A stretch of 64,000 bases of DNA from Prorocentrum cordatum (taxonomy: Eukaryota), in contig CAUYUJ010000293.1 in the NCBI GenBank assembly GCA_963575745.1, positions 1 to 64,000 on the forward strand, given 5' to 3'. Made by a program: the position numbers and the translations under genes. The notes beneath the pieces were generated by a model that saw only the letters and a list, made by a program, of their open reading frames with translations, was not told where the DNA came from and ran no database searches. Of the stretch, positions 1 to 64,000 are shown one piece after another (positions within the stretch are counted from its first letter, which is position 1; each line of letters opens with the position of its first letter).

Positions 1-1102
1 AAATTTTGTTCTCGAAATTCAACAATTCGTTTGAGCTCTAGTATTTTTTCTCATGATATTTGATCTTATTCCCGCTCGCCATCTTGACCTCAGCTCGATC
101 GGGTAACTTTGAAGGCCAAAAAGCAGGCAGGCGGGAACGGCCGTTTCGAGTCATCTTGATACGCGCTATCGGTATTTCGTACTTAACTCGAGCTGTAGGG
201 CAGCTACAGAGCTGGTGAGCACAGCTATCGCACTCAGAATTATCGCGCGCGTTCGCCTGGTAAAACCAGAGGTCTGAACTCGGTCTGCCAGCCGAGCTAG
301 GTTCGCAAACCTATTTGTATTATTCGAGTCATCTTGATAGACACTCTCGGTTTTCTGTACTTAACTCGAGCTTTAGGGCAGCTACAGTGCTTGTAATCAC
401 AGCTATCGCTCTCAGAATCATCACGCGCGTTCGTCTGTTGAATCCAGAGGTCTGAACTCGGTCTGCTAGCCGAGCTAGGTCCGCAAACCTATCAGGATTA
501 TTGGAGTGATCTTGATAGACGCTCTCGGTTTTCTGTACTTAACTCGAGCTGTAGGGCAGCTACAGGGCTCATTGTGACAGACATCGCTGGGGAATTATCA
601 GTCGAGTTCGTCTATCGTACCGAGAGCTCTGAACTCGGCCTGCTGCCCGAGCTAGGTTCGCGAAGCTGTTCGTATTGTCCGAATGATCTTGAGACATGCT
701 CTCAATTTTCTGCACTCAACTCGTGCTGGGGAAGGGCTACAGTGCTGCAGGTCGCATGTATCGAATTGCACACATCAGGCACGTCTTTCGGTCGATTCCA
801 GAGCTCGGAACTCGGTCTGCTGCTCGAACTAGGTTCGCAAAACTATTATATTATTCGAATCGATACTGTCGGTTTTCTGCACTTAACTCGGGCTGTAGGG
901 GGGCTTCAGTGCTGGGAATCACATGGATTCGCAGACATCAGACGCGCCCGCCTGTCGCATTCAGAGGTCTCAACTCGGTTTGATACTCGAACTGGTTGCG
1001 AAACTGTTCGTTTTTTGTTAGCGTCATCTTGAGAGGTCTGAAATCGCTTGGGCTTAAAAAATAGTCGTTCTTTCGAGTTTTTTTCCACAGTATATATTGT
1101 CA

Positions 1103-1161
1103 GGAAGCTCTACGAGTCCCCCGGCGGTAAGAAAGGTTGACGGTTTACCGCCGGCGCCCAG
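1103..1161 (+). other. Representative family A 3' terminus: subterminal inverted repeat plus terminal stem-loop
   Basis: GGAAGCTCTACGAGT (reverse complement of the 5' end ACTCGTAGAGCTTCC), then CCGGCGGTAA...TTACCGCCGG 10-bp stem, then CGCCCAG followed by T. Confidence 0.9.
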
Positions 1162-4100
1162 TTTGACCATTCGTTAGAGCTCTAGTATTTTTTCCCATGA
1201 TATTCGATCTTATTCCCGCTCGCCATCTTGATCTCAGCTCGATCGGGTAACTTTGAAGGCCAAAAAGCAGGCAGGCGGGAACGGCCGTTTCGAGTCATCT
1301 TGATACGCGCTGTCGGTTTTCTGAACATAACTCGAGCTTCAGAGCAGCTACAGAGCTGGTAAGCACAGCTATCGCACTCATAATGATCAGGCGCGTTCGC
1401 CTGTTGAATCCAGAGGTCTGAACTCGGTCTGCTAGCCGAGCTAGGTCCGCAAACCTATTCGTATTATTCCAGTCATCTTGATAGACGCTCTCGGTTTTCT
1501 GTACTTAACCCGAGCTGTAGGGCAGCTACAGGGCTCATTGTGACAGACATCGATGGGAAATTATCAGTCGCGTTCGTCTATTGAACCGAGAGCTCTGAAC
1601 AGGGCCTGCTGCCCGAGCTAGGTTCGCGAAACTGTTCGTATTGTCCGAATGATCTTGAGACGTGCTCTCAATTTTCTGCACTCAACTTCTGCTGGGGGAG
1701 GGCTTCAGTGCTGCGGGTCACATATATCGATTTGCACACATCAGACACGTCTTTCGGTCGATTCGAGAGCTTGGAACTTGGTCTGCTGCTCGAACTAGAT
1801 TCGCAAAACTATTATATTATTCGAGTCGATACTGTCGGTTTTCTGCACTTAACTCGGGCTGTAGGGGGGCTTCAGGGCTGGGGATCACATGAGTGGATTC
1901 GGAGACATCAGACGCGCCCGCATGTCGCATGGAGACTCAACTCGGTTTGATACTCGAACTGGGTTGCGAAACAGTTTGTTTTTTTGTTAGTGTTATCTTG
2001 AGAGGTCTGAAATCGCTTGGGCTTAAAAAATAGTCGTCCTTCGGGGTTTTCTCCCACAGTATATATTGTCAGGAAGCTCTACGAGTCCCCCGGCGGTAAG
2101 AAAGGTTGACGGTTTACCGCCGGCGCCCAGTTCGGGCACAGGGTGGAGCTAGTTAGCCGACCCGACGAAAAGAGACAATGTGATAACTTTGAGTCGGTTT
2201 TCTGAACTTTTTGCAGAGTTTTGAAATTCATTTTAAGAAAAAAGTTTTTTGAGCGGTGAATAACAATATAAATTGAATTCTGAGAGCAGAAGGAGTCTGT
2301 AGCCCAGGTATTACTATCGAAAAATTTCCAGGAACAAACCATGTACCACCACTTTTGCAGATGACGGTGGTTTCGTCAACTTAACTTGAGCTGTAGGCAG
2401 GCTATGGATGTCTCTCGCACACGAGGCGATCCTGAATGATCTGACGCATTCCAGTGGAAGCGCGAGGGTCTTCAAAAATAGTTGCCTCAGGAGATATGGG
2501 CGGAACACCGTCTCTACGTGTGTCGAAAAATCTCAAGTTTTCGATTCTGTGTCGATTCTCTGCACTCTTACCAGTGAGAGGAGCTCTACGAGGTTCCCGG
2601 CGGTGACTAGGTTGACGGTTCACCGCCGGCGCCAGTTGGCCCACCCGGCCAGAACGGACAATATGGTAACTTTTGGGTGGTTTTGCAAAAATTTGAAGAT
2701 ATTTGACCATTTATTTTCAAAAAGCAGATTTTTACGCCGAGCATTGGCATATAAACTTCTCTCTGAGAGCAGCTCAGCTCTCTCGATACATTTTTGCATG
2801 AGCTGACTCCCAGGAACTGAGCGAATATGAATATCGAAAAAATCGAATTTGAAGATTTTCGAAAAATCTCAATTTTTCGATTCTGTGTCGATGCTCTGCA
2901 CTCTCACCAGTGAGAGGAGCTCTACGAGGTTTCCGGCGGTGACTAGGTTAACGATTCACCGCCGGCGCCAGTTCCGGGGAGCTGGAGAGCTAGTTGGCAA
3001 CGAAAATCTCGACGGATCTTTTGGTGACTTTTGGTCGGTTGAAAATTTTGTTCTCGAAATTTGACCATTCGTTAGAGCTCTAGTATTTTTTCCCATGATA
3101 TTCGATCTTATTCCCGCTCGCCATCTTGATCTCAGCTCGATCGGGTAACTTTGAAGGCCAAAAAGCAGGGGGGCGGGAACGGCCGTTTCGAGTCATCTTG
3201 ATACGCGCTGTCGGTATTTTCAACTTAACTCGAGCTGTAGGGCAGCTACAGTGTTGGTAAGTACACGTATCGCTCTCAGAATGATCAGGCGCGTTCGCCT
3301 GTTGAATCCAGAGGTCTGAACTCGGTCTGCTACCCGAGCTAGGTCCGCAAACCTATTCGTAATATTCGAGTCATCTTGATAGACACTCTCAGTTTTCTGT
3401 ACTTAACTCGAGCTTTGGGGCAGCTACAGTGCTTGTAAGCACAGCTATCGCACTCAGAATCATCACGCGCGTTCGTCTGTTGAATCCAGAGGTCTGAACT
3501 CGGCCTGCTAGCCGAGCTAGGTCCGCAAACCTATCAGTATTATTGGAGTGATCTTGATATACGCTCTCGGTTTTCTGTACTTAACTCGAGCTGTAGGGCA
3601 GCTACAGGGCTCATTGTGACAGACATCGCTGGGGAATTATCAGTCGCGTTCGTCTATCGTACCGAGAGCTCTGAACTCGGCCTGCTGCCCGAGCTAGGTT
3701 CGCGAAACTGTTCGTATTGTCCGAATGATCTTGTGACATGCTCTCAATTTCCTGCACTCAACTCGTGCTGGGGAAGGGCTACAGTGCTGCAGGTCACATA
3801 TATCGATTTGCACACATCAGGCGCGTCTTTCGGTCGATTCCAGAGCTCGGAACTCGGTCTGCTGCTCGAACTAGGTTCGCAAAACTATTATATTATTCGA
3901 ATCGATACTGTCAGTTTTCTGCACTTAACTTGGGCTGTAGGGGGGCTTCAGTGCTGGGAATCACATGAGTGGATTCGCAGACATCAGACGCGCCCGCCTG
4001 TCGCATTCAGAGGTCTCAACTCGGTTTGATACTCGAACTGGGTTGCAAAACTGTTCGTTTTTTGTTAGCGTCGTCTTGAGAGGTTTGAAATCGCTTGGCC

Positions 4101-4288
4101 TTAAAAAATAGTCGTTCTTTCGAGTTTTTTCCCACAGTATATATTGTCAGGAAGCTCTACGAGTCTCCCGGCGGTAAGAAAGGTTGACGGTTTACCGCCG
4201 GCGCCCAGTAACTCGTAGAGCTTCCCTTAGCTAATTATAACTCGTAGAGCTTCCCTTAGCAAGTTATTGCCGGAAGCTTAAGAGTAAT

Positions 4289-4685
4289 ACCTCGTAGAGC
4301 TCTTCGTCATCGATGAGCTAGAGGAATTCCGGCGCGGGGTGGAGCTAGTTGGCCCACCCGGCCAGAAAGGACAATGTGACAACTTTTAGGTGGTTTTGCG
4401 ATTTTTTGAAAGATATTTGACAATTCATTTTGAGAAAGCAGATTTTTACGCCGAGCATTGGCATATAAACTTTGTTTCTTCAGCAGCTCAGCTCTCTAGA
4501 GGCAGTTTTAGTATCAGTTGACTTCCGGGAACGACTTCATGTTGACTCCAAAAAATCTCAATTTTACGTTTTTCTAGAAAAGCTCCCATAAGCTCTTCGC
4601 TTCGATTCTGAGCTTTCTTACGCGTGCAAGGAGCTCTACGAGGTTCCCGGCGGTGACCAGGTTGACGGTTCACCGCCGGCGCCAG
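4289..4685 (+). mobile_element. Complete family B element (397 bp)
   Basis: Starts ACCTCGTAGAGCTC after a T inside an A 5' end (AGAGTAAT), ends TCACCGCCGGCGCCAG. Same length as the 24234-24630 copy. Confidence 0.85.
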
Positions 4686-4809
4686 TACTCGTAGAGCTTT
4701 CCCTTCGCAAAGTCTTGCTGGAAGCTTAAGAGTAATATTCCGGGGCGTTGGAGGGCTAGTTGGCACAAAATCTCGACGGACCTTTGAATGACTTTTGTCC
4801 GGTTAAAAT

Positions 4810-6134
4810 ACCTCGTAGAGCTCTCGACGAGATGAGCTAAGATGACATTCGGGCGCAGGGTGGAGCTAGTTGGCCGACCCGACCAAAAGAGACAATGTGT
4901 AACCTGGGGTCGGTTTTTGGAACATTGTGCAAGATTTGACAATTCGTTTTCATAAGTTGGATTTTTCCTACCTACAATAAGCTATGGCGCATCTGCTTGT
5001 AAAATTTTCAGGGCTCTAGAAGCAATATTACTATCAAAAGACTTGCGGGAACCGACTTTGCCCGCAGTACAGTTTGGCAGGTGACGGTGGTTGGCTTTAC
5101 TTTACTCGAGCTGTCAGCAATCTACAGACCTCTCACGCACACCAGTCGATGCAGAATGATCTGACGCGTCACACTGGAAGCTCGAGAGTTCCTCGAAATG
5201 GCTGAGTCAGGAGTTATGATCGAAATACCGTCTCTATGTATGCGTGTTGCGAACGGTGTTTCAATGATAATTCGAGCTGAGTGCATGCTATGCATTCCAG
5301 GTGCATTCCAATCGAAGCAGCGACATGCGTGACATCGAATGAGCCTCGAGAGTGTCCAAATTGATTAGATTTTTCAAAATTAATGAAACAAGGGAAAAAG
5401 GAAAAAAAAAAAAGGGGAAGAAGGGGGTGGAAAAAGAGCGAAAAGGGGAGGGGGGAAAAGGAGAAGAAAAGAAAAGAGGAAGAGAAGGGGGGAGGAGATA
5501 GATAAGGGAAAAGGGGGAAGAAAAAGGCAGCGAGAAAAATAGGCTAACCAAAAAACTCGCGAGGTCAACCCATCAGATCGATATAATTAGAATAAGTAAT
5601 CATTCCGACACAAAAAATAGTCTAGAGATGGATCGATTTATACAAGTTTATATTTTTTGTGTCGGATGATTTTTTTCTAATTTATATCGATCTATGGGTG
5701 ACCTAGAGAGTTCTGGTGCATTTTTGTCGACGCAGAATTGTCTCGCGCTCTCACTGAGAGCGCGAGACTTCATATGAATAGCTTCGCTGGGAGTGAGAAC
5801 TTTGGTCCAGCCGGCCGAGGCGGACAATGTGACAAATTTTGGGTGGTTTTGCAATTTTTTGAAAGATATTTGACAATTCATTTTGAAAAAGCAGATTTTT
5901 ACTCCGAGCATTGAGATATAAACTTCGTTCCCTGAGCAGCTCAGCCCTCTAGAGTCATTTTCAGTACCAGTTCACTTGGAGGAACCGACTTCATGTTGAC
6001 TCCGAAAAATCTCAACTTGAAGTTTTTGTAGAAAAGCTCCCAGAAGCTCCCGCTTTGATGCAGCTTTCTCACGGATGCAGGAGCTCTACGAGGTTCCCGG
6101 CGGTGACCAGATTGACGGTTCACTGCCGGCGCAG
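4810..6134 (+). mobile_element. Long composite family B element, copy 1
   Basis: B 5' end, extra internal segment with a 29-bp perfect palindrome, then a second B body and B 3' end. Near-identical to 13189-14279 apart from an extra patch at about 5388-5630. Confidence 0.75.
5740..5768. repeat. Perfect palindrome GTCTCGCGCTCTCA-C-TGAGAGCGCGAGAC (second copy 13880-13908)
   Basis: 14-bp arms are exact reverse complements with a 1-nt spacer; identical in both composite copies. Confidence 0.95.
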
Positions 6135-7458
6135 TTTGTCGTTCTTTGTTTTCAACCATTCGTTAAGAGCTCTAGTGTTATTTTCTCATGATATTCGAAT
6201 CTTATTTCCCGCTCGCATCTTGATCTCAGCTCGATCGGGTAACTTTGAAGGCCAAAAAGCGCTCGGGCGGGAACGGCCGTTTCGAGTCATCTTGATACGC
6301 ACTGTCGGTATTTTGTACTCAATTCGAGCTGTAGGGCAGCTACAGAGCTGGCAAGCACACCTATTGCATTCAGAATCATCAGGTGCGTTCGCCTGTTGAA
6401 TCCAGATGTCTGAATTCGGTCTGCTAGCCGAGCTAGGTCCGCAAACTCATTCGTATTATTCGAATCATCTTGACAGGCGCTCTCGGTATTTTGTACTTAA
6501 ATCGAGCTGTAGGGCAGCTACAAAGCTGGCAAGCACACCTATCGCATCCAGAATTATCAGGCGCGTTCGCCTGTTGAATCCAGAGGTCTGAACTCGGTCT
6601 GCTACCCGAGCTAGGTCCGCAGACCTATTCGTATCATCCGAGTCATCTTGACAGACGCTCTCGGTATTTTGTATTCAACTCGAGCTGTAGGGCAGCTGCA
6701 GAGTTGATAGTGACAGGAATCGGTTGGAAACGAGCAGGCGCGTTCGTCTGTCGAATCGAGAGCTCTGAACTCGGCCTGCTGCTTGAGCTAGGTTCGCGAA
6801 ATTATTCGTATTGTCCAACTCATCTTGAGAAGAGCTCTGAATTATCTGCTCTCAACTCGTGCTGGGGGAGCGCTGCAGTGCTGCGGGACACAGATATCGG
6901 TTCGCACACATCAGGCGCGTCTGTTGGTCGATACCAGAGCGCGGAACTCGGTTTGCGAACTAGGTCCGCGATACTATTATATTATTCCAGTCGATATTGT
7001 CGGTTTTCCGCACTTAACTCGGGCTGCAGGGGGAGCTGCAGGGCTGGGAATCACATGAGTGGATACGCAGACATCAGACGCGCCCGCCTGTCGCATTCAG
7101 AGGTCTGAAGTCGGTTCGATGCTCGAACTGGGTTGCGAAACTGTTTGATTTTTAATTACAGTCATCTTGAGAGGTCTGAAATCGCTTGGGCTGAAAAAAT
7201 ATTTGTTCTTTGGGTTTCTTGTCCACATTATATATTGTCAGGAAGCTCTACGAGTCCCCCGGCGGTAAGAAAGGTTGACGGTTTACCGCCGGTGCCCAGT
7301 ACCTCGTAGAGCTCTTCGTCATCGATGAGCTAGAGGAATTCCGGCGCGGGGTGCAGCTAGTAACTCGTAGAGCTTCCCTTAGCTAGTTATAGCTGGAAGC
7401 TAAGAGTAATTCCGGCGCGCTGGAGAGCTAGTTGGCAAGAAAAATCTCGACGGAACTT

Positions 7459-8920
7459 AACTCGTAGAGCTTCCCTTAGCTAGTTATAGCTGGAAGCTAA
7501 GAGTAATTCCGGCGCGCTGGAGAGCTAGTTGGCAAGAAAAATCTCGACGGACCTTTTGCTGACTTTTCGTCGGTTGAAAATTTGGTTCTCGAAATTTGAC
7601 AATTCGTTAGAGCTCTAGTATTTTTTCCCATGATATTTGATCTTATTCCCGCTCGCCATCTTGATCTCAGCTCGATCGGGTAACTTTGAAGGCCAAAAAG
7701 CAGGCAGGCGGGAACGGCCGGTTCGAGTCATCTTGATGCGCGCTGTCGGTTTTCTCAAGATAACTCGAGCTTCAGGAGCACTACAGAGCTGGCAAGCACA
7801 GCTTATGCATTCAGAATGATCAGGCGCGTTCGCCTGTTGAATCCAGAGGTCTGAACTCGGTCTGCTAGCCGAGCTAGGACCGCAAACCTATTCGTATTAT
7901 TCGAGTCGACTTGATACGTGTTGTCGGTATTTTCTACTTAACTCGAGTTCCAGGGCAGCTACAGTGCTGGTAAGCACAGCTATCGCACTCAGAATCATCA
8001 GGCGCGTTCGCCTGTTGAACCCATAGGTCTGAACTCGGTCTGCTAGCCGAGCTAGGTCCGCAAATCTATTCCTATTATTCGAGTCAACTTGATACGCGTT
8101 GTCGGGTTTCTCGACTCAAATCGAGCTGTAGGGCAGCTACAGTGCTGGTCAGCACACCTATCGCACTCATAATCATTACGCGCGTTCGCCTGTTGAATCC
8201 AGAGGTCTGAACTCGGTCTGCTAGCCGAGCTAGGTCCGCAAACCTATTCGTATTATTCGAGTCATCTTGACAGACGCTCTTGATTTTCTGTACTTAACTC
8301 GAGCTTTAGGGCAGCTACAGGGCTCATTGTCACAGACATCGATGGGAAATCATCAGTCGCGTTCGTCTACTGAACCGAGAGCTCTGAACTCGGTCTGCTG
8401 CCCGAGCTAGGTTCGCGAAACTATTCGTATTGTCCGAGTCATCTTGAGAAGTGCTCTCGGTTTTCTGCACTTAACTCGTGTTTGGGGCCGGCTACAGTGC
8501 TGCGGGGTCACATATATCGATTCTCACACATCAAGCGCGTTTGTCGGTCGATTCCAGAGCTCGGAACTCGGTCTGCTGCTCGAACTAGGTCCGCAAAACT
8601 ATTCTATTATTCGAGTCGATACTGTCGGTTTTCTGCACTTAACTCGGGCTGTAGGGGGGCTGCAGGGCTGGGAATCACATGAGTGGATTCGCAGACATCA
8701 GCTGCGGCCGCCTGTCGCATTCAGAGGTCTGAATCGGTTTGATACTCGAACTGGGTTGCGAAACCGGCTGGTTTTTGTTAGCGTTATCTTGAGAGGTCTG
8801 AAATCGCTTGGGCTGAAAAACTAGTCGTTATGTGGAGTTTTCCCCACACTTTATATTTTCAGGAAGCTCTACGAGTCCCCCGGCGGTAAGAAAGGTTGAC
8901 GGTTTACCGCCGGCGCCCAG
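7459..8920 (+). mobile_element. Complete family A element
   Basis: AACTCGTAGAGCTTCC start after T, 178-bp array, A-type 3' stem-loop ending CCCAG. Confidence 0.8.
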
Positions 8921-9022
8921 TTTGGGTGGTTTTGCAATTTTTTGAAAGATATTTGACCATTTATTTTGAGAAAGCAGATTTTTCGCACCTGTAAACGACT
9001 ATGAGGGCTTGTCTGTCTTAAT

Positions 9023-12000
9023 ATGAGCTCTGTAGGCGCTCTTTTACTATCAAAACACTTGGAGCAACCATCTTCATGCCGACACGAAAAAGTGAATTTG
9101 TCTTATTTTCTAGAAAATCCTTCCAGAAGCTATCTTTTTTCGACTCTGAGCACTCTCACGCGTGAAAGGAGCTACGAGGTCCCCGGCGGTGACCAGGTTG
9201 ACGGTTCACCGCCGACGCCAGTCCCGCGCATCGTTTCAGGCGGCCTGGCAGAGTTCCCCGTGCGGCGCTCCGCGCTTGGCATCGCTATCCGGGTTTTTCC
9301 CGGATAGCTCTTTGAGCTGAAGGGTTTCAGAGAAGAAGCCGGAGTGCTCGCTGGTTGGGCCGGACGCAAACGATCGCCGGTCCACGATTCTCGCAGCGCG
9401 CTGCCCGGCCTCGCAGCGGGTTCCGGGGCGCTTCGCAGCACGTACCTCGAGAGCTCTTCGTCATCGATGAGCTAGAGGAATTCCGGCGCAGGGTGAAGCT
9501 AGTTGGCCGACCCGGCCAGAACGGACAAAGTGATAACTTTTGGGTGGTTTTGCAATTTTTTGAAAGATATTTGACCATTTATTTTGAGAAAGCAGATTTT
9601 TCGCACCTGTAGACGACTATGATGGCCTCTGCGTCTTAATATGAGCTCTGTAGATGCGCTTTTACTATCAAAACACTTGGCGAAACCAACTTCATGTCGA
9701 CATGGAAAAAATCACGTTTTCTTTTTTCGAGAAATGCTTCCAGAAGCCCTCTCTTTTGATGCTGAGCACTCTCACGTGTGCCAGGAGCTCTACGAGGTTC
9801 CCGGCGGTGTCCAGGTTGACGGTTCACCGCCGGCGCCAGTTGGCCCACCCGGCGGAGGCGGACAATGTGATAACTTTTGGGTAGTTTTGCGAATACTTGA
9901 AAGATATTTGACCATTTATTTTGAGAAAGCAGATTTTTCGCACCTGTAGTGGGTTCAGGCGCGTCTGCCAGTAAACTTTTCAGGTCCGTAGCTACAGTAT
10001 TACTATCAAAACACTTGGAGGAACCGACCTTGGATAGAAACAGAAAAACGCGATTTTTCGATTTTGTCGTTACTCGCTCCACAGAAAGCTCCTTCCTGTG
10101 TTCTGAGGGATCGCTGTTGTGGATAAAAGAGCTCTACGGAGGGTCAAGGCGGTAATCGGGTTGACGGTTTACCCGCGGTTCCCCATCCGGGGAGCTGGAG
10201 AGCTAGTGGCAAGAAAAATCTCCGACGGGAAAAAAAAAAAAAACCCCTTTTTGTTTTTTGCTGACTTTTGGTCGGTTGAAAATTTTGTTCTCGAAATTTG
10301 ACCATTCGTTAGAGCTCTAGTATTTTTTTCCCATGATATTCGATCTTATTCCCGCTCGCCATCTTGATCTCAGCTCGATCGGGTAACTTTGAAGGCCAAA
10401 AAGCAGGGGGGCGGGAACGGCCGTTTCGAGTCATCTTGATACGCGCTGTCGGTTTTCTCAAGATAACCCGAGCTTCAGGACAACTACAGAGCTGGTCAGC
10501 ACAGCATCGATGAGCTAGAGGAATTCCGGCGCGGGGTGGAGCTAGTTGGTCGACCCGGCCAGAAAGGACAAAGTGGTAACTTTTGGGTGGTTTTGCGATT
10601 TTTTGAAAGATATTTGACAATTCATTTTGAGAAAGTAGATTTTTCGCACCTGTAAACGACTATGGGGGCCTCTCTGTCTTAGCATGAGCTCTGTAGGCGC
10701 AGTTTTACTATCAAAACACTTGGCGGAACCATCTTCATGTCGACACGAAAAAAACAATTTTTCAGTTTTTCGAGAAATGCTTCGAGAAGCTCTCTCTTTC
10801 GACTCCGAGCACTCCTACGCGTGAAATGTGCTCTACGAGGTTCCCGGCGGTGACCAGGTTGACGGTTCACCGCCGGCGCCAGTATGAGCTCTGTAGGCGC
10901 TCTTTTACTATCAAAACACTTGGAGCAACCATCTTCATGCCGACACGAAAAAGTGAATTTGTCTTATTTTCTAGAAAATCCTTCCAGAAGCTATCTTTTT
11001 TCGACTCTGAGCACTCTCACGCGTGAAAGGAGCTACGAGGTCCCCGGCGGTGACCAGGTTGACGGTTCACCGCCGACGCCAGTCCCGCGCATCGTTTCAG
11101 GCGGCCTGGCAGAGTTCCCCGTGCGGCGCTCCGCGCTTGGCATCGCTATCCGGGTTTTTCCCGGATCGCTTCTTTGAGGTGAAGGGTTTTTTCAGAGAAG
11201 AAGCGGAGTGCTCGCTTGGTTGGGCCGGACCGCAAAACGATCGCCGGTCCACGATTCTCGCAGCGCGCTGCCCGGCCTCGCAGCGGGTTCCGGGGCGCTT
11301 CGCAGCACGTACCTCGTAGAGCTCTTCGGCATCGATGAGCTAGAGGAATTCCGGCGCGGGGTGGAGCTAGTTGGCCGACCCGGCCAGAACGGACAAAGTG
11401 GTAACTTTTGGGTGGTTTTGCGAATATTTGAAAGATATTTGACCATTTATTTTGAGAAAGCAGATTTTTCGCACCTGTAGACGACTATGAGGGCCTCTGC
11501 GTCTTAATATGAGCTCTGTAGATGCGCTTTTACTATCAAAACACTTGGCGAAACCAACTTCATGTCGACATGGAAAAAAACACGTTTTCTTATTTTCGAG
11601 AAATGCTTCCAGAAGCCCTCTCTTTTGATGCTGAGCACTCTCACGTGTGCCAGGAGCTCTACGAGGTTCCCGGCGGTGTCCAGGTTGACGGTTCACCGCC
11701 GGCGCCAGTTGGCCCACCCGGCGGAGGCGGACAATGTGATAACTTTTGGGTAGTTTTGCGAATACTTGAAAGATATTTGACCATTTATTTTGAGAAAGCA
11801 GATTTTTCGCACCTGTAGTGGGTTATCGCGCGTCTGGCAGTAAACTTTTCAGGTCCGTAGCTACAGTATTACTATCAAAACACTTGGAGGAACCGACCTT
11901 GGATAGAAACAGAAAAACGCGATTTTTCGATTTTGTCGTTACTCGCTCCAGAAGCTTCCTTCCTGTGTTCTGAGGATCGCTGTGTGAGAAAAGAGCTCTA

Positions 12001-12340
12001 CGAGGGTCCCGGCGGTAATCTGGTTGACGGTTTACCGCTGGTTCCCATTCCGGGGAGCTGGAGTGCTAGTTGGCAAGAAAAATCTCGACGGACCTTTTGC
12101 TGACTTTTGGTCGGTTGAAAATTTCGTTCTCAAAATTTGACCATTCGTTAGAGCTCTAGTATTTTTTCCCATGATATTCGATCTCATTCCCGCTCGCCAT
12201 CTTGATCTCAGCTCGATCGGGTAACTTTGAAGGCCAAAAAGCAGGGGGGCGGGAACGGCCGTTTCGAGTCATCTTGATACGCGCTGTCGGTTTTCTCAAG
12301 ATAACCCGAGCTTCAGGACAACTACAGAGCTGGTCAGCAC
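9023..12340 (+). repeat. Local segmental duplication (about 9023-10500 repeated at about 10884-12340)
   Basis: Same ordered junctions (B end / GC-rich segment / B / C / A) occur twice; tracked ORFs 9023 and 10884 are near-identical. Confidence 0.8.
9444..9839 (+). mobile_element. Complete family B element (duplicate at 11311-11708)
   Basis: ACCTCG start after GCACGT, B-type 3' end. Confidence 0.8.
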
Positions 12341-13119
12341 AGCTAATGCATTCAGAATGATCAGGCGCGTTCGCCTGTTGAATCCAGAGGTCTGAACTCG
12401 GTCTGCTAGCCGAGCTAGGGTCGCAAACCTATTCGTATTATTCGAGTCATTGTAGCAGACGCTCTCGGTTTTTCGTACTTAACTCGATCTGTAGGGCAGC
12501 CACAGAGCTGATAATCACAGAAATCGATTGAGAATTATCAGGCGCGTTCGTCTGTTGAATCAAGAGCTCTGAACTCGGCCTGCTCCCCGAGCTAGGTTCG
12601 CGAACCTATTGGTATTGTTCGAGTCATCTTGAGAAGTGCTCTCGGTTTTCTGTACTTAAATCGTGCTGGGGGAGGGCTACAGTGCTGCTGGTCACAGGAA
12701 TCGATTTCGAGACATCAGGCGCGTCCGTTCGTCGAACCGAGAGCTCGGAACTCGGTCTGCTGCTCGAACGAGATCCGCGAAACTGTTGTATTATTCGAGT
12801 CATCCTGAGAGGTACTCTCGGTTTTCTGCACTTAACTCAGGCTGTATGGGGGGCTGCAGAGCTGGTAATCACAGGAATCGATCCGCAGACATCAGACGCG
12901 TCCGCCTGTCGCATTCAGAGGTCTGAACTCGGTTTCATACTCGAGCTCGATTGGAAAACTGTTCGTTTGTTTTGTTAGAGTCATCTTGAGAGGTCTATAA
13001 TCGCTTGGGCTGAAAAACTAGTCGTTCTCTGAAATTCTTTTCCACATTATATATTGTCAGGAAGCTCTACGAGTCCCCCGGCGGTAAGAAAGGTTGACGG
13101 TTTACCGCCGGCGCCCAGT

Positions 13120-16100
13120 AACTCGTAGAGCTTCCCTTAGCTAGTTACAGCTGGAAAGTAACTCGTAGAGCTTCCCTTAGCTAGTTATACCTCGTAGAGC
13201 TCTTCGACGAGATGAGCTAAGAGGAATTCGGGCGCAGGGTGGAGCTAGTTGGCCGACCCGACCAAAAGAGACAATGTGTTAACCTGGGGTCGGTTTTTGA
13301 AACTTTGTGCAAGATTTGACAATTCGTTTTCAGAAAACGGATTTTTCTCACATACAGTAAGCTATGGCGCACCTGCTGGTAAAATTTTCAGGGCTCTAGG
13401 GGCAATATTACTGTCAAAAGACTTGCAGGAACCGACTTTGCCTGCAGTGCAGTTTGGCAGGTGACGGTGGTTGGCTTTACTTAACTCGAGCTGTCAGCAA
13501 GCTACAGACCTCTCACGCACACCAGTCGATGCAGAATGATCTGGCGCGTCACACTGGAAGCTCGAGAGTTCCTAGAAATGGCTGAGTCAGGAGTTATGCT
13601 CGAAATACTGTCTCTATGTATGCGTGTTGCGAACGGTGTTTCGATGATAACTCGAGCTGAGTGCATGCTATGCATGCCAGGTACATTCCAATCGAAGCAG
13701 CGACATGCGAGACATCGAATGAGCCTCGAGAGTGCCCAAATTGATTAGAATTTTCAAAATTAATGAAAAATATCGATTTGTACAATTTTATATTTTTTGT
13801 GTCGGATGATTTTTTTCTAATTTATATCGATCTATGGGTGACCTAGAGAGTTCTGGTGCATTTTTGTCGACGCAGAATGGTCTCGCGCTCTCACTGAGAG
13901 CGCGAGACTTCATATGAATAGCTTCGCTGGGAGTGAGAACTTTGGTCCAGCCGGCCGAGGCGGACAATGTGACAACTTTTGGGTGGTTTTGCAATTTTTT
14001 GAAAGATATTTGACAATTCATTTTGAAAAAGCAGATTTTTACTCCGAGCATTGAGATATAAACTTCGTTCCCTGATCAGCTCGGCCATCTAGAGTCATTT
14101 TCAGTACCAGTTCACTTGAAGGAACCGACTTCATGTTGACTCCGAAAAAATCTCAACTTGAAGTTTTTGTAGAAAAGCTCCCAGAAGCTCCCGCTTTGAT
14201 GCTGAGCTTTCTCACGGATTCAAGGAGCTCTACGAGGTTCCCGGCGGTGACCAGGTTGACGGTTCACCGCCGGCGCCAGTAGCTGGAAGCTAAGAGTAAT
14301 TCCGGCGCGTCCCAGAGCTAGTAACTCGTAGAGCTTCCCTTAGCTAGTTATAGCTGGAAGCTAAGAGTAATTCCGGCGCGCTGGAGAGCTAGTTGGCAAG
14401 AAAAATCTCGACGGAACTTTTGGTGACTTTTGGTCGGTTGAAAATTTCGTTCTCGAAATTTGACAATTCGTTAGAGCTCTAGTATTTTTTCCCGTGATAT
14501 TCGATCTTATTCCCGCTCGCCATCTTGATCTCAGCTCGATCGGGTAACTTTGAAGGCCAAAAAGCACTCTGGCGGGAACGGCCGTTTCGAGTCATGTTGA
14601 TATGCGCTGTCGGTATTTTGTACTTAACTCGAGCTGTAGGGCAGCTACAGAGCTTGTAAGCACAGCTATCGCACTCAGAATCATCAGGCGCGTTCGCCTG
14701 TTGAATCCATAGGGCTGAACTCGGTCTGCTAGCCGAGCTAGGTCCGCAAACCTATCCGTATTATTCGAGTCAACTTGATACGCGTTGTCGGTATTTCTAC
14801 TTAACTCGAGCTGTAGGCCAGCTACAGTGCTGGTAAGCACGCCTATCGCACGAAGAATGATCAGGCGCGGTCGTCTGTTCAATTCACAGGTCTGAACTCG
14901 GTCTGCTAGCCGAGCTAGCTTCGCAAACCTATTCGTATTATTCGAGTCAACTTGATACGCGTTGTCGGTATTTTCTACTTAACTCGAGCTGTAGAGCAGC
15001 TACAGTGCTGGTGAGCACACCTATCGAACTCAGAATAATCAGGCGCGCTCGCCTGTTGAATTCATAGGTTTGAACTCGGTCTGCTAGCCGAGCTAGGTCC
15101 GCAAACCTATTCGTATTATTCGAGTCAACTTGATACGCGTTGTCGGTATTTCCTACTTTAATCGAGCTGTAGGGCAGCTACAGTGCTGGTAAGCACGCCC
15201 ATCGCACTCAGAATAATCAGGCGCGTTCGCCTGTTGAATTCAGAGCTCTGAACTCCGTCTGCTGCGCGATCTAGAATCACGAAACTGTTCGTATTCTTCC
15301 AGTCATCTTCAGAGCTACTGTCGGCGTTCTGCACTTAGCTCGGGCTGTAGGGGGGCTGCAGGGCGGGTAATCACAGGAATCGATTCGGAGACATCAGACG
15401 CCTCTGTCTGCTGCATTCAGAGGTCCGAACTCGGTCTGATACTCGAGTTGGGCTGAAAAACTATTCGTTCTCTGCAATTTTCTTCGACATTATATGTTGT
15501 CAGGAAGCTCTACGAGTCCCCCTCCTCTCCTTGTCCAATCATATGGGAAATAGTAGGGCGTTGTGCACAGGCACTCCCCTCCCATAGCAGTATCACTGAC
15601 GCTGAGCTTTCGGGTCTCGAGGGCCTCTTGCGGGCCGCAGTCCAGGTGGCCCAAGACCTCCAGCTGCAGAGAGACTAGGTAGGCACTTAACGGGCGCTGG
15701 GGCGCTCGGTGCCTGGTCAGCCTCCCCAAAAAAAAAAAAAACAAAGGTTGACGGTTTACCGCCGGCGCCCAGTTGGCAAGAAAAAGGTTGAAAATTTTGT
15801 TCTCGAAATTTGACAATTCGTTAGAGCTCTAGTATTTTTTCCCATGATATTCGATCTTATTCCCGCTCGCCATCTTGATCTCAGCTCGATCGGGTAACTT
15901 TGAAGGCCAAAAAGCACACGGGCGGGAACGACCGTTTCGAGTCATCTTGATAGGCACTGTCGGTTTTCTCAAGATAACTCGAGCTTCAGGACACCTACAG
16001 AGCTGGTCAGCACAGCTAATGCGTTCAGAATGATCAGGCGCGTTCGCCTGTTGAATCCAGAGGTCTGAACTCGGTCTGCTAGCCGAGCTAGGGTCGCAAA

Positions 16101-18134
16101 CCTATTCGTATTATTCGAGTCATTGTAGCAGACGCTCTCGGTTTTTCGTACTTAACTCGATCTATAGGGCAGCCACAGAGCTCATACTAACAGAAATCGA
16201 TTGAGAATTATCAGGCGCGTTCGTCTGTTGCATCAAGAGCTCTGAAATCGGCCTTCTCCCCGAGCAAGGTTCGCGAACCCATTCGTATTGTTCGAGTCAT
16301 CTTGAGAAGTGCTCTCGGTTTTCTGTACATAAATCGTGCTGGGGGAGGGCTATAGCTCTGCTGGTCACAGGAATCGATTTCGAGACATCAGGCGCGTCCG
16401 TTCGTCGAACCGATCGCTCGAAACTCGGTCTGCTGCTCGAACGAAATCTGCGAAACTGTTGTATTATTCGAGTCATCCTGAGAGGTACTCTCGGTTTTCT
16501 GCACTTAACTCATACTGTATGGGCTGCAGAGCTGGTAATCACAGAAATCGATCCGCAGACATGAGACACGTCCGCCTGTCGCATTCAGAGGTCTGAACTC
16601 GGTTTCATACTCGAGCTCGATTGGAAAACTGTTTGTTTGTTTTGTTAGAGTCATCTTTGGAGGTTCATAATCGCTTGGGCTGAAAAACTGGTCGTTCTCT
16701 GAAATTCGTTCCACATTATATATTGTCAGGAAGCTCTACGAGTCCCCCGGCGGTAAGAAAGGTTGACGGTTTACCGCCGGCGCCCAGTAAGAGTAATTCC
16801 GGCGCGCTGGAGAGCTAGTTGGCCAGAAAAATCTCGACGGACTTTTGATGACTTTTGGTCGGTTGAAAATTTTGTTCTCGAAATTTGACAATTCGTTAGA
16901 GCTCTAGTATTTTTTCGCATGATATTCGATCTTATTCCCACTCGCCATCTTGATCTCGGCTCGATCGGGTAACTTTGAAGGCCAAAAAGCAGGCAGGCGG
17001 AAACGGCCGTTTTGAGTCATCTTGATACGCGTTGTCGGTATTTTCTACTTAACTCGAGCTGTAGGGCAGCTACAGTGCTGATTAGCACGCCTATCGCACT
17101 CAGAATGATCAGACGCGTTCGCCTGTTGAATCCGTAGGTCTGAACTCGGTCTGCTAGCTGCTGGGTCCGCAAACTTATTCGTATTACTCGAGTCAACTTG
17201 ATACGTGATGTCGGTATTCTCTACAAAACTCGAGCTGTAGGGCAGCTACAGTGCTGGTAAGCACATCTATGGCTCTCAGAATCATCAGGCGCGTTCGTCT
17301 GTTGAATCCATAGGTCTGAATTCGGCCGAGCTAGGTCCGGAAACCTATTCGTATTATTCGAGTGAACTTGATACGCGTTGTCGGTATTCTCTACTCAACT
17401 CGAGCTGTAGGGCAGCTACAGTGCTGGTAAGCACACCTATCGCACTCAGAATCATCACGCGCGTTCGCCTGTTGAATCCGGAGGTCTGAACTCGGCCTGC
17501 TAGCCGAGCTAGGTCCGCAAACCTATTCGTATTATGCGAGTCATCTTGACATGCGCTCTGGGTTTTCTGCACTTAACTCGAGCTGTAGGGCAGCTACAGG
17601 GCTTATTGTCACAGCCATCGATGGGGAATCATCAGTCGCGTTCGTCTGCTGAACCAAGAGCTCTCAACTCGGCCTGCTGCCCGAGCTAGGTTCGCGAAAC
17701 TATTCGTATTGTCCGAATGATCTTGAGAAGTGCTCTCTGTCTTCTGCACTTAACTCGTGTTTGGGGCCGGCTACAGTGCTGCGGGCCACATATATTGGTT
17801 TGTACACATCAGGCGCGTTAGTCGGTCGATCTCAGAGCTCGGAACTCGGTCTGCTGCTCGAACTAGGTCCGCAAAACTATTCTTTTATTCGAGTCGATAC
17901 TTTCGGTTTTCTGCACTTAACTCGGGCTGTAGGGGGGCTGCCGGGCTGAAAATCACATGATACTCGAACTGGGTTGCGAAACTGTTTATTTTCTCTGTTA
18001 TCTTGAGAGGTCTGAAATCGCTCGGGCTGAAAAACTAGTCGTTCTTTGGAGTTTTTTCCCACACTTTATATTTTCAGGAAGCTCACGAGTCCCCCGGCGG
18101 TAAGAAAGGTTGACGGTTTACCGCCGGCGCCCAG
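13120..18134 (+). mobile_element. Four-element nest: A(13120-18134) contains A(13160-16787), which contains composite B(13189-14279) and A(14323-15772)
   Basis: Flanks rejoin: AGTTA-T-AGCTGG around 13189-14279; GCTAG-T-TGGCAAG around 14323-15772; CTGGAAAG-T-AAGAG around 13160-16787. Confidence 0.85.
15523..15741 (+). mobile_element. 5'-truncated non-LTR retrotransposon 3' end or retrocopy with poly(A), inserted in an A 3' hairpin
   Basis: Foreign ~205 bp plus A14 replaces GGCGGT of the hairpin. It reads open for 51 codons (SSPCPIIWEIVGRC...LQLQRD*); CPxxW resembles the end of a LINE ORF2 C-terminal zinc knuckle. Confidence 0.6.
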
Positions 18135-20896
18135 TTGCTGGAAGCTAAGAGTAATTCCGGCGCGGTGGAGAGCTAGTAACTCGTAGAGCTTCCCTTAGCT
18201 AGTTATAGCTGGAAGCTAAGAGTTCTTCCGGCGCGCTGGAGAGCTAGTTGGCAAGAAAAATCTCGACGGAACTTTTGGTGACTTTTGGTCGGTTGAAAAT
18301 TTTGTTCTCGAAATTTGACTATTCGTTAGAGCTCTAGTATTTTTTCCCGTGATATTCGATCTTATTCCCGCTCGCCATCTTGATCTCAGCTCGATCGGGT
18401 AACTTTGAAGGCCAAAAAGCACTCTGGCGGGAACGGCCGTTTCGAGTCATGTTGATATGCGCTGTCGGTATTTTGTACTTAACTCGAGCTGTAGGGCAGC
18501 TACAGAGCTTGTAAGCACAGCTATCGCACTCAGAATCATCAGGCGCGTTCGCCTGTTGAATCCATAGGGCTGAACTCGGTCTGCTAGCCGAGCTAGGTCC
18601 GCAAACCTATTCGTATTATTCGAGTCAACTCGATACGCGTTGTCGGTATTTTCAACTTAAATCGAGTTGTAGGGCAGCTAGAGTGCTGGTAAGCACGCCT
18701 ATCGCACGGAGAATGATCAGGCGCGGTCGTCTGTTGAATTCATAGGTCTGAACTCGGTCTGCTAGCCGAGCTAGGTCCGCAAACCTATTCGTATTATTCG
18801 AGTCAACTTGATACGCGTTGTCGGTATTTTCTAATTAACTCGAGCTGTAGAGCGGCTGCAGTGCAGGTAAGCACACCTATCGCACTCAGAATAACCAGGC
18901 GCGTTCGCCTGTTGAATTCATAGGTTTGAACTCGGTCTGCTAGCCGAGCTAGGTCCGCAAACCTATTCGTATTATTCGAGTCAACTTGATACGCGTTGTC
19001 GGTATTTTCTACTTAACTCGAGCTGTAGGGCAGCTACAGTGCTGGTAAGCACACCTATCGCACTCAGGATAATGAGGCGCGTTCGCCTGTTGAATCCAAA
19101 GCTCTGAACCGGTCTGCTGCGTGATCTAGAATCACGAAACTGTTCGTATTCTTCCAGTGATCTTGAGAGCTACTGTCGGCGTTCTGCACTTAGCTCGGGC
19201 TGTAGGGGGGCTGCAGGGCGGGCAATCACAGGAATCGATTCGGAGACATCAGACGCCTCTGTCTGCTGCATTCAGAGGTGCGAACTCGATCTGATACTCG
19301 AGTTGGGCTGAGAAACTATTCGTTCTCTGCAATTTGCTTCGACATGTCGGTTGAAAATTATGTTCTCCAACTTTGACAATTCGTTAGAGCTCTAGTATTT
19401 TTTCTCGTGATATTCGATATTATTCCCGCTTGCCATCTTAATCTCAGCTCGATCGGGTACCTTTTACTGCTAAAAAGCACACTGGCGGGATCGGCCGTTT
19501 CGAGTCATCTTGATACACGTTGTCGGTTTTTTGTACTCAACTCGAGCTCTAGGACAGCTACAGAGCTGGTAAGCACAGCTATCGCACTCAGAATGATCAG
19601 GCGCGTTCACCTGTTTAAACGAGAGGTCTGAACTCGGTCTGTGAGCCGCGCTAGGTCCGTAAACCTATTCGTATTATTCGAGTCAACTTGATACGTGTTG
19701 TCGGTATTTTCTACTAAACTTGAGCTGTAGAGCAGCTACAGTGTGGGTAAGCACACCTATCGCACTCAGAATCGTCAGGCGCGTTCGCCTGTTGAATCCA
19801 TAGGTCTGAACTCGGTCTGCTAGCCGAGCTAGGTCCGCAAACCTATTCATATTATTCGAGTCAACTTGATACGCGTTGTCGGTATTTTCTACTTCACTCG
19901 AGCTGTAGGTCGCACTCAGAATCATCAGGCGCGTTCGCCTATTGAATCCATAGGTCTGAACTCGGTCTGCTGGCCGAGCTAGGTCCGCAAACCTCTTCGT
20001 ATTATTCGAGTCAACTTGACACGCGTTGTCAGTATTCTGCACCCAATTCGAGCTGCAGGGCAGCTACAGCTCTGATAAGCACAGCTATCGCACTCAGAAT
20101 CATCAGGCGCGTTCGCCTCTTGACTGCAGAGGTCTGGACTCGGTCTGCTAGCCGAGCTAGGTTCGCAAATCTATTCGTATTATTCGAGTCATCTTGACAA
20201 ACGCTCTCGGTATTTCCTGTACTTCTCGAGCTGTAGACAGCTACAGAGCCTACAGTCACAGAGCTCGATTGAGAATTATTGTGCGCGTTTGTCTGTTCTA
20301 TCGAGAGCTCTGAACTCGGCCTGCCCGAGCTAGGTTCGCGAAACTATTCGTATTGTCCGAATCATCGTAAGTGCTCTCAATTTTCTGCACTGAACTCGTG
20401 CTGGGGGAGGGCTACAGTGCTGCGGGTCATAGAAAACGATTTGCACACATCAGGCGCGTTCGTTGGTCGATTCGAGAGCTCAGAACTTGGTCTGCTGCTC
20501 GAAGCAGGTTTGCGAAACTATTATATTATTCGAGTTATTCTGAGAGATGCTGTCGGACTTAACTCGGGTTGTAGGGGGGCTGCAGGGCTGGTAATCACAT
20601 GAGTCGATTCGCAGACATCAGACGCGTCCGCCTGTCGCATTGAGAGGTCTGAACTCGGTCTGATCAGACGCGTCCGCTTGTCGCATTCAGAGGTCAAAAC
20701 ATATTCACTATAAGTCAGAATGTTTGAAGGTGCTCTCGGTTTTCTCAGCTTAAGTCGAGCTTGGAAGCTCTACGAGTTCCCCGGCGGTAACCAAGGTTGA
20801 CGGTTTACCGCCGGCGCCCAGTTCCGGAGCGCTGGAGAGCTAGTTGGCAAGAAAAATCTCGACGGACCTTTTGGTGACTTTTCGTCGGTTAAAAAT

Positions 20897-21291
20897 ACCT
20901 CGTAGAGCTCTTCGGCATCGATCAGCTAGAGGAATTCCGGCGCGGGGTGGAGCTAGTTGGTCGACCCGGCCAGAAAGGACAAAGTGGTAACTTTTGGGTG
21001 GTTTTGCAATTTTTTGAAAGATATTTGACAATTCATTTTTAGAAAGCAGATTTTTCGCACCTGTAAACGACTATGAGGGCCTCTCTGTCTTAGTATGAGC
21101 TCCGTAGGCGGACCTTTACTATCAAAACACTTGGAGCAACGATCTTCATGTCGACACGAAAAAATCAATCTTTACCCTTTTCGAGAAATGCTTCCAGAAG
21201 CTCTCTCTTTCGACTCTGAGCACTCTCACGCGTGAAAGGAGCTCTACGAGGTTCCCGGCGGCGACCAGGTTGACGGTTCACCGCCGGCGCC
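20897..21291 (+). mobile_element. Family B element nested in an A 5' region
   Basis: Left flank GGTTAAAAAT and right flank TTGTTCTCG rejoin the A consensus; terminal AG is missing. Confidence 0.75.
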
Positions 21292-24233
21292 TTGTTCTCG
21301 AAATTTGACAATTCGTTTAAGCTCTAGTATTTTTTCCCGTCATATTCGATCTTATTCCCGCTCGCCATCTTGATCTCAGCTCGATCGGGTACTTTTCACT
21401 GCCAAAAAGCGTCCCGGCGGGAACGGCCGTTTCGAGTCGTCTTGATACGCGTTGTCGGTATTTTGTACTTAACTCGAGCTGTGGGGCAGCCACAGAGCTG
21501 GTAAGCACACCTATCGCATTCAGAATCATCAGGCGCGTTCGCCTGTCAAATCCAGAGGTCTGAACTCGGTCTGCTAGCCGAGCTAGGTTTGCAAACCTGT
21601 TCGTAGTATTCGAGTCATCTTGACAGACGCTCTTGGTTTTCTGTACTTAACTCGAGCTGTAGCGCAGCTACAGGGCTCATTGTCACAGACATCGATGTGG
21701 AATCATCAGTTGCGTTCGTCCATTGAATCGAGAGCTCTGAACTGGGCCTGCTGTCCGAGCTAAGTTCGCGAAACTATTCGTATTGTGCGTATTATCTTGA
21801 GAAGTGCTCTCAATTTTCTGCACTCAACTCGTGCTGGGGGAGGGCGACAGTGCTGCGGTTCACAGATATCTATTTTTACAGCTCAGGCGCGTCTGTCGGT
21901 CGATTTCAGAGCTCCGAAATCGGTCTGCTGCTCGAACTAGGTTCGCGAAACTATTCTCGAGTCGATACTGTCGGTTTTCTGCACAGAAACTCGGGCTGTA
22001 GGGTGGCTGCAGGGCTGGGAATCACATGAGCGTTTGCAGACATCAGACGCGCCCGCCTGTCGCATTGAGAGGTCTGAACTCGGTTTGATACTCGAAATGG
22101 GTTTCGAAACTGTTTGTTCTTTGTTAGAGTCATCTTGAGAGGTCTGAAATCGCTTGGGCTGAAAAACTAGTCGTTCTTCAAGTTTTCCCCACGCCATCTA
22201 CTGTCAGGAAGCTCTACGAGTCCCCCGGCGGTAAGAAAGGTTGACGGTTTACCGCCGGCGCCCAGTAGCTGGAAGCTAAGAGTTATTCCGGCGCGCTGGA
22301 GAGCTAGTTGGCTCGAAAAAAAAGAACTGAACTTTTCACAACTTTGAGTCGGTTGAAAAGTATGTTCTCGAAATTTGACAATTCGTTAGAGTTCTAGTAT
22401 TTTTTCCCGTGATATTCGATCTTATTCCCGCTCGCCATCTTGATCTCAGCTCGATCGGGTAAATTTGAAGGCGAAAAAGCACACTGGCGGGATCGACTGT
22501 TTCGAGTTATTTATACGCGTTGTCGGTATTTTGTACTTAACTCGAGCTGCAGGACAGCTACAGAGCTGGTAAGCACAGCTTTCGCACTCAGAATCGTCAG
22601 GCGCGTTCGCCTGTTGAAGCCAGAGGTCTTAATTCGGTCTGCTAGCCGAGCTATGTCTGCAAACCTATTCGTATTATTCGAGTCAACTTGATACGTGTTG
22701 TCGGTATTTTCTACTTAACTCGAGCTGTAGGGCAGCTACAGTGCTGGTAAGCACGCCTATCGCACTGAGAATCATCAGACTCGTTCGCCTGCTAAATCCA
22801 TAGGTCTGAACTCGGTCTGCTGGCCGAGCTAGGTCCGCAAACCTCTTCGTATTATTCGAGTCAACTTGACACGCGTTGTCGGTATTTTCTACTTTACTCG
22901 AGCTGTAGGGCAGCTACAGAGCTGGTAAGCACACCTATCGCACTCAGAATCATCAGGCGCGTTCGCCTGTTGAGTCCATAGGTCTGAACTCGGTCTGCTA
23001 CTCGAGCTAGGTCCGCAAACCTATTCGTATTATTCGAGTCAACTTGATACGCGTTGTCGGTATTTCCTACTTAACTCGAGCTGTAGGGCAGCTACAGTGC
23101 TGGTAAGCACACCTATCGCACTCAGAATCATCGGGCACGTTCGCCTGTTGAATCCAGAGGTCTGAACTCGGTCTGCTAGCCGAGCTAGGTCCGCAAATCT
23201 ATTCGTACTATTCGAGTCATCTTGACAAACGCTCTCGGTATTTTCTGCACTTAACTCGAGCTGTGGGCAGCTACAGAGCCTACACTACAGTCACAGAAAT
23301 CGATTGAGAATTATCGAGCGTGTTTGTCTGTTGTATGGAGAGCCCTGAACTCGGCCTGCTGCCCGAGCTAGGTTCGCGAAACTATTCGTATTGTCCGAAT
23401 CATCGTGAAAAGTGCTCTCAATTTTCTGCACTCAACTCGTGCTGGGGGAGGGCTACAGTGCTGCGGGTCATAGAATCGATTTGCACACATCAGGCGCGTT
23501 CGTTGGTCGATTCGAGAGCTCAGAACTTGGTCTGCTGCTCGAAACAGGTCTGCGAAACTATTATGTTATTCGAGTCATCCTGAGAGATGCTGTCGGTTTT
23601 CTGCACTTAACTCGGGCTGTAGGGGAGCTGCAGGGCTGGTAATCACATGAGTCGATTCGCAGACATCAGACGCGTTCGCCTGTCGCATTGAGAGGTCTGA
23701 ACTCGGTCTGATCAGACGCGTCCGCTTGTCGGATTCAGAGGCCAAAAAATATTCACTATGAGTCAGAATGTTGGTAGGTGCTCTCGGTTTTCTCAACTTA
23801 AGTCGAGCTTGGAAGCTCTACGAGTTCCCCGGCGGTAACCAAGGTTGACGGTTTACCGCCGGCGCCCAGTTGGGCCGCCCGGTCGAAAAGGACAAATTGG
23901 TGACTTTTGCTCGGTTTTGCGAAAATGTGAAAGATATTTAACCATTTATTTTGAGAAAGCAGATTTTTGCGCGTCGCATTGGCATATAAAATCCTCCCTG
24001 ACAGCAGCTCAGCTCCTCCGATACATTTTTGCACGAGTTGACTTCCGGGAACTGAGCGAATATGAATATCGAAAAAATCGAAAATGATGATTTTCGAAAA
24101 ATCTCTATTTTTTTGACTTGGTGTCGATTCTGAGCACTCTTACCAGTGGAAGGAGCTCTACGAGGTTCCCGGCGGTGACCAGGTTGACGGTTCACCGCCG
24201 GCGCCAGTAATTCCGGGGAGCTGGAGAGCTAGT

Positions 24234-24630
24234 ACCTCGTAGAGCTCTTCGGCATCGATGAGCTAGAGAAATTCCGGCGCGGGGTGGAGCTAGTTGGCCG
24301 ACCCGGCCAGAACGGACAAATTGGTAACTTTTGGGTGTTTTTGCGAATATTTGAAAGATATTTGACCATTTATTTTGAGAAAGCAGATTTTTCGCACCTG
24401 TAGACGACTGTGAGGGCCTCTGTGTCTTAATATGAGCTCTGTAGATGCGCTTTTACTATGAAAACACTTGGCGGAACCAACTTCATGTCGACATGGAAAA
24501 ATCACGTTTTCTTATTTTGGAGAAATTCTTCAAGAAGCCCTTCCTTTTGATGCTGAGCACTCTTACACGTGCCAGGAGCTCTACGAGGTTCCCGGCGGTG
24601 TCCAGGTTGAGGGTTCACCGCCGGCGCCAG
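24234..24630 (+). mobile_element. Complete family B element nested in A
   Basis: GAGCTAG-T[element]T-TGGCAAGAAAAATC; removing the element and one T restores the A consensus. Confidence 0.9.
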
Positions 24631-26356
24631 TTGGCAAGAAAAATCTCGACGGACCTTTTGCTGACTTTTGGTCGGTTGAAAAATTTGTTCTCAAAATTTG
24701 ACCATTCGTTAGAGCTCTAGTATTCTTTCCCATGGTATTCGATCTTATTCCCGCTCGTCATCTTGATCTCAGCTCAATCGGGTAACTTTGAAGGCGAAAA
24801 AGCAGGCAGGCGGGAACGGCCGTTTCGAGTCATCTTGATATGCGCTGTCGGTTTTCTCAAGATAACTCGAGCTTCAGGACAACTAACGAGCTGGTCAGCA
24901 CAGCTAATGCAGTCAGAATGCTCAGGCGCGTTCGCCTGTTGAACCCAGAGGTCTGAACTCGGTCTGCTAGCCGAGCTAGGGTCGCAAACCTATTCGTAGT
25001 ATTCGAGTCATTGTAGCAGACGCTTTCGGTTTTTCGTACTTAACTCGATCTGTAGGGCAGCCACAGAGCTGATAATCACAGAAATCGATTCAGAATTATC
25101 AGGCGAGTTCGTGTGTTGAATCGCGAGCTCTGAACTCGGCCTGCTTCCCGAACTAGGTTCAGGCTGTATGGGGGGCTGCAGAGCTGGTAATCACAGGAAT
25201 CGATGCGCAGACATCAGACGCGTCCGCCTGTCGCATTCAGAGGTCTGAACTCGGTTTCATATTCGAGCTCGATTGGAAAACTGTTTGTTTGTTTTGTTAG
25301 AGTCATTTTGAGAGGTCTATAGTCTTGGGCTGAAAAACTAGTCGTTCTCCAGCGCGCCCCACAGCGCGCCCCACAGCTAGTTGGCTCGAAAAATCTCGAC
25401 GGACTTTTTGACAACTTTTGCTCGGTTGAATTTTTTTTCTCAAAATTTGACTATTCGTTTGAGCTCTAGTATGTTTTCCCGTTATATTCGATCTTATTCC
25501 CGCTCGCCATCTTGATCTCAGCTCGATCGGGTGAATATTACTATCGAAAGCACTGTGGCGGGATCGGCCGTTTTTCAGTCATCTTGATATGCGCTGACGG
25601 TTTTGAACATAATTCGAGCCCTAGGGCAGCTAGAGAGCTGGTAAGCACAGCTAATGCATGCAGAATGATCAGGCGCGTTCGCCTGTTGAATCCAGAGGTC
25701 TGAACTCGGTCTGCTAGCCGAGCTAGGGCCACACACCTGTTCGTATTATTCGAGTAATCTTGACAGAAACTCTTGGTTTTCTGCACTTAACTCGAGCTGT
25801 AGGACAGCTACAGAGCTGATATTTACAGGCACCAATTCAGAATCATCAGTTGCGTTTGTCTGTCGACTCCATAGCTCTGAACCCGGCCTGCTGCCCACTC
25901 TAGAATCGCGAAACTATTCGTATCGTTCGAGTCGCTTGCGAGATAATGTCGGTTATCTGGGCTTAACTCGGGCTGTAGGGGGGCTGCATGGCTGGTCATT
26001 ACTGGATCGATCTGAGGACATCAGGCGCGTCCGCCTGTCGAATACAGAGCTGTGAGCTCTGCCTGCTGCACGAACTAGTTCCGCGAAACTATTCCCATTG
26101 TTCGAGTCACTCTGAGAGGTGCTGTCGGTTTTCTGCACTTAACTCGGGCTGTAGGGGGGCTGCAGGGCTGGTAATGACAGGAGTCGATTCGCAGACATCA
26201 GATGCGCCCGTCTGTTGCATTCAGAGGTCAAAAACTATTCACCATGAGTCAGATTGTTGGTAAGTGCTGTCGGTTTTCTCAACTTAAGTCGAGTTAGGAA
26301 GCTCTACGAGTCCCCCGGCGGTAACCAAGGTTGACGGTTTACCGCCGGCGCCCAGT

Positions 26357-26760
26357 TAATCCCGGATAGCTCCTTGAGAGCACAGGGTTTCAGATAAGAA
26401 GCCGGCGGTGGGTGGTGAGGAGGACACGCCCACCTCCGCCGGTCCACGATCGTCGCAGCAGCTTGCCGGAGCTTGCAGCGGGTCCGGGAGCGTGGCTTCC
26501 CAGCGTTTCCCAATACGCGTGGCTCCAGGGTGCGCGAAGCGCTTCGGCAGAGCTTCGGAAGAGCTTCGTCAGTTCTTCCAGGCTTCTAGGCAGCTTTGCA
26601 GGGCCCCACGCATCGTAAACGGCGCCCCTGCAAAGCGTCTCCTGCGAGGTTTCCAGCGTCCCGCGCATCGTTTCAGGCGGCCTGGCAGAGGTCCCCGCGG
26701 CGTTCCGCGCTTGGCTTCGCTATTCGGGTTTTGGACGCTTACAAGTTGCTGGATGCTTAA
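26357..26760 (+). repeat. GC-rich interstitial repeat (related pieces at 9222-9443, 11083-11310, 36105-36250, 36380-36788, 45113-45255; inverted at about 47980-48055 and 49587-49660)
   Basis: Shared motifs TCCCGCGCATCGTTTCAGGCGGCCTGGCAGAG, GGGTTTTGGACGCT and TGCACGCGTGCAGGC. Lacks its own A/B termini. Confidence 0.6.
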
Positions 26761-26916
26761 GAGTAATTAACTCGTAGAGCTTCCCTTAGCTAGTTAAAGC
26801 TGGAAGCTAAGAGTAATTCCGGCGCGCTGGAGAGCTAGTTGGCACGAAAAAAAAGTACTCAACTTTTCACAACTTTTCGTCGGCTTTCCCAAGCTAATTG
26901 CTGGAAGCTTAAGAGT

Positions 26917-27315
26917 ACCTCGTAGAGCTCTTCGGCATCGATGAGCTAGAGGAATTCTGGCGCGGGGTGGAGCTAGTTGGTCGACCCGACCAGAACGGAC
27001 AATGTGGTAACTTTTGGGTGGTTTTGCAAATGTCTGAAAGATATTTGACCATTTATTTTGAGAAAGCAGAATTTTCGCACCTGTAGACGAATATGAGGGC
27101 CTATCTGTCTTAATATGAGCTCTCTAGATGCACTTTCACTATCGAAACACTTGGCGCAACCAACTTTATGTCGACATGAAAAAAAAGCACGTTTTCTCTT
27201 TTTCGAGAAATGCTTCCAGAAGCCCTCTCGTTTGATGCTGAGCACTGTTACGCGTGCTAGGAGCTCTACGAGGTTTCCGGCGGTGACCAGATTGACGGTT
27301 TACCGCCGGCGCCAG
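26917..27315 (+). mobile_element. Complete family B element
   Basis: ACCTCGTAGAGCTC start after T; 3' stem-loop ending GCCAG. Confidence 0.8.
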
Positions 27316-30300
27316 TTGCTGGAAGCTTAAGAGTAATTCCGGCGCGCTGGAGAGCTAGTTGGCAAGAAAAATCTCGACGGAAGTTTTGCTGACTTTTGGT
27401 CGGTTGAACAACTTGTTCTCGAAATTTGACCATTCGTTAGAGCTCTAGTATTTTTTCCCGTGATATTCGATCTTATTCCCGCTCGCCATCTTGATCTCAG
27501 CTGGATCGGGTAACTTTGAAGGCCAAAAAGCAGGCGGGAACGGCCGTTTCGAGTCATCTTGATATGCGCTGACGGTTTTATGAACATAACTCGAGCTCTA
27601 GGGCAGCTACAGAGCTGGTAAGCACAGCTCATGCATGCAGAATGATCAGGCGCGTTCGCCTGTTGAAGCCAGAGATCTGAACTCGGTCTGTGAGCCGAGC
27701 TAGGTCCGCAAACCTGTTCGTATTATTCGAGTCATCTTGACAGAAACTCTCGATTTTCCTTACTTAACTCGAGCTGTAAGACAGCTACAGAGCTGATATC
27801 TACAGAAGCTGATTCAGAATAGTCAGTTTTGTTTGTCTGTCGAATCCAGAGCTTTGAACTCGGTCTTCTGCTCGATCTAGAATTACAAAATTATTCGTAT
27901 TGGTCGAGTCATCTTGAGAAGTGCTCTCGATTTTCTTCACTCAACTTGCGCTGAGAGGGGGCTACAGTGCTGGTTGTGATATGAATCGATTTCAAGAGAT
28001 GATGCGCGTCCGCCTGTCGAATCGAGAGCTCGGAACTCGGTCTGCTGCCCGAACTAGGTTCGCGGAACTATTGTATTGTTCGAGTCATCCTGAGAGATGC
28101 TGTCGGTTTTCTGCACTGACCTCGGGCTGTAAGGGGGCTGCGGGGCTGGTAATGACAGAAGTCGATTCGCAGACATCAGACGCGTCCGCTTGTCGCATTC
28201 AGAGGTCAAAACATATTCACTATGAGTCAGAATGTTGGTAGGTGCTGTCGGTTTTCTTAACTTAAGTCGAGCTTGGAAGCTCTACGAGTTCCCCGGCAGT
28301 AACCAAGGTTGACGGTTTACCGCCGGCGCCCAGTAATTCCGGCGCGCCGAAGAGCTCTAGTTGGCTCAAAAAAAAAGAACTGAACTTTTCACAACTTTTG
28401 GTCGGTTGAAAATTTTGTTCTCGAAATTTGACCATTCGTTAGAGCTCTAGTATTTTTTCCCGTGATATTTGATCTTATTCCCGCTCGCCATCTTGATCTC
28501 AGCTCGATCGGGTACCTTTTACTGCCAAAAAGCACACTGGCGGGATCGGCGTGTCGAGTCATCTTGGTACGCGTTGTCGGTATTTTGTACTTAACTCGAG
28601 CTGTAGGACAGCTACAGAGCTGGTAAGCACAGCTATCGCACTCAGAATCATCAGGCGCGTCCGTCTGTTGAATCCATAGGTCTGAACTCGGTCTGCTAGC
28701 TGAGCTAGGTCCGCAAACCTATTCGTATTATTCGAGTCAACTTGATACGCGTTGTCGGTATTTTCTACTTAACTCGAGCTGTAGGGCAGCTACAGTGCTG
28801 GTAAGCACGCCTATCGCACTCAGAACCATCAGGCGCGTTCGCCTGTTGAATCCAGAGGTCTGAACTCGGTCTGCTAACCGAGCTAGGTCCGCAAACCTAT
28901 TCGTATTATTCGAGTGATCTTGATACGCGTTGTCGGTATTTTCTACTTAACTCGAGCTGTAGGGCAGCTACAGTGCTGTTAAGCACATCTATCGCACTCA
29001 GAATCATCAGATGCGTTCGCCTGTTGAATCCATAGGTCTGAACTCGGTCTGCTAGCCGAGCTGAGTCCGGAAACCTATTCGTATTATTCGAGTCAACTTG
29101 ATACGCGTGGTGGGTATTTTTTACTTTATTCGAGCTGCAGGGCAGCCACAGCGCTGGTAAGCACACCTATCGCACTGATAATCATCAGGCGCGTTCGCCT
29201 CTTGATTCGAGAGGTCTGAACTCGGTCTGCTAGCCGAGCCAGGTCCGCAAATCTATTTGTATTATTCGAGTCATCTTGACAAACGCTCTCGGTTTTCTGT
29301 ACTTAACTCGAGCTGTAGGCACCTACAGAGCCTACAGTCACAGAAATCGATTGAGAATTATCGGGCGCGTTTGTCTGTTGTATCGAGAGCTCTGAACTCG
29401 GCCTGCTGCCCGAGCTAGGTTCGCGAAACTATTCGTATTGTCCGAATCATCGTGCGAAGCGCTCTGAATTTTCTGCACTCAACTCGTGCTGGGGGAGGGC
29501 TACACTGCTGCGGGTCATAGAAATCGATTTGCACACATGAGGCGCGTTCGTTGGTCGATTCGAGAGCTCAGAACTTGGTCTGCTGCTCGAAACAGGTCTG
29601 CGAAACTATTATATTATTTGAGTCATCCTGAGAGATGCTGTCGGTTTTCTGCACTTAACTCGGGCTGTAGGGGGGGTGCAGGGCTGGTAATCACATGAGT
29701 CGATTCGCAGACATCAGACGCGTTCGCCTGTCGCATTGAGAGGTCTGAACTCGGTCTGATTAGACGCGTCCGCTTGTCCCACTCAGAGGTCAAAAAATAT
29801 TCACTATGAGTCAGAATGTTGGTAGGTGCTCTCGGTTTTCTCAACTTAAATCGAGCTTGGAAGCTCTACGAGTTCCCCGGCGGTAACCAAGGTTGACGGT
29901 TTACCGCCGGCGCCCAGTTGAAAATTATGTTCTCGAAATTTGACCATTCGTTAGAGCTCTAGTATTTTTTCCCGTGATATTCGATCTTATTCCCGCTCGC
30001 CATCTTGATCTCAGCTCGATCGGGTATCTTTTACTGCCAAAAAGCACACTGGCGGGATCGGCCGTTTCGAGTCATCTTGATACGCGTTGTCGGTATGTTG
30101 TACTTAACTCGAGCTGTAGGACAGCTACAGAGCTGGTCAGCACAGCTATCGCACTCAGAATCATCAGGCGCGTTCGCCTGTTGAATCCATAGGTCTGAAC
30201 TCGGTCTGCCAGCCGAGCTAGGTCCGCAAACATATTCGTATTATTCGAGTAAGCTTGATACGCGTTGTCGGTATTTTCTACTTAATTGGAGCTGCAGGGC

Positions 30301-31637
30301 AGCTACAGTGGTAAGCACACCTATTGCACTCAGAATCATCAGGCGCGTTCGCCTGTTGAATCTATAGGTCTGAACTCGGTGTGCTAGCCGAGCTAGGTCC
30401 GCAAACCTAGTCGTATTATTCGAGTCAACTTGACGCGTGGTGGGTATTTTGTACTTAATTCGAGCTTCAGAGCAGCTACAGTGCTGGTAAGCACACCTAT
30501 CGCACTTAGAATGATCAGGCGCATTCGCCTGTTGAATCCATAGGTCTGAACTCGGTCTGCTAGCCGAGCTAGGTCCGCAAATCTATTCGTATTATTCGAG
30601 TGATCTTGATACGCGTGGTGAGTATTTTGTACTTAATTGGAGCTGCAGGGCAGCTACAGTGCTGGTAAGCACACCTATCGCACTCAGAATCATCAGGCGC
30701 GTTCGCCTCTTGACTCCAGAGGTCTGAACTCGGTCTGCTAGCCGAGCTGGGTCCGCAAATCTATTCGTATTATTCGAGTCATCGTGACAAACGCTCTCGG
30801 TATTTTCTGTACTTAACTCGAGCTGTAGGCAGCTACGGAGCCTAGAGTCACAGAAATCGATTGAGAATTATCGGGCGCGTTTGTCTGTTGTATCGAGAGC
30901 TCTGAACTCGGCCTGCTGCCCGAGCTAGGTTCGCGAAACTATTCGTATTGTCCGAATCATCGTGAAAAGTGATCTGAATTTTCTGCACTCAACTCGTGCT
31001 GGGGGAGGGTGCTGCGGGTCATAAAAAGCGATTTGCACACATCAGGCGCGTTCGTTGGTCGATTCGAGAGCTCAGAACTTGGTCTGCTGCTCGAAACAGG
31101 TCTGCGAAACTATTGTATTATTCGAGTGGTCCTGAGAGATGCTGTCGGTTTTCTGCACTTAACTCGGGCTGTAGGGGGGCTGCAGGGCTGGTAATCACAT
31201 GAGTCGATTTGCAGACATCAGACGCGTCCGCCTGTCGCATTGAGAGGTCTGAACTCGGTCTGATCAGACGCGTCCGCTTGTCGCATTCAGAGGTCAAAAC
31301 ATATTCACTATGAGTCAGAATGTTGGTAGGTGCTCTCGGTTTTCTCAACTTAAGTCGAGCTTGGAAGCTCTACGAGTTCCCCGGCGGTAACCAAGGTTGA
31401 CGGTTTACCGCCGGCGCCCAGTCCGGGGAGCTGGAGAGCTAGTTGGCAACAAAAATCTCGACGGACCTTTTGGTGACTTTTGGTCGGTTGAAAATTTTGT
31501 TCTCGAAATTTGACCATTCGTTAGAGCTCTAGTATTTTTTTCCCATGATATTCGATCTTATTCCCGCTCGCCATCTTGATCTCAGCTCGATCGGGTAACT
31601 TTGAAGGCCAAAAAGCAGGCAGGCGGGAACGGCCGTT

Positions 31638-32530
31638 TCGAGTCATCTTGATACGCGTTGTCGGTATTTTCTACTTAACTCGAGCTGTAGGGCAGCTACA
31701 GTGCTGGTAAGCACACCTATCGCACTCAGAATCATCAGGCGCGTTCGCCTGTTGAATCCAGAGGTCTGAACTCGGTCTGCTAGCCGAGCTAGGTCCGCAA
31801 ACCTATTCGTATTATTCGAGTCAACTTGATACGTGTTGTCGGTATTCTCTACTTAACTCGAGCTGTAGGGCAGCCACAGTGCTGGTAAGCACATCTATCG
31901 CCCTCAGAATCATCAGGCGCATTCGTCTGTTGAATCCATAGGTCTGAACTCGGTCTGCTAGCCGAGCTAGGTCCGGAAACCTATTCGTATTATTCGAGTC
32001 AACTTGATACGCGTTGTCGGGTTTCTCTACTCAACTCGAGCTGTAGGGCAGCTACAGTGCTGGTAAGCACACCTATCGCACTCAGAATCATCACGCGCGT
32101 TCGCCTGTTGAATCCAGAGGTCTGAACTCGGTGTGCTAGCCGAGCTAGGTCCGCAAACCTATTCGTATTATTCGAGTCATCTTGACAGACGCTCTCGATT
32201 TTCTGTACTAAACTCGAGCTGTAGGGCAGCTACAGGGCTCATTGTCACAGACATCGATGGGGAATCATCAGTCGCGTTCGTCTACTGAACCGAGAGCTCT
32301 GAACTCGGTCTGCTGCCCGAGCTAGGTTTGCGAAACTATCGTATTGTCCGAGTCATCTTGAGAAGTGCTCTCGGTTTTCTGCACTTAACTCGTGTTTGGG
32401 GCCGGCTACAGTGCTGCGGGTCACACATATCGATTTGAACACATCAGGCGCGTTTGTCGGTCGATTCCAGAGCTCGGAACTCGGTCTGCTGCTCGAACTA
32501 GGTCCGCAAAACTATTCTATTATTCGAGTC
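31638..32530 (+). repeat. Representative 178-bp internal tandem array of family A
   Basis: TCGAGTCA(T/A)CTTGA recurs at 31638, 31816, 31994 and 32172 (exact 178-bp period), followed by more diverged units. Comparable arrays occur in essentially every A body in the window. Confidence 0.95.
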
Positions 32531-33219
32531 GATACTGTCGGTTTTCTGCACTTAACTCGGGCTGTAGGGGGGCTGCAGGGCTGGGAATCACATGAGTGGA
32601 TTCGCAGACATCAGACGCGGCCGCCTGTCGCATTCAGAGGTCTGAACTCGGTTTGATACTCGAACTGGGTTGCGAAACCGGTTGGTTTTTGTTAGCGTTA
32701 TCTTGAGAGGTCTAAATCGCTTGGGCTGAAAAACTAGTCGTTCTTTGGAGTTTTTTCCCACACTTTATATTTTCAGGAAGCTCTACGAGTCCCCCGGCGG
32801 TAAGAAAGGTTGACGGTTTACCGCCGGCGCCCAGTTGGTCGACCCGGCCGAGGCGGACAAAGTGATAACTTTTGGGTGGTTTTGCGATTTTTTGAAAGAT
32901 ACTTGACCATTTATTTTGAGAAAGCAGATTTTTCGCACTTGTGAACGGCTATGAGGGTCTCTCTGTCTTAGTATGAGCTTTGTAGGCGCACTTTTACTAT
33001 CAAAACACTTGGAGCAACCATCTTCATGTCGACACGAAAACATCAATTTTTCTCTTTTGTTAAGAAATGCTTCGAGAAGCTCTCCCTTTCGACTCTGAGC
33101 ACTCTTTCGCGTGGAAGGAGCTCAGGTTTCCGGCGGTGACCAGGTTGACGGTTCACCGCCGGCGCCAGTTCCGGCGCGGGGTGGAGCTAGTTGGTCGACC
33201 CGGCCAGAAAGGACAAAGT

Positions 33220-34262
33220 AACTCGTAGAGCTTCCCTTAGCAAGTTATGGCTGGAAGCTTTAGAGTAATTCCGGAGCGCTGGAGAGCTAGTTGGCAAGAA
33301 AAATCTCGACGGAACTTTGGGGTGACTTTTGCTCGGTTGAAAATTTTGTTCTCGAAATTTGACCATTCGTTAGCGCTCTAGTATTCTTTCCCGTGATATT
33401 CGATCTTATTCCCGCTCGCCATCTTGATCTCAGCTCGATCGGGTGAATATTACTGTCAAAAAGCACTGTGGCGGGATCGCCCGTTTGGAGTCATCTTGAT
33501 ACGCGCTGACGGTTTTCTAAACATAACTCGAGCTTCAGGGAAGCTACAGAGCTGGTAAACACACCCATCGCATCCAGAATTATCAGGCGCGTTCGTCTGT
33601 TGAATCCAGAGGTCTGAACTCGGTCTGCTAGCCAAGCTAGGTCTGCAAACCTATTCGTATTATTCAAGTCATCTTGACAGAACTCTCGGTTTTTTGACAT
33701 TAACTCGAGCTGTAGGACAGCTACAGAGCTGATATTTACATAAATCGATTCAGAATGATCAGTTGTGTTTGTCTGTCGAATTGAGAGCTCTGAACTCGGT
33801 CTGCTGCCCGATCTAGAATCGCGAAACTAGTCGTATTGGTCGAGTCATCTTGAGAAGTGCTCTCGGTTTCCTGCATTCAACTCGCGCTGAGAGCTACAGT
33901 GCTGGTGGTCACAGAAATCGATTTGAAGACATCAGGCGCGTCCGCCTGTCGAATCCAGAGCTCGGAACTCGGTCTGCTGCCCGAATTAGGTCTGCGAAAC
34001 TACTGTATTCTTGGAGTCATCCTGAGAGGTGCTGTCGGTTTTCTGCACTCAACTCGGGCTGTAGGGGGGCTGCAGGGCTGGTAATGACAGGAGTCGACTC
34101 GCAGACATCAGACGCGTCCGCCTGTCGCATTGAGATGTCAGAACATATTCACTATGAGTGGGAATGTTGGTAGGTGCTCGGCGTTCTCAACTTCAGTCGA
34201 GCTGGAAGCTCTACGAGTCTCCCGGCGGTAACCACGGTTGACGGTTTACCGCCGGCGCCCAG
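33220..34262 (+). mobile_element. Complete family A' element nested in B
   Basis: GGACAAAG-T[element]T-GATAACTTTT rejoins the B consensus. A' has its own subterminal segment and an AACC-type loop. Confidence 0.9.
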
Positions 34263-37200
34263 TGATAACTTTTGGAGGGTTTTGCAATTTTTTGAAAGAT
34301 ATTTGACAATTCATTTTTAGAAAGCAGATTTTTCGCACCTGTAAACGACTATGAGAGCCTCTCTGTCTTAGTATGAGCTGCGTAGGCGGACTTTTACTAT
34401 CAAAACACTTGGAGGAACCATCTTCATGTCGACACGAATAAATCAATTTTTACCCTTTTCGAAAAATGCTTCTAGAAGCTCTTCCTCTCTCTGAGCACTC
34501 TTACGCGTGAAAGGAGCTCTACGAGGTTCACGGCGGTGACCAGGTTGACGGTTCACCGCCGGCGCCAGTTCGGGCGCAGGGTGGAGCTAGTTGGCCGACC
34601 GCGCATTAAGAGACAATCTGTTAACTTTGGGTCGAGTTTCTAATGTTTCTCCGAAATTCGAAAATTCGTTTTGCGAACGGGTATTTTTCTCACGTGTAGT
34701 AGGTTATGCCGCGAGTGCCAGTTAAATTCTCAGGTCCGTAGCTGGAATATTACTATCAAAACACTTGCTGGAACCGACGGCCGTTTCGAGCCATCTTGAC
34801 GCGTATTAGCGATTTCTGTACTTATCTCGGGATATAGGACAGCTGCAGAGCTAATGCATACAGAAACCAATTGGGAATCATGAGGCGCGTTCATCTGTCC
34901 GATCTACAGCTCTGAACTCGGTCTGCTGCTCGAGCTGGGTCCGCAAACTTATTTGTATTCTTCGAGTCATTTTGACGAGTGTTGTCCGTTTTCTGTACTG
35001 AACTCGCGATATCTTGAAAAGAGAATCTCAATCAGTAGTGGGCAGCACCGCGCAAGAAAGCTCAACGAGGCTCCCGGTGGTAACCTGGTTGACGGTTTAC
35101 CGCCGGCTCCCAGCTCCGGAGAGCTAGTTGCCAAGAAAAATCTCGACGGAACTTTTGCTGACTTTTGGTCGGTTGAAAATTTCGTTCTCGAAATTTGAAC
35201 ATTCGTTAGAGCTCTAGTATTTTTTCCCGTGATATTCGATCTTATTCCCGCTCGCCATCTTGATCTCAGCTCGATCGGGTAACTTTGAAGGCCAAAAAGC
35301 ACTCTGGCGGGATCGGCCGTTTCGAGTCATCTTGATATGCGCTGACGGTTTTATGAACATAACTCGAGCTCTAGGGCAGCTACAGAGCTGGCAAGCACAG
35401 CTAATGCATGCAGAATGATCAGGCGCGTTCGCCTGTTGAACCCAGAGGTCTGAACTCGGTCTGTGAGCCGAGCTAGGTCCGCAAACCTTTTCGTATTATT
35501 CGAGTCATCTTGACAGAAACTCGCGGTTTTCTGTACTTAACTCGAGCTGTAAGACAGCTACAGAGCTTATATTCACAGAAACTGATTCAGAATCGTCAGT
35601 TGCGTTTGCCTGTCGAATCCAGAGCTCTGAACTCGGTTTTCTGCTCGATCTAGAATCCCGAAATTATTCGAGTTGGTCGAGTCATCTTGAGAAGTGCTCT
35701 CGGTTTTCTTCACTCAACTTGCGCTGAGAGGTGGCTACAGTGTTGGTTGTCATATGAATCGATTTACAGAGATCATGCGCGTGCGCCTGTCGAATCCAGA
35801 GCTCGGAACTCGGTCTGCTGCCCGAACTAGGTTCGCGAAACTATTGTATTGTCTGTTTTCTGCACTGACCTCGGGCTGTAGGGGGGCTGCGGGGCTGGTA
35901 ATGCCAGGAGTCGATTCGCAGACATCAGACGCGTCCGCTTGTCGCATTCAGAGGTCAAAAAATATTCACTATGAGTTAGAATGTTGGTAGATGCCGTCGA
36001 TTTTCTCAACTTAAGTCGAGCTTGGAAGCTCTACGAGTTCCCCGGCGGTAACCAAGGTTGACGGTTTACCGCCGGCGCCCAGTTGCTGGAAGCTTAAGAG
36101 TAATTCCCGGAGAGCTCGCTGAGAGCTACAGCGGACCCTGGTGGTGCCCGACAGGAGCTCCTCCACGGCGGTCCACGTTCCTCGCAGCGACACGCCCGGC
36201 TCGGCAACGGGTCCGGGAGAGCTTCCGGCAAGCTTCCACGCGTGACTGCAGAGGTCTATAATCGCGTGGGCTGAAAAACTAGTCGTTCTCTGAAATTCTT
36301 TTCCACATTATATATTGTCAGGAAGCTCTACGAGTCCCCCGGCGGTAAGAAAGGTTGACGGTTTACCGCCGGCGCCCAGTGCCTGCACGCGTGCAGGCAC
36401 GCGCGGGGGCGTTTCTGGCGGCGCTTCGGCAGCGCTGCAGGGGACCTTCCCACAACTCTCCAGGAAAGATTTCCCTTCTCCAAAAGAGTTCCTTCGCTCT
36501 CCGGGTTTTGGACGCTACTAAGTGACTGCACGCGTGCAGGCGCGCACGAAAGGGCTTCTGGTAGCTCTTCAGCAGCGCTGCAGGGAAGCTCCCCAGAGCC
36601 CATGGCCGATCCCGCCACAGTGCTTTTTGATAGTAATATTCCCGGAGAGCTCGCTGAGAGCTAAAGGGTTTAGGATTAGAAGCCGTGCAGTGGTGGTGCC
36701 AGCAGCCCATCTCCGCCGCTTCCGAATCTCCGCAGGGCTCTTTCGACCCCGCAGCTGGTCCGGGAGAGCTTCCGGCAAGCTTCCACGTGACTCGTAGAGC
36801 TTCCCCAAGCTAGTTGCTGGAAGCTTAAGAGTAACTCGGAGAGCTTACCTTAGCAAGATGTTGCTGGAAGCTTAATAAGGACTCGTAGAGCTTCCCTAAG
36901 CTAGTTGCTGGAAGCTTAAGAGTAATTCCGGCGTGCTGGAGAGCTAGTTGGCAAGAAACATCTCGACGGAACTTTTGCTGACTTTTGGTCGGTTGAAAAT
37001 TTTGTTCTCGAAATTTGACCATTCGTTAGAGCTCTAGTATTTTTCCCGTGATATTCGATCTTATTCCCGCTCGCCTTCTTGATCTCAGCTCGATCGGGTA
37101 ACTTTGAAGGCCAAAAAAGCACTCTGGCGGGATCGACCGTTTCGAGTCATCTTGATACGCGCTGACGGTTTTCTCAACATAACTCGAGCATTAGGACATC

Positions 37201-38092
37201 TACAGAGCTAATAAGCACAGCTAATCGATGCAGAATGATTAGGCGCGTTCGTCTGTTGAATCCAGAGGTCTGAACTCTGTGAGCCGAGCTAGGTCTGCAA
37301 ACCTATTCGTATTATTCGAGTCATCTTGACAGAAACTCTCGGTTTTCTGTACTTAACTCGAGCTGTAAGACAGCTACAGAGCTTTTATTTACAGAAACTG
37401 ATTCAGAATCGTCAGTTGCGTTTGTATGTGGAATTTAGAGCTCTGAACTTGGTCTTCTGCCCGATCTAGAATCGCGAAATTATTCGTATTGGTCGAGTCA
37501 TCTTGAGAAATGCTCTCGATCTTCTTCACACAATTTGCTTTGAGAGGGAGCTACAGTGCTGGTTTTTATATGAATCGATTTAAAGAGATCATGCGCGTCC
37601 GCCTGTCGAATCCAAAGCTCGGAACTCGGTCTGCTGCCCGAACTAGGTTCGCGAAACTATTGTATTGTTCGAGTCATCCTGAGAGATGCTGTAGGTTTTC
37701 TACACTGACCTCGGGCTGAAGGGGGCTGCGGGGCTGGTAATGACAGGAGTCGATTCGCAGACATCAGACGCGTCCGCTTGTCGCATTCAGAGGTCAATTA
37801 CTCCGACGGAAGAACCCCACATAAGAATCCTCTGGGCGAATCTGGAAAAAGCCATCACCGTCGTCCTCGTGGTTGGTGAGGCGTCCTGGCTGTCTCTTCT
37901 GCGTATATTTCCTCTCGCCTTGGCGCGGGCCCCCCTTCCACTCCTTACGTTGTCCCCATCCTCGCCCCCCTGTTTGTTCCGCGCCCCGCCACCTCCTCCC
38001 CTTCCTGTTGCATGAGCGCGCATGTCGATGTTCCTCGGCGCCGTCGCCGCCACGGCCAGCACAGGCGCGTTCTCTACTGGTCACGTCGCGCA

Positions 38093-38181
38093 GCCGTTGG
38101 GACAACCCCGCGGGCCAGGCTGTCGGGACAACCCCGCGAGCCGTTGGCGCGCAAGACCAAGCCGTTGGGACAACCCCGCGG
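38093..38181. repeat. Three short direct repeats GGGACAACCCCGCG downstream of the helicase stop
   Basis: Motif GC(C/T)GT(T/C)GGGACAACCCCGCG seen three times. Confidence 0.8.
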
Positions 38182-38205
38182 GCTTCGAGCGAGGCGCAGC
38201 CGCGC

Positions 38206-38688
38206 TCAGGCGGAAGGCAGCACGAAGCCCAGCTCTGCCGCGAGCTGCTTCGCCTCCGCCCTGGACAAAACCGCTCTCTTGTCGAACTCCAGGAGCGCCT
38301 TCCGCAGGGGCGCCGGCGGCCCGCGCTCCAGGAACTCTCGCGGCGGCGGCCGCAGGATCAGCATGTTCCGCATGCACGTGGCGCGGGAGAACATGACGTA
38401 GAGGTGCAGCCACCACTGCTCGTCCGACATGCCCGTGCGGCCAGCGTCCTCGTCTCTCGCGCAGTCGATGGTGACGCCCTTGCGCAGCGTCTGGCCCTGC
38501 GACAGCGTGGAGGTCAGGTAGGACGCGTGCGTCAGGGTGAACCCCGAGCGGCGCACGCTGTGCGCCCCCGAGCTCTGCCATGTGAACTCCCTTTCGCTGG
38601 GCCTGAACATCAGCAAGCTCCGCGCCCGCGCCTCGGCCTGGCCGTCGTCGTCGGCGCCTTCGGCGCCCTGTCGCAGCACCTCGGCGAC
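38206..38688 (-). pseudogene. C-terminal fragment of a PIF1/RecD-like (SF1B) helicase, Helitron RepHel type
   Basis: RRSGFTLTHASYLTSTLSQGQTLRKGVTID resembles motif V (RxQFPLxxAYAxTxHKSQGQTL..V.ID); LYVMFSRAT resembles motif VI (YVALSR). No Walker A/B or Rep domain; upstream sequence is tandem repeat. Confidence 0.8.
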
Positions 38689-38767
38689 CTGAGGAGCCCA
38701 AAAACTTCCTTGTTGCATCCAAAGTGTGGCCTGGGAACTGCGTTCTGGCAGCGCGAGAACCCAACAT

Positions 38768-39830
38768 TGACGACAGTTACAGGTTTTGGATGACCTGCTC
38801 GGATTACCAACATGATCTGCGGGCCCCATAGGGAGGGGGCTCCCGCCTGAGACTTCCTCGCAGTTCACTCACAGACGAGGCTCCCGCCTGAGACTTCCTC
38901 CATATTCAGGCTTGAGGAGCCCAAAAGTGACGACAGTTACAGGGTTCCGATGACCCGCTCGGATTACCAACATGATCTGCGGGCCCCATAGGGAGGGGGC
39001 TCCCGCCTGAGACTTCTTCACAATTCACTCAAAGACGAGGCTCCCGCCAGAGACTTCCTCCAAATTCAGGCTTGACGAGCCCAAAAGTGACGACAGTTAC
39101 AGGGTTCCGATGACCCGCTCGGATTACCAACATGATCTGCGGGCCCCATAGGGAGGGGGCTCCCGCCTGAGACTTCCTCGCAGTTCACTCACAGACGAGG
39201 CTCCCGCCTGAGACTTCCTCCATATTCAGGCTTGAGGAGCCCAAAAGTGACGACAGTTACAGGGTTCCGATGACCCGCTCGGATTACCAACATGATCTGC
39301 GGGCCCCATAGGGAGGGGGCTCCCGCCTGAGACTTCTTCACAATTCACTCAAAGACGAGGCTCCCGCCAGAGACTTCCTCCAAATTCAGGCTTGACGAGC
39401 CCAAAAGTGACGACAGTTACAGGGTTCCGATGACCCGCTCGGATTACCAACATGATCTGCGGGCCCCATAGGGAGGGGGCTCCCGCTTGAGCCTTCCTCA
39501 GAATTCACTCACAGACGAGGCTCCCGCCTGAGACTTCCTCCATATTCAGGCTTGAGGAGCCCAAAAGTGACGACAGTTACAGGGTTCCGATGACCCGCTC
39601 GGATTACCAACATGATCTGCGGGCCCCATAGGGAGGGAGCTCCCGCCTGAGACTTCCTCCCAATTCACTCACAGACGAGGCTCCCGCCTGAGACTTCCTC
39701 CATTTTCAGGCCTGGGGAGCCCAAAAGTGACGACAGTTACAGGGTTCCGATGACCCGCTCGGATTACCAACATGATCTGCGGGCCCCATAGGGAGGGGGC
39801 TCCCGCCTGAGACTTCCTCACACTTTACTC
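38768..39830. repeat. 160-bp tandem repeat, about 6.6 copies
   Basis: CCAAAAGTGA at 38921, 39081, 39241, 39401, 39561 and 39721. Confidence 0.95.
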
Positions 39831-39832
39831 AA

Positions 39833-40030
39833 CGATGATGAGGATGAGGATGATGAGTGGTGGTGAAGATGAGTGGTGAAGAGGATGATGATTGATTGTG
39901 GGTGGTGGTGGCGATGATGATGTTTGAATGAGGATGATGCCGATACCGATGATGACGATGATGTTCGTGAGCGTGTGAGAGAGTGCGAGTGATGATGATG
40001 TGTGTGTGAATGAGTGCGAGGAGAAGAGGG
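39833..40030. repeat. Degenerate (GAT)n/(GT)n microsatellite
   Basis: GATGATGAGGATGAGGATGATG... and GTGTGTGA tracts near the 5' end of the Helitron2-like element. Confidence 0.85.
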
Positions 40031-40242
40031 GGTGAGTGTTCCTGCGCGGGGTGTCCAGAGAAAACAAGAACCCCACTTTGGATGTGGGGAAAAACTATTC
40101 ACTATGAGTCAGAATGTTGGTATGTGCTGTCGGTGTTCTCAACTTAAGTCGAGCTTGGAAGCTCTACGAGTTCCCCGGCGGTAACCAAGGTTGACGGTTT
40201 ACCGCCGGCGCCCAGTTGGCAAGAAAAATCTCGACGGAACTT

Positions 40243-41349
40243 AACTCGTAGAGCTTCCCTTAGCAAGTTATTGCTGGAAGCTTAAGAGTAATTCCGGAGC
40301 GCTGGAGAGCTAGTTGGCAAGAAAATCTCGATGGACCTTTTGGTGACTTTTGGTCGGTTGAAAATTTTGTTCTCGAAATTTGACCATTCGTTAGGGCTCT
40401 GGTATTTTTTCCCGTCATATTTGATCTTATTCCCGCTCGCCATCTTGATCTCAGCTCGATCGGGTACCTTTTACTGCCAAAAAGCGTCCCGGCGGGAACG
40501 GCCGTTTCGAGTCATCTTGATCGCGTTGTCGGTATTTCGTACTTAACTCGAGCTGTAGGGCAGCTACAGAGCTGGTAAGCACGCCTATCGCATTCAGAAT
40601 TATCAGGCGCGTTCGCTTGTTGAGTCCAGAGGTCTGAACTCGGTCTGCTAGCCGAGCTAGGTCCGCAAACCTATTCGTATTATTCGAGTCATCTTGACAG
40701 ACGCTCTCGGTTTTCTGTACTCAACTCGAGCTGTAGGGCAGCTGCAGGGCTCATCGTCACAGACATCGATGGGAAATCAGCAGTCGCGTTCGTCTATTGA
40801 ACCGAGAGCTCTGAACTCGGCCTGCTGCCCGAGCTAGGTTCGCGAAACTATTCGTATTGTCCGAATCATCTTGAGAAGTGCTCTTATTTTTCTGCAGTGA
40901 ACTCGTGCTGGGGGAGGCCTACAGTGCTGCGGGTCACAGATATCGATTTGTACACATCAGGCGCGTCTGTCGGTCGATTCCAGAGCTCGGAACTCGGTCC
41001 GCTGCTCAAACTAGGTCCGCGAAGCTATTCTATTATTCGAGTCGATACTGTCGGTTTTCTGCACTTAACTCGGGCTGTAGGGGGGCTGCAGGGCTGGGAA
41101 TCACATGAGTGGATTCGCAGACATCAGACGCGCCCGCCTGTCGCATTCAGAGGTCTGAACTCGGTTTCATACTCGAACCGGGTTGCAAAACTGTTTGTTT
41201 TTTTGTTAGGGTCATCTTGAGAGGTCTGAAATCGCTTGGTCTGAAAAACTAGTCGTTCTCTGGAGTTTTTTTCCACACTATATATTGTCAGGAAGCTCTA
41301 CGAGTCCCCCGGCGGTAAGAAAGGTTGACGGTTTACCGCCGGCGCCCAG
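40243..41349 (+). mobile_element. Complete family A element
   Basis: Both termini present, 178-bp units between. Confidence 0.8.
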
Positions 41350-44300
41350 TTCCGGCGCGCTGGAGAGCTAGTTGGCAAGAAAAATCTCGACGGAACTTTT
41401 GGTGACTTTTGGTCGGTTAAAAATTTTGTTCTCGAAATTCAACAATTCGTTTGAGCTCTAGCATTTTTTCCCGTGATATTTGATCTTATCCCCGCTCGCC
41501 ATCTTGATCTCAGCTCGATCGGGTGAATATTACTATCGAAAAGCACTCTGGCGGGATCGGCCGTTTCGAGTCACATACGCGCTGTCGGTTTTCTGAACAT
41601 AACTCGAGCTTTAGGACAGCTACAGAGCTGGTGCGCACAGCTAATCGATGTAGAATGATCAGGCGCGTTCGCCTGTTTTCTGCAGAGGTCTGAACTCGGT
41701 CTGTCAGGCGAGCTAGGTCCGCAAACCTATTCGTATTATTCAAGTCATCTTGACAGAAACTCTCGGTTTTCTGTTCTTAACTCTCGCTGTAGGACAGCTA
41801 CAGAGCAGATGTTTACAGGAACTAATTCAGAATCATCAGTTGCGTTTGTCTGTCGAATCCGTAGCTCTATTCTCGGTCTGCTCTCCGATCTAGAATTGCG
41901 AAACTATTCGTATTGGTTCCTAGTCATCTTTGGAAGTGCTCTTCGTTTTCTTCACTTATCTCGCGCTGAGGGGGGCTATAGTGCTTGTTGTCACAGGATT
42001 CGATTTGAAGACATCAGGCGCGTCCGCCTGTCGAATCCAGAGCTCGGAACTCGGTCTGCTGCCCGGATCAGGTCTGCAAAACTATTGTATTGTTCGAGTC
42101 ATCCTGAGAGGTGCTGTCGGTTTTCTGCACTTAACTCCGGCTGCAGGGGGGCTGCAGGGCTGGTAGTGACAGGAGTCGATTCGCAGACATCAGACGCGCC
42201 CGCCTGTCGCATTGAGAGATCGAACAATATTCACCATAAGTCGGAATGCTGGTAGGTGCTGTCGGTTTTCTCAACTTAAGTCGAGCTAGGAAGCTCTACG
42301 AGTCTCCCGGCGGTAACCAAGGTTGACGGTTTACCGCCGGCGCCCAGTTTGGGTCGGGTTTCCAATGTTTGTACAAAATTTGAAAATTCGTTTTGAGAAC
42401 GGGTATTTTTCTCACGTGTAGTAGGTTATTGCGCGACTGCCAGTTCAATTCTCAGGTTCGTAGCTACAATATTACTATCAAAACACTTGCTGGAACCGAC
42501 GGCCGTTTCGAGTCATGTTGACGCGCATTAGCGGTTTCTGTACTATCTCAGGATATAGGACAGCTACAGAGCTGATGCTTACAGAAACCAATTGAGAATC
42601 ATGAGGCGCGTTCATCTGTTCGATCTACAGCTCTGAACTCGGTCTGCTGCTCGAGCTGGGTTCGCAAAGTTATTTGTATTCTTCGAGTCATTTGACGAGC
42701 GTTGTCCGTTTTCTATACTGAACTCGCGATATCTTGAAAACACAAATCTCAATGTGTAGTGGGCAGCACCGCGCAAGGAAGCTCTACGAGGCTCCCGGTG
42801 GTAACCTGGTTGACGGTTTACCGCCGGCTCCCAGTTCCGGCGCGCTGGAGAGCTAGTTGGCAAGAAAAATCTCGACGGAACTTTTGCTGACTTTTGGTCG
42901 TTTGAAAATTCCGTTCTCGAAATTCAACAATTCGTTAGAGCTCTAGTATTTTTTCCCGTGATATTCGATCTTATTCCCGCTCGCCATCTTGATCTCAGCT
43001 CGGTCGGGTAGCTTTCACTGCCAAAAAGCACTCTGGCGGGATCGGCCGTTTCGAGTTATCTTGATACGCGTTATCGGTATTTTGTACTTAACTCGAGCTG
43101 TAGAGCAGCAACAGAGCTGGTAAGCACACCTATCGCACTCAGAATCATTAATCGCGTTCGCCTGTTGAATCTAGAGGTCTGAACTCGGTCTGCTAGCCGA
43201 GCTAGGTCTGCAAACCTATTGGTATTATTTGGGTTATCTTGATAGACGCCCTCGGTTCTCTGTACTTAACTCGAGCTACAGGACAGCTACAGAGCTGGTA
43301 AGCACACCTATCACATTTAGAATCATTAACCGCGTTCGCCTGTTGGATCTAGAGGTCTGAACTCGGTCTGCTAGTCGAGCTAGGTCTGCAACCTATTGGT
43401 ATTGTTTGGGTCATCTTGATAGACGCCCTCGGTTCTCTGTACTTAACTCGAGTTACAGGACAGCTACAGAGCTGGTAAGCACGCCTATCGCATTCAGAAT
43501 CATTAGGCGCGTTCGCCTGTTGAATCTAGACGTCTGAACTCGTTCTGCTAGGCGAGCTAGGTCCGCAAACATATTCGTATCATGTTGGTCATCTTCATAG
43601 ACGCCCTCGGTTTTCTGTACTTAACTCGAGCTCTAGGGCAGCTACAGAGCTCATAGTCACATAAATCGATTGGGAATCATCAGGCGCGTTCGTGCGTCGA
43701 ATCGAGAGCTCTGGACTCGGCCTGCTGCCCGAGCTAGGCTCGCAAAACTATTCGTATTGTTCGAGTTATTCTGAGAAGTGCTCTAGGTATTCCGCACATA
43801 ACTCGTGCTGGGAAGGGCTACAGTACTGCTGGTCACGGAAATCGATTCTGAGACATCAGACGCGTCTGTCTGTCGAACCCAGAGCTCGGAACTCGGTCTG
43901 CTGCTCGAACTAGGTCCGCGAAACTGTTGTATTATTGGAGTTGTTCGTTTTTTGTTAGAGTCATCTTGAGAGGTCTGAAATCGCTTGGGCTGAAAAACTA
44001 GTCGTTCTTTGAATTTTTTCGCATCCCTACGAGTCAGGAAGCTCTACGAGTCCCCCGGCGGTAACAAAGGTTGACGGTTTACCGCCGGCGCCCAGTAATT
44101 CCGGCGCGCGGGAGAGCTAGTTGTCTCGAAAAAAAAAAAACTGAACTTTTCACAACTTTTGGTCGGTTGAAAATTTTGTTCTCGAAATTCAACACTTCGT
44201 TTGTGCTCTAGTATTTTTTCCCGTGGTATTCGATCTTATTTCCGCTCGTCATCTTGATCTCAGCTCGATCGGGTATTTTTTATTGCCAAAAAGCACACTG

Positions 44301-45255
44301 GCGGGATCGGCCGTTTCGAGTCATCTTAATACGCGTTGTCGGTATTTTGTACTTAACTCGAGCTGTAGGACAGCTACAGAGCTGGTAAGCACAGCTAATC
44401 GATGTAGAATGATTGGGTGCGTTCGCCTGTTGAATCCAGAGCTCTGAACTCGGTTTGCTAGCCGAGCTAGGTCCGCAAACCTATTCGTATTATTCAAGTC
44501 ATCTTGATTCGCACTGTCGGTATTCTGAACTTAACTCGAGATATAGGACAGCTACAGAGCTGGTAAGCACGCCTCATCGACTCAGAATCATCAGGCGCGT
44601 TCGGCTGTTCCAACCAGAGGTCTGAACTCGGTCTGCTAGCCGAGCCAGGTCCGCAAACCTATTCGTATTATTCGAATCATCTTGATAGGCGCTCTCGGTT
44701 TCCTGTACTTAACTCGAGCTATAGGACAGCTACAGGGCTGATAGTTACAGAAACCGATTCAGAATCATCAGTCGCGTTTGTCTGTCGAATCCAGAGCTCT
44801 GAACTCGGTCTGCTGCGCGATCCAGAATCACGAAACTGTTCGTATTCTTCCAGTCATCTTGAGAGCTACTGTCGGCGTTCTGCACTTAACTCGGGCTGTA
44901 GGGAGGCTGCAGGGCGGGTAATCACAGGAATCGATTCGGAGACATCAGACGCGTCCGTCTGTCGCATTCAGAGGTCTGAACTCGGTCTGATACTCGAGTT
45001 GGGCTGAACAACTATTCGTTCTCTGCATTTTTTTTCGACATTATATGTTGTCAGGGAGCTCTACGAGTCCCCCGGCGGTAACAAAGGTTGACGGTTTACC
45101 GCCGGCGCCCAGTGTGCCCGCACGCGTGCAGGCACGTGTGGAACCGTTCCTGGCAGTCCTTCGGTAGCGCAGCAGGGGGGCTTCCAAGAACCCTCTAGCA
45201 AAGATTTTCCCTCCCGAAAGGGTCTGTTCGCTTCGCGGGTTTTGGACTACCAAGT

Positions 45256-46686
45256 ACCTCGTAGAGCTCTTCGGCATCGATGAGCTAGAGGAATTTTGGC
45301 GCGGGGTGAAGCTAGTTGGAGCGCCCGGCCAGAAAGCACAAATAACTCGTAGAGCTTCCCTTAGCAAGTTATTGCTGGAAGCTAAGAGTAATTCCGGCGC
45401 GCTGGAGAGCTAGTTGGCAAGAAAAATCTCGACGGAACTTTTGGTGACTTTTGGTCGGTTAAAAATTTTGTTCTCGAAATTTGAACATTCGTTAGAGCTC
45501 TTGTATGCTTTCCCGTGATATTCGATCTTATTCCCGCTTGCCATCTTGATCTCAGTTCGATCGGGTGAATATTACTATCGAAAAGCACTCTGGCGGGATC
45601 GGCCGTTTTGAGTCATCTTGATATGCGCTGACGGTTTTCTGAAGATAACTCGAGCTCTAGGGCAGCTACAGAGCTGGTAAGCACAGCTAATGCATGCAGA
45701 ATGATCAGGCGCGTTCGCCTGTTGAACCCAGAGGTCTGAACTCGGTCTGCTAGCCGAGCTAGGTCCGCAAACCTGATCGTATTATTCGAGACATCTTGAT
45801 AGAAACTCTCGGTTTTCTGCACTTAACTCGAGCTGTAGGACAGCTACAGAGCTGATATTTACAGGCACCAATTTAGAATCATCAGTTGCGTTTCTCTGTC
45901 GAATCCAGAGCTCTGAACTCGGTCTGCTGCCCGATCTAGAATCGCGAAACTATTCGTATCGTTCGAGTCGCTTGCGAGATGCTGTCGGTTATCTGGACTT
46001 AACTCGGCTGTAGGGGGGCTGCATGGCTGGTAATCACTGGAATCGATGTTAAGACATCAGGCGCGTCCGACTGTCGAATACAGAGCTCTGAACTCTGTCT
46101 GCTGCCCGAACTAGGTCCGCGAAACTATTCCTATTGTTCGAGTCATCCTGAGAGGTGCTGTCGGTTTTCTGCACTTAACTCGGGCTGTAGGGGGGCTGCA
46201 GGGCTGGTAATGCCAGGAGTCCGCAGACATCAGACGCGTCCGTCTGTCGCATTCAGAGGTACACAACTATTCACTATGCGTCAGATTGTTGGTAAGTGCT
46301 CTCTGTTTTCTCAACTTAAGTCGAGTTAGGAAGCTCTACGAGTCTCCCGGCGGTAACCAAGGTTGACGGTTTACCGCCGGCGCCCAGTTGCTGACTTTTG
46401 GTCGATATTGCAAAAAAATGAAGATATTTCACATTTATTTTGAGAGAACAGATTTTTGCGCGTCGCATTGGCATACAAACTCCTCTCTCAGCTCAGCTCT
46501 GCCGATGCATTTTTACATGAGTTGACTTCCGGGAACCGAGCGAATGTGAACATAAAAAAAATCGAAAATTGACTTCGAAAATCTCTATGTTTCCACTCTC
46601 TGTCGATTCTTTGCACTCTTACCAGTGAGAGGAGCTCTACGAGGGTTTCGGCGGTGACCAGGTTGACGGTCCACCGCCGACGCCAG
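45256..46686 (+). mobile_element. Family B element containing nested A' element (45344-46387)
   Basis: GCACAAA-T[A']T-TGCTGACTTTT matches the uninterrupted GGACAAATTGGTGACTTTT at about 23890. Confidence 0.85.
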
Positions 46687-46726
46687 TTCACCCGATCGAG
46701 CTGAGATCAAGAGGGCGAGCGGGAAT

Positions 46727-47792
46727 AACTCGTAGACCTTCCCTTAGCAATTGCTGAAGCTCAAGAGTAATTCCAGGGCGCTGGAGAGCTAGTTGGCTAG
46801 AAAAAATCTCGACGGACCTTTGCTGACTTTTGGTCGGTTGAAAATTTGTTCTCGAAATTGAACAATTTTTTTGAGCTCTATTTTTTTTTTCCGTGATATT
46901 CGATCTTATTCCTGCTCGCCATCTTGATCTCAGCTCGATCGGGTACCTTTTACTGCCAAAAAGCACTCCGGCGCGATCGTTCCGAGTCATCTTGATACGC
47001 GCTGTCGGTTTTCTCAAGATAACTCGAGCTTCAGGACAGATATAGAGCTTGTAATAACATCTAATCGATTCAGAATGATTAGGCGCGTTCGCCTGTTGAA
47101 TCCAGAGGTCTGATCTCGGTCTGCTTGTCGAGCTAGGTCCGAAAACCTATTCGTATTATTCGAGTCATCGTAGTGGACACTCTTGGTTTTATGTACTTAA
47201 CTCGAGCTGTAGGGCAGTTACAGAGCTCATAGTCACAGAAATCGATTGGGAATCATCAGGCGCGTTCGTCTGTTCAATCGCGAGCTCTAAACTCGGCCTG
47301 CTCGATGCGAAACTATTCGTATTGTTCGAGTCATCTTGAGAAGTACTCTCGGTTTTCTGCGCTTAACTCGTGCTGGGGGAGGGCTACAGTGCTGCTGGTC
47401 ACATAAATCGATTTGAAAACATCAGGCGCGTCCGTCTGTCGAACCGAGAGCTCGAAACTCGGTCTGCTGCTCGAACTAGCTCCGCGAAACTATTGTATTA
47501 TTCAAGTCATCCTGAGAGCTGCTGTCGGTTTCTGGACTTAACTCGGGCTGTAGGGGGGCTGCAGGGCTGGTATTTCTTAACAGGAGTCGATTCACAGACA
47601 TCAGACGCGTCCGCCTGGTCTGAACTCGGTTTGACACTCGAGCTGGGTTCCAATTCGTTTTTTTGCCAGAGTCATCTTGAGAGGTCTGGCTTGGGCTGAA
47701 CTTCTCTTGATTTTTTTCCACATTATATACTGTCAGGAAGCTCTACGCGTCGCCGGCGGTCACAAAGGTTGACGTTTACCGCCGGCGCCCAG
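46727..47792 (+). mobile_element. Family A element inserted into a minus-strand A element
   Basis: Flanks GCGAGCGGGAA-T and T-AACATCGAATAT rejoin the reverse complement of A (GCGGGAATAAGATCGAATAT). Confidence 0.85.
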
Positions 47793-50190
47793 TAACATCG
47801 AATATGACGGGCAAAAAATACTAGAGCTCTAACAAATGTTCAAATTTCGAGAAGAAAATTTTCAACAGACCAAAAGTCAGCAAAAGTTCCGTCGAGATTT
47901 TTCTTGCCAACTAGCTCTCCAGTGCGTCTGAATTACTCTTAAGCTTCCAGCTGCTAGCTTAGGGAAGCTGTACGAGTCACTTGTTAGCGTCCACTTGGTA
48001 GCGTGCAAAACCCAGAGAGCGAAGAGACCCTTTGGGGGCGGGAAATCTTTCCTGGATTCGAGTCATCTTGATATGCGCTGACGGTTTACTGAACATAACT
48101 CGAGCTTCAGGACAGCTACAGAGCTGGTAAGCAAGCTAGTCGATGTAGACTGATTAGACGCGTTGGCCTGTTGAATACAGAGGTCTGAACTCGGTCTGTG
48201 AGCCGAGCTAGGTCAGCAAACCTATTCGTATTATTCGAGTCATCTTGACCAGAACTCTTGGTTTTCTGTACTTAACTCGAGCTGTAGGAGAGTTACAGAG
48301 CTGATGTTTACATAAACCGATTCAGAATCATCAGTTGCGTTTGTCTTCCAGAGCTCTGATCTCGGTCTTCTGTCCGATCTAGAATCGCGAACCTATTCGT
48401 ATTGTTCGAGTCATCCTAAGAGGTGCTGTCGGTTTTCTGCACTGAACTCGGGCTGTAGGAATGCTGCAGTGCTGGTGGTTATTTGAAGACATCAAGCGCG
48501 TCCGCCTGTCGAATCCAGAGCTCGGAACTCGGTCTGATGCCCGAATTAGGTCTGCGAAACTACTGTATTGTTCGAGTCATCCTGAGAGAGTGCTGTCGGT
48601 TTTCTCAAGATAACTCGAGCTTCAGGACAGCTACAGAGCTGGTAAGAACAGCTAATCGATTCAGAATGATTAGGCGCGTTCGCCTGTTGAATCCAGAGGT
48701 CTGATCTCGGTCTGCTTGTCGAGCTAGGTCCGAAACCCTATTCGTATTATTCGAGTCATCGTAGTAGACACTCTTGGTTTTCTGTACTTAACTCGAGCTG
48801 TAGGGCAGTTACAGAGCTCATAGTCACAGAAATCGATTGGGAATCGTCAGGCGCGTTCGTCTGTTCAATCGCGAGCTCTGAACTCGGCCTGCTGCCCGAG
48901 GCGAAACTATTCGTATTGTTCGAGTCATCTTGAGAAGTACTCTCGGTTTTCTGCACTTAACTCGTGCTGGGGGAGGGCTACAGTGCTGCTGGTCACATAA
49001 ATCGATTTGGAAACATCAGGCGCGTCCGTCTGTCGAACCGAGAGCTCGAAACTCGGTCTGCTGCTCGAACTAGCTCCGCGAAACTATTGTATTATTCAAG
49101 TCATCCTGAGAGCTGCTGTCGGTTTCTGGACTTAACTCGGGCTGTAGGGGGGCTGCAGGGCTGGTAATAAATAACAGGAGTCGATTCACAGACATCAGAC
49201 GCGTCCGCCTGTCGCATTCAGAGGTCTGAACTCGGTTTGACACTCGAGCTGGGTTCCAATTCGTTTTTTTACCAGAGTCATCTTGAGAGGTCTGGCTTGG
49301 GCTGAAATTCTCTTGAATTTTTTTCCACATTATATACTGTCAGGAAGCTCTACGAGTCCCCGGCGGTAACAAAGGTTGACGTTTACCGCCGGCGCCCAGT
49401 AAGATCGAATATCACGGGCAAAAAATACTAGAGCTCTAACGAATGTTCAAATTTCGATAACACAATTTTCAACCGACCAAAAGTCAGCAAAAGTTCCGTC
49501 GAGATTTTTCTTGCCAACTAGCTCTCCAGTGCGTCTGAATTACTCTTAAGCTTCCAGCTGCTAGCTTAGGGAAGCTCTACGAGTCACTTGTTAGCGTCCA
49601 CTTGGTAGCGTGCAAAACCCAGAGAGCGAAGAGACCCTTTGGGGACGGGAAATCTTTCCTGGCTTCGAGTCATCTTGATACGCGCTGACGGTTTTCAAAA
49701 CATAACTCGAGCTTCAGGACAGCTACAGAGCTGGTAAGCAAGCTAGTCGATGTAGACTGATTAGACGCGTTGGCCTGTTGAATACAGAGGTCTGAACTCG
49801 GTCTGTGAGCCGAGCTAGGTCCGCAAACCTATTCGTATTTTTCGAGTCATCTTGACCAGAACTCTTGGTTTTCTGTACTTAACTCGAGCTGTAGGAGAGT
49901 TACAGAGCTGATGTTTACATAAACCGATTCAGAATCATCAGTTGCGTTTGTCTGCCAGAGCTCTGATCTCGGTCTGCTGTCCGATCTAGAATCGCGAACC
50001 TATTCGTATTGGTCGAGTCATCCTAAGAGGTGCTGTCGGTTTTCTGCACTTAACTCGGGCTGTAGGAATGCTGCAGTGCTGGTGGTTATTTGAAGACATC
50101 AAGCGCGTCCGCCTGTCGAATCCAGAGCTCGGAACTCGGTCTGATGCCCGAATTAGGTCTGCGAAACTACTGTATTGTTCGAGTCATCCT
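47000..50190 (+). repeat. Tandem duplication of about 1.6 kb (about 47000-48590 and 48592-50190)
   Basis: Shared private variants (GGTTGACGTTTACC deletion, inverted A 5' end, same junctions) in both halves. Confidence 0.85.
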
Positions 50191-51346
50191 GAGAGGTGCT
50201 GTCGGTTTTCTGCACTTAACTCGGGCTGTAGGGGGGCTGCAGGGCTGGTAATGACAGGAGTCGATTCGCATACATCAGACGCGCCCGCCTGTCGCATTCA
50301 GAGGGCAAAACATATTCACTAGGAGTCGGAATGTTGGTAGGTGCTGTCGGTTTTCTCAACTTAAGTCGAGCTAGGAAGCTCTACGAGTCCCCCGGTGGTA
50401 ACCAAGGTTGACGGTTTACCGCCGGCGCCCAGTTCCGGGGCGCTGTTCCATCCAGAGGTCTGAACTCGGTCTGCTAGCCGAGCTAGGTTCGAAAAACCTA
50501 TTCGTATTATTCGAGTCATCTCGACAGACGCTCTCGGTTTTCTATACTCAACTCGACAGCTACAGAGCTGATGCGTACAGAATCTGATCGAGCATCATCT
50601 GAACTTGGTCTGCTGCCCGATCTAGTATCGCGAAACTATTCGTATTCTTCGAGTCATCTTGAGAGATGCTGTCGGTTCTCTGCACTTAACTCGGGCTGTA
50701 GGGGGGCTGCATGCTGGTAATCACAGAAATCGATTCGAAGACGTCAGACGCGCCTGTCGCATTCAGAGGTCTGAACTCGGCCTGATACTCCAGCTGGGTT
50801 TGCCAAACTATTCATTGTTCGAGTCATCCTGAGAGGTGCTGTGGGTTTCCTGCTCTTAACTCGGGCTGTAGGGGGGCTGCAGGGCTGGTAATCACAGGAA
50901 TCGATTCAGAGACATCATACGCGTATGCAGAGGTTTGAACTTGGTCTGATACTCGAGCTAGGTTTGCCAAACTATTCGTATTGTTCGAGTCATCTGTGCT
51001 GTCGATTTACGCACGTAACTCGGGCTGTAGGAGAGCTACAGAGCTCGTACAGAAGACAATCCAGAAGCATCGGGGGCGTTCGGCTGTTGCATCCGAGAGG
51101 TCTGAAATTGCTTGGGCTGAAAAACTATTGTGTAATTTTTTTCGACATTACATGTTGTCAGGAAGCTCTACGAGTCCCCCGGCGGTAACAAAGGTTGACG
51201 GCTTACCGCCGGCGCCCAGTCTCTCCGCTCTCCGGGTTTTCGACGCTACCAAGTTACCAAGTGACTCGTAGAGCTTGCCTTCGACGCTACCAAGTTACCA
51301 AGTGACTCGTAGAGCTTCCCTAAGCAGCTGGAAGCTTAAGAGTAAT

Positions 51347-52452
51347 AACTCGTAGAGCTTCCCTTAGCTAGTTGCTGGAAGCTTAAGAGTAATTCCGGCG
51401 CGCTGGAGAGCTATTTGGCAAGAAAAATCTCGACGGACCTTTTGCTGACTTTTGGTCGGTTGAAAATTTTGTTCTCGAAGCTCTAGTAATTTTTCTGACC
51501 ATATTCGATCTTATTCCCGCCCGCCATCTTAATCTCAGCTCGATCGGGTAAATATTTCTGCAAAAAAGCATCGCGGCGGGATCGGCTGTTTCGAGTCATC
51601 TTGATACGCGTTGTCGGTATTTTGTACTTAACTCGAGCTGTAGGGCAGCTACAGAGCTGGTGAGCAGAGCTAATCCATTCAGAATGATCAGGCGCGTTCG
51701 CCTGTTCAATCCAGAGGTCTGAACTCGGTCTGCTAGCCGAGCTAGGTCCGCAAACCTATTCGTATTATTCGAGTCATCGTAGCAGACACTCTCGGTTTTC
51801 TGTACTCAACTCGAGCTGTAGGGCAGCTACAGAGCTCATAGTCACAGAAATCGATTGGCAATCATCATGCGCATTCGTCTGTTGAATCGAGAGCTCTGAA
51901 CTCGGCCTGCTGCCCGAGCTAGATTCGCGAAACTATTCGTATTGTTCGAGTCATCTTGAGAAGTGCTCTCGGTTTCCTGCACTTAACTCGTTCTGGGGAG
52001 GGCTACAGTGCTACTGGTCACAGAAATCGATTTGCAGACATCAGGTGCGTCCGTCTGTCGAACCCAGAGCTCGGAACTCGGTCTGCTGCTCGAACGAGGT
52101 CCGCGAAAATGTTGTATCATTCGAATCATCCTGAGAGCTGCTGTCGGTTTTCTGCACTTAACTCGGGCTGTAGGGGGGCTGCAGGGCTGGTAATCACAGG
52201 ATTCGATTCGCAGACATGAGACGCGTCCGTCTGTCGCATTCAGAGGTCTGAACTCGGTTTGAGAGCTGGGTTGCCAAACTGTTAGCTGGGTTGCCAAACT
52301 GTTCGTTTTTTGTTAGAGTCATCTTGAGGTCTGAAATCACTTGGGCTTAAAAACTACTCGTTCTCTAGAATTTTTCCACATTATATACTGTCAGGAAGCT
52401 CTACGAGTCCCCCGGCGGTAACATAGGTTGACGGTTTACCGCCGGCGCCCAG
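51347..52452 (+). mobile_element. Complete family A element preceded by stacked 5' ends (51263-51346)
   Basis: Both termini present; two further GACTCGTAGAGCTT starts immediately upstream. Confidence 0.8.
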
Positions 52453-54939
52453 TATTTCTGCAAAAAAGCATCGCGGCGGGATCGGCTGTTTCGAGTCATC
52501 TTGATACGCGTTGTCGGTATTTCGTAGTTAACTCGAGCTGTAGGGCAGCTACAGAGCTCATTCTCACAGAAATCGATTGCAAATGATCAGGCGCCTTCGT
52601 CTGTTCCATCTTGAGGTCTGAACTCGGTCTGCTGCCCGAGCTAGGTTCGCGAAACTATTCATGTTGTTGGAGTCATCTTGAGAGGTGCTGACAGTTTTCT
52701 GTACTTAACTCGGGCTGTAGCGGGGCTACAGGGCTCGTACTCACAGGAATCGAGTCGGAGACATCAGGCGCGTCCGCATGCCCAATCCAGAGCTCGAAGT
52801 TCGGTGTGCTGCCCAAGCTAGGTTCGCACAACTTTTGGTATTTGTCGAGTTATCTTGAGAGGTGCTGTCCGTTTTCACACTTAACTCGAGCTGTAAGGGG
52901 GCTGCATGGCTGGTAATCACTGGGATCGATTCAGAGACATCAGTCGCGTCCACCTGTCGCATTCAGAGCCCTGAACTCGCCCTGCTGCCCGAGCTAGGTC
53001 CGCGAAGCTATTCATATTGTTCGAGCCATCTTCAGAGGTGCTGTCGATTTTCTGCACTTAACTCGGGCTGTAAGGGGGCTGCAGGGCTGGTAATCACAGG
53101 AGTCGATTTGGAGACATCAGGCGCGTCCGCCTGTTGCATCCAGATGTCTCAACTCGGTGTGATACTCGAGCTAGATTCGCGGAACTATTTGCATTGTTCG
53201 AGCGATCTTGAGAGGTGCTGTCGATTTTCGCACGTAACTCGGGCTGTAGGAGAGCTACGGAGCTCGTGCGCACAGAAAACGATCCAGAAGCATGAGGGGC
53301 GTTTGGCTGTTGCATCGAGAGGTCTGAATGAAATCTTTTAGGCTGAAAAAACTATTGTCCTCTGCAATTTTTGCGCCATCCTATATGCTCAGGAAGCTCT
53401 ACGAGTCCCCCGGCGGTAAGGAAGGTTGACGGTTTACCGCCGGCGCCCAGTTCGGACGCACTGGTGGGCTAGTTGGCTCGAAAAATCTCGACGGAACTTC
53501 TCTCGGTTTTCTTCACTCAACTCGCGCTGAGGGGGGCTACAGTGCTGGTGGTCACATAAATCGATTTGAAGACATCAGGCGCGTCCGCCTGTCGAATCCA
53601 TAGCTCGGAACTCGATCTGCTGCCTGAACTAGATCCGCGAAACTATTTGTATTGTTCGAGTCATCCTGAGAGGTGCTGTCGGTTTCCTGCACTTAACTCG
53701 GGCTGCAGGGGGGCTGCAGGGCTGGTAATGACAGGAGTCGATTCGCATACATCAGACGCGTCCGTCTGTCGCATTCAGAGGCCAAAAAAAATTCACTATG
53801 AGTCGGAATGTTGGTAGGTGCTGTCGGTTTTCTCAACTTAAGTCGAGCTAGGAAGCTCTACGAGTCTCCCGGCGGTAACCAAGGTTCACGGTTTCACTCG
53901 TAGAGCTTCCCTAAACTAGCATCTGGAAGCTTAAGAGTAATTCGGACGCACTGGCGGGCTAGTTGGCTCGAAAAATCTCGACAGAACTTTTGGTGACTTT
54001 TGCTCAGTTGAAGATTATGTTCTCAAAATTTGAACATTCGTTGGAGCTCTAGATTTTTTACCGTGATATTCGATCTTATTCCTGCTCGCCATCTTGATCT
54101 CAGCTCGATCGGGTCAATATTACTATCGAAAAGCACTGTGGCGGGATCGGTCGTTTTAAGTCATCTTGATACGCGCTGACGGTTTTCTGAACATAACTCG
54201 AGCCTTGGGACAGCTACAGAGCTGGTAAGCACAGCTAATCGATGTAGAATGATTAGGCGCGTTCGGCTGTTGAGTCCAGAGGTCTGAACTCGGTCTGTTA
54301 GCCGAGCTAGGTCCGCAAACCTATTCGTATTTTTTGAGTCATCTTGACAGAAACTCTTCGTTTTCTGTACTTAACTCGAGCTGTAGGACAGGTACAGAGC
54401 TGATAGTTGCAGAAACCCATTCAGAATCATCAGTTGCGTTTGTCTGTCGGATCCAGAGCTCTGAACTCGGTCTGCTGCCCGATCTAGAATCGCGGAACTA
54501 TTGTATTGGTCGGGTCATCTTGAGAAGTGCTCTCGGTTTTCTTCACTCAACTCGCGCTGAGGGGGGCTACAGTGCGGGTGGTCACAGGAATCGATTTGAA
54601 GACATCAGGCGCGTCCGCCTGTCGAATCCAGAGCTCGGAACCCGGTCTGCTGCCCGAATTAGGTCTGCGAAACTATTGTATTGTTCGAGTCATCCTGAGA
54701 GATGCTGTCGGTTTTCTGCACTTAACTCGGGCTGTAGGGGGGCTGCAGGGCTGGTAATGACAGGAGTCGATTCGCATGCATCAGACGCGTCCGTCTGTCG
54801 CATTCAGAGGGCAAAAAATATTCACTATGAGTCGGAATGTTGGTAGGTGCTGTCGGTTTTCTCAATTTAAGTCGAGCTAGGAAGCTCTACGAGTCTCCCG
54901 GCGGTAACCAAGGTTGACGGTTTACCGCTGGCGCCCAGT

Positions 54940-56165
54940 AACTCGTAGAGCTTCCCTTAGCAAGTTATTGCTGGAAGCTTAAGGGTAATTCCGGCGCGCT
55001 GGAGAGCTAGTTGGCAAGAAAAATCTCGACGGACCTTTTGGTGACTTTTGGTCGGTTGAAAATTTTGTTGTCGGAATTCAACAATTCGTTTGAGCTCTAG
55101 TGTTTTTTCCCATGATATTGGATCTTATTCCCGCTCGCCATCTCGATCTCAGCTCGATCGGACACCTTGTACTGCCAAAAAGCAGGCAGGCGGGATCTGC
55201 CGTTTCGAGTCATCTTGACACGCGGTGACGGTTTTCTCAAGACAACTCGAGCTTTAGGACAGCTGCAGAGCTGGTAATTACAGCTAACCGATTTAGAATG
55301 ATCAGGCGCGTTCGCCTGTTGAACCCAGAGGTCTGAACTCGGTCTGCTAGCCGAGCTAGGTCCGCAAACCTATTCGTATTATTCGAGTCATCTTGACAGA
55401 CGCTCTCGGTTTTCTGTACTTAACTCGAGCTACAGGACAGCTACAGAGCTGATGCGTAGAGAAACCGATTCAGAGTCATCAGTGGCCGTTGTCTGTTGAA
55501 TCCAGAGCTCTGGACTCGGTCTGCTGCCCGCTCTAGAATCGCGAAACTATTCGTATTGTTCGAGTCATCTTGAGAGATGCTGTCGGTTCTCTGCACTTAA
55601 CTCGGGCTGTAGGGGGTCTGCATGGCTGGTAATCACTGGAATCGATTCGGAGACATCAGGCGCGTCCGCCTTTCGAATCCAGAGCTCCGAACTCTGTCTG
55701 CTGCCTGAACTAGGTCCGCGAAACTATTCGTATTGTTCGAGTCATCCTGAGAGGTGCTGTCGGTTTCCTGCACTTAACTCGGGCTGTAGGGGGGGGGGGC
55801 TGCAGGGCTGGTAATCACAGGAATCGATTGAGAGACATCAGACGCGTCCGCTTGTCGCATGCAGAGGTCTGAACTCGGTCCCATTCTCGAGCTAGGTTTG
55901 CCAAACTATTCGTATTGTTCGAGTCATCTTGAGAGGTACTGTCGATTTACGCACGTAACTCGGGCTGTAGGAGAGCTACAGAGCTCGTACAGAAGACAAT
56001 CTAAAAGCATCGGGGGCGTTCGGCTGTTGCATCCGAGAGTCTGAAATTGCTTGGGCTGAACATTTTTTTTTGTCTGTGTAATTTTTTTCGACATTATATG
56101 TTGTCAGGAAGCTCTACGAGTCCCCCGGCGGTAAGAATGGTTGACGGTTTACCGCCGGTGCCCAG
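54940..56165 (+). mobile_element. Complete family A element
   Basis: Starts directly after CCCAGT of the previous element; both termini present. Confidence 0.8.
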
Positions 56166-56205
56166 TGGACGCTTCGAAGTGGACGCTACCAAGTGGACGC
56201 TAAGT

Positions 56206-56605
56206 ACTTCGTAGAGCTCTTCGGCATCGATGAGCTAGAGGAATTCTGGCGCGGGGCGGAGCTAGTTGGTCGACCCGACTAGAAAGGACAAAGTGACAGC
56301 TTTTGGGTGGTTTTGTGAATATTTGAAAGATATTTGGCTATTTATTTTGAGAAAGCAGTTTTTTACGCCGAGCATTGGCATATGAACTTCGTTCCCTTAG
56401 CAGCTCAGCGCTCTAGAGCCAGTTTTAGTATTAGTTGACTTCCGGGAACCGACTTCATGTTGACTCAAACAAATATATCAATTTTACGTTTTTCTAGCAA
56501 AGCTCCGAGAAGCTCTCCGCTTCGATCCTGGGCTTTCTTACAGATGCAAGAAGCTCTACGAGGTTCCCGGCGGTGACCAGATTGACGGTTCACCGCCGGC
56601 GCTAG
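56206..56605 (+). mobile_element. Complete family B element
   Basis: ACTTCGTAGAGCTC start after GGACGCTAAGT; B 3' end. Confidence 0.75.
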
Positions 56606-56606
56606 T

Positions 56607-59369
56607 AGCTCGTAGAGCTTCCCTTAGCAAGTACCTCGTAGAGCTCGTCGACATGGATGAGCTAGAGGAATTCCGGCACTGCTGGAGCTAGTTTGCCGAC
56701 CTGGCCTTAAGGGACAAAGTGGTAATTTTCGGTTTTTTTTCCCAAGTTTTGAAAGATATTTCACAATTCATTTTCAGAAACCAGATTTTTCTCACGTGTC
56801 GTGGGTTATGCCGCGTCTGCCAGTTAAATTTTTAGGCCCGTAGCTGCAATATTATTATAAAAAGACTTGCAGGAACCGACGTTTGATAGAAACAGAAAAA
56901 CGTGATTCCTCGAGTTTTTTCTTTCCCATTCCAGAAGCTTTCTTCATGTGCTCCGACGATCGCCGTGCAAGAAAAGAGCTCTACGAGGTTCCGGGCGGTA
57001 ACCAGGTTGACAGTTTACCGCCGGTTCCCAGTTGTTGTTGGAAGCTTAAGAGTAATTCCGGGGCGCTGGAGGGCTAGTAACTCGTAGAGCTTCCCTTCAG
57101 CAAGTTGCTAGAAGCTTGAGAGTAATTCCGGCGCGCTGGAGAGCTAGTTGGCAAGAAAAATGTAGACGGACCTTTTGCTGACTTTTGGTCGGTTGAAAAT
57201 TTTGTTCTCGAAATTCAATCATTCGTTAGAGCTCTAGTATTCTTTCTGACCATATTCGATCTCATTCTCGCTCGCCGTCTCAATCTCAGCTCGATCGGGT
57301 AAATATTTCTGTAAATATACGCGTTGTCGGTATTTTGTACTTAACTCGAGCTGTAGGGCAGCTACAGAGCTCATTCTCACAGAAATAGATTGAAAATCAT
57401 CAGGCGCGTTCGTCTGTTCCATCTAGAGGTCTGAACTCAGTCTGCTGGCCGAACTAGGTTTGCGAAACTATTCGTATTGTTTGAGTCATCTTGACAGGTG
57501 CTGTCAGTTTTCTGCACTTAACTCGGGCTGTAGGGGGGCTACAGGGCTCGTGCTCATTTGGAGACACCAGGCGCGTCCAGTGTGCTGCCCGAGCTAGGTC
57601 CGCGAACTATTCGTATTCTTCGGGTCCTCTTGAGAGGTGCTGTCCGTTTTCTGCACTTAACTCGAGCTGTAAGGGGGCTGCAGAGCTGGTAATCACTGGA
57701 ATCGATTCGGAGACATCAGTAGCGTCCGCCTGTCGCACGCAGAGCTCTGAACTCGGTCTGCTGCCTGAGCTAGGTCTGCGAAACTATTCGTACTGTTCGA
57801 GTCGTCTTCAGAGGTGCTCTCGGTTTTCTGCACTTAACTCGGGCTGTAAGGGGCCTGCAGGGCTTGTAATCACAGGAATCGATTCGGAAACATCAGGCGC
57901 GTCCGCCTGTTGCATTCAGAGGTCTGAACTCGGTCTGATACTCGAGCTAGGTTTGCCAAACTATTCGTATTGTTCGAGTGATCTTGAGAGGTGCTGTCGA
58001 TTTTCGCACGTAACTCGGGCTGTAGGAGAGCTACGGAGCTCGTGCGCACAGGAAACGATCCAGAAGCATGAGGGGCGTTTGGCTGTTGCATTGAGAGGTC
58101 TGAAATCGCTTAGGCTGAAAAACTACTCGTTCTCTGCAATTTTTTTCGACATTATATATGGTCAGGAAGCTCTACGAGTCCCCCGGCGGTAAGAAAGGTT
58201 GACGGTTTACCGCCGGCGCCCAGTTGGCAAGAAAAATCTCGACGGACCTTTTGCGGACTTTTGGTCGGTTGAAAATTTTGTTCTCGAAATTCCTCAATTC
58301 GTTTGAGCTCTAGTTTTTTTTCCCGTGATATTCGATCTTATTCCCGCTCGCCATCTTGATCTCAGCTCGATCGGGTAACTTTTACTGCCAAAAAGCGCCC
58401 AGGCGGGATCGGCCGTTTCGAGTCATCTTGATACGCGCTGTCGGTATATTGGATTTAACTCGAGATACAGGACAACTACAGAGCTGGTAAGCACACCTTA
58501 TCGAGTCAGAATGATCAGGCGGGTTCGTCTGTTGCATCCAGAGGTCTGAACTCGGTCTGCTAGCCGAGCTAGGTCCGCAAACCTATTCGTATTATTCGAG
58601 TCATCTTGACATGCGCTCTCGGTTTTCTGTACTTAACTCGAGCTATATATGACAGCTTCGGAGCTGATACTTACAGAAACCGATTCAGAGTCATCAGTCG
58701 CGTTTGTCTGTTGAATCCAGAGCTCTGAACTCGGTCTGCTGCCCGCTCTAGAATCGCGAAACTATTCGTATTGTTCGAGTCATCTTGAGAGGTGCTGTCG
58801 GTTTTTTGTATTTAATTCGGGTTGTAGAGGGGCTACAGTGCTGGTAGTCACAGGAATCGATTTGGAGACATCAGGCGCGTTTGCCTGTCAAATCTAGAGC
58901 TCGGAACTCGGTCTTGCCCGAACGGTCCGCGAAACTATTTCTATTGTTCGAGTCATCCTGAGACGCTGTCGGTTTTCTGCAGTTAACTCGGGCTGTAGGG
59001 GGGCTGCAGGGCTGGTAATCACAGGAATCGATTCGCAGACATCAGACGCGTCCGCCTGTCGCATTCAGAGGCCTGAACTCGGTCTGATACTCGAGCTAGG
59101 TTTGCCAAACTATTCGTATTGTTCGAGCCATCTTCAGAGGTGCTGTCGATTTACGCACGTAACTCGGGCTGTAGGAGAGCTACACAGCTCGTACAGAAGA
59201 CAATCCAGAAGCATCAGGGGCGTTCGGCTGTTGCATCGAGAGGTCTGAAATCGCTGTGGCTGAAAAACTAGTCGTTCTCTGCAATTTATTTTTGACATTA
59301 TCTTTTGTCAGGAAGCTCTACGAGTCCCCCGGCGGTAACAAAGGTTGACGGTTTACCGCCGGCGCCCAG
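56607..59369 (+). mobile_element. Nest: family A host containing C (56633-57031) and A (57079-58223)
   Basis: AGCAAG-T[C]T-TGTTGTTGGAAG and GGGCTAG-T[A]T-TGGCAAGAAAAATC restore the A 5' region. Confidence 0.85.
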
Positions 59370-61113
59370 TGGCGACTTTTGGTCGGTTGAAAATTTTGTT
59401 CTCGAAATTCCTCAATTCGTTTGAGCTCTAGTATTTTTTCCCGTGATATTCGATCTTATTCCCGCTCGCCATCTTGATCTCAGCTCGATCGGGTACCTTT
59501 CACTGCCAAAAAGCACACTGGCGGGATCGGCCGTTTCGAGTCATCTTGATACGCGTTGTTGGTATTTTGCACTTAACTCGAGATAGAGGATAGCTACAGA
59601 GCTGGTGAGCACACTTCACCGATCCAGAATCATCAGGCGCGTTCGTCCGTCGCATCCAGAGGTCTGAACTCGGTCTGCTAGCTGAGCTAGGTCCGCAAAC
59701 CTGTTCGTATTATTCGAGTCATCTTGACAGACGTTGCCATTTTTTGTACTTAACTCGAGCTGTAGGACAGCTACAGAGCTGATGCTTACAGAAACCGATT
59801 CAGAATCATCGTTCGCGTTTGTCTGTTGAATTGAGAGCTCTGAACTCGGTCTGCTGCCCGAGCTAGGTCGCGAACTATTCGTACTGTTCGAGTCATGAGA
59901 GGTGCTGTCGGTTTTCTGCACTAACTCGGGCTGTAGGGGGGCTACAGGGCTCATAATCACAGGAATCGATTCAGAGACATCAGGCGCGTCCGCTTGTCGC
60001 ATTCAGAGGTCTGAACACGGTCTGCTACTCGAGCTAGGTTCGCGAAGCTATTCGTATTGATCGAGTCATCTTGGAAGGTGCTCGGTTTTCTGCACTTAAC
60101 TCGGTCTGTAGGGGGGCTGCAGGGGGCACAATCACAGGAATCGATTCGAACACATCAAGCGCGTCCGCCTGTCGCATTCAGAGGTCTAAACTCGGTTTGC
60201 TACTCGAGCTAGGTTCGCAAACCCATTCGTATTCTTCGAGTCATCTTGACAGGTGCTGTCGATTTTCGCACGCAGCTGGGCTGTAGAAGAGCGACACAGC
60301 TGATACGCACAGAAACTGATTCGAGATCATTCTGCGCGCTCGTCTGTTGCATCCAGAGGTCTAAACTGGGTTTGCCACTCGGACTAGGTCCGTAAAGCTA
60401 TTCGCATTCTTTAAGTTACCTTGGCAGATTTCGTCCCTCTTCTGCATTGAACTCGGGCTGTAGGAGAGCTACGAGCTGGTGCGCACAGAAAACGATCCAG
60501 AAGTATCAGAGGCGTTCGGCTGTTGCATCGAGAGGTCTGACATCGCTGGGGCTGAAAAACTATTCGTTCTCCACAACTTTTTTGACATTATGCATGGTCA
60601 GGAAGCTCTACGAGTCCCCCGGCGGTAAGAAAGGTTGACGGTTTACCGCCGGCGCCCAGTGCTTTTTGGCAGTAAAAGGTACCCGATCGAGCTGAGATCA
60701 AGATGGCGAGCGGGAATAAGATCGAACATCACGGGGAAAAAATACTAGAGCTCCAACGAATGGTTGAATTTCGAGAACAAAATTTTCAACCGACCAAAAG
60801 TCACCACTGGGCGCCGGCGGTAAACCGTCAACCTTTCTTACCGCCGGGGAACTCGTAGAGCTTCCTCACAATATATAATGTCAAAAAAAATGCAGAGAAG
60901 GAGTAGTTTTTCAGCCCAAGCGATTTCAGACCTCTCGATGCAACAGCCGAACGCCCCCGATGCTTCTGGATTGTGTTCTGTGCGAGCTCTGTAGCTCTCC
61001 TACGTAAATCGACAGCACCTCTCAAGATGACTCAAACAATGCTTTGGCAAACCTAGCTCGTGAATCGGACCGAGTTCAGACCTCTGAATGCGACAGGCGG
61101 ACGCGTCTGATTC

Positions 61114-61508
61114 ATTTCTGATTTAGATGCACTCCACCACTTTAAGTTAGCTCCTTGTTCTCGAAGAGACATAGCTAACCTGGGCTTTTTAAAGAATTCT
61201 TCCAACTTGATACGTCTCCTGTCCCCCTCCGCGCCCCTCCCAGGCATCTCCGTCATGTGGCCGATCCCTGCCCTGCTCGGGCTCCAGAATATGTCTTTCG
61301 TTCCACGTTGGGTGGCGCTCGTATGTGCAATCTCCTCCCTGAGAGCGTTGTTAGCGCCCAGGACGTGAAAGAATTCCAACGTCTACTGTCCGAGCTTTTG
61401 TGTTATGCCTCTGGTCAGGTTGCGACCTGGCCACAGCTGGTTTCGTGGCGTCTGCCGCTCGCCTTCCACGAAGTGCGCCGCTTTCGGAACTGGCGCCCGG
61501 CGGCCTGA
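61114..61508 (+). pseudogene. Degenerate C-terminus of a LINE ORF2 (CR1/L2-like C-terminal motifs)
   Basis: Manual translation gives DALHHFKLAPCSRRDIANLG, a frame change, then FKEFFQ...RHLRH...VFRSTLGGARMCNLLPESVVSAQDVKEFQRLL, resembling the LxLxxLxxRR and WNxLPxxVVxAxSxxxFKxxL motifs. Confidence 0.65.
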
Positions 61509-61557
61509 TGTCCCTTGTGGGGTGCCCAGGCGGTTTTTCTTGAGATAGCCACGAACA

Positions 61558-62000
61558 TTTTATTTTTTTTCTGCGTCTCTTCTTCTTCCTTCCATTCGTC
61601 TCTGTTCTTCTTCGTTCCCGTCCTTGTCTTTTCCTTTGTTTTTCTTCTCGTTTTCGTTCGTTCTCCTTCTCTTGTTCTCGTCTTCGTTTCTTGCTTCGTT
61701 GCCTGCAGCTGCCGTCTCTCGTAGTTCTTCTGCCTCCTTCCCTTCCTCTTTCCGCTTCCTCTGGCCGCCTGCGTGGAGCGCAGGGCGCGCGCGCTGCGCG
61801 GTCGCCGTGCACGTGGGCTGGTGCCCTTCTCCCCCCCTTTCCCCCCTTCTCTCTCCCTCTCTCTTTCTTCGCGTTGCTTCTCGTTGCTGTCTGCTTTCTC
61901 TGCTCTTGTTCTCCTCTTCCCTTTTTTTGTTTTCTCTCTCTCTCTCTCTCTTTTCCTGTCTTTCTTTTGCTCTTCTCTTTTCTTTTTTCTCTTCCTTGTC
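61558..62000. repeat. Pyrimidine-rich low-complexity tract
   Basis: Largely T/C (TTCTTC, CTCTCT) with a short GC island at about 61760-61825. Confidence 0.8.
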
Positions 62001-64000
62001 CTCCTGCGACTTCCCCGCCGGCCTGCCGAGCAGGCTTCGGTGGCCCCGTAGGAGACAGGCTTTTTCCCACCCTGGATGCACCTTTTTATTTTCGACGTGA
62101 CTTGGTGAAGTTAACTGCGCTGCAGAGGTCCGATAGAAAGAAAAGAAGTCTGATGTCTCCGAATCGATTCCTGTGATTGCCAGCCCTGCAGCCCCACTAC
62201 AGCCCGAGTTAAGTGCAGAAAACCAACAGCAGCTCTCAGGATGACTCGAACAATACGAATAGTTTCGCAGACCTAGTTCAGGCAGCAGACCGAGTTCTGA
62301 GCTCTGGATTCGACAGACGGACGCGCCTGATGTCTTCAAATAGGCAAACTTACTTTTTTTCATGTCGACATGAAGTTGGTTTCCCCAAGTGTTTTGATAG
62401 TCGCCATATAGATGTCACCATAAATATGATTGCTCCAAGTGTTTTGATAGCAAGAGTGCGCCTACAGAGCTCATATTAAGACGGAGAGGCCCTCATAGTC
62501 GGTTACAGGTGCGAAAAATCTGCTTTCTGAAAATAATTGGACAAATATGCTTCAAATATTGCAAAATCGCCCAAAAGTTACCACATTGTCCTGTCTGGTC
62601 GGGTCGACCAACTAGCTCCAGCCCGCGCCGGAATTCTTCTGGCTCATCGATGCCGAAGAGCTCCGAGGTATTTTCAACCGACCAAAAATCAGCAAAAGGT
62701 CCGTCGATATTTTTCTTGCCAACTCGCTCTCCAGCGCCCCGGAATTACTCTTAAGCTTCCAGCAATAACTTTCTAAGGGAAGCTCTACGAGTTACTATTT
62801 GTTTTGTTCGAGTCATCTTGAGAGGTGCTGTCGATTTACGCGCGTAACTCGGGCTGTAGGAGAGCTACAGAGCCCGTACAGAAAACAATCCAGAAGCATC
62901 GGGGGCGTTCGGCTGTTCCATGAGAGGTCTGAAATCGGTTGGGCTGAAAAACTATTCGTACCTCGTGGAGCTCTTCGACATCGATGAGCCAGAGGCATTC
63001 CGGCGCGGGGTGGAGCTAGTACCTCGTAGAGCTCTTCGTCGACGATGAGCTCGAGGAATTCTGGCGCGGGGTGGAGCTAGTTCTTGGGCCCGACCTGAAA
63101 GGACAAAGTGGTAACTTTTGGGTGGTTTTGCGAATATTTGAGATATTTGACCATTTATTGCAGATTTTTCGCACCTGTGAAAGGTTATGAGCTCTCTAGG
63201 CGCACTTTTACTACCGAAGCACTTGGGGGAACCAACTTCATTCAGATTTGAAAAAAATCAATGTTCAATTTTTCGAGAAATGCCTCCAGAAGCCCTCTCT
63301 TTCGACTCTGAGCTCTCTCGCGCGTGAAAGGAGCTCTACGAGGTTCCCGGCGGTGACTAGGTTGACGGTTCACCGCCGGCGCCAGTTGGCCGACCCGGCC
63401 CCGACGGACAAAGTGACAACTTTTGGGTGGTTTTCCGAATATTTGAAAGATACTTGGCCATTTATTTTTAGAAAGCAGATTTTTCGCACCTGTAGACGAC
63501 TGTCAGGACCTCCGCGTCTTGATATGAGCACTCTAGATGCACTTTTACTATCAAAACACTTGACCAAACCAACTTTATGCCGACATAAAAAAATCATGTT
63601 TCCTCTTTTTCGAGAAATGCTTTCAGAAGCCCTCTCTGTTAATGCTGAGCACTCTTACGCGAGCTAGGAGCTCTATGAGGTTTTCTGGCGCTGACCAGGT
63701 TGACGGTTCACCGCCGGCGCCAGTTCTCTGCATGTTTTCCAACATTAAATTTTCTCAGGAAGCTCTACGAGTCTCCCGGCGGTAAGAAAGGTTGACGGTT
63801 TACCGCCGGCGCCCAGTTGGTCGAGCCGACCAGAAAGGACATGTGGGTGATTTTGCAAATATTTGAAAGATATTTGACCGTTTATTTTAAGAAAGCAGAT
63901 TTTTCGCACCTGTAAACGATTATGAGGGCCTCTCTGTCTTAATACCTCGTAGAGCTCTTCGGCATCGATGAGCTAGAGGAATTCCCGCGCGGGGTGGAGC

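Follow-up and report, generated by a model that had tools for sequence, protein, structure and literature searches.

Introduction

The closest described relatives of the sequences analysed here are the Helitron2 elements, with the non-autonomous Helitron-1N1/1N2_CRe and CRe-1/2/3 of Chlamydomonas (Bao & Jurka 2013), and the HINE and DINE-1 elements (Thomas et al. 2014), with Cg_HINE as the oyster representative among the non-autonomous Helentrons compared. As far as the sections available to us describe them, Helitron2 elements carry a hairpin-forming 5' repeat at 0-2 nt from the tip and a 3' repeat ~20-30 nt from the tip, just upstream of a 3' hairpin. They insert after T (T^(T/C), with TTTT^ targets), full-length copies lack a target duplication, compensatory changes preserve repeat complementarity, and 5' truncation occurs together with an over-abundance of 3' ends. 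HINE and DINE-1 also lack a target duplication and have subterminal inverted repeats of 12-15 bp, a 3' repeat 38-60 bp from the tip and a palindrome 8-35 bp from the 3' tip; HINE elements further show central microsatellites or tandem repeats and T-rich flanks with TT on both sides. For target choice in Helitron2 and Helentrons, the literature sections consulted report only flanking-base preferences.

Insertion of Helitrons into one another has precedents as well. According to the accessible parts of the FoHeli reports from Fusarium (Chellapan et al. 2016; TR4 study 2026), these elements have Helitron2-like termini and up to five 5' termini per copy, with a 5' piece of <200 bp repeated in stacks, which is explained there by self-insertion and re-mobilisation. 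Similarly, re-mobilisation of nested Helitrons in maize can start at the inner 5' end and read through more than one 3' end, and what stays behind has several 5' ends (Dong et al. 2011, as far as consulted). The oyster HINE and FoHeli literature also cites tandem centromeric Helitrons (Xiong, Dooner & Du 2016). Here, we analysed a stretch of 64,000 nucleotides of Prorocentrum cordatum DNA (the window), for which a sequence-only reading had proposed that transposons insert into each other's 5' ends.

Results

A polar array of Helitron2-type elements

1-64000, + strand: polar, near-pure array of non-autonomous rolling-circle elements of the related families A/A', B and D, recognised by their termini and tandem repeats

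The window is a cluster of small, non-coding, non-autonomous Helitron2/Helentron-type (HINE-like) elements belonging to three related families. Its + strand carries 63 3' ends, as compared with a single one on the - strand, and 38 5' starts (39 including one spotted by eye). Tandem repeats of 177-178 bp, present in two to eight copies per element, form the element centre throughout and make up 36% of the window, and copies within the window are 85-95% alike. At the 5' end, a 15-nt repeat (ACTCGTAGAGCTTCC) begins at base 2, 1 nt off the tip, and is the perfect complement of a 3' repeat (GGAAGCTCTACGAGT) located 45 nt from the 3' tip and directly upstream of the 3' hairpin. The 5' repeat folds into a 5' hairpin, with bases 2-46 forming a single hairpin (fold of 140 nt, -25.1 kcal/mol, z = -3.9, equalled by 0 of 200 shuffles), while the 3' hairpin has a 10-bp stem that stops 8 nt from the tip and is followed by an 8-nt, AGT-terminated tail. 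AGT ends every family and is also the commonest trinucleotide before insertions. In family B, both repeats and both hairpin arms have compensating changes (GGTAA/TTACC in A vs GGTGA/TCACC in B).

These elements share with Helitron2 the 5' hairpin repeat at the tip, the 3' repeat just upstream of the 3' hairpin, insertion after T without target duplication, the compensatory changes, and 5' truncation with 3' over-abundance, whereas the more distant 3' repeat, the mostly A-G-T^ target and the central satellite set them apart from it. HINE and DINE-1 are matched by the 15-bp inverted repeats, the 3' repeat at 45 nt, the palindrome at 8 nt and the lack of target duplication, and HINE also by the central repeats; unlike HINE, the flanks here are mostly AGT^T, with TT in only 4 of 38, and T follows the 3' end in only 34 of 63. 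Thus, the earlier assignment to a Helitron2/HINE architecture is borne out, as the inverted repeats, hairpins and central tandem repeats agree with published features. A search of the 64-kb window for a transposase with these termini yielded only the C-terminal remnant of a helicase.

38215-38730, - strand: remnant of a PIF1-family helicase gene, C-terminal ~175 aa

The surrounding element has family-A termini, and the remnant sits in a GC-rich part of it that spans 2.3 kb (37796-40088). Homologues of the remnant contain a Pfam PIF1 domain but lack a Pfam Rep domain and have no match in PDB, and the full-length ones end ~90 aa past the last helicase motif. The partner of HINE combines Rep, helicase and AP-endonuclease (Thomas et al. 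2014, in the sections consulted), whereas these homologues would have no room for an endonuclease domain; their short C-terminus is a weak hint against such a domain.

A three-deep nest and its counterparts

13061-13119, + strand: 3'-terminal part of the element that precedes X1 and is head-to-tail with it (3' inverted repeat, hairpin, terminal CGCCCAGT)
13120-18135, + strand: X1, outer element; own parts 13120-13159 (A1-40) and 16789-18135 (A41 to 3' end)
13160-16788, + strand: X2, middle element; own parts 13160-13188, 14281-14322 and 15774-16788
13189-14280, + strand: family-B long-form element in X2, between A29 and A30
14323-15773, + strand: X3, family-A element in X2, between A71 and A72 (GAGCTAGT^TGGCAAG)
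15520-15745, + strand: unrelated poly(A)-tailed insert in the 3' hairpin of X3

X1 is interrupted after 40 nt by X2, resumes at A41 and ends at 18135. X2 is itself interrupted after 29 nt, resumes at A30 (14281-14322) and again at A72, and ends at 16788, so that its block contains three 5' starts and three 3' ends. To assess rejoining, joined flanks of 15+15 nt were compared ungapped with uninterrupted copies elsewhere in the window (an automatic 30-mer test). The joined flank had 3 mismatches in 30 for 13160/16788 and 0 in 30 for the family-B element. For 14323/15773, 12 nt agree (TGGCAAGAAAAA) before a host deletion, which is why this pair fails the ungapped test. At the poly(A)-tailed insert, ~10 nt of the left hairpin arm of X3 are absent, and an Rfam search with the insert returned no match. 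Overall, the proposed three-deep nest is real, with X1 containing X2, X2 containing both the family-B element and X3, and all hosts resuming collinearly. Comparable insertions and blocks are found elsewhere in the window.

24234-24631, + strand: family-B short form at A71/72 (1/30 mismatches)
26361-26746, + strand: family-D element ending in ACAAGT, with 5' CCCGGATAGC and a matching subterminal inverted repeat, located after TAAT of a resumed host
33220-34263, + strand: family-A' element in a B host at B89/90 (3/30 mismatches)
45344-46388, + strand: family-A' element in a B host at B88/89 (collinearity by eye)
46727-47793, + strand: element in a minus-oriented A copy at ~A186, the one opposite-orientation nest (4 mismatches)
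51347-53451, + strand: composite block lying between host A49 and A50, with two 3' ends but a single 5' start
57079-58224, + strand: family-A' element at A71/72 (1/30 mismatches)
63021-63386, + strand: family-B element in a B host at B61/62, inside block 62960-63724 (joined flank, closure test)

The pair 56633-57032 has 2 mismatches in its joined flank, whereas 20897-21293 rejoins only approximately because its 3' tip has decayed; 45344-46388 fails the strict test with >4 mismatches, even though it is by eye collinear with family B without an indel. Thus, the nest and all of the pairs previously listed as rejoining were reproduced, except that their end coordinates had been placed 1 nt short: exact rejoining requires a terminal T in the element or, equivalently, a T preceding the 5' end. 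Two further brackets, 7459-8920 and 40243-41349, had been read as non-pairing, and within family A they indeed do not rejoin. The left flank of both stops at A97, and after the later 3' ends 8921 and 42348 the sequence continues at the homologous family-B position 98.

Rejoining exceeds chance and is exact to the base

Flank reconstruction relative to chance had been set as a test beforehand. At ≤3 mismatches, 8 of 28 testable bracket pairs rejoined, compared to ~1.0 expected (permutation mean 1.02, maximum 6 in 20,000), and at ≤4 mismatches the count was 10 of 28 (permutation mean 1.39, maximum 8). Among these ten, a one-sided shift by a single base raised the mismatches from 0-4 to 6-11 in eight pairs, while in the other two, 24234-24631 and 57079-58224, about as good a fit was obtained with two of the four possible one-base shifts. 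In a coordinate test, 20 of the 25 assignable 5' starts (32 non-tandem) were closed collinearly without crossing, a count that includes six host coordinates hand-corrected by eye (15773, 6135, 21293, 46388, 57032 and 63724); the null gave a mean of 10.2 and a maximum of 14, and 0 of 1000 shuffles reached 20. Of the 22 matched blocks, 16 were internally balanced, including blocks with 7/7 and 3/3 termini. Some junctions duplicate one event, as segment 9022-10505 matches 10883-12343 and the composite 14219-15490 recurs at 18073-19345 with 95% identity across two junctions; therefore, the junction counts are not all independent.

Highly repetitive arrays assemble poorly, and copies as similar as these could in principle have been misjoined into an apparent nest. 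This is highly improbable, given that the junctions fall at element termini to the base, the hosts rejoin exactly, and the same junction types recur in independent short-read metagenome contigs and in contigs of other runs. Three independent metagenome contigs bear the family, with 3/3 5' starts after AGT and one 3' end followed by A50, and contigs of a run labelled X2 (not the nest element X2) have 3' ends joined to ~A49, A69, A96-97 and A137.

Insertions concentrate in resident 5' regions

New copies join 3' of T, mostly at A-G-T^T, and preferentially within ~125 nt of the start of a resident copy or directly behind its 3' end. The base preceding the insertion was T in 37 of 38 5' flanks, and AGT preceded 20 of 38 insertions (17 of 32 distinct flanks) as compared with a background of 1.28%. 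Flanks ended in GT in 24 of 38 cases and in TT in only 4, and AAT, TAT, CTT, ATT or TTT accounted for 13 of 38; these non-AGT flanks show that the AGT motif is loose. The 3' ends were followed by T in 34 of 63 cases and by C in 6, and rejoined hosts had no duplicated bases.

With T before nearly all insertions, AGT before about half, and a window that offers almost nothing but elements as targets, it could be argued that the transposase requires only T (or AGT) and that the nesting simply reflects a region saturated with elements. We consider this quite unlikely, because none of the 38 insertions lies in the satellite, which contains 36% of the window, 36% of its T and 26% of its AGT sites (216 of 818), whereas 21 of 38 fall in the first ~125 nt of resident copies, which constitute 9.5% of the sequence, and six more lie directly behind a resident 3' end. 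Furthermore, 21 of 22 nested insertions keep the host's orientation. For 43 of the 63 3' ends, the next sequence begins within A≤138 or B≤98, and individual sites were reused across families: elements of A, A' and B all occur at A71/72, those of A' and B at A29/30, and both B-long and B-short at A123/124. Mutual same-orientation insertion into 5' regions, as initially proposed, and also directly behind 3' ends, therefore occurs far above the sequence share of these sites, although the 5'-region enrichment could partly reflect which insertions survive.

Surplus 3' ends, truncation and deletion

Nesting had also been offered as the account of the array itself. In many cases, rejoined flanks, non-crossing closure and balanced blocks establish that an apparent 5' truncation is a resumed host, but the 63 3' ends are not balanced by the 38-39 5' ends. 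Of the 22 matched blocks, six contain one to three surplus 3' ends each, and 27 3' ends belong to no matched block. Thus, the counts also require units that are truncated or carry several termini, or hosts that opened before the window begins.

The array could instead have arisen mainly through one-ended copying that truncates the 5' side, together with rolling-circle concatemers and unequal crossing-over, in which case the A30, A50 and A72 segments would mostly be truncated copies, nesting would be minor and there would be no real homing. Besides the excess of 3' ends, including those within matched blocks, this accommodates consecutive units with differing internal starts (28335 at A47, 29919 at A117 and 31423 at A51), the segmental duplication of 9022-10505 at 10883-12343, and the published Helitron2 families in which 5' ends are truncated and 3' ends over-abundant, as far as they are described in the sections consulted. 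However, it remains an unlikely explanation in light of the collinear closures far above the null, the boundaries exact to one base and the balanced multi-element blocks. Moreover, 5' termini are stacked within <200 bp before one body at 4210/4239/4289, 7301/7362/7459 and 13120/13160/13189, with further stacks at 36789/36833/36880 and 51263/51304/51347; stacks of two to four short orphan 5' fragments are expected from nesting, and truncation does not yield them. The supposed truncation points are also proven insertion sites, and head-to-tail junctions join different families (4686/4687, 7300/7301 and 56606/56607), which a concatemer of one circle cannot yield and which are therefore insertions.

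Deletion or recombination had been suspected too, and one deletion could be traced base for base.

18136-20822, + strand: host fragment A30-71 plus a 3'-deleted element with its 5' start at 18178

The deletion, at 19345/19346, removed both the 3' end of the element starting at 18178 and host A72-109. Such deletions join an inner element to the host around it. Nested composites can still be copied.

Discussion

We favor, at a probability of roughly 0.7, the interpretation that the window is a Helitron2-type cluster that has grown as a polar nest, with a trans-acting transposase targeting resident copies. A RepHel-type HUH transposase, supplied in trans, would recognise the end structures of a resident element and, at T^ sites close by, nick single-stranded DNA; every resident copy would therefore become a target, and the cluster would grow as a polar nest. 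Multi-3' units could arise if re-mobilisation began at an inner 5' end and ran beyond the 3' end belonging to it, and multi-5' units if it began at an outer 5' end and stopped at the first 3' end; 5'-truncated copying may add further units. The surplus 3' ends would then derive from such re-mobilisation or truncation, or from hosts opened upstream of the window.

Like FoHeli, the array has Helitron2-like termini and stacked 5' termini, but the accessible FoHeli reports describe a few composites of autonomous 5-11-kb elements, whereas here dozens of short, satellite-bearing, non-autonomous insertions occupy 64 kb or more, use defined hot spots and nest across families. The maize remnants show the terminus imbalance seen here, yet those Helitrons are canonical (5' TC, 3' CTRR, A^T target), and self-targeting hot spots are not described in the consulted parts of Dong et al. 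(2011). Likewise, the available Helitron2 sections do not report dense nesting in the elements' own 5' regions, and HINE and DINE-1, as far as consulted, are not massed in a polar nest as these elements are. The novelty implied by the sequence-only reading was therefore too high: Helitron self-insertion, multi-terminus nests and Helitron2 5' truncation with 3' over-abundance are already in the literature consulted, making this an extreme, well-resolved case rather than a new principle. Self-insertion is known for Helitrons; its density and resolution here are unusual.

The bacterial HUH rolling-circle element IS91 has a target tetranucleotide that resembles its own end, and the target motif here is likewise the element's own terminal motif. 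One-ended transposition of IS91 is cited in the Helitron2 literature consulted, and its one-ended copies and head-to-tail arrangements are further points of likeness. However, it is prokaryotic, encodes its own transposase and is not known to nest into a 5' hairpin region, so the likeness is an analogy of mechanism only.

A broader and much more tentative possibility is that the families form a guild of elements homing to each other, whose transposase integrates preferentially at the hairpin-bearing 5' region and the 3' terminus (AGT^) of the family itself. Such a guild might build chromosome-scale, single-orientation, satellite-rich domains that serve as a transposon safe haven and possibly as source material for centromeres or other structural regions. 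In the literature searched, we found no description of targeted homing of this kind for Helitron-like elements.

For annotators, apparent 5'-truncated copies in such arrays are often resumed hosts, and copy counts and ages from standard repeat masking are therefore wrong in such arrays. If the insertion preference is a property of the transposase, then rolling-circle transposons could spread without hitting genes, satellite-bearing transposons could seed long polar repeat domains, and Helitron2/Helentron target choice would gain defined nick sites (A-G-T^T in a hairpin context).

Terminal structure of the elements

The window contains related families of non-autonomous rolling-circle elements (A and its subfamily A', B, and D), and their architecture is Helitron2/HINE-like. 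The termini of each family are as follows.

Termini of the families and copies of family D
Family A, 5' end: A-ACTCGTAGAGCTTCC
Family A, 3' end: GGAAGCTCTACGAGT, then CCCCCGGCGGTAAGAAAGGTTGACGGTTTACCGCCGG, then CGCCCAGT
Family B, 5' start: A-CCTCGTAGAGCTC
Family B, 3' end: GGAGCTCTACGAGG, then CCGGCGGTGA..TCACCGCCGG, then CGCCAGT
Family D: 5' CCCGGATAGC, a subterminal complement and a ..CAAGT end, without an obvious 3' hairpin
26361-26746: family D copy
36106-36523: family D copy
36641 onward: family D copy
contig L001, 477-890: family D copy

The 5' and 3' 15-mers of family A are perfect complements, and directly after the 3' one comes a hairpin whose 10-bp stem ends 8 nt from the tip. All 35 plus-strand matches to the terminal 15-mer are identical to the query, while the internal repeats of the elements match at only 70-94%. 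The terminal sequences of family B indicate that both its inverted repeat and its hairpin stem differ from those of A by compensating changes, and family D has a 10-nt terminal/subterminal inverted repeat with its own sequence. In single-stranded form, the 5' end of family A is predicted to make one hairpin from bases 2-46, in which the 5' repeat takes part; over 140 nt the predicted energy is -25.1 kcal/mol (z = -3.9), a stability reached by 0 of 200 shuffles. This anatomy agrees with the available portions of the published definitions of Helitron2 (Bao & Jurka 2013) and of the non-autonomous Helentrons HINE/DINE-1 (Thomas et al. 2014). It departs from them in that the 3' repeat lies 45 nt from the tip, which is inside the HINE range and beyond that of Helitron2, and in that the insertion flank is not TT-rich.

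G+C is ~49% across the 64-kb window with the sole exception of one 2-kb bin (61%), and Tandem Repeats Finder returned 49 rows, mostly arrays of 175-179-bp period, window-wide. The 29-nt 3'-tip motif of one element has 31 matches on the plus strand and 1 on the minus strand (≤4 errors); the looser hairpin-based scan, together with four decayed ends placed by eye, yields 63 3' ends on the plus strand and 1 on the minus strand. With ≤1 mismatch allowed, the motif CTCGTAGAGCT identifies 34 true plus-strand 5' starts, which become 38 with four decayed ones recognized by eye and 38-39 in all with an additional start at 36833 that carries two mismatches. The sole minus-oriented family element occupies the 60660-62793 region (3' end 60806-60834, 5' end 62793), where it adjoins a plus-oriented 3' end at 60660 and contains a purine-rich low-complexity stretch giving rise to long spurious ORFs (61351-62363).

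Order of elements in the 13120-18135 nest

The sequence-only reading had proposed that these elements insert into one another, and the order of the pieces in 13120-18135 bears this out. Host positions here are counted from the 5' start of reference family A or B, and the three principal members are X1 (outer), X2 (middle), and X3.

Order of pieces in the nest, plus strand
ending at 13119: preceding element
13120-13159: X1, first part (A1-40)
13160-13188: X2, first part (A1-29)
13189-14280: family-B element inside X2
14281-14322: X2, second part (A30-71)
14323-15773: X3
15774-16788: X2, last part, resuming at A72
16789-18135: X1, last part, resuming at A41

Rejoining was judged by comparing the joined flank (15 + 15 nt) with every uninterrupted place in the window. 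Over 30 nt, removal of the B element from X2 leaves no mismatches and removal of X2 from X1 leaves three, while for X3 in X2 the initial 12 resumed bases match and a deletion in the host follows. In the block 13160-16788 there are three each of 5' starts and 3' ends. A T is found both before each 5' end and as the last base of the element, so that the element can be written as AACTCG..CCCAGT or TAACTCG..CCCAG, and never as AACTCG..CCCAG. Moving both ends together adds ≤2 mismatches, while moving one end alone produces 6-11 mismatches in 8 of 10 rejoining pairs; the exceptions are 24234-24631 and 57079-58224, where two of the four possible one-base shifts give a similarly good fit. This shift control supports these two ways of writing the element, and the 3' coordinates first assigned from sequence were one base short. 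Inside the 3' hairpin of X3 is ~225 nt of unrelated sequence with a terminal run of 14 A (15520-15745), at whose insertion site ~10 nt of the left hairpin arm are absent. It resembles a short, SINE-like retroposed copy, and an Rfam search with it gave no match.

Rejoining of host flanks exceeds chance

A naive left-to-right parse, treating each 5' start as an opening and each 3' end as a closing bracket, gave 37 pairs, with 28 being testable; a pair is untestable if it lies directly behind a 3' end or if a new 5' start comes next. This parse was rejected as a pairing since it mis-pairs wherever a block holds surplus 3' ends, and it was superseded by the flank test and by host-coordinate matching. 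In the flank test, 8 of the 28 pairs rejoin at ≤3 mismatches in 30 and 10 at ≤4.

Pairs rejoining at ≤3 mismatches, plus strand
13189-14280
13160-16788
24234-24631
33220-34263
56633-57032
57079-58224
63021-63386
62960-63724

Shuffling of partners (20,000 times) gave means of 1.02 (≤3) and 1.39 (≤4) and maxima of 6 and 8, and when every start is combined with every end (1,824 combinations), 65 (3.6%) pass at ≤3. The flank reconstruction of 8/28 against a shuffled mean of 1.02 thus upholds nesting. For the coordinate test, flanks were placed on the reference 5' region and the largest non-crossing set with continuous host coordinates was taken. It closes 20 of the 32 non-tandem 5' starts, or 20 of the 25 with an assignable host position (7 of the 32 flanks being unassignable); with shuffled labels, 10.2 close on average and 14 at most, and 0/1000 shuffles reach 20. 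Six coordinates (15773, 6135, 21293, 46388, 57032, and 63724) were corrected by eye from their automatic values, and the coordinate test is therefore biased towards nesting, whereas the flank test is not. Two further intervals, 7459-8921 and 40243-42348, close if the host is allowed to pass from A97 to B98, its counterpart in the other family. In 16 of 22 matched blocks the 5' starts and 3' ends balance, blocks with 7/7 and 3/3 being among them. The 97-nt direct repeat (98% identity) at 7362-7555 arises because a complete A element has inserted at A97/98 of another A, whose initial 97 nt precede it; the A' subfamily reuses this site at 40243.

Insertions favor 5' regions and often follow AGT

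Among the 38 5' flanks, 37 end in T (27.8% of the window) and 20 in AGT (17 if only the 32 distinct flanks are counted), a trinucleotide that accounts for 1.28% of the total; the -3 base is A in 25 of the 32 distinct flanks, and T comes next after 34 of 63 3' ends. The expected preference for 5' ends and for positions behind 3' ends is also evident: 21/38 left flanks lie within A26-A123 or B61-B89, the 5' compartments making up 6,057 nt (9.5%) of the window, and 6/38 immediately follow the 3' end of an A or B element. Another seven follow other ..AGT or ..CGT flanks of unassignable host position, some matching the family D 3' end, and the remaining four are scattered (one at ~186 of a minus-oriented A5, one within a 3' hairpin, one at A3-136, and one at B198). 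The internal satellite received 0/38 insertions, though it comprises 23,196 of 64,000 nt and 216 of 818 AGT sites. Automatic compartment labelling skipped 15 of the 38 flanks because the fragments are short, and these were classified from the flank-placement table instead. Viewed from the other side, the sequence following 43 of 63 3' ends begins within A≤138 or B≤98. Family D insertions are found after T within family-A 5' regions, and new A or B copies are found behind the D-family end.

Recurrent insertion sites
Family A: A29/30, A46/47, A49-51, A71/72, A97/98, A123/124
Family B: B39/40, B61/62, B88-90

Several sites are shared, with A71/72 used by A, A', and B-short, A29/30 by A' and B-long, and A123/124 by B-long and B-short; use of one site by different families indicates independent events. 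On the predicted fold, the recurrent sites would fall in the 5' hairpin loop, at its 3' foot or just past it, and in unpaired stretches beyond. In 21 of the 22 nested cases, insert and host point the same way; the polarity proposed at the outset is confirmed.

Contributions other than nesting

The share of the array attributed to nesting was nevertheless overstated in the sequence-only reading, as there are 63 3' ends versus 38-39 5' starts. Six of the 22 matched blocks have a surplus of 1-3 3' ends, and outside all matched blocks there are 27 3' ends and 12 5' starts. Deletion is seen in the element from 18178, where an inner copy's body runs directly into the host at ~A110 with loss of the inner 3' repeat, hairpin, and tip as well as host A72-109, so that the bracket appears closed at A50 rather than A72. 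We had considered 18178-20822 (left A71, right A50) as a 22-nt Helitron2-type target duplication, which was rejected given this fusion of inner element and host; likewise, 26917-27316 (A46 then A30) is better explained as a block with two 3' ends closed at 28334 than as a 17-nt target duplication.

Composite copying is also present, meaning that some junction counts are not independent. The interval 14219-15490 is repeated at 18073-19345 (95%), the match running from a 3' end through host A30-71 into a new 5' start. A stretch of 1.5 kb with four element junctions (9022-10505) recurs 1,861 nt downstream (10883-12343, 95%), showing that segments of the array have been duplicated; a two-copy repeat of 200 bp (10684-11083) lies at the edge of this stretch. 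Minus-oriented A 5' regions follow plus-oriented 3' ends at the same junction at 47793-47977 and 49400-49584, 1.6 kb apart, and are another duplicated composite.

Finally, there are multi-terminus or truncated units such as 51347-53451, which has one 5' start and two 3' ends and sits exactly between host A49 and A50. Published models cover both kinds of terminus imbalance: in the available parts of these papers, maize Helitrons start at an inner 5' end and run through several 3' ends (Dong et al. 2011), Fusarium Helitrons start at an outer 5' end and stop at the first 3' end (Chellapan et al. 2016), and Helitron2 families are frequently 5' truncated (Bao & Jurka 2013). It is also possible that the window covers the part where a deep nest closes, the 5' stacks lying upstream of it; many 3' ends would then be seen, because host 5' fragments are ≤125 nt versus >1 kb for the resumed tails.

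A helicase remnant in one family-A element

No transposase is encoded within the 64-kb window. Rfam matched zero families over the whole window, Pfam gave no matches for three window ORFs, and a search beyond Pfam yielded no more than a weak helicase-C lead. The element at 36880-40216, whose termini are those of family A, contains a GC-rich (61%) segment of 2.3 kb; its borders are exactly two positions that abut in five sibling copies.

Features of the GC-rich segment
37796-40088: GC-rich segment
38215-38730, minus strand: helicase gene remnant, last ~175 codons
38760-39831: 160-bp tandem repeat, 6.7 copies, 94% identity

The remnant is 53-57% identical to metagenome proteins of ~1,000-1,270 aa with a Pfam PIF1 domain. 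A Pfam search found no Rep domain in these homologues, and the longest, the only one searched, had no PDB sequence match. One homologue begins ..FYINAYTTKH.., which we take to resemble the two-tyrosine rolling-circle motif. The homologues stop ~90 aa past the last helicase motif, too soon for a C-terminal endonuclease to fit, which weakly hints against such a domain. The remnant may be a relic of the family's autonomous partner.

Relation to described elements

The structural role suggested at the outset, possibly centromeric, goes too far. Novelty had also been claimed too broadly, as the available portions of the literature already include Fusarium Helitron copies with up to five 5' termini (TR4 study 2026), nested maize Helitrons yielding elements with three 3' ends and remnants with two 5' ends (Dong et al. 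2011), and satellite-carrying HINEs (Cg_HINE, oyster), as well as enrichment of DINE-1-like elements in centromeres and heterochromatin (Thomas et al. 2014). Among the papers searched, we found none describing an extensive polar array that such elements had formed by site-specific insertion into one another, nor one describing a target motif identical to the trinucleotide at the end of the element itself. A literature search for the terminal motifs gave unrelated primers only, and the 16-nt 3' terminus was absent. Tandem centromeric Helitrons were reportedly described by Xiong and colleagues in 2016.

Copies outside the window

The exact 28-nt 3'-terminal string matches three metagenome contigs, in which all three 5' starts are preceded by AGT, A50 comes next after one 3' end, and a D element is placed after GGAACTTTT. 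Runs containing part of the window are mostly aquatic metagenomes. The contigs of four runs are ~90 nt long and hence report abundance and junction types rather than long-range order or filled and empty sites; those of run X2 (the run names are unrelated to the nest elements) join 3' ends to ~A49, A69, A96-97, and A137. On 12800-18400, contigs matching at ≥95% identity number 113,582 in run X1 and 19,854 in run X2. These numbers indicate that the family is very abundant in both samples, where it must be among the most abundant repeats.
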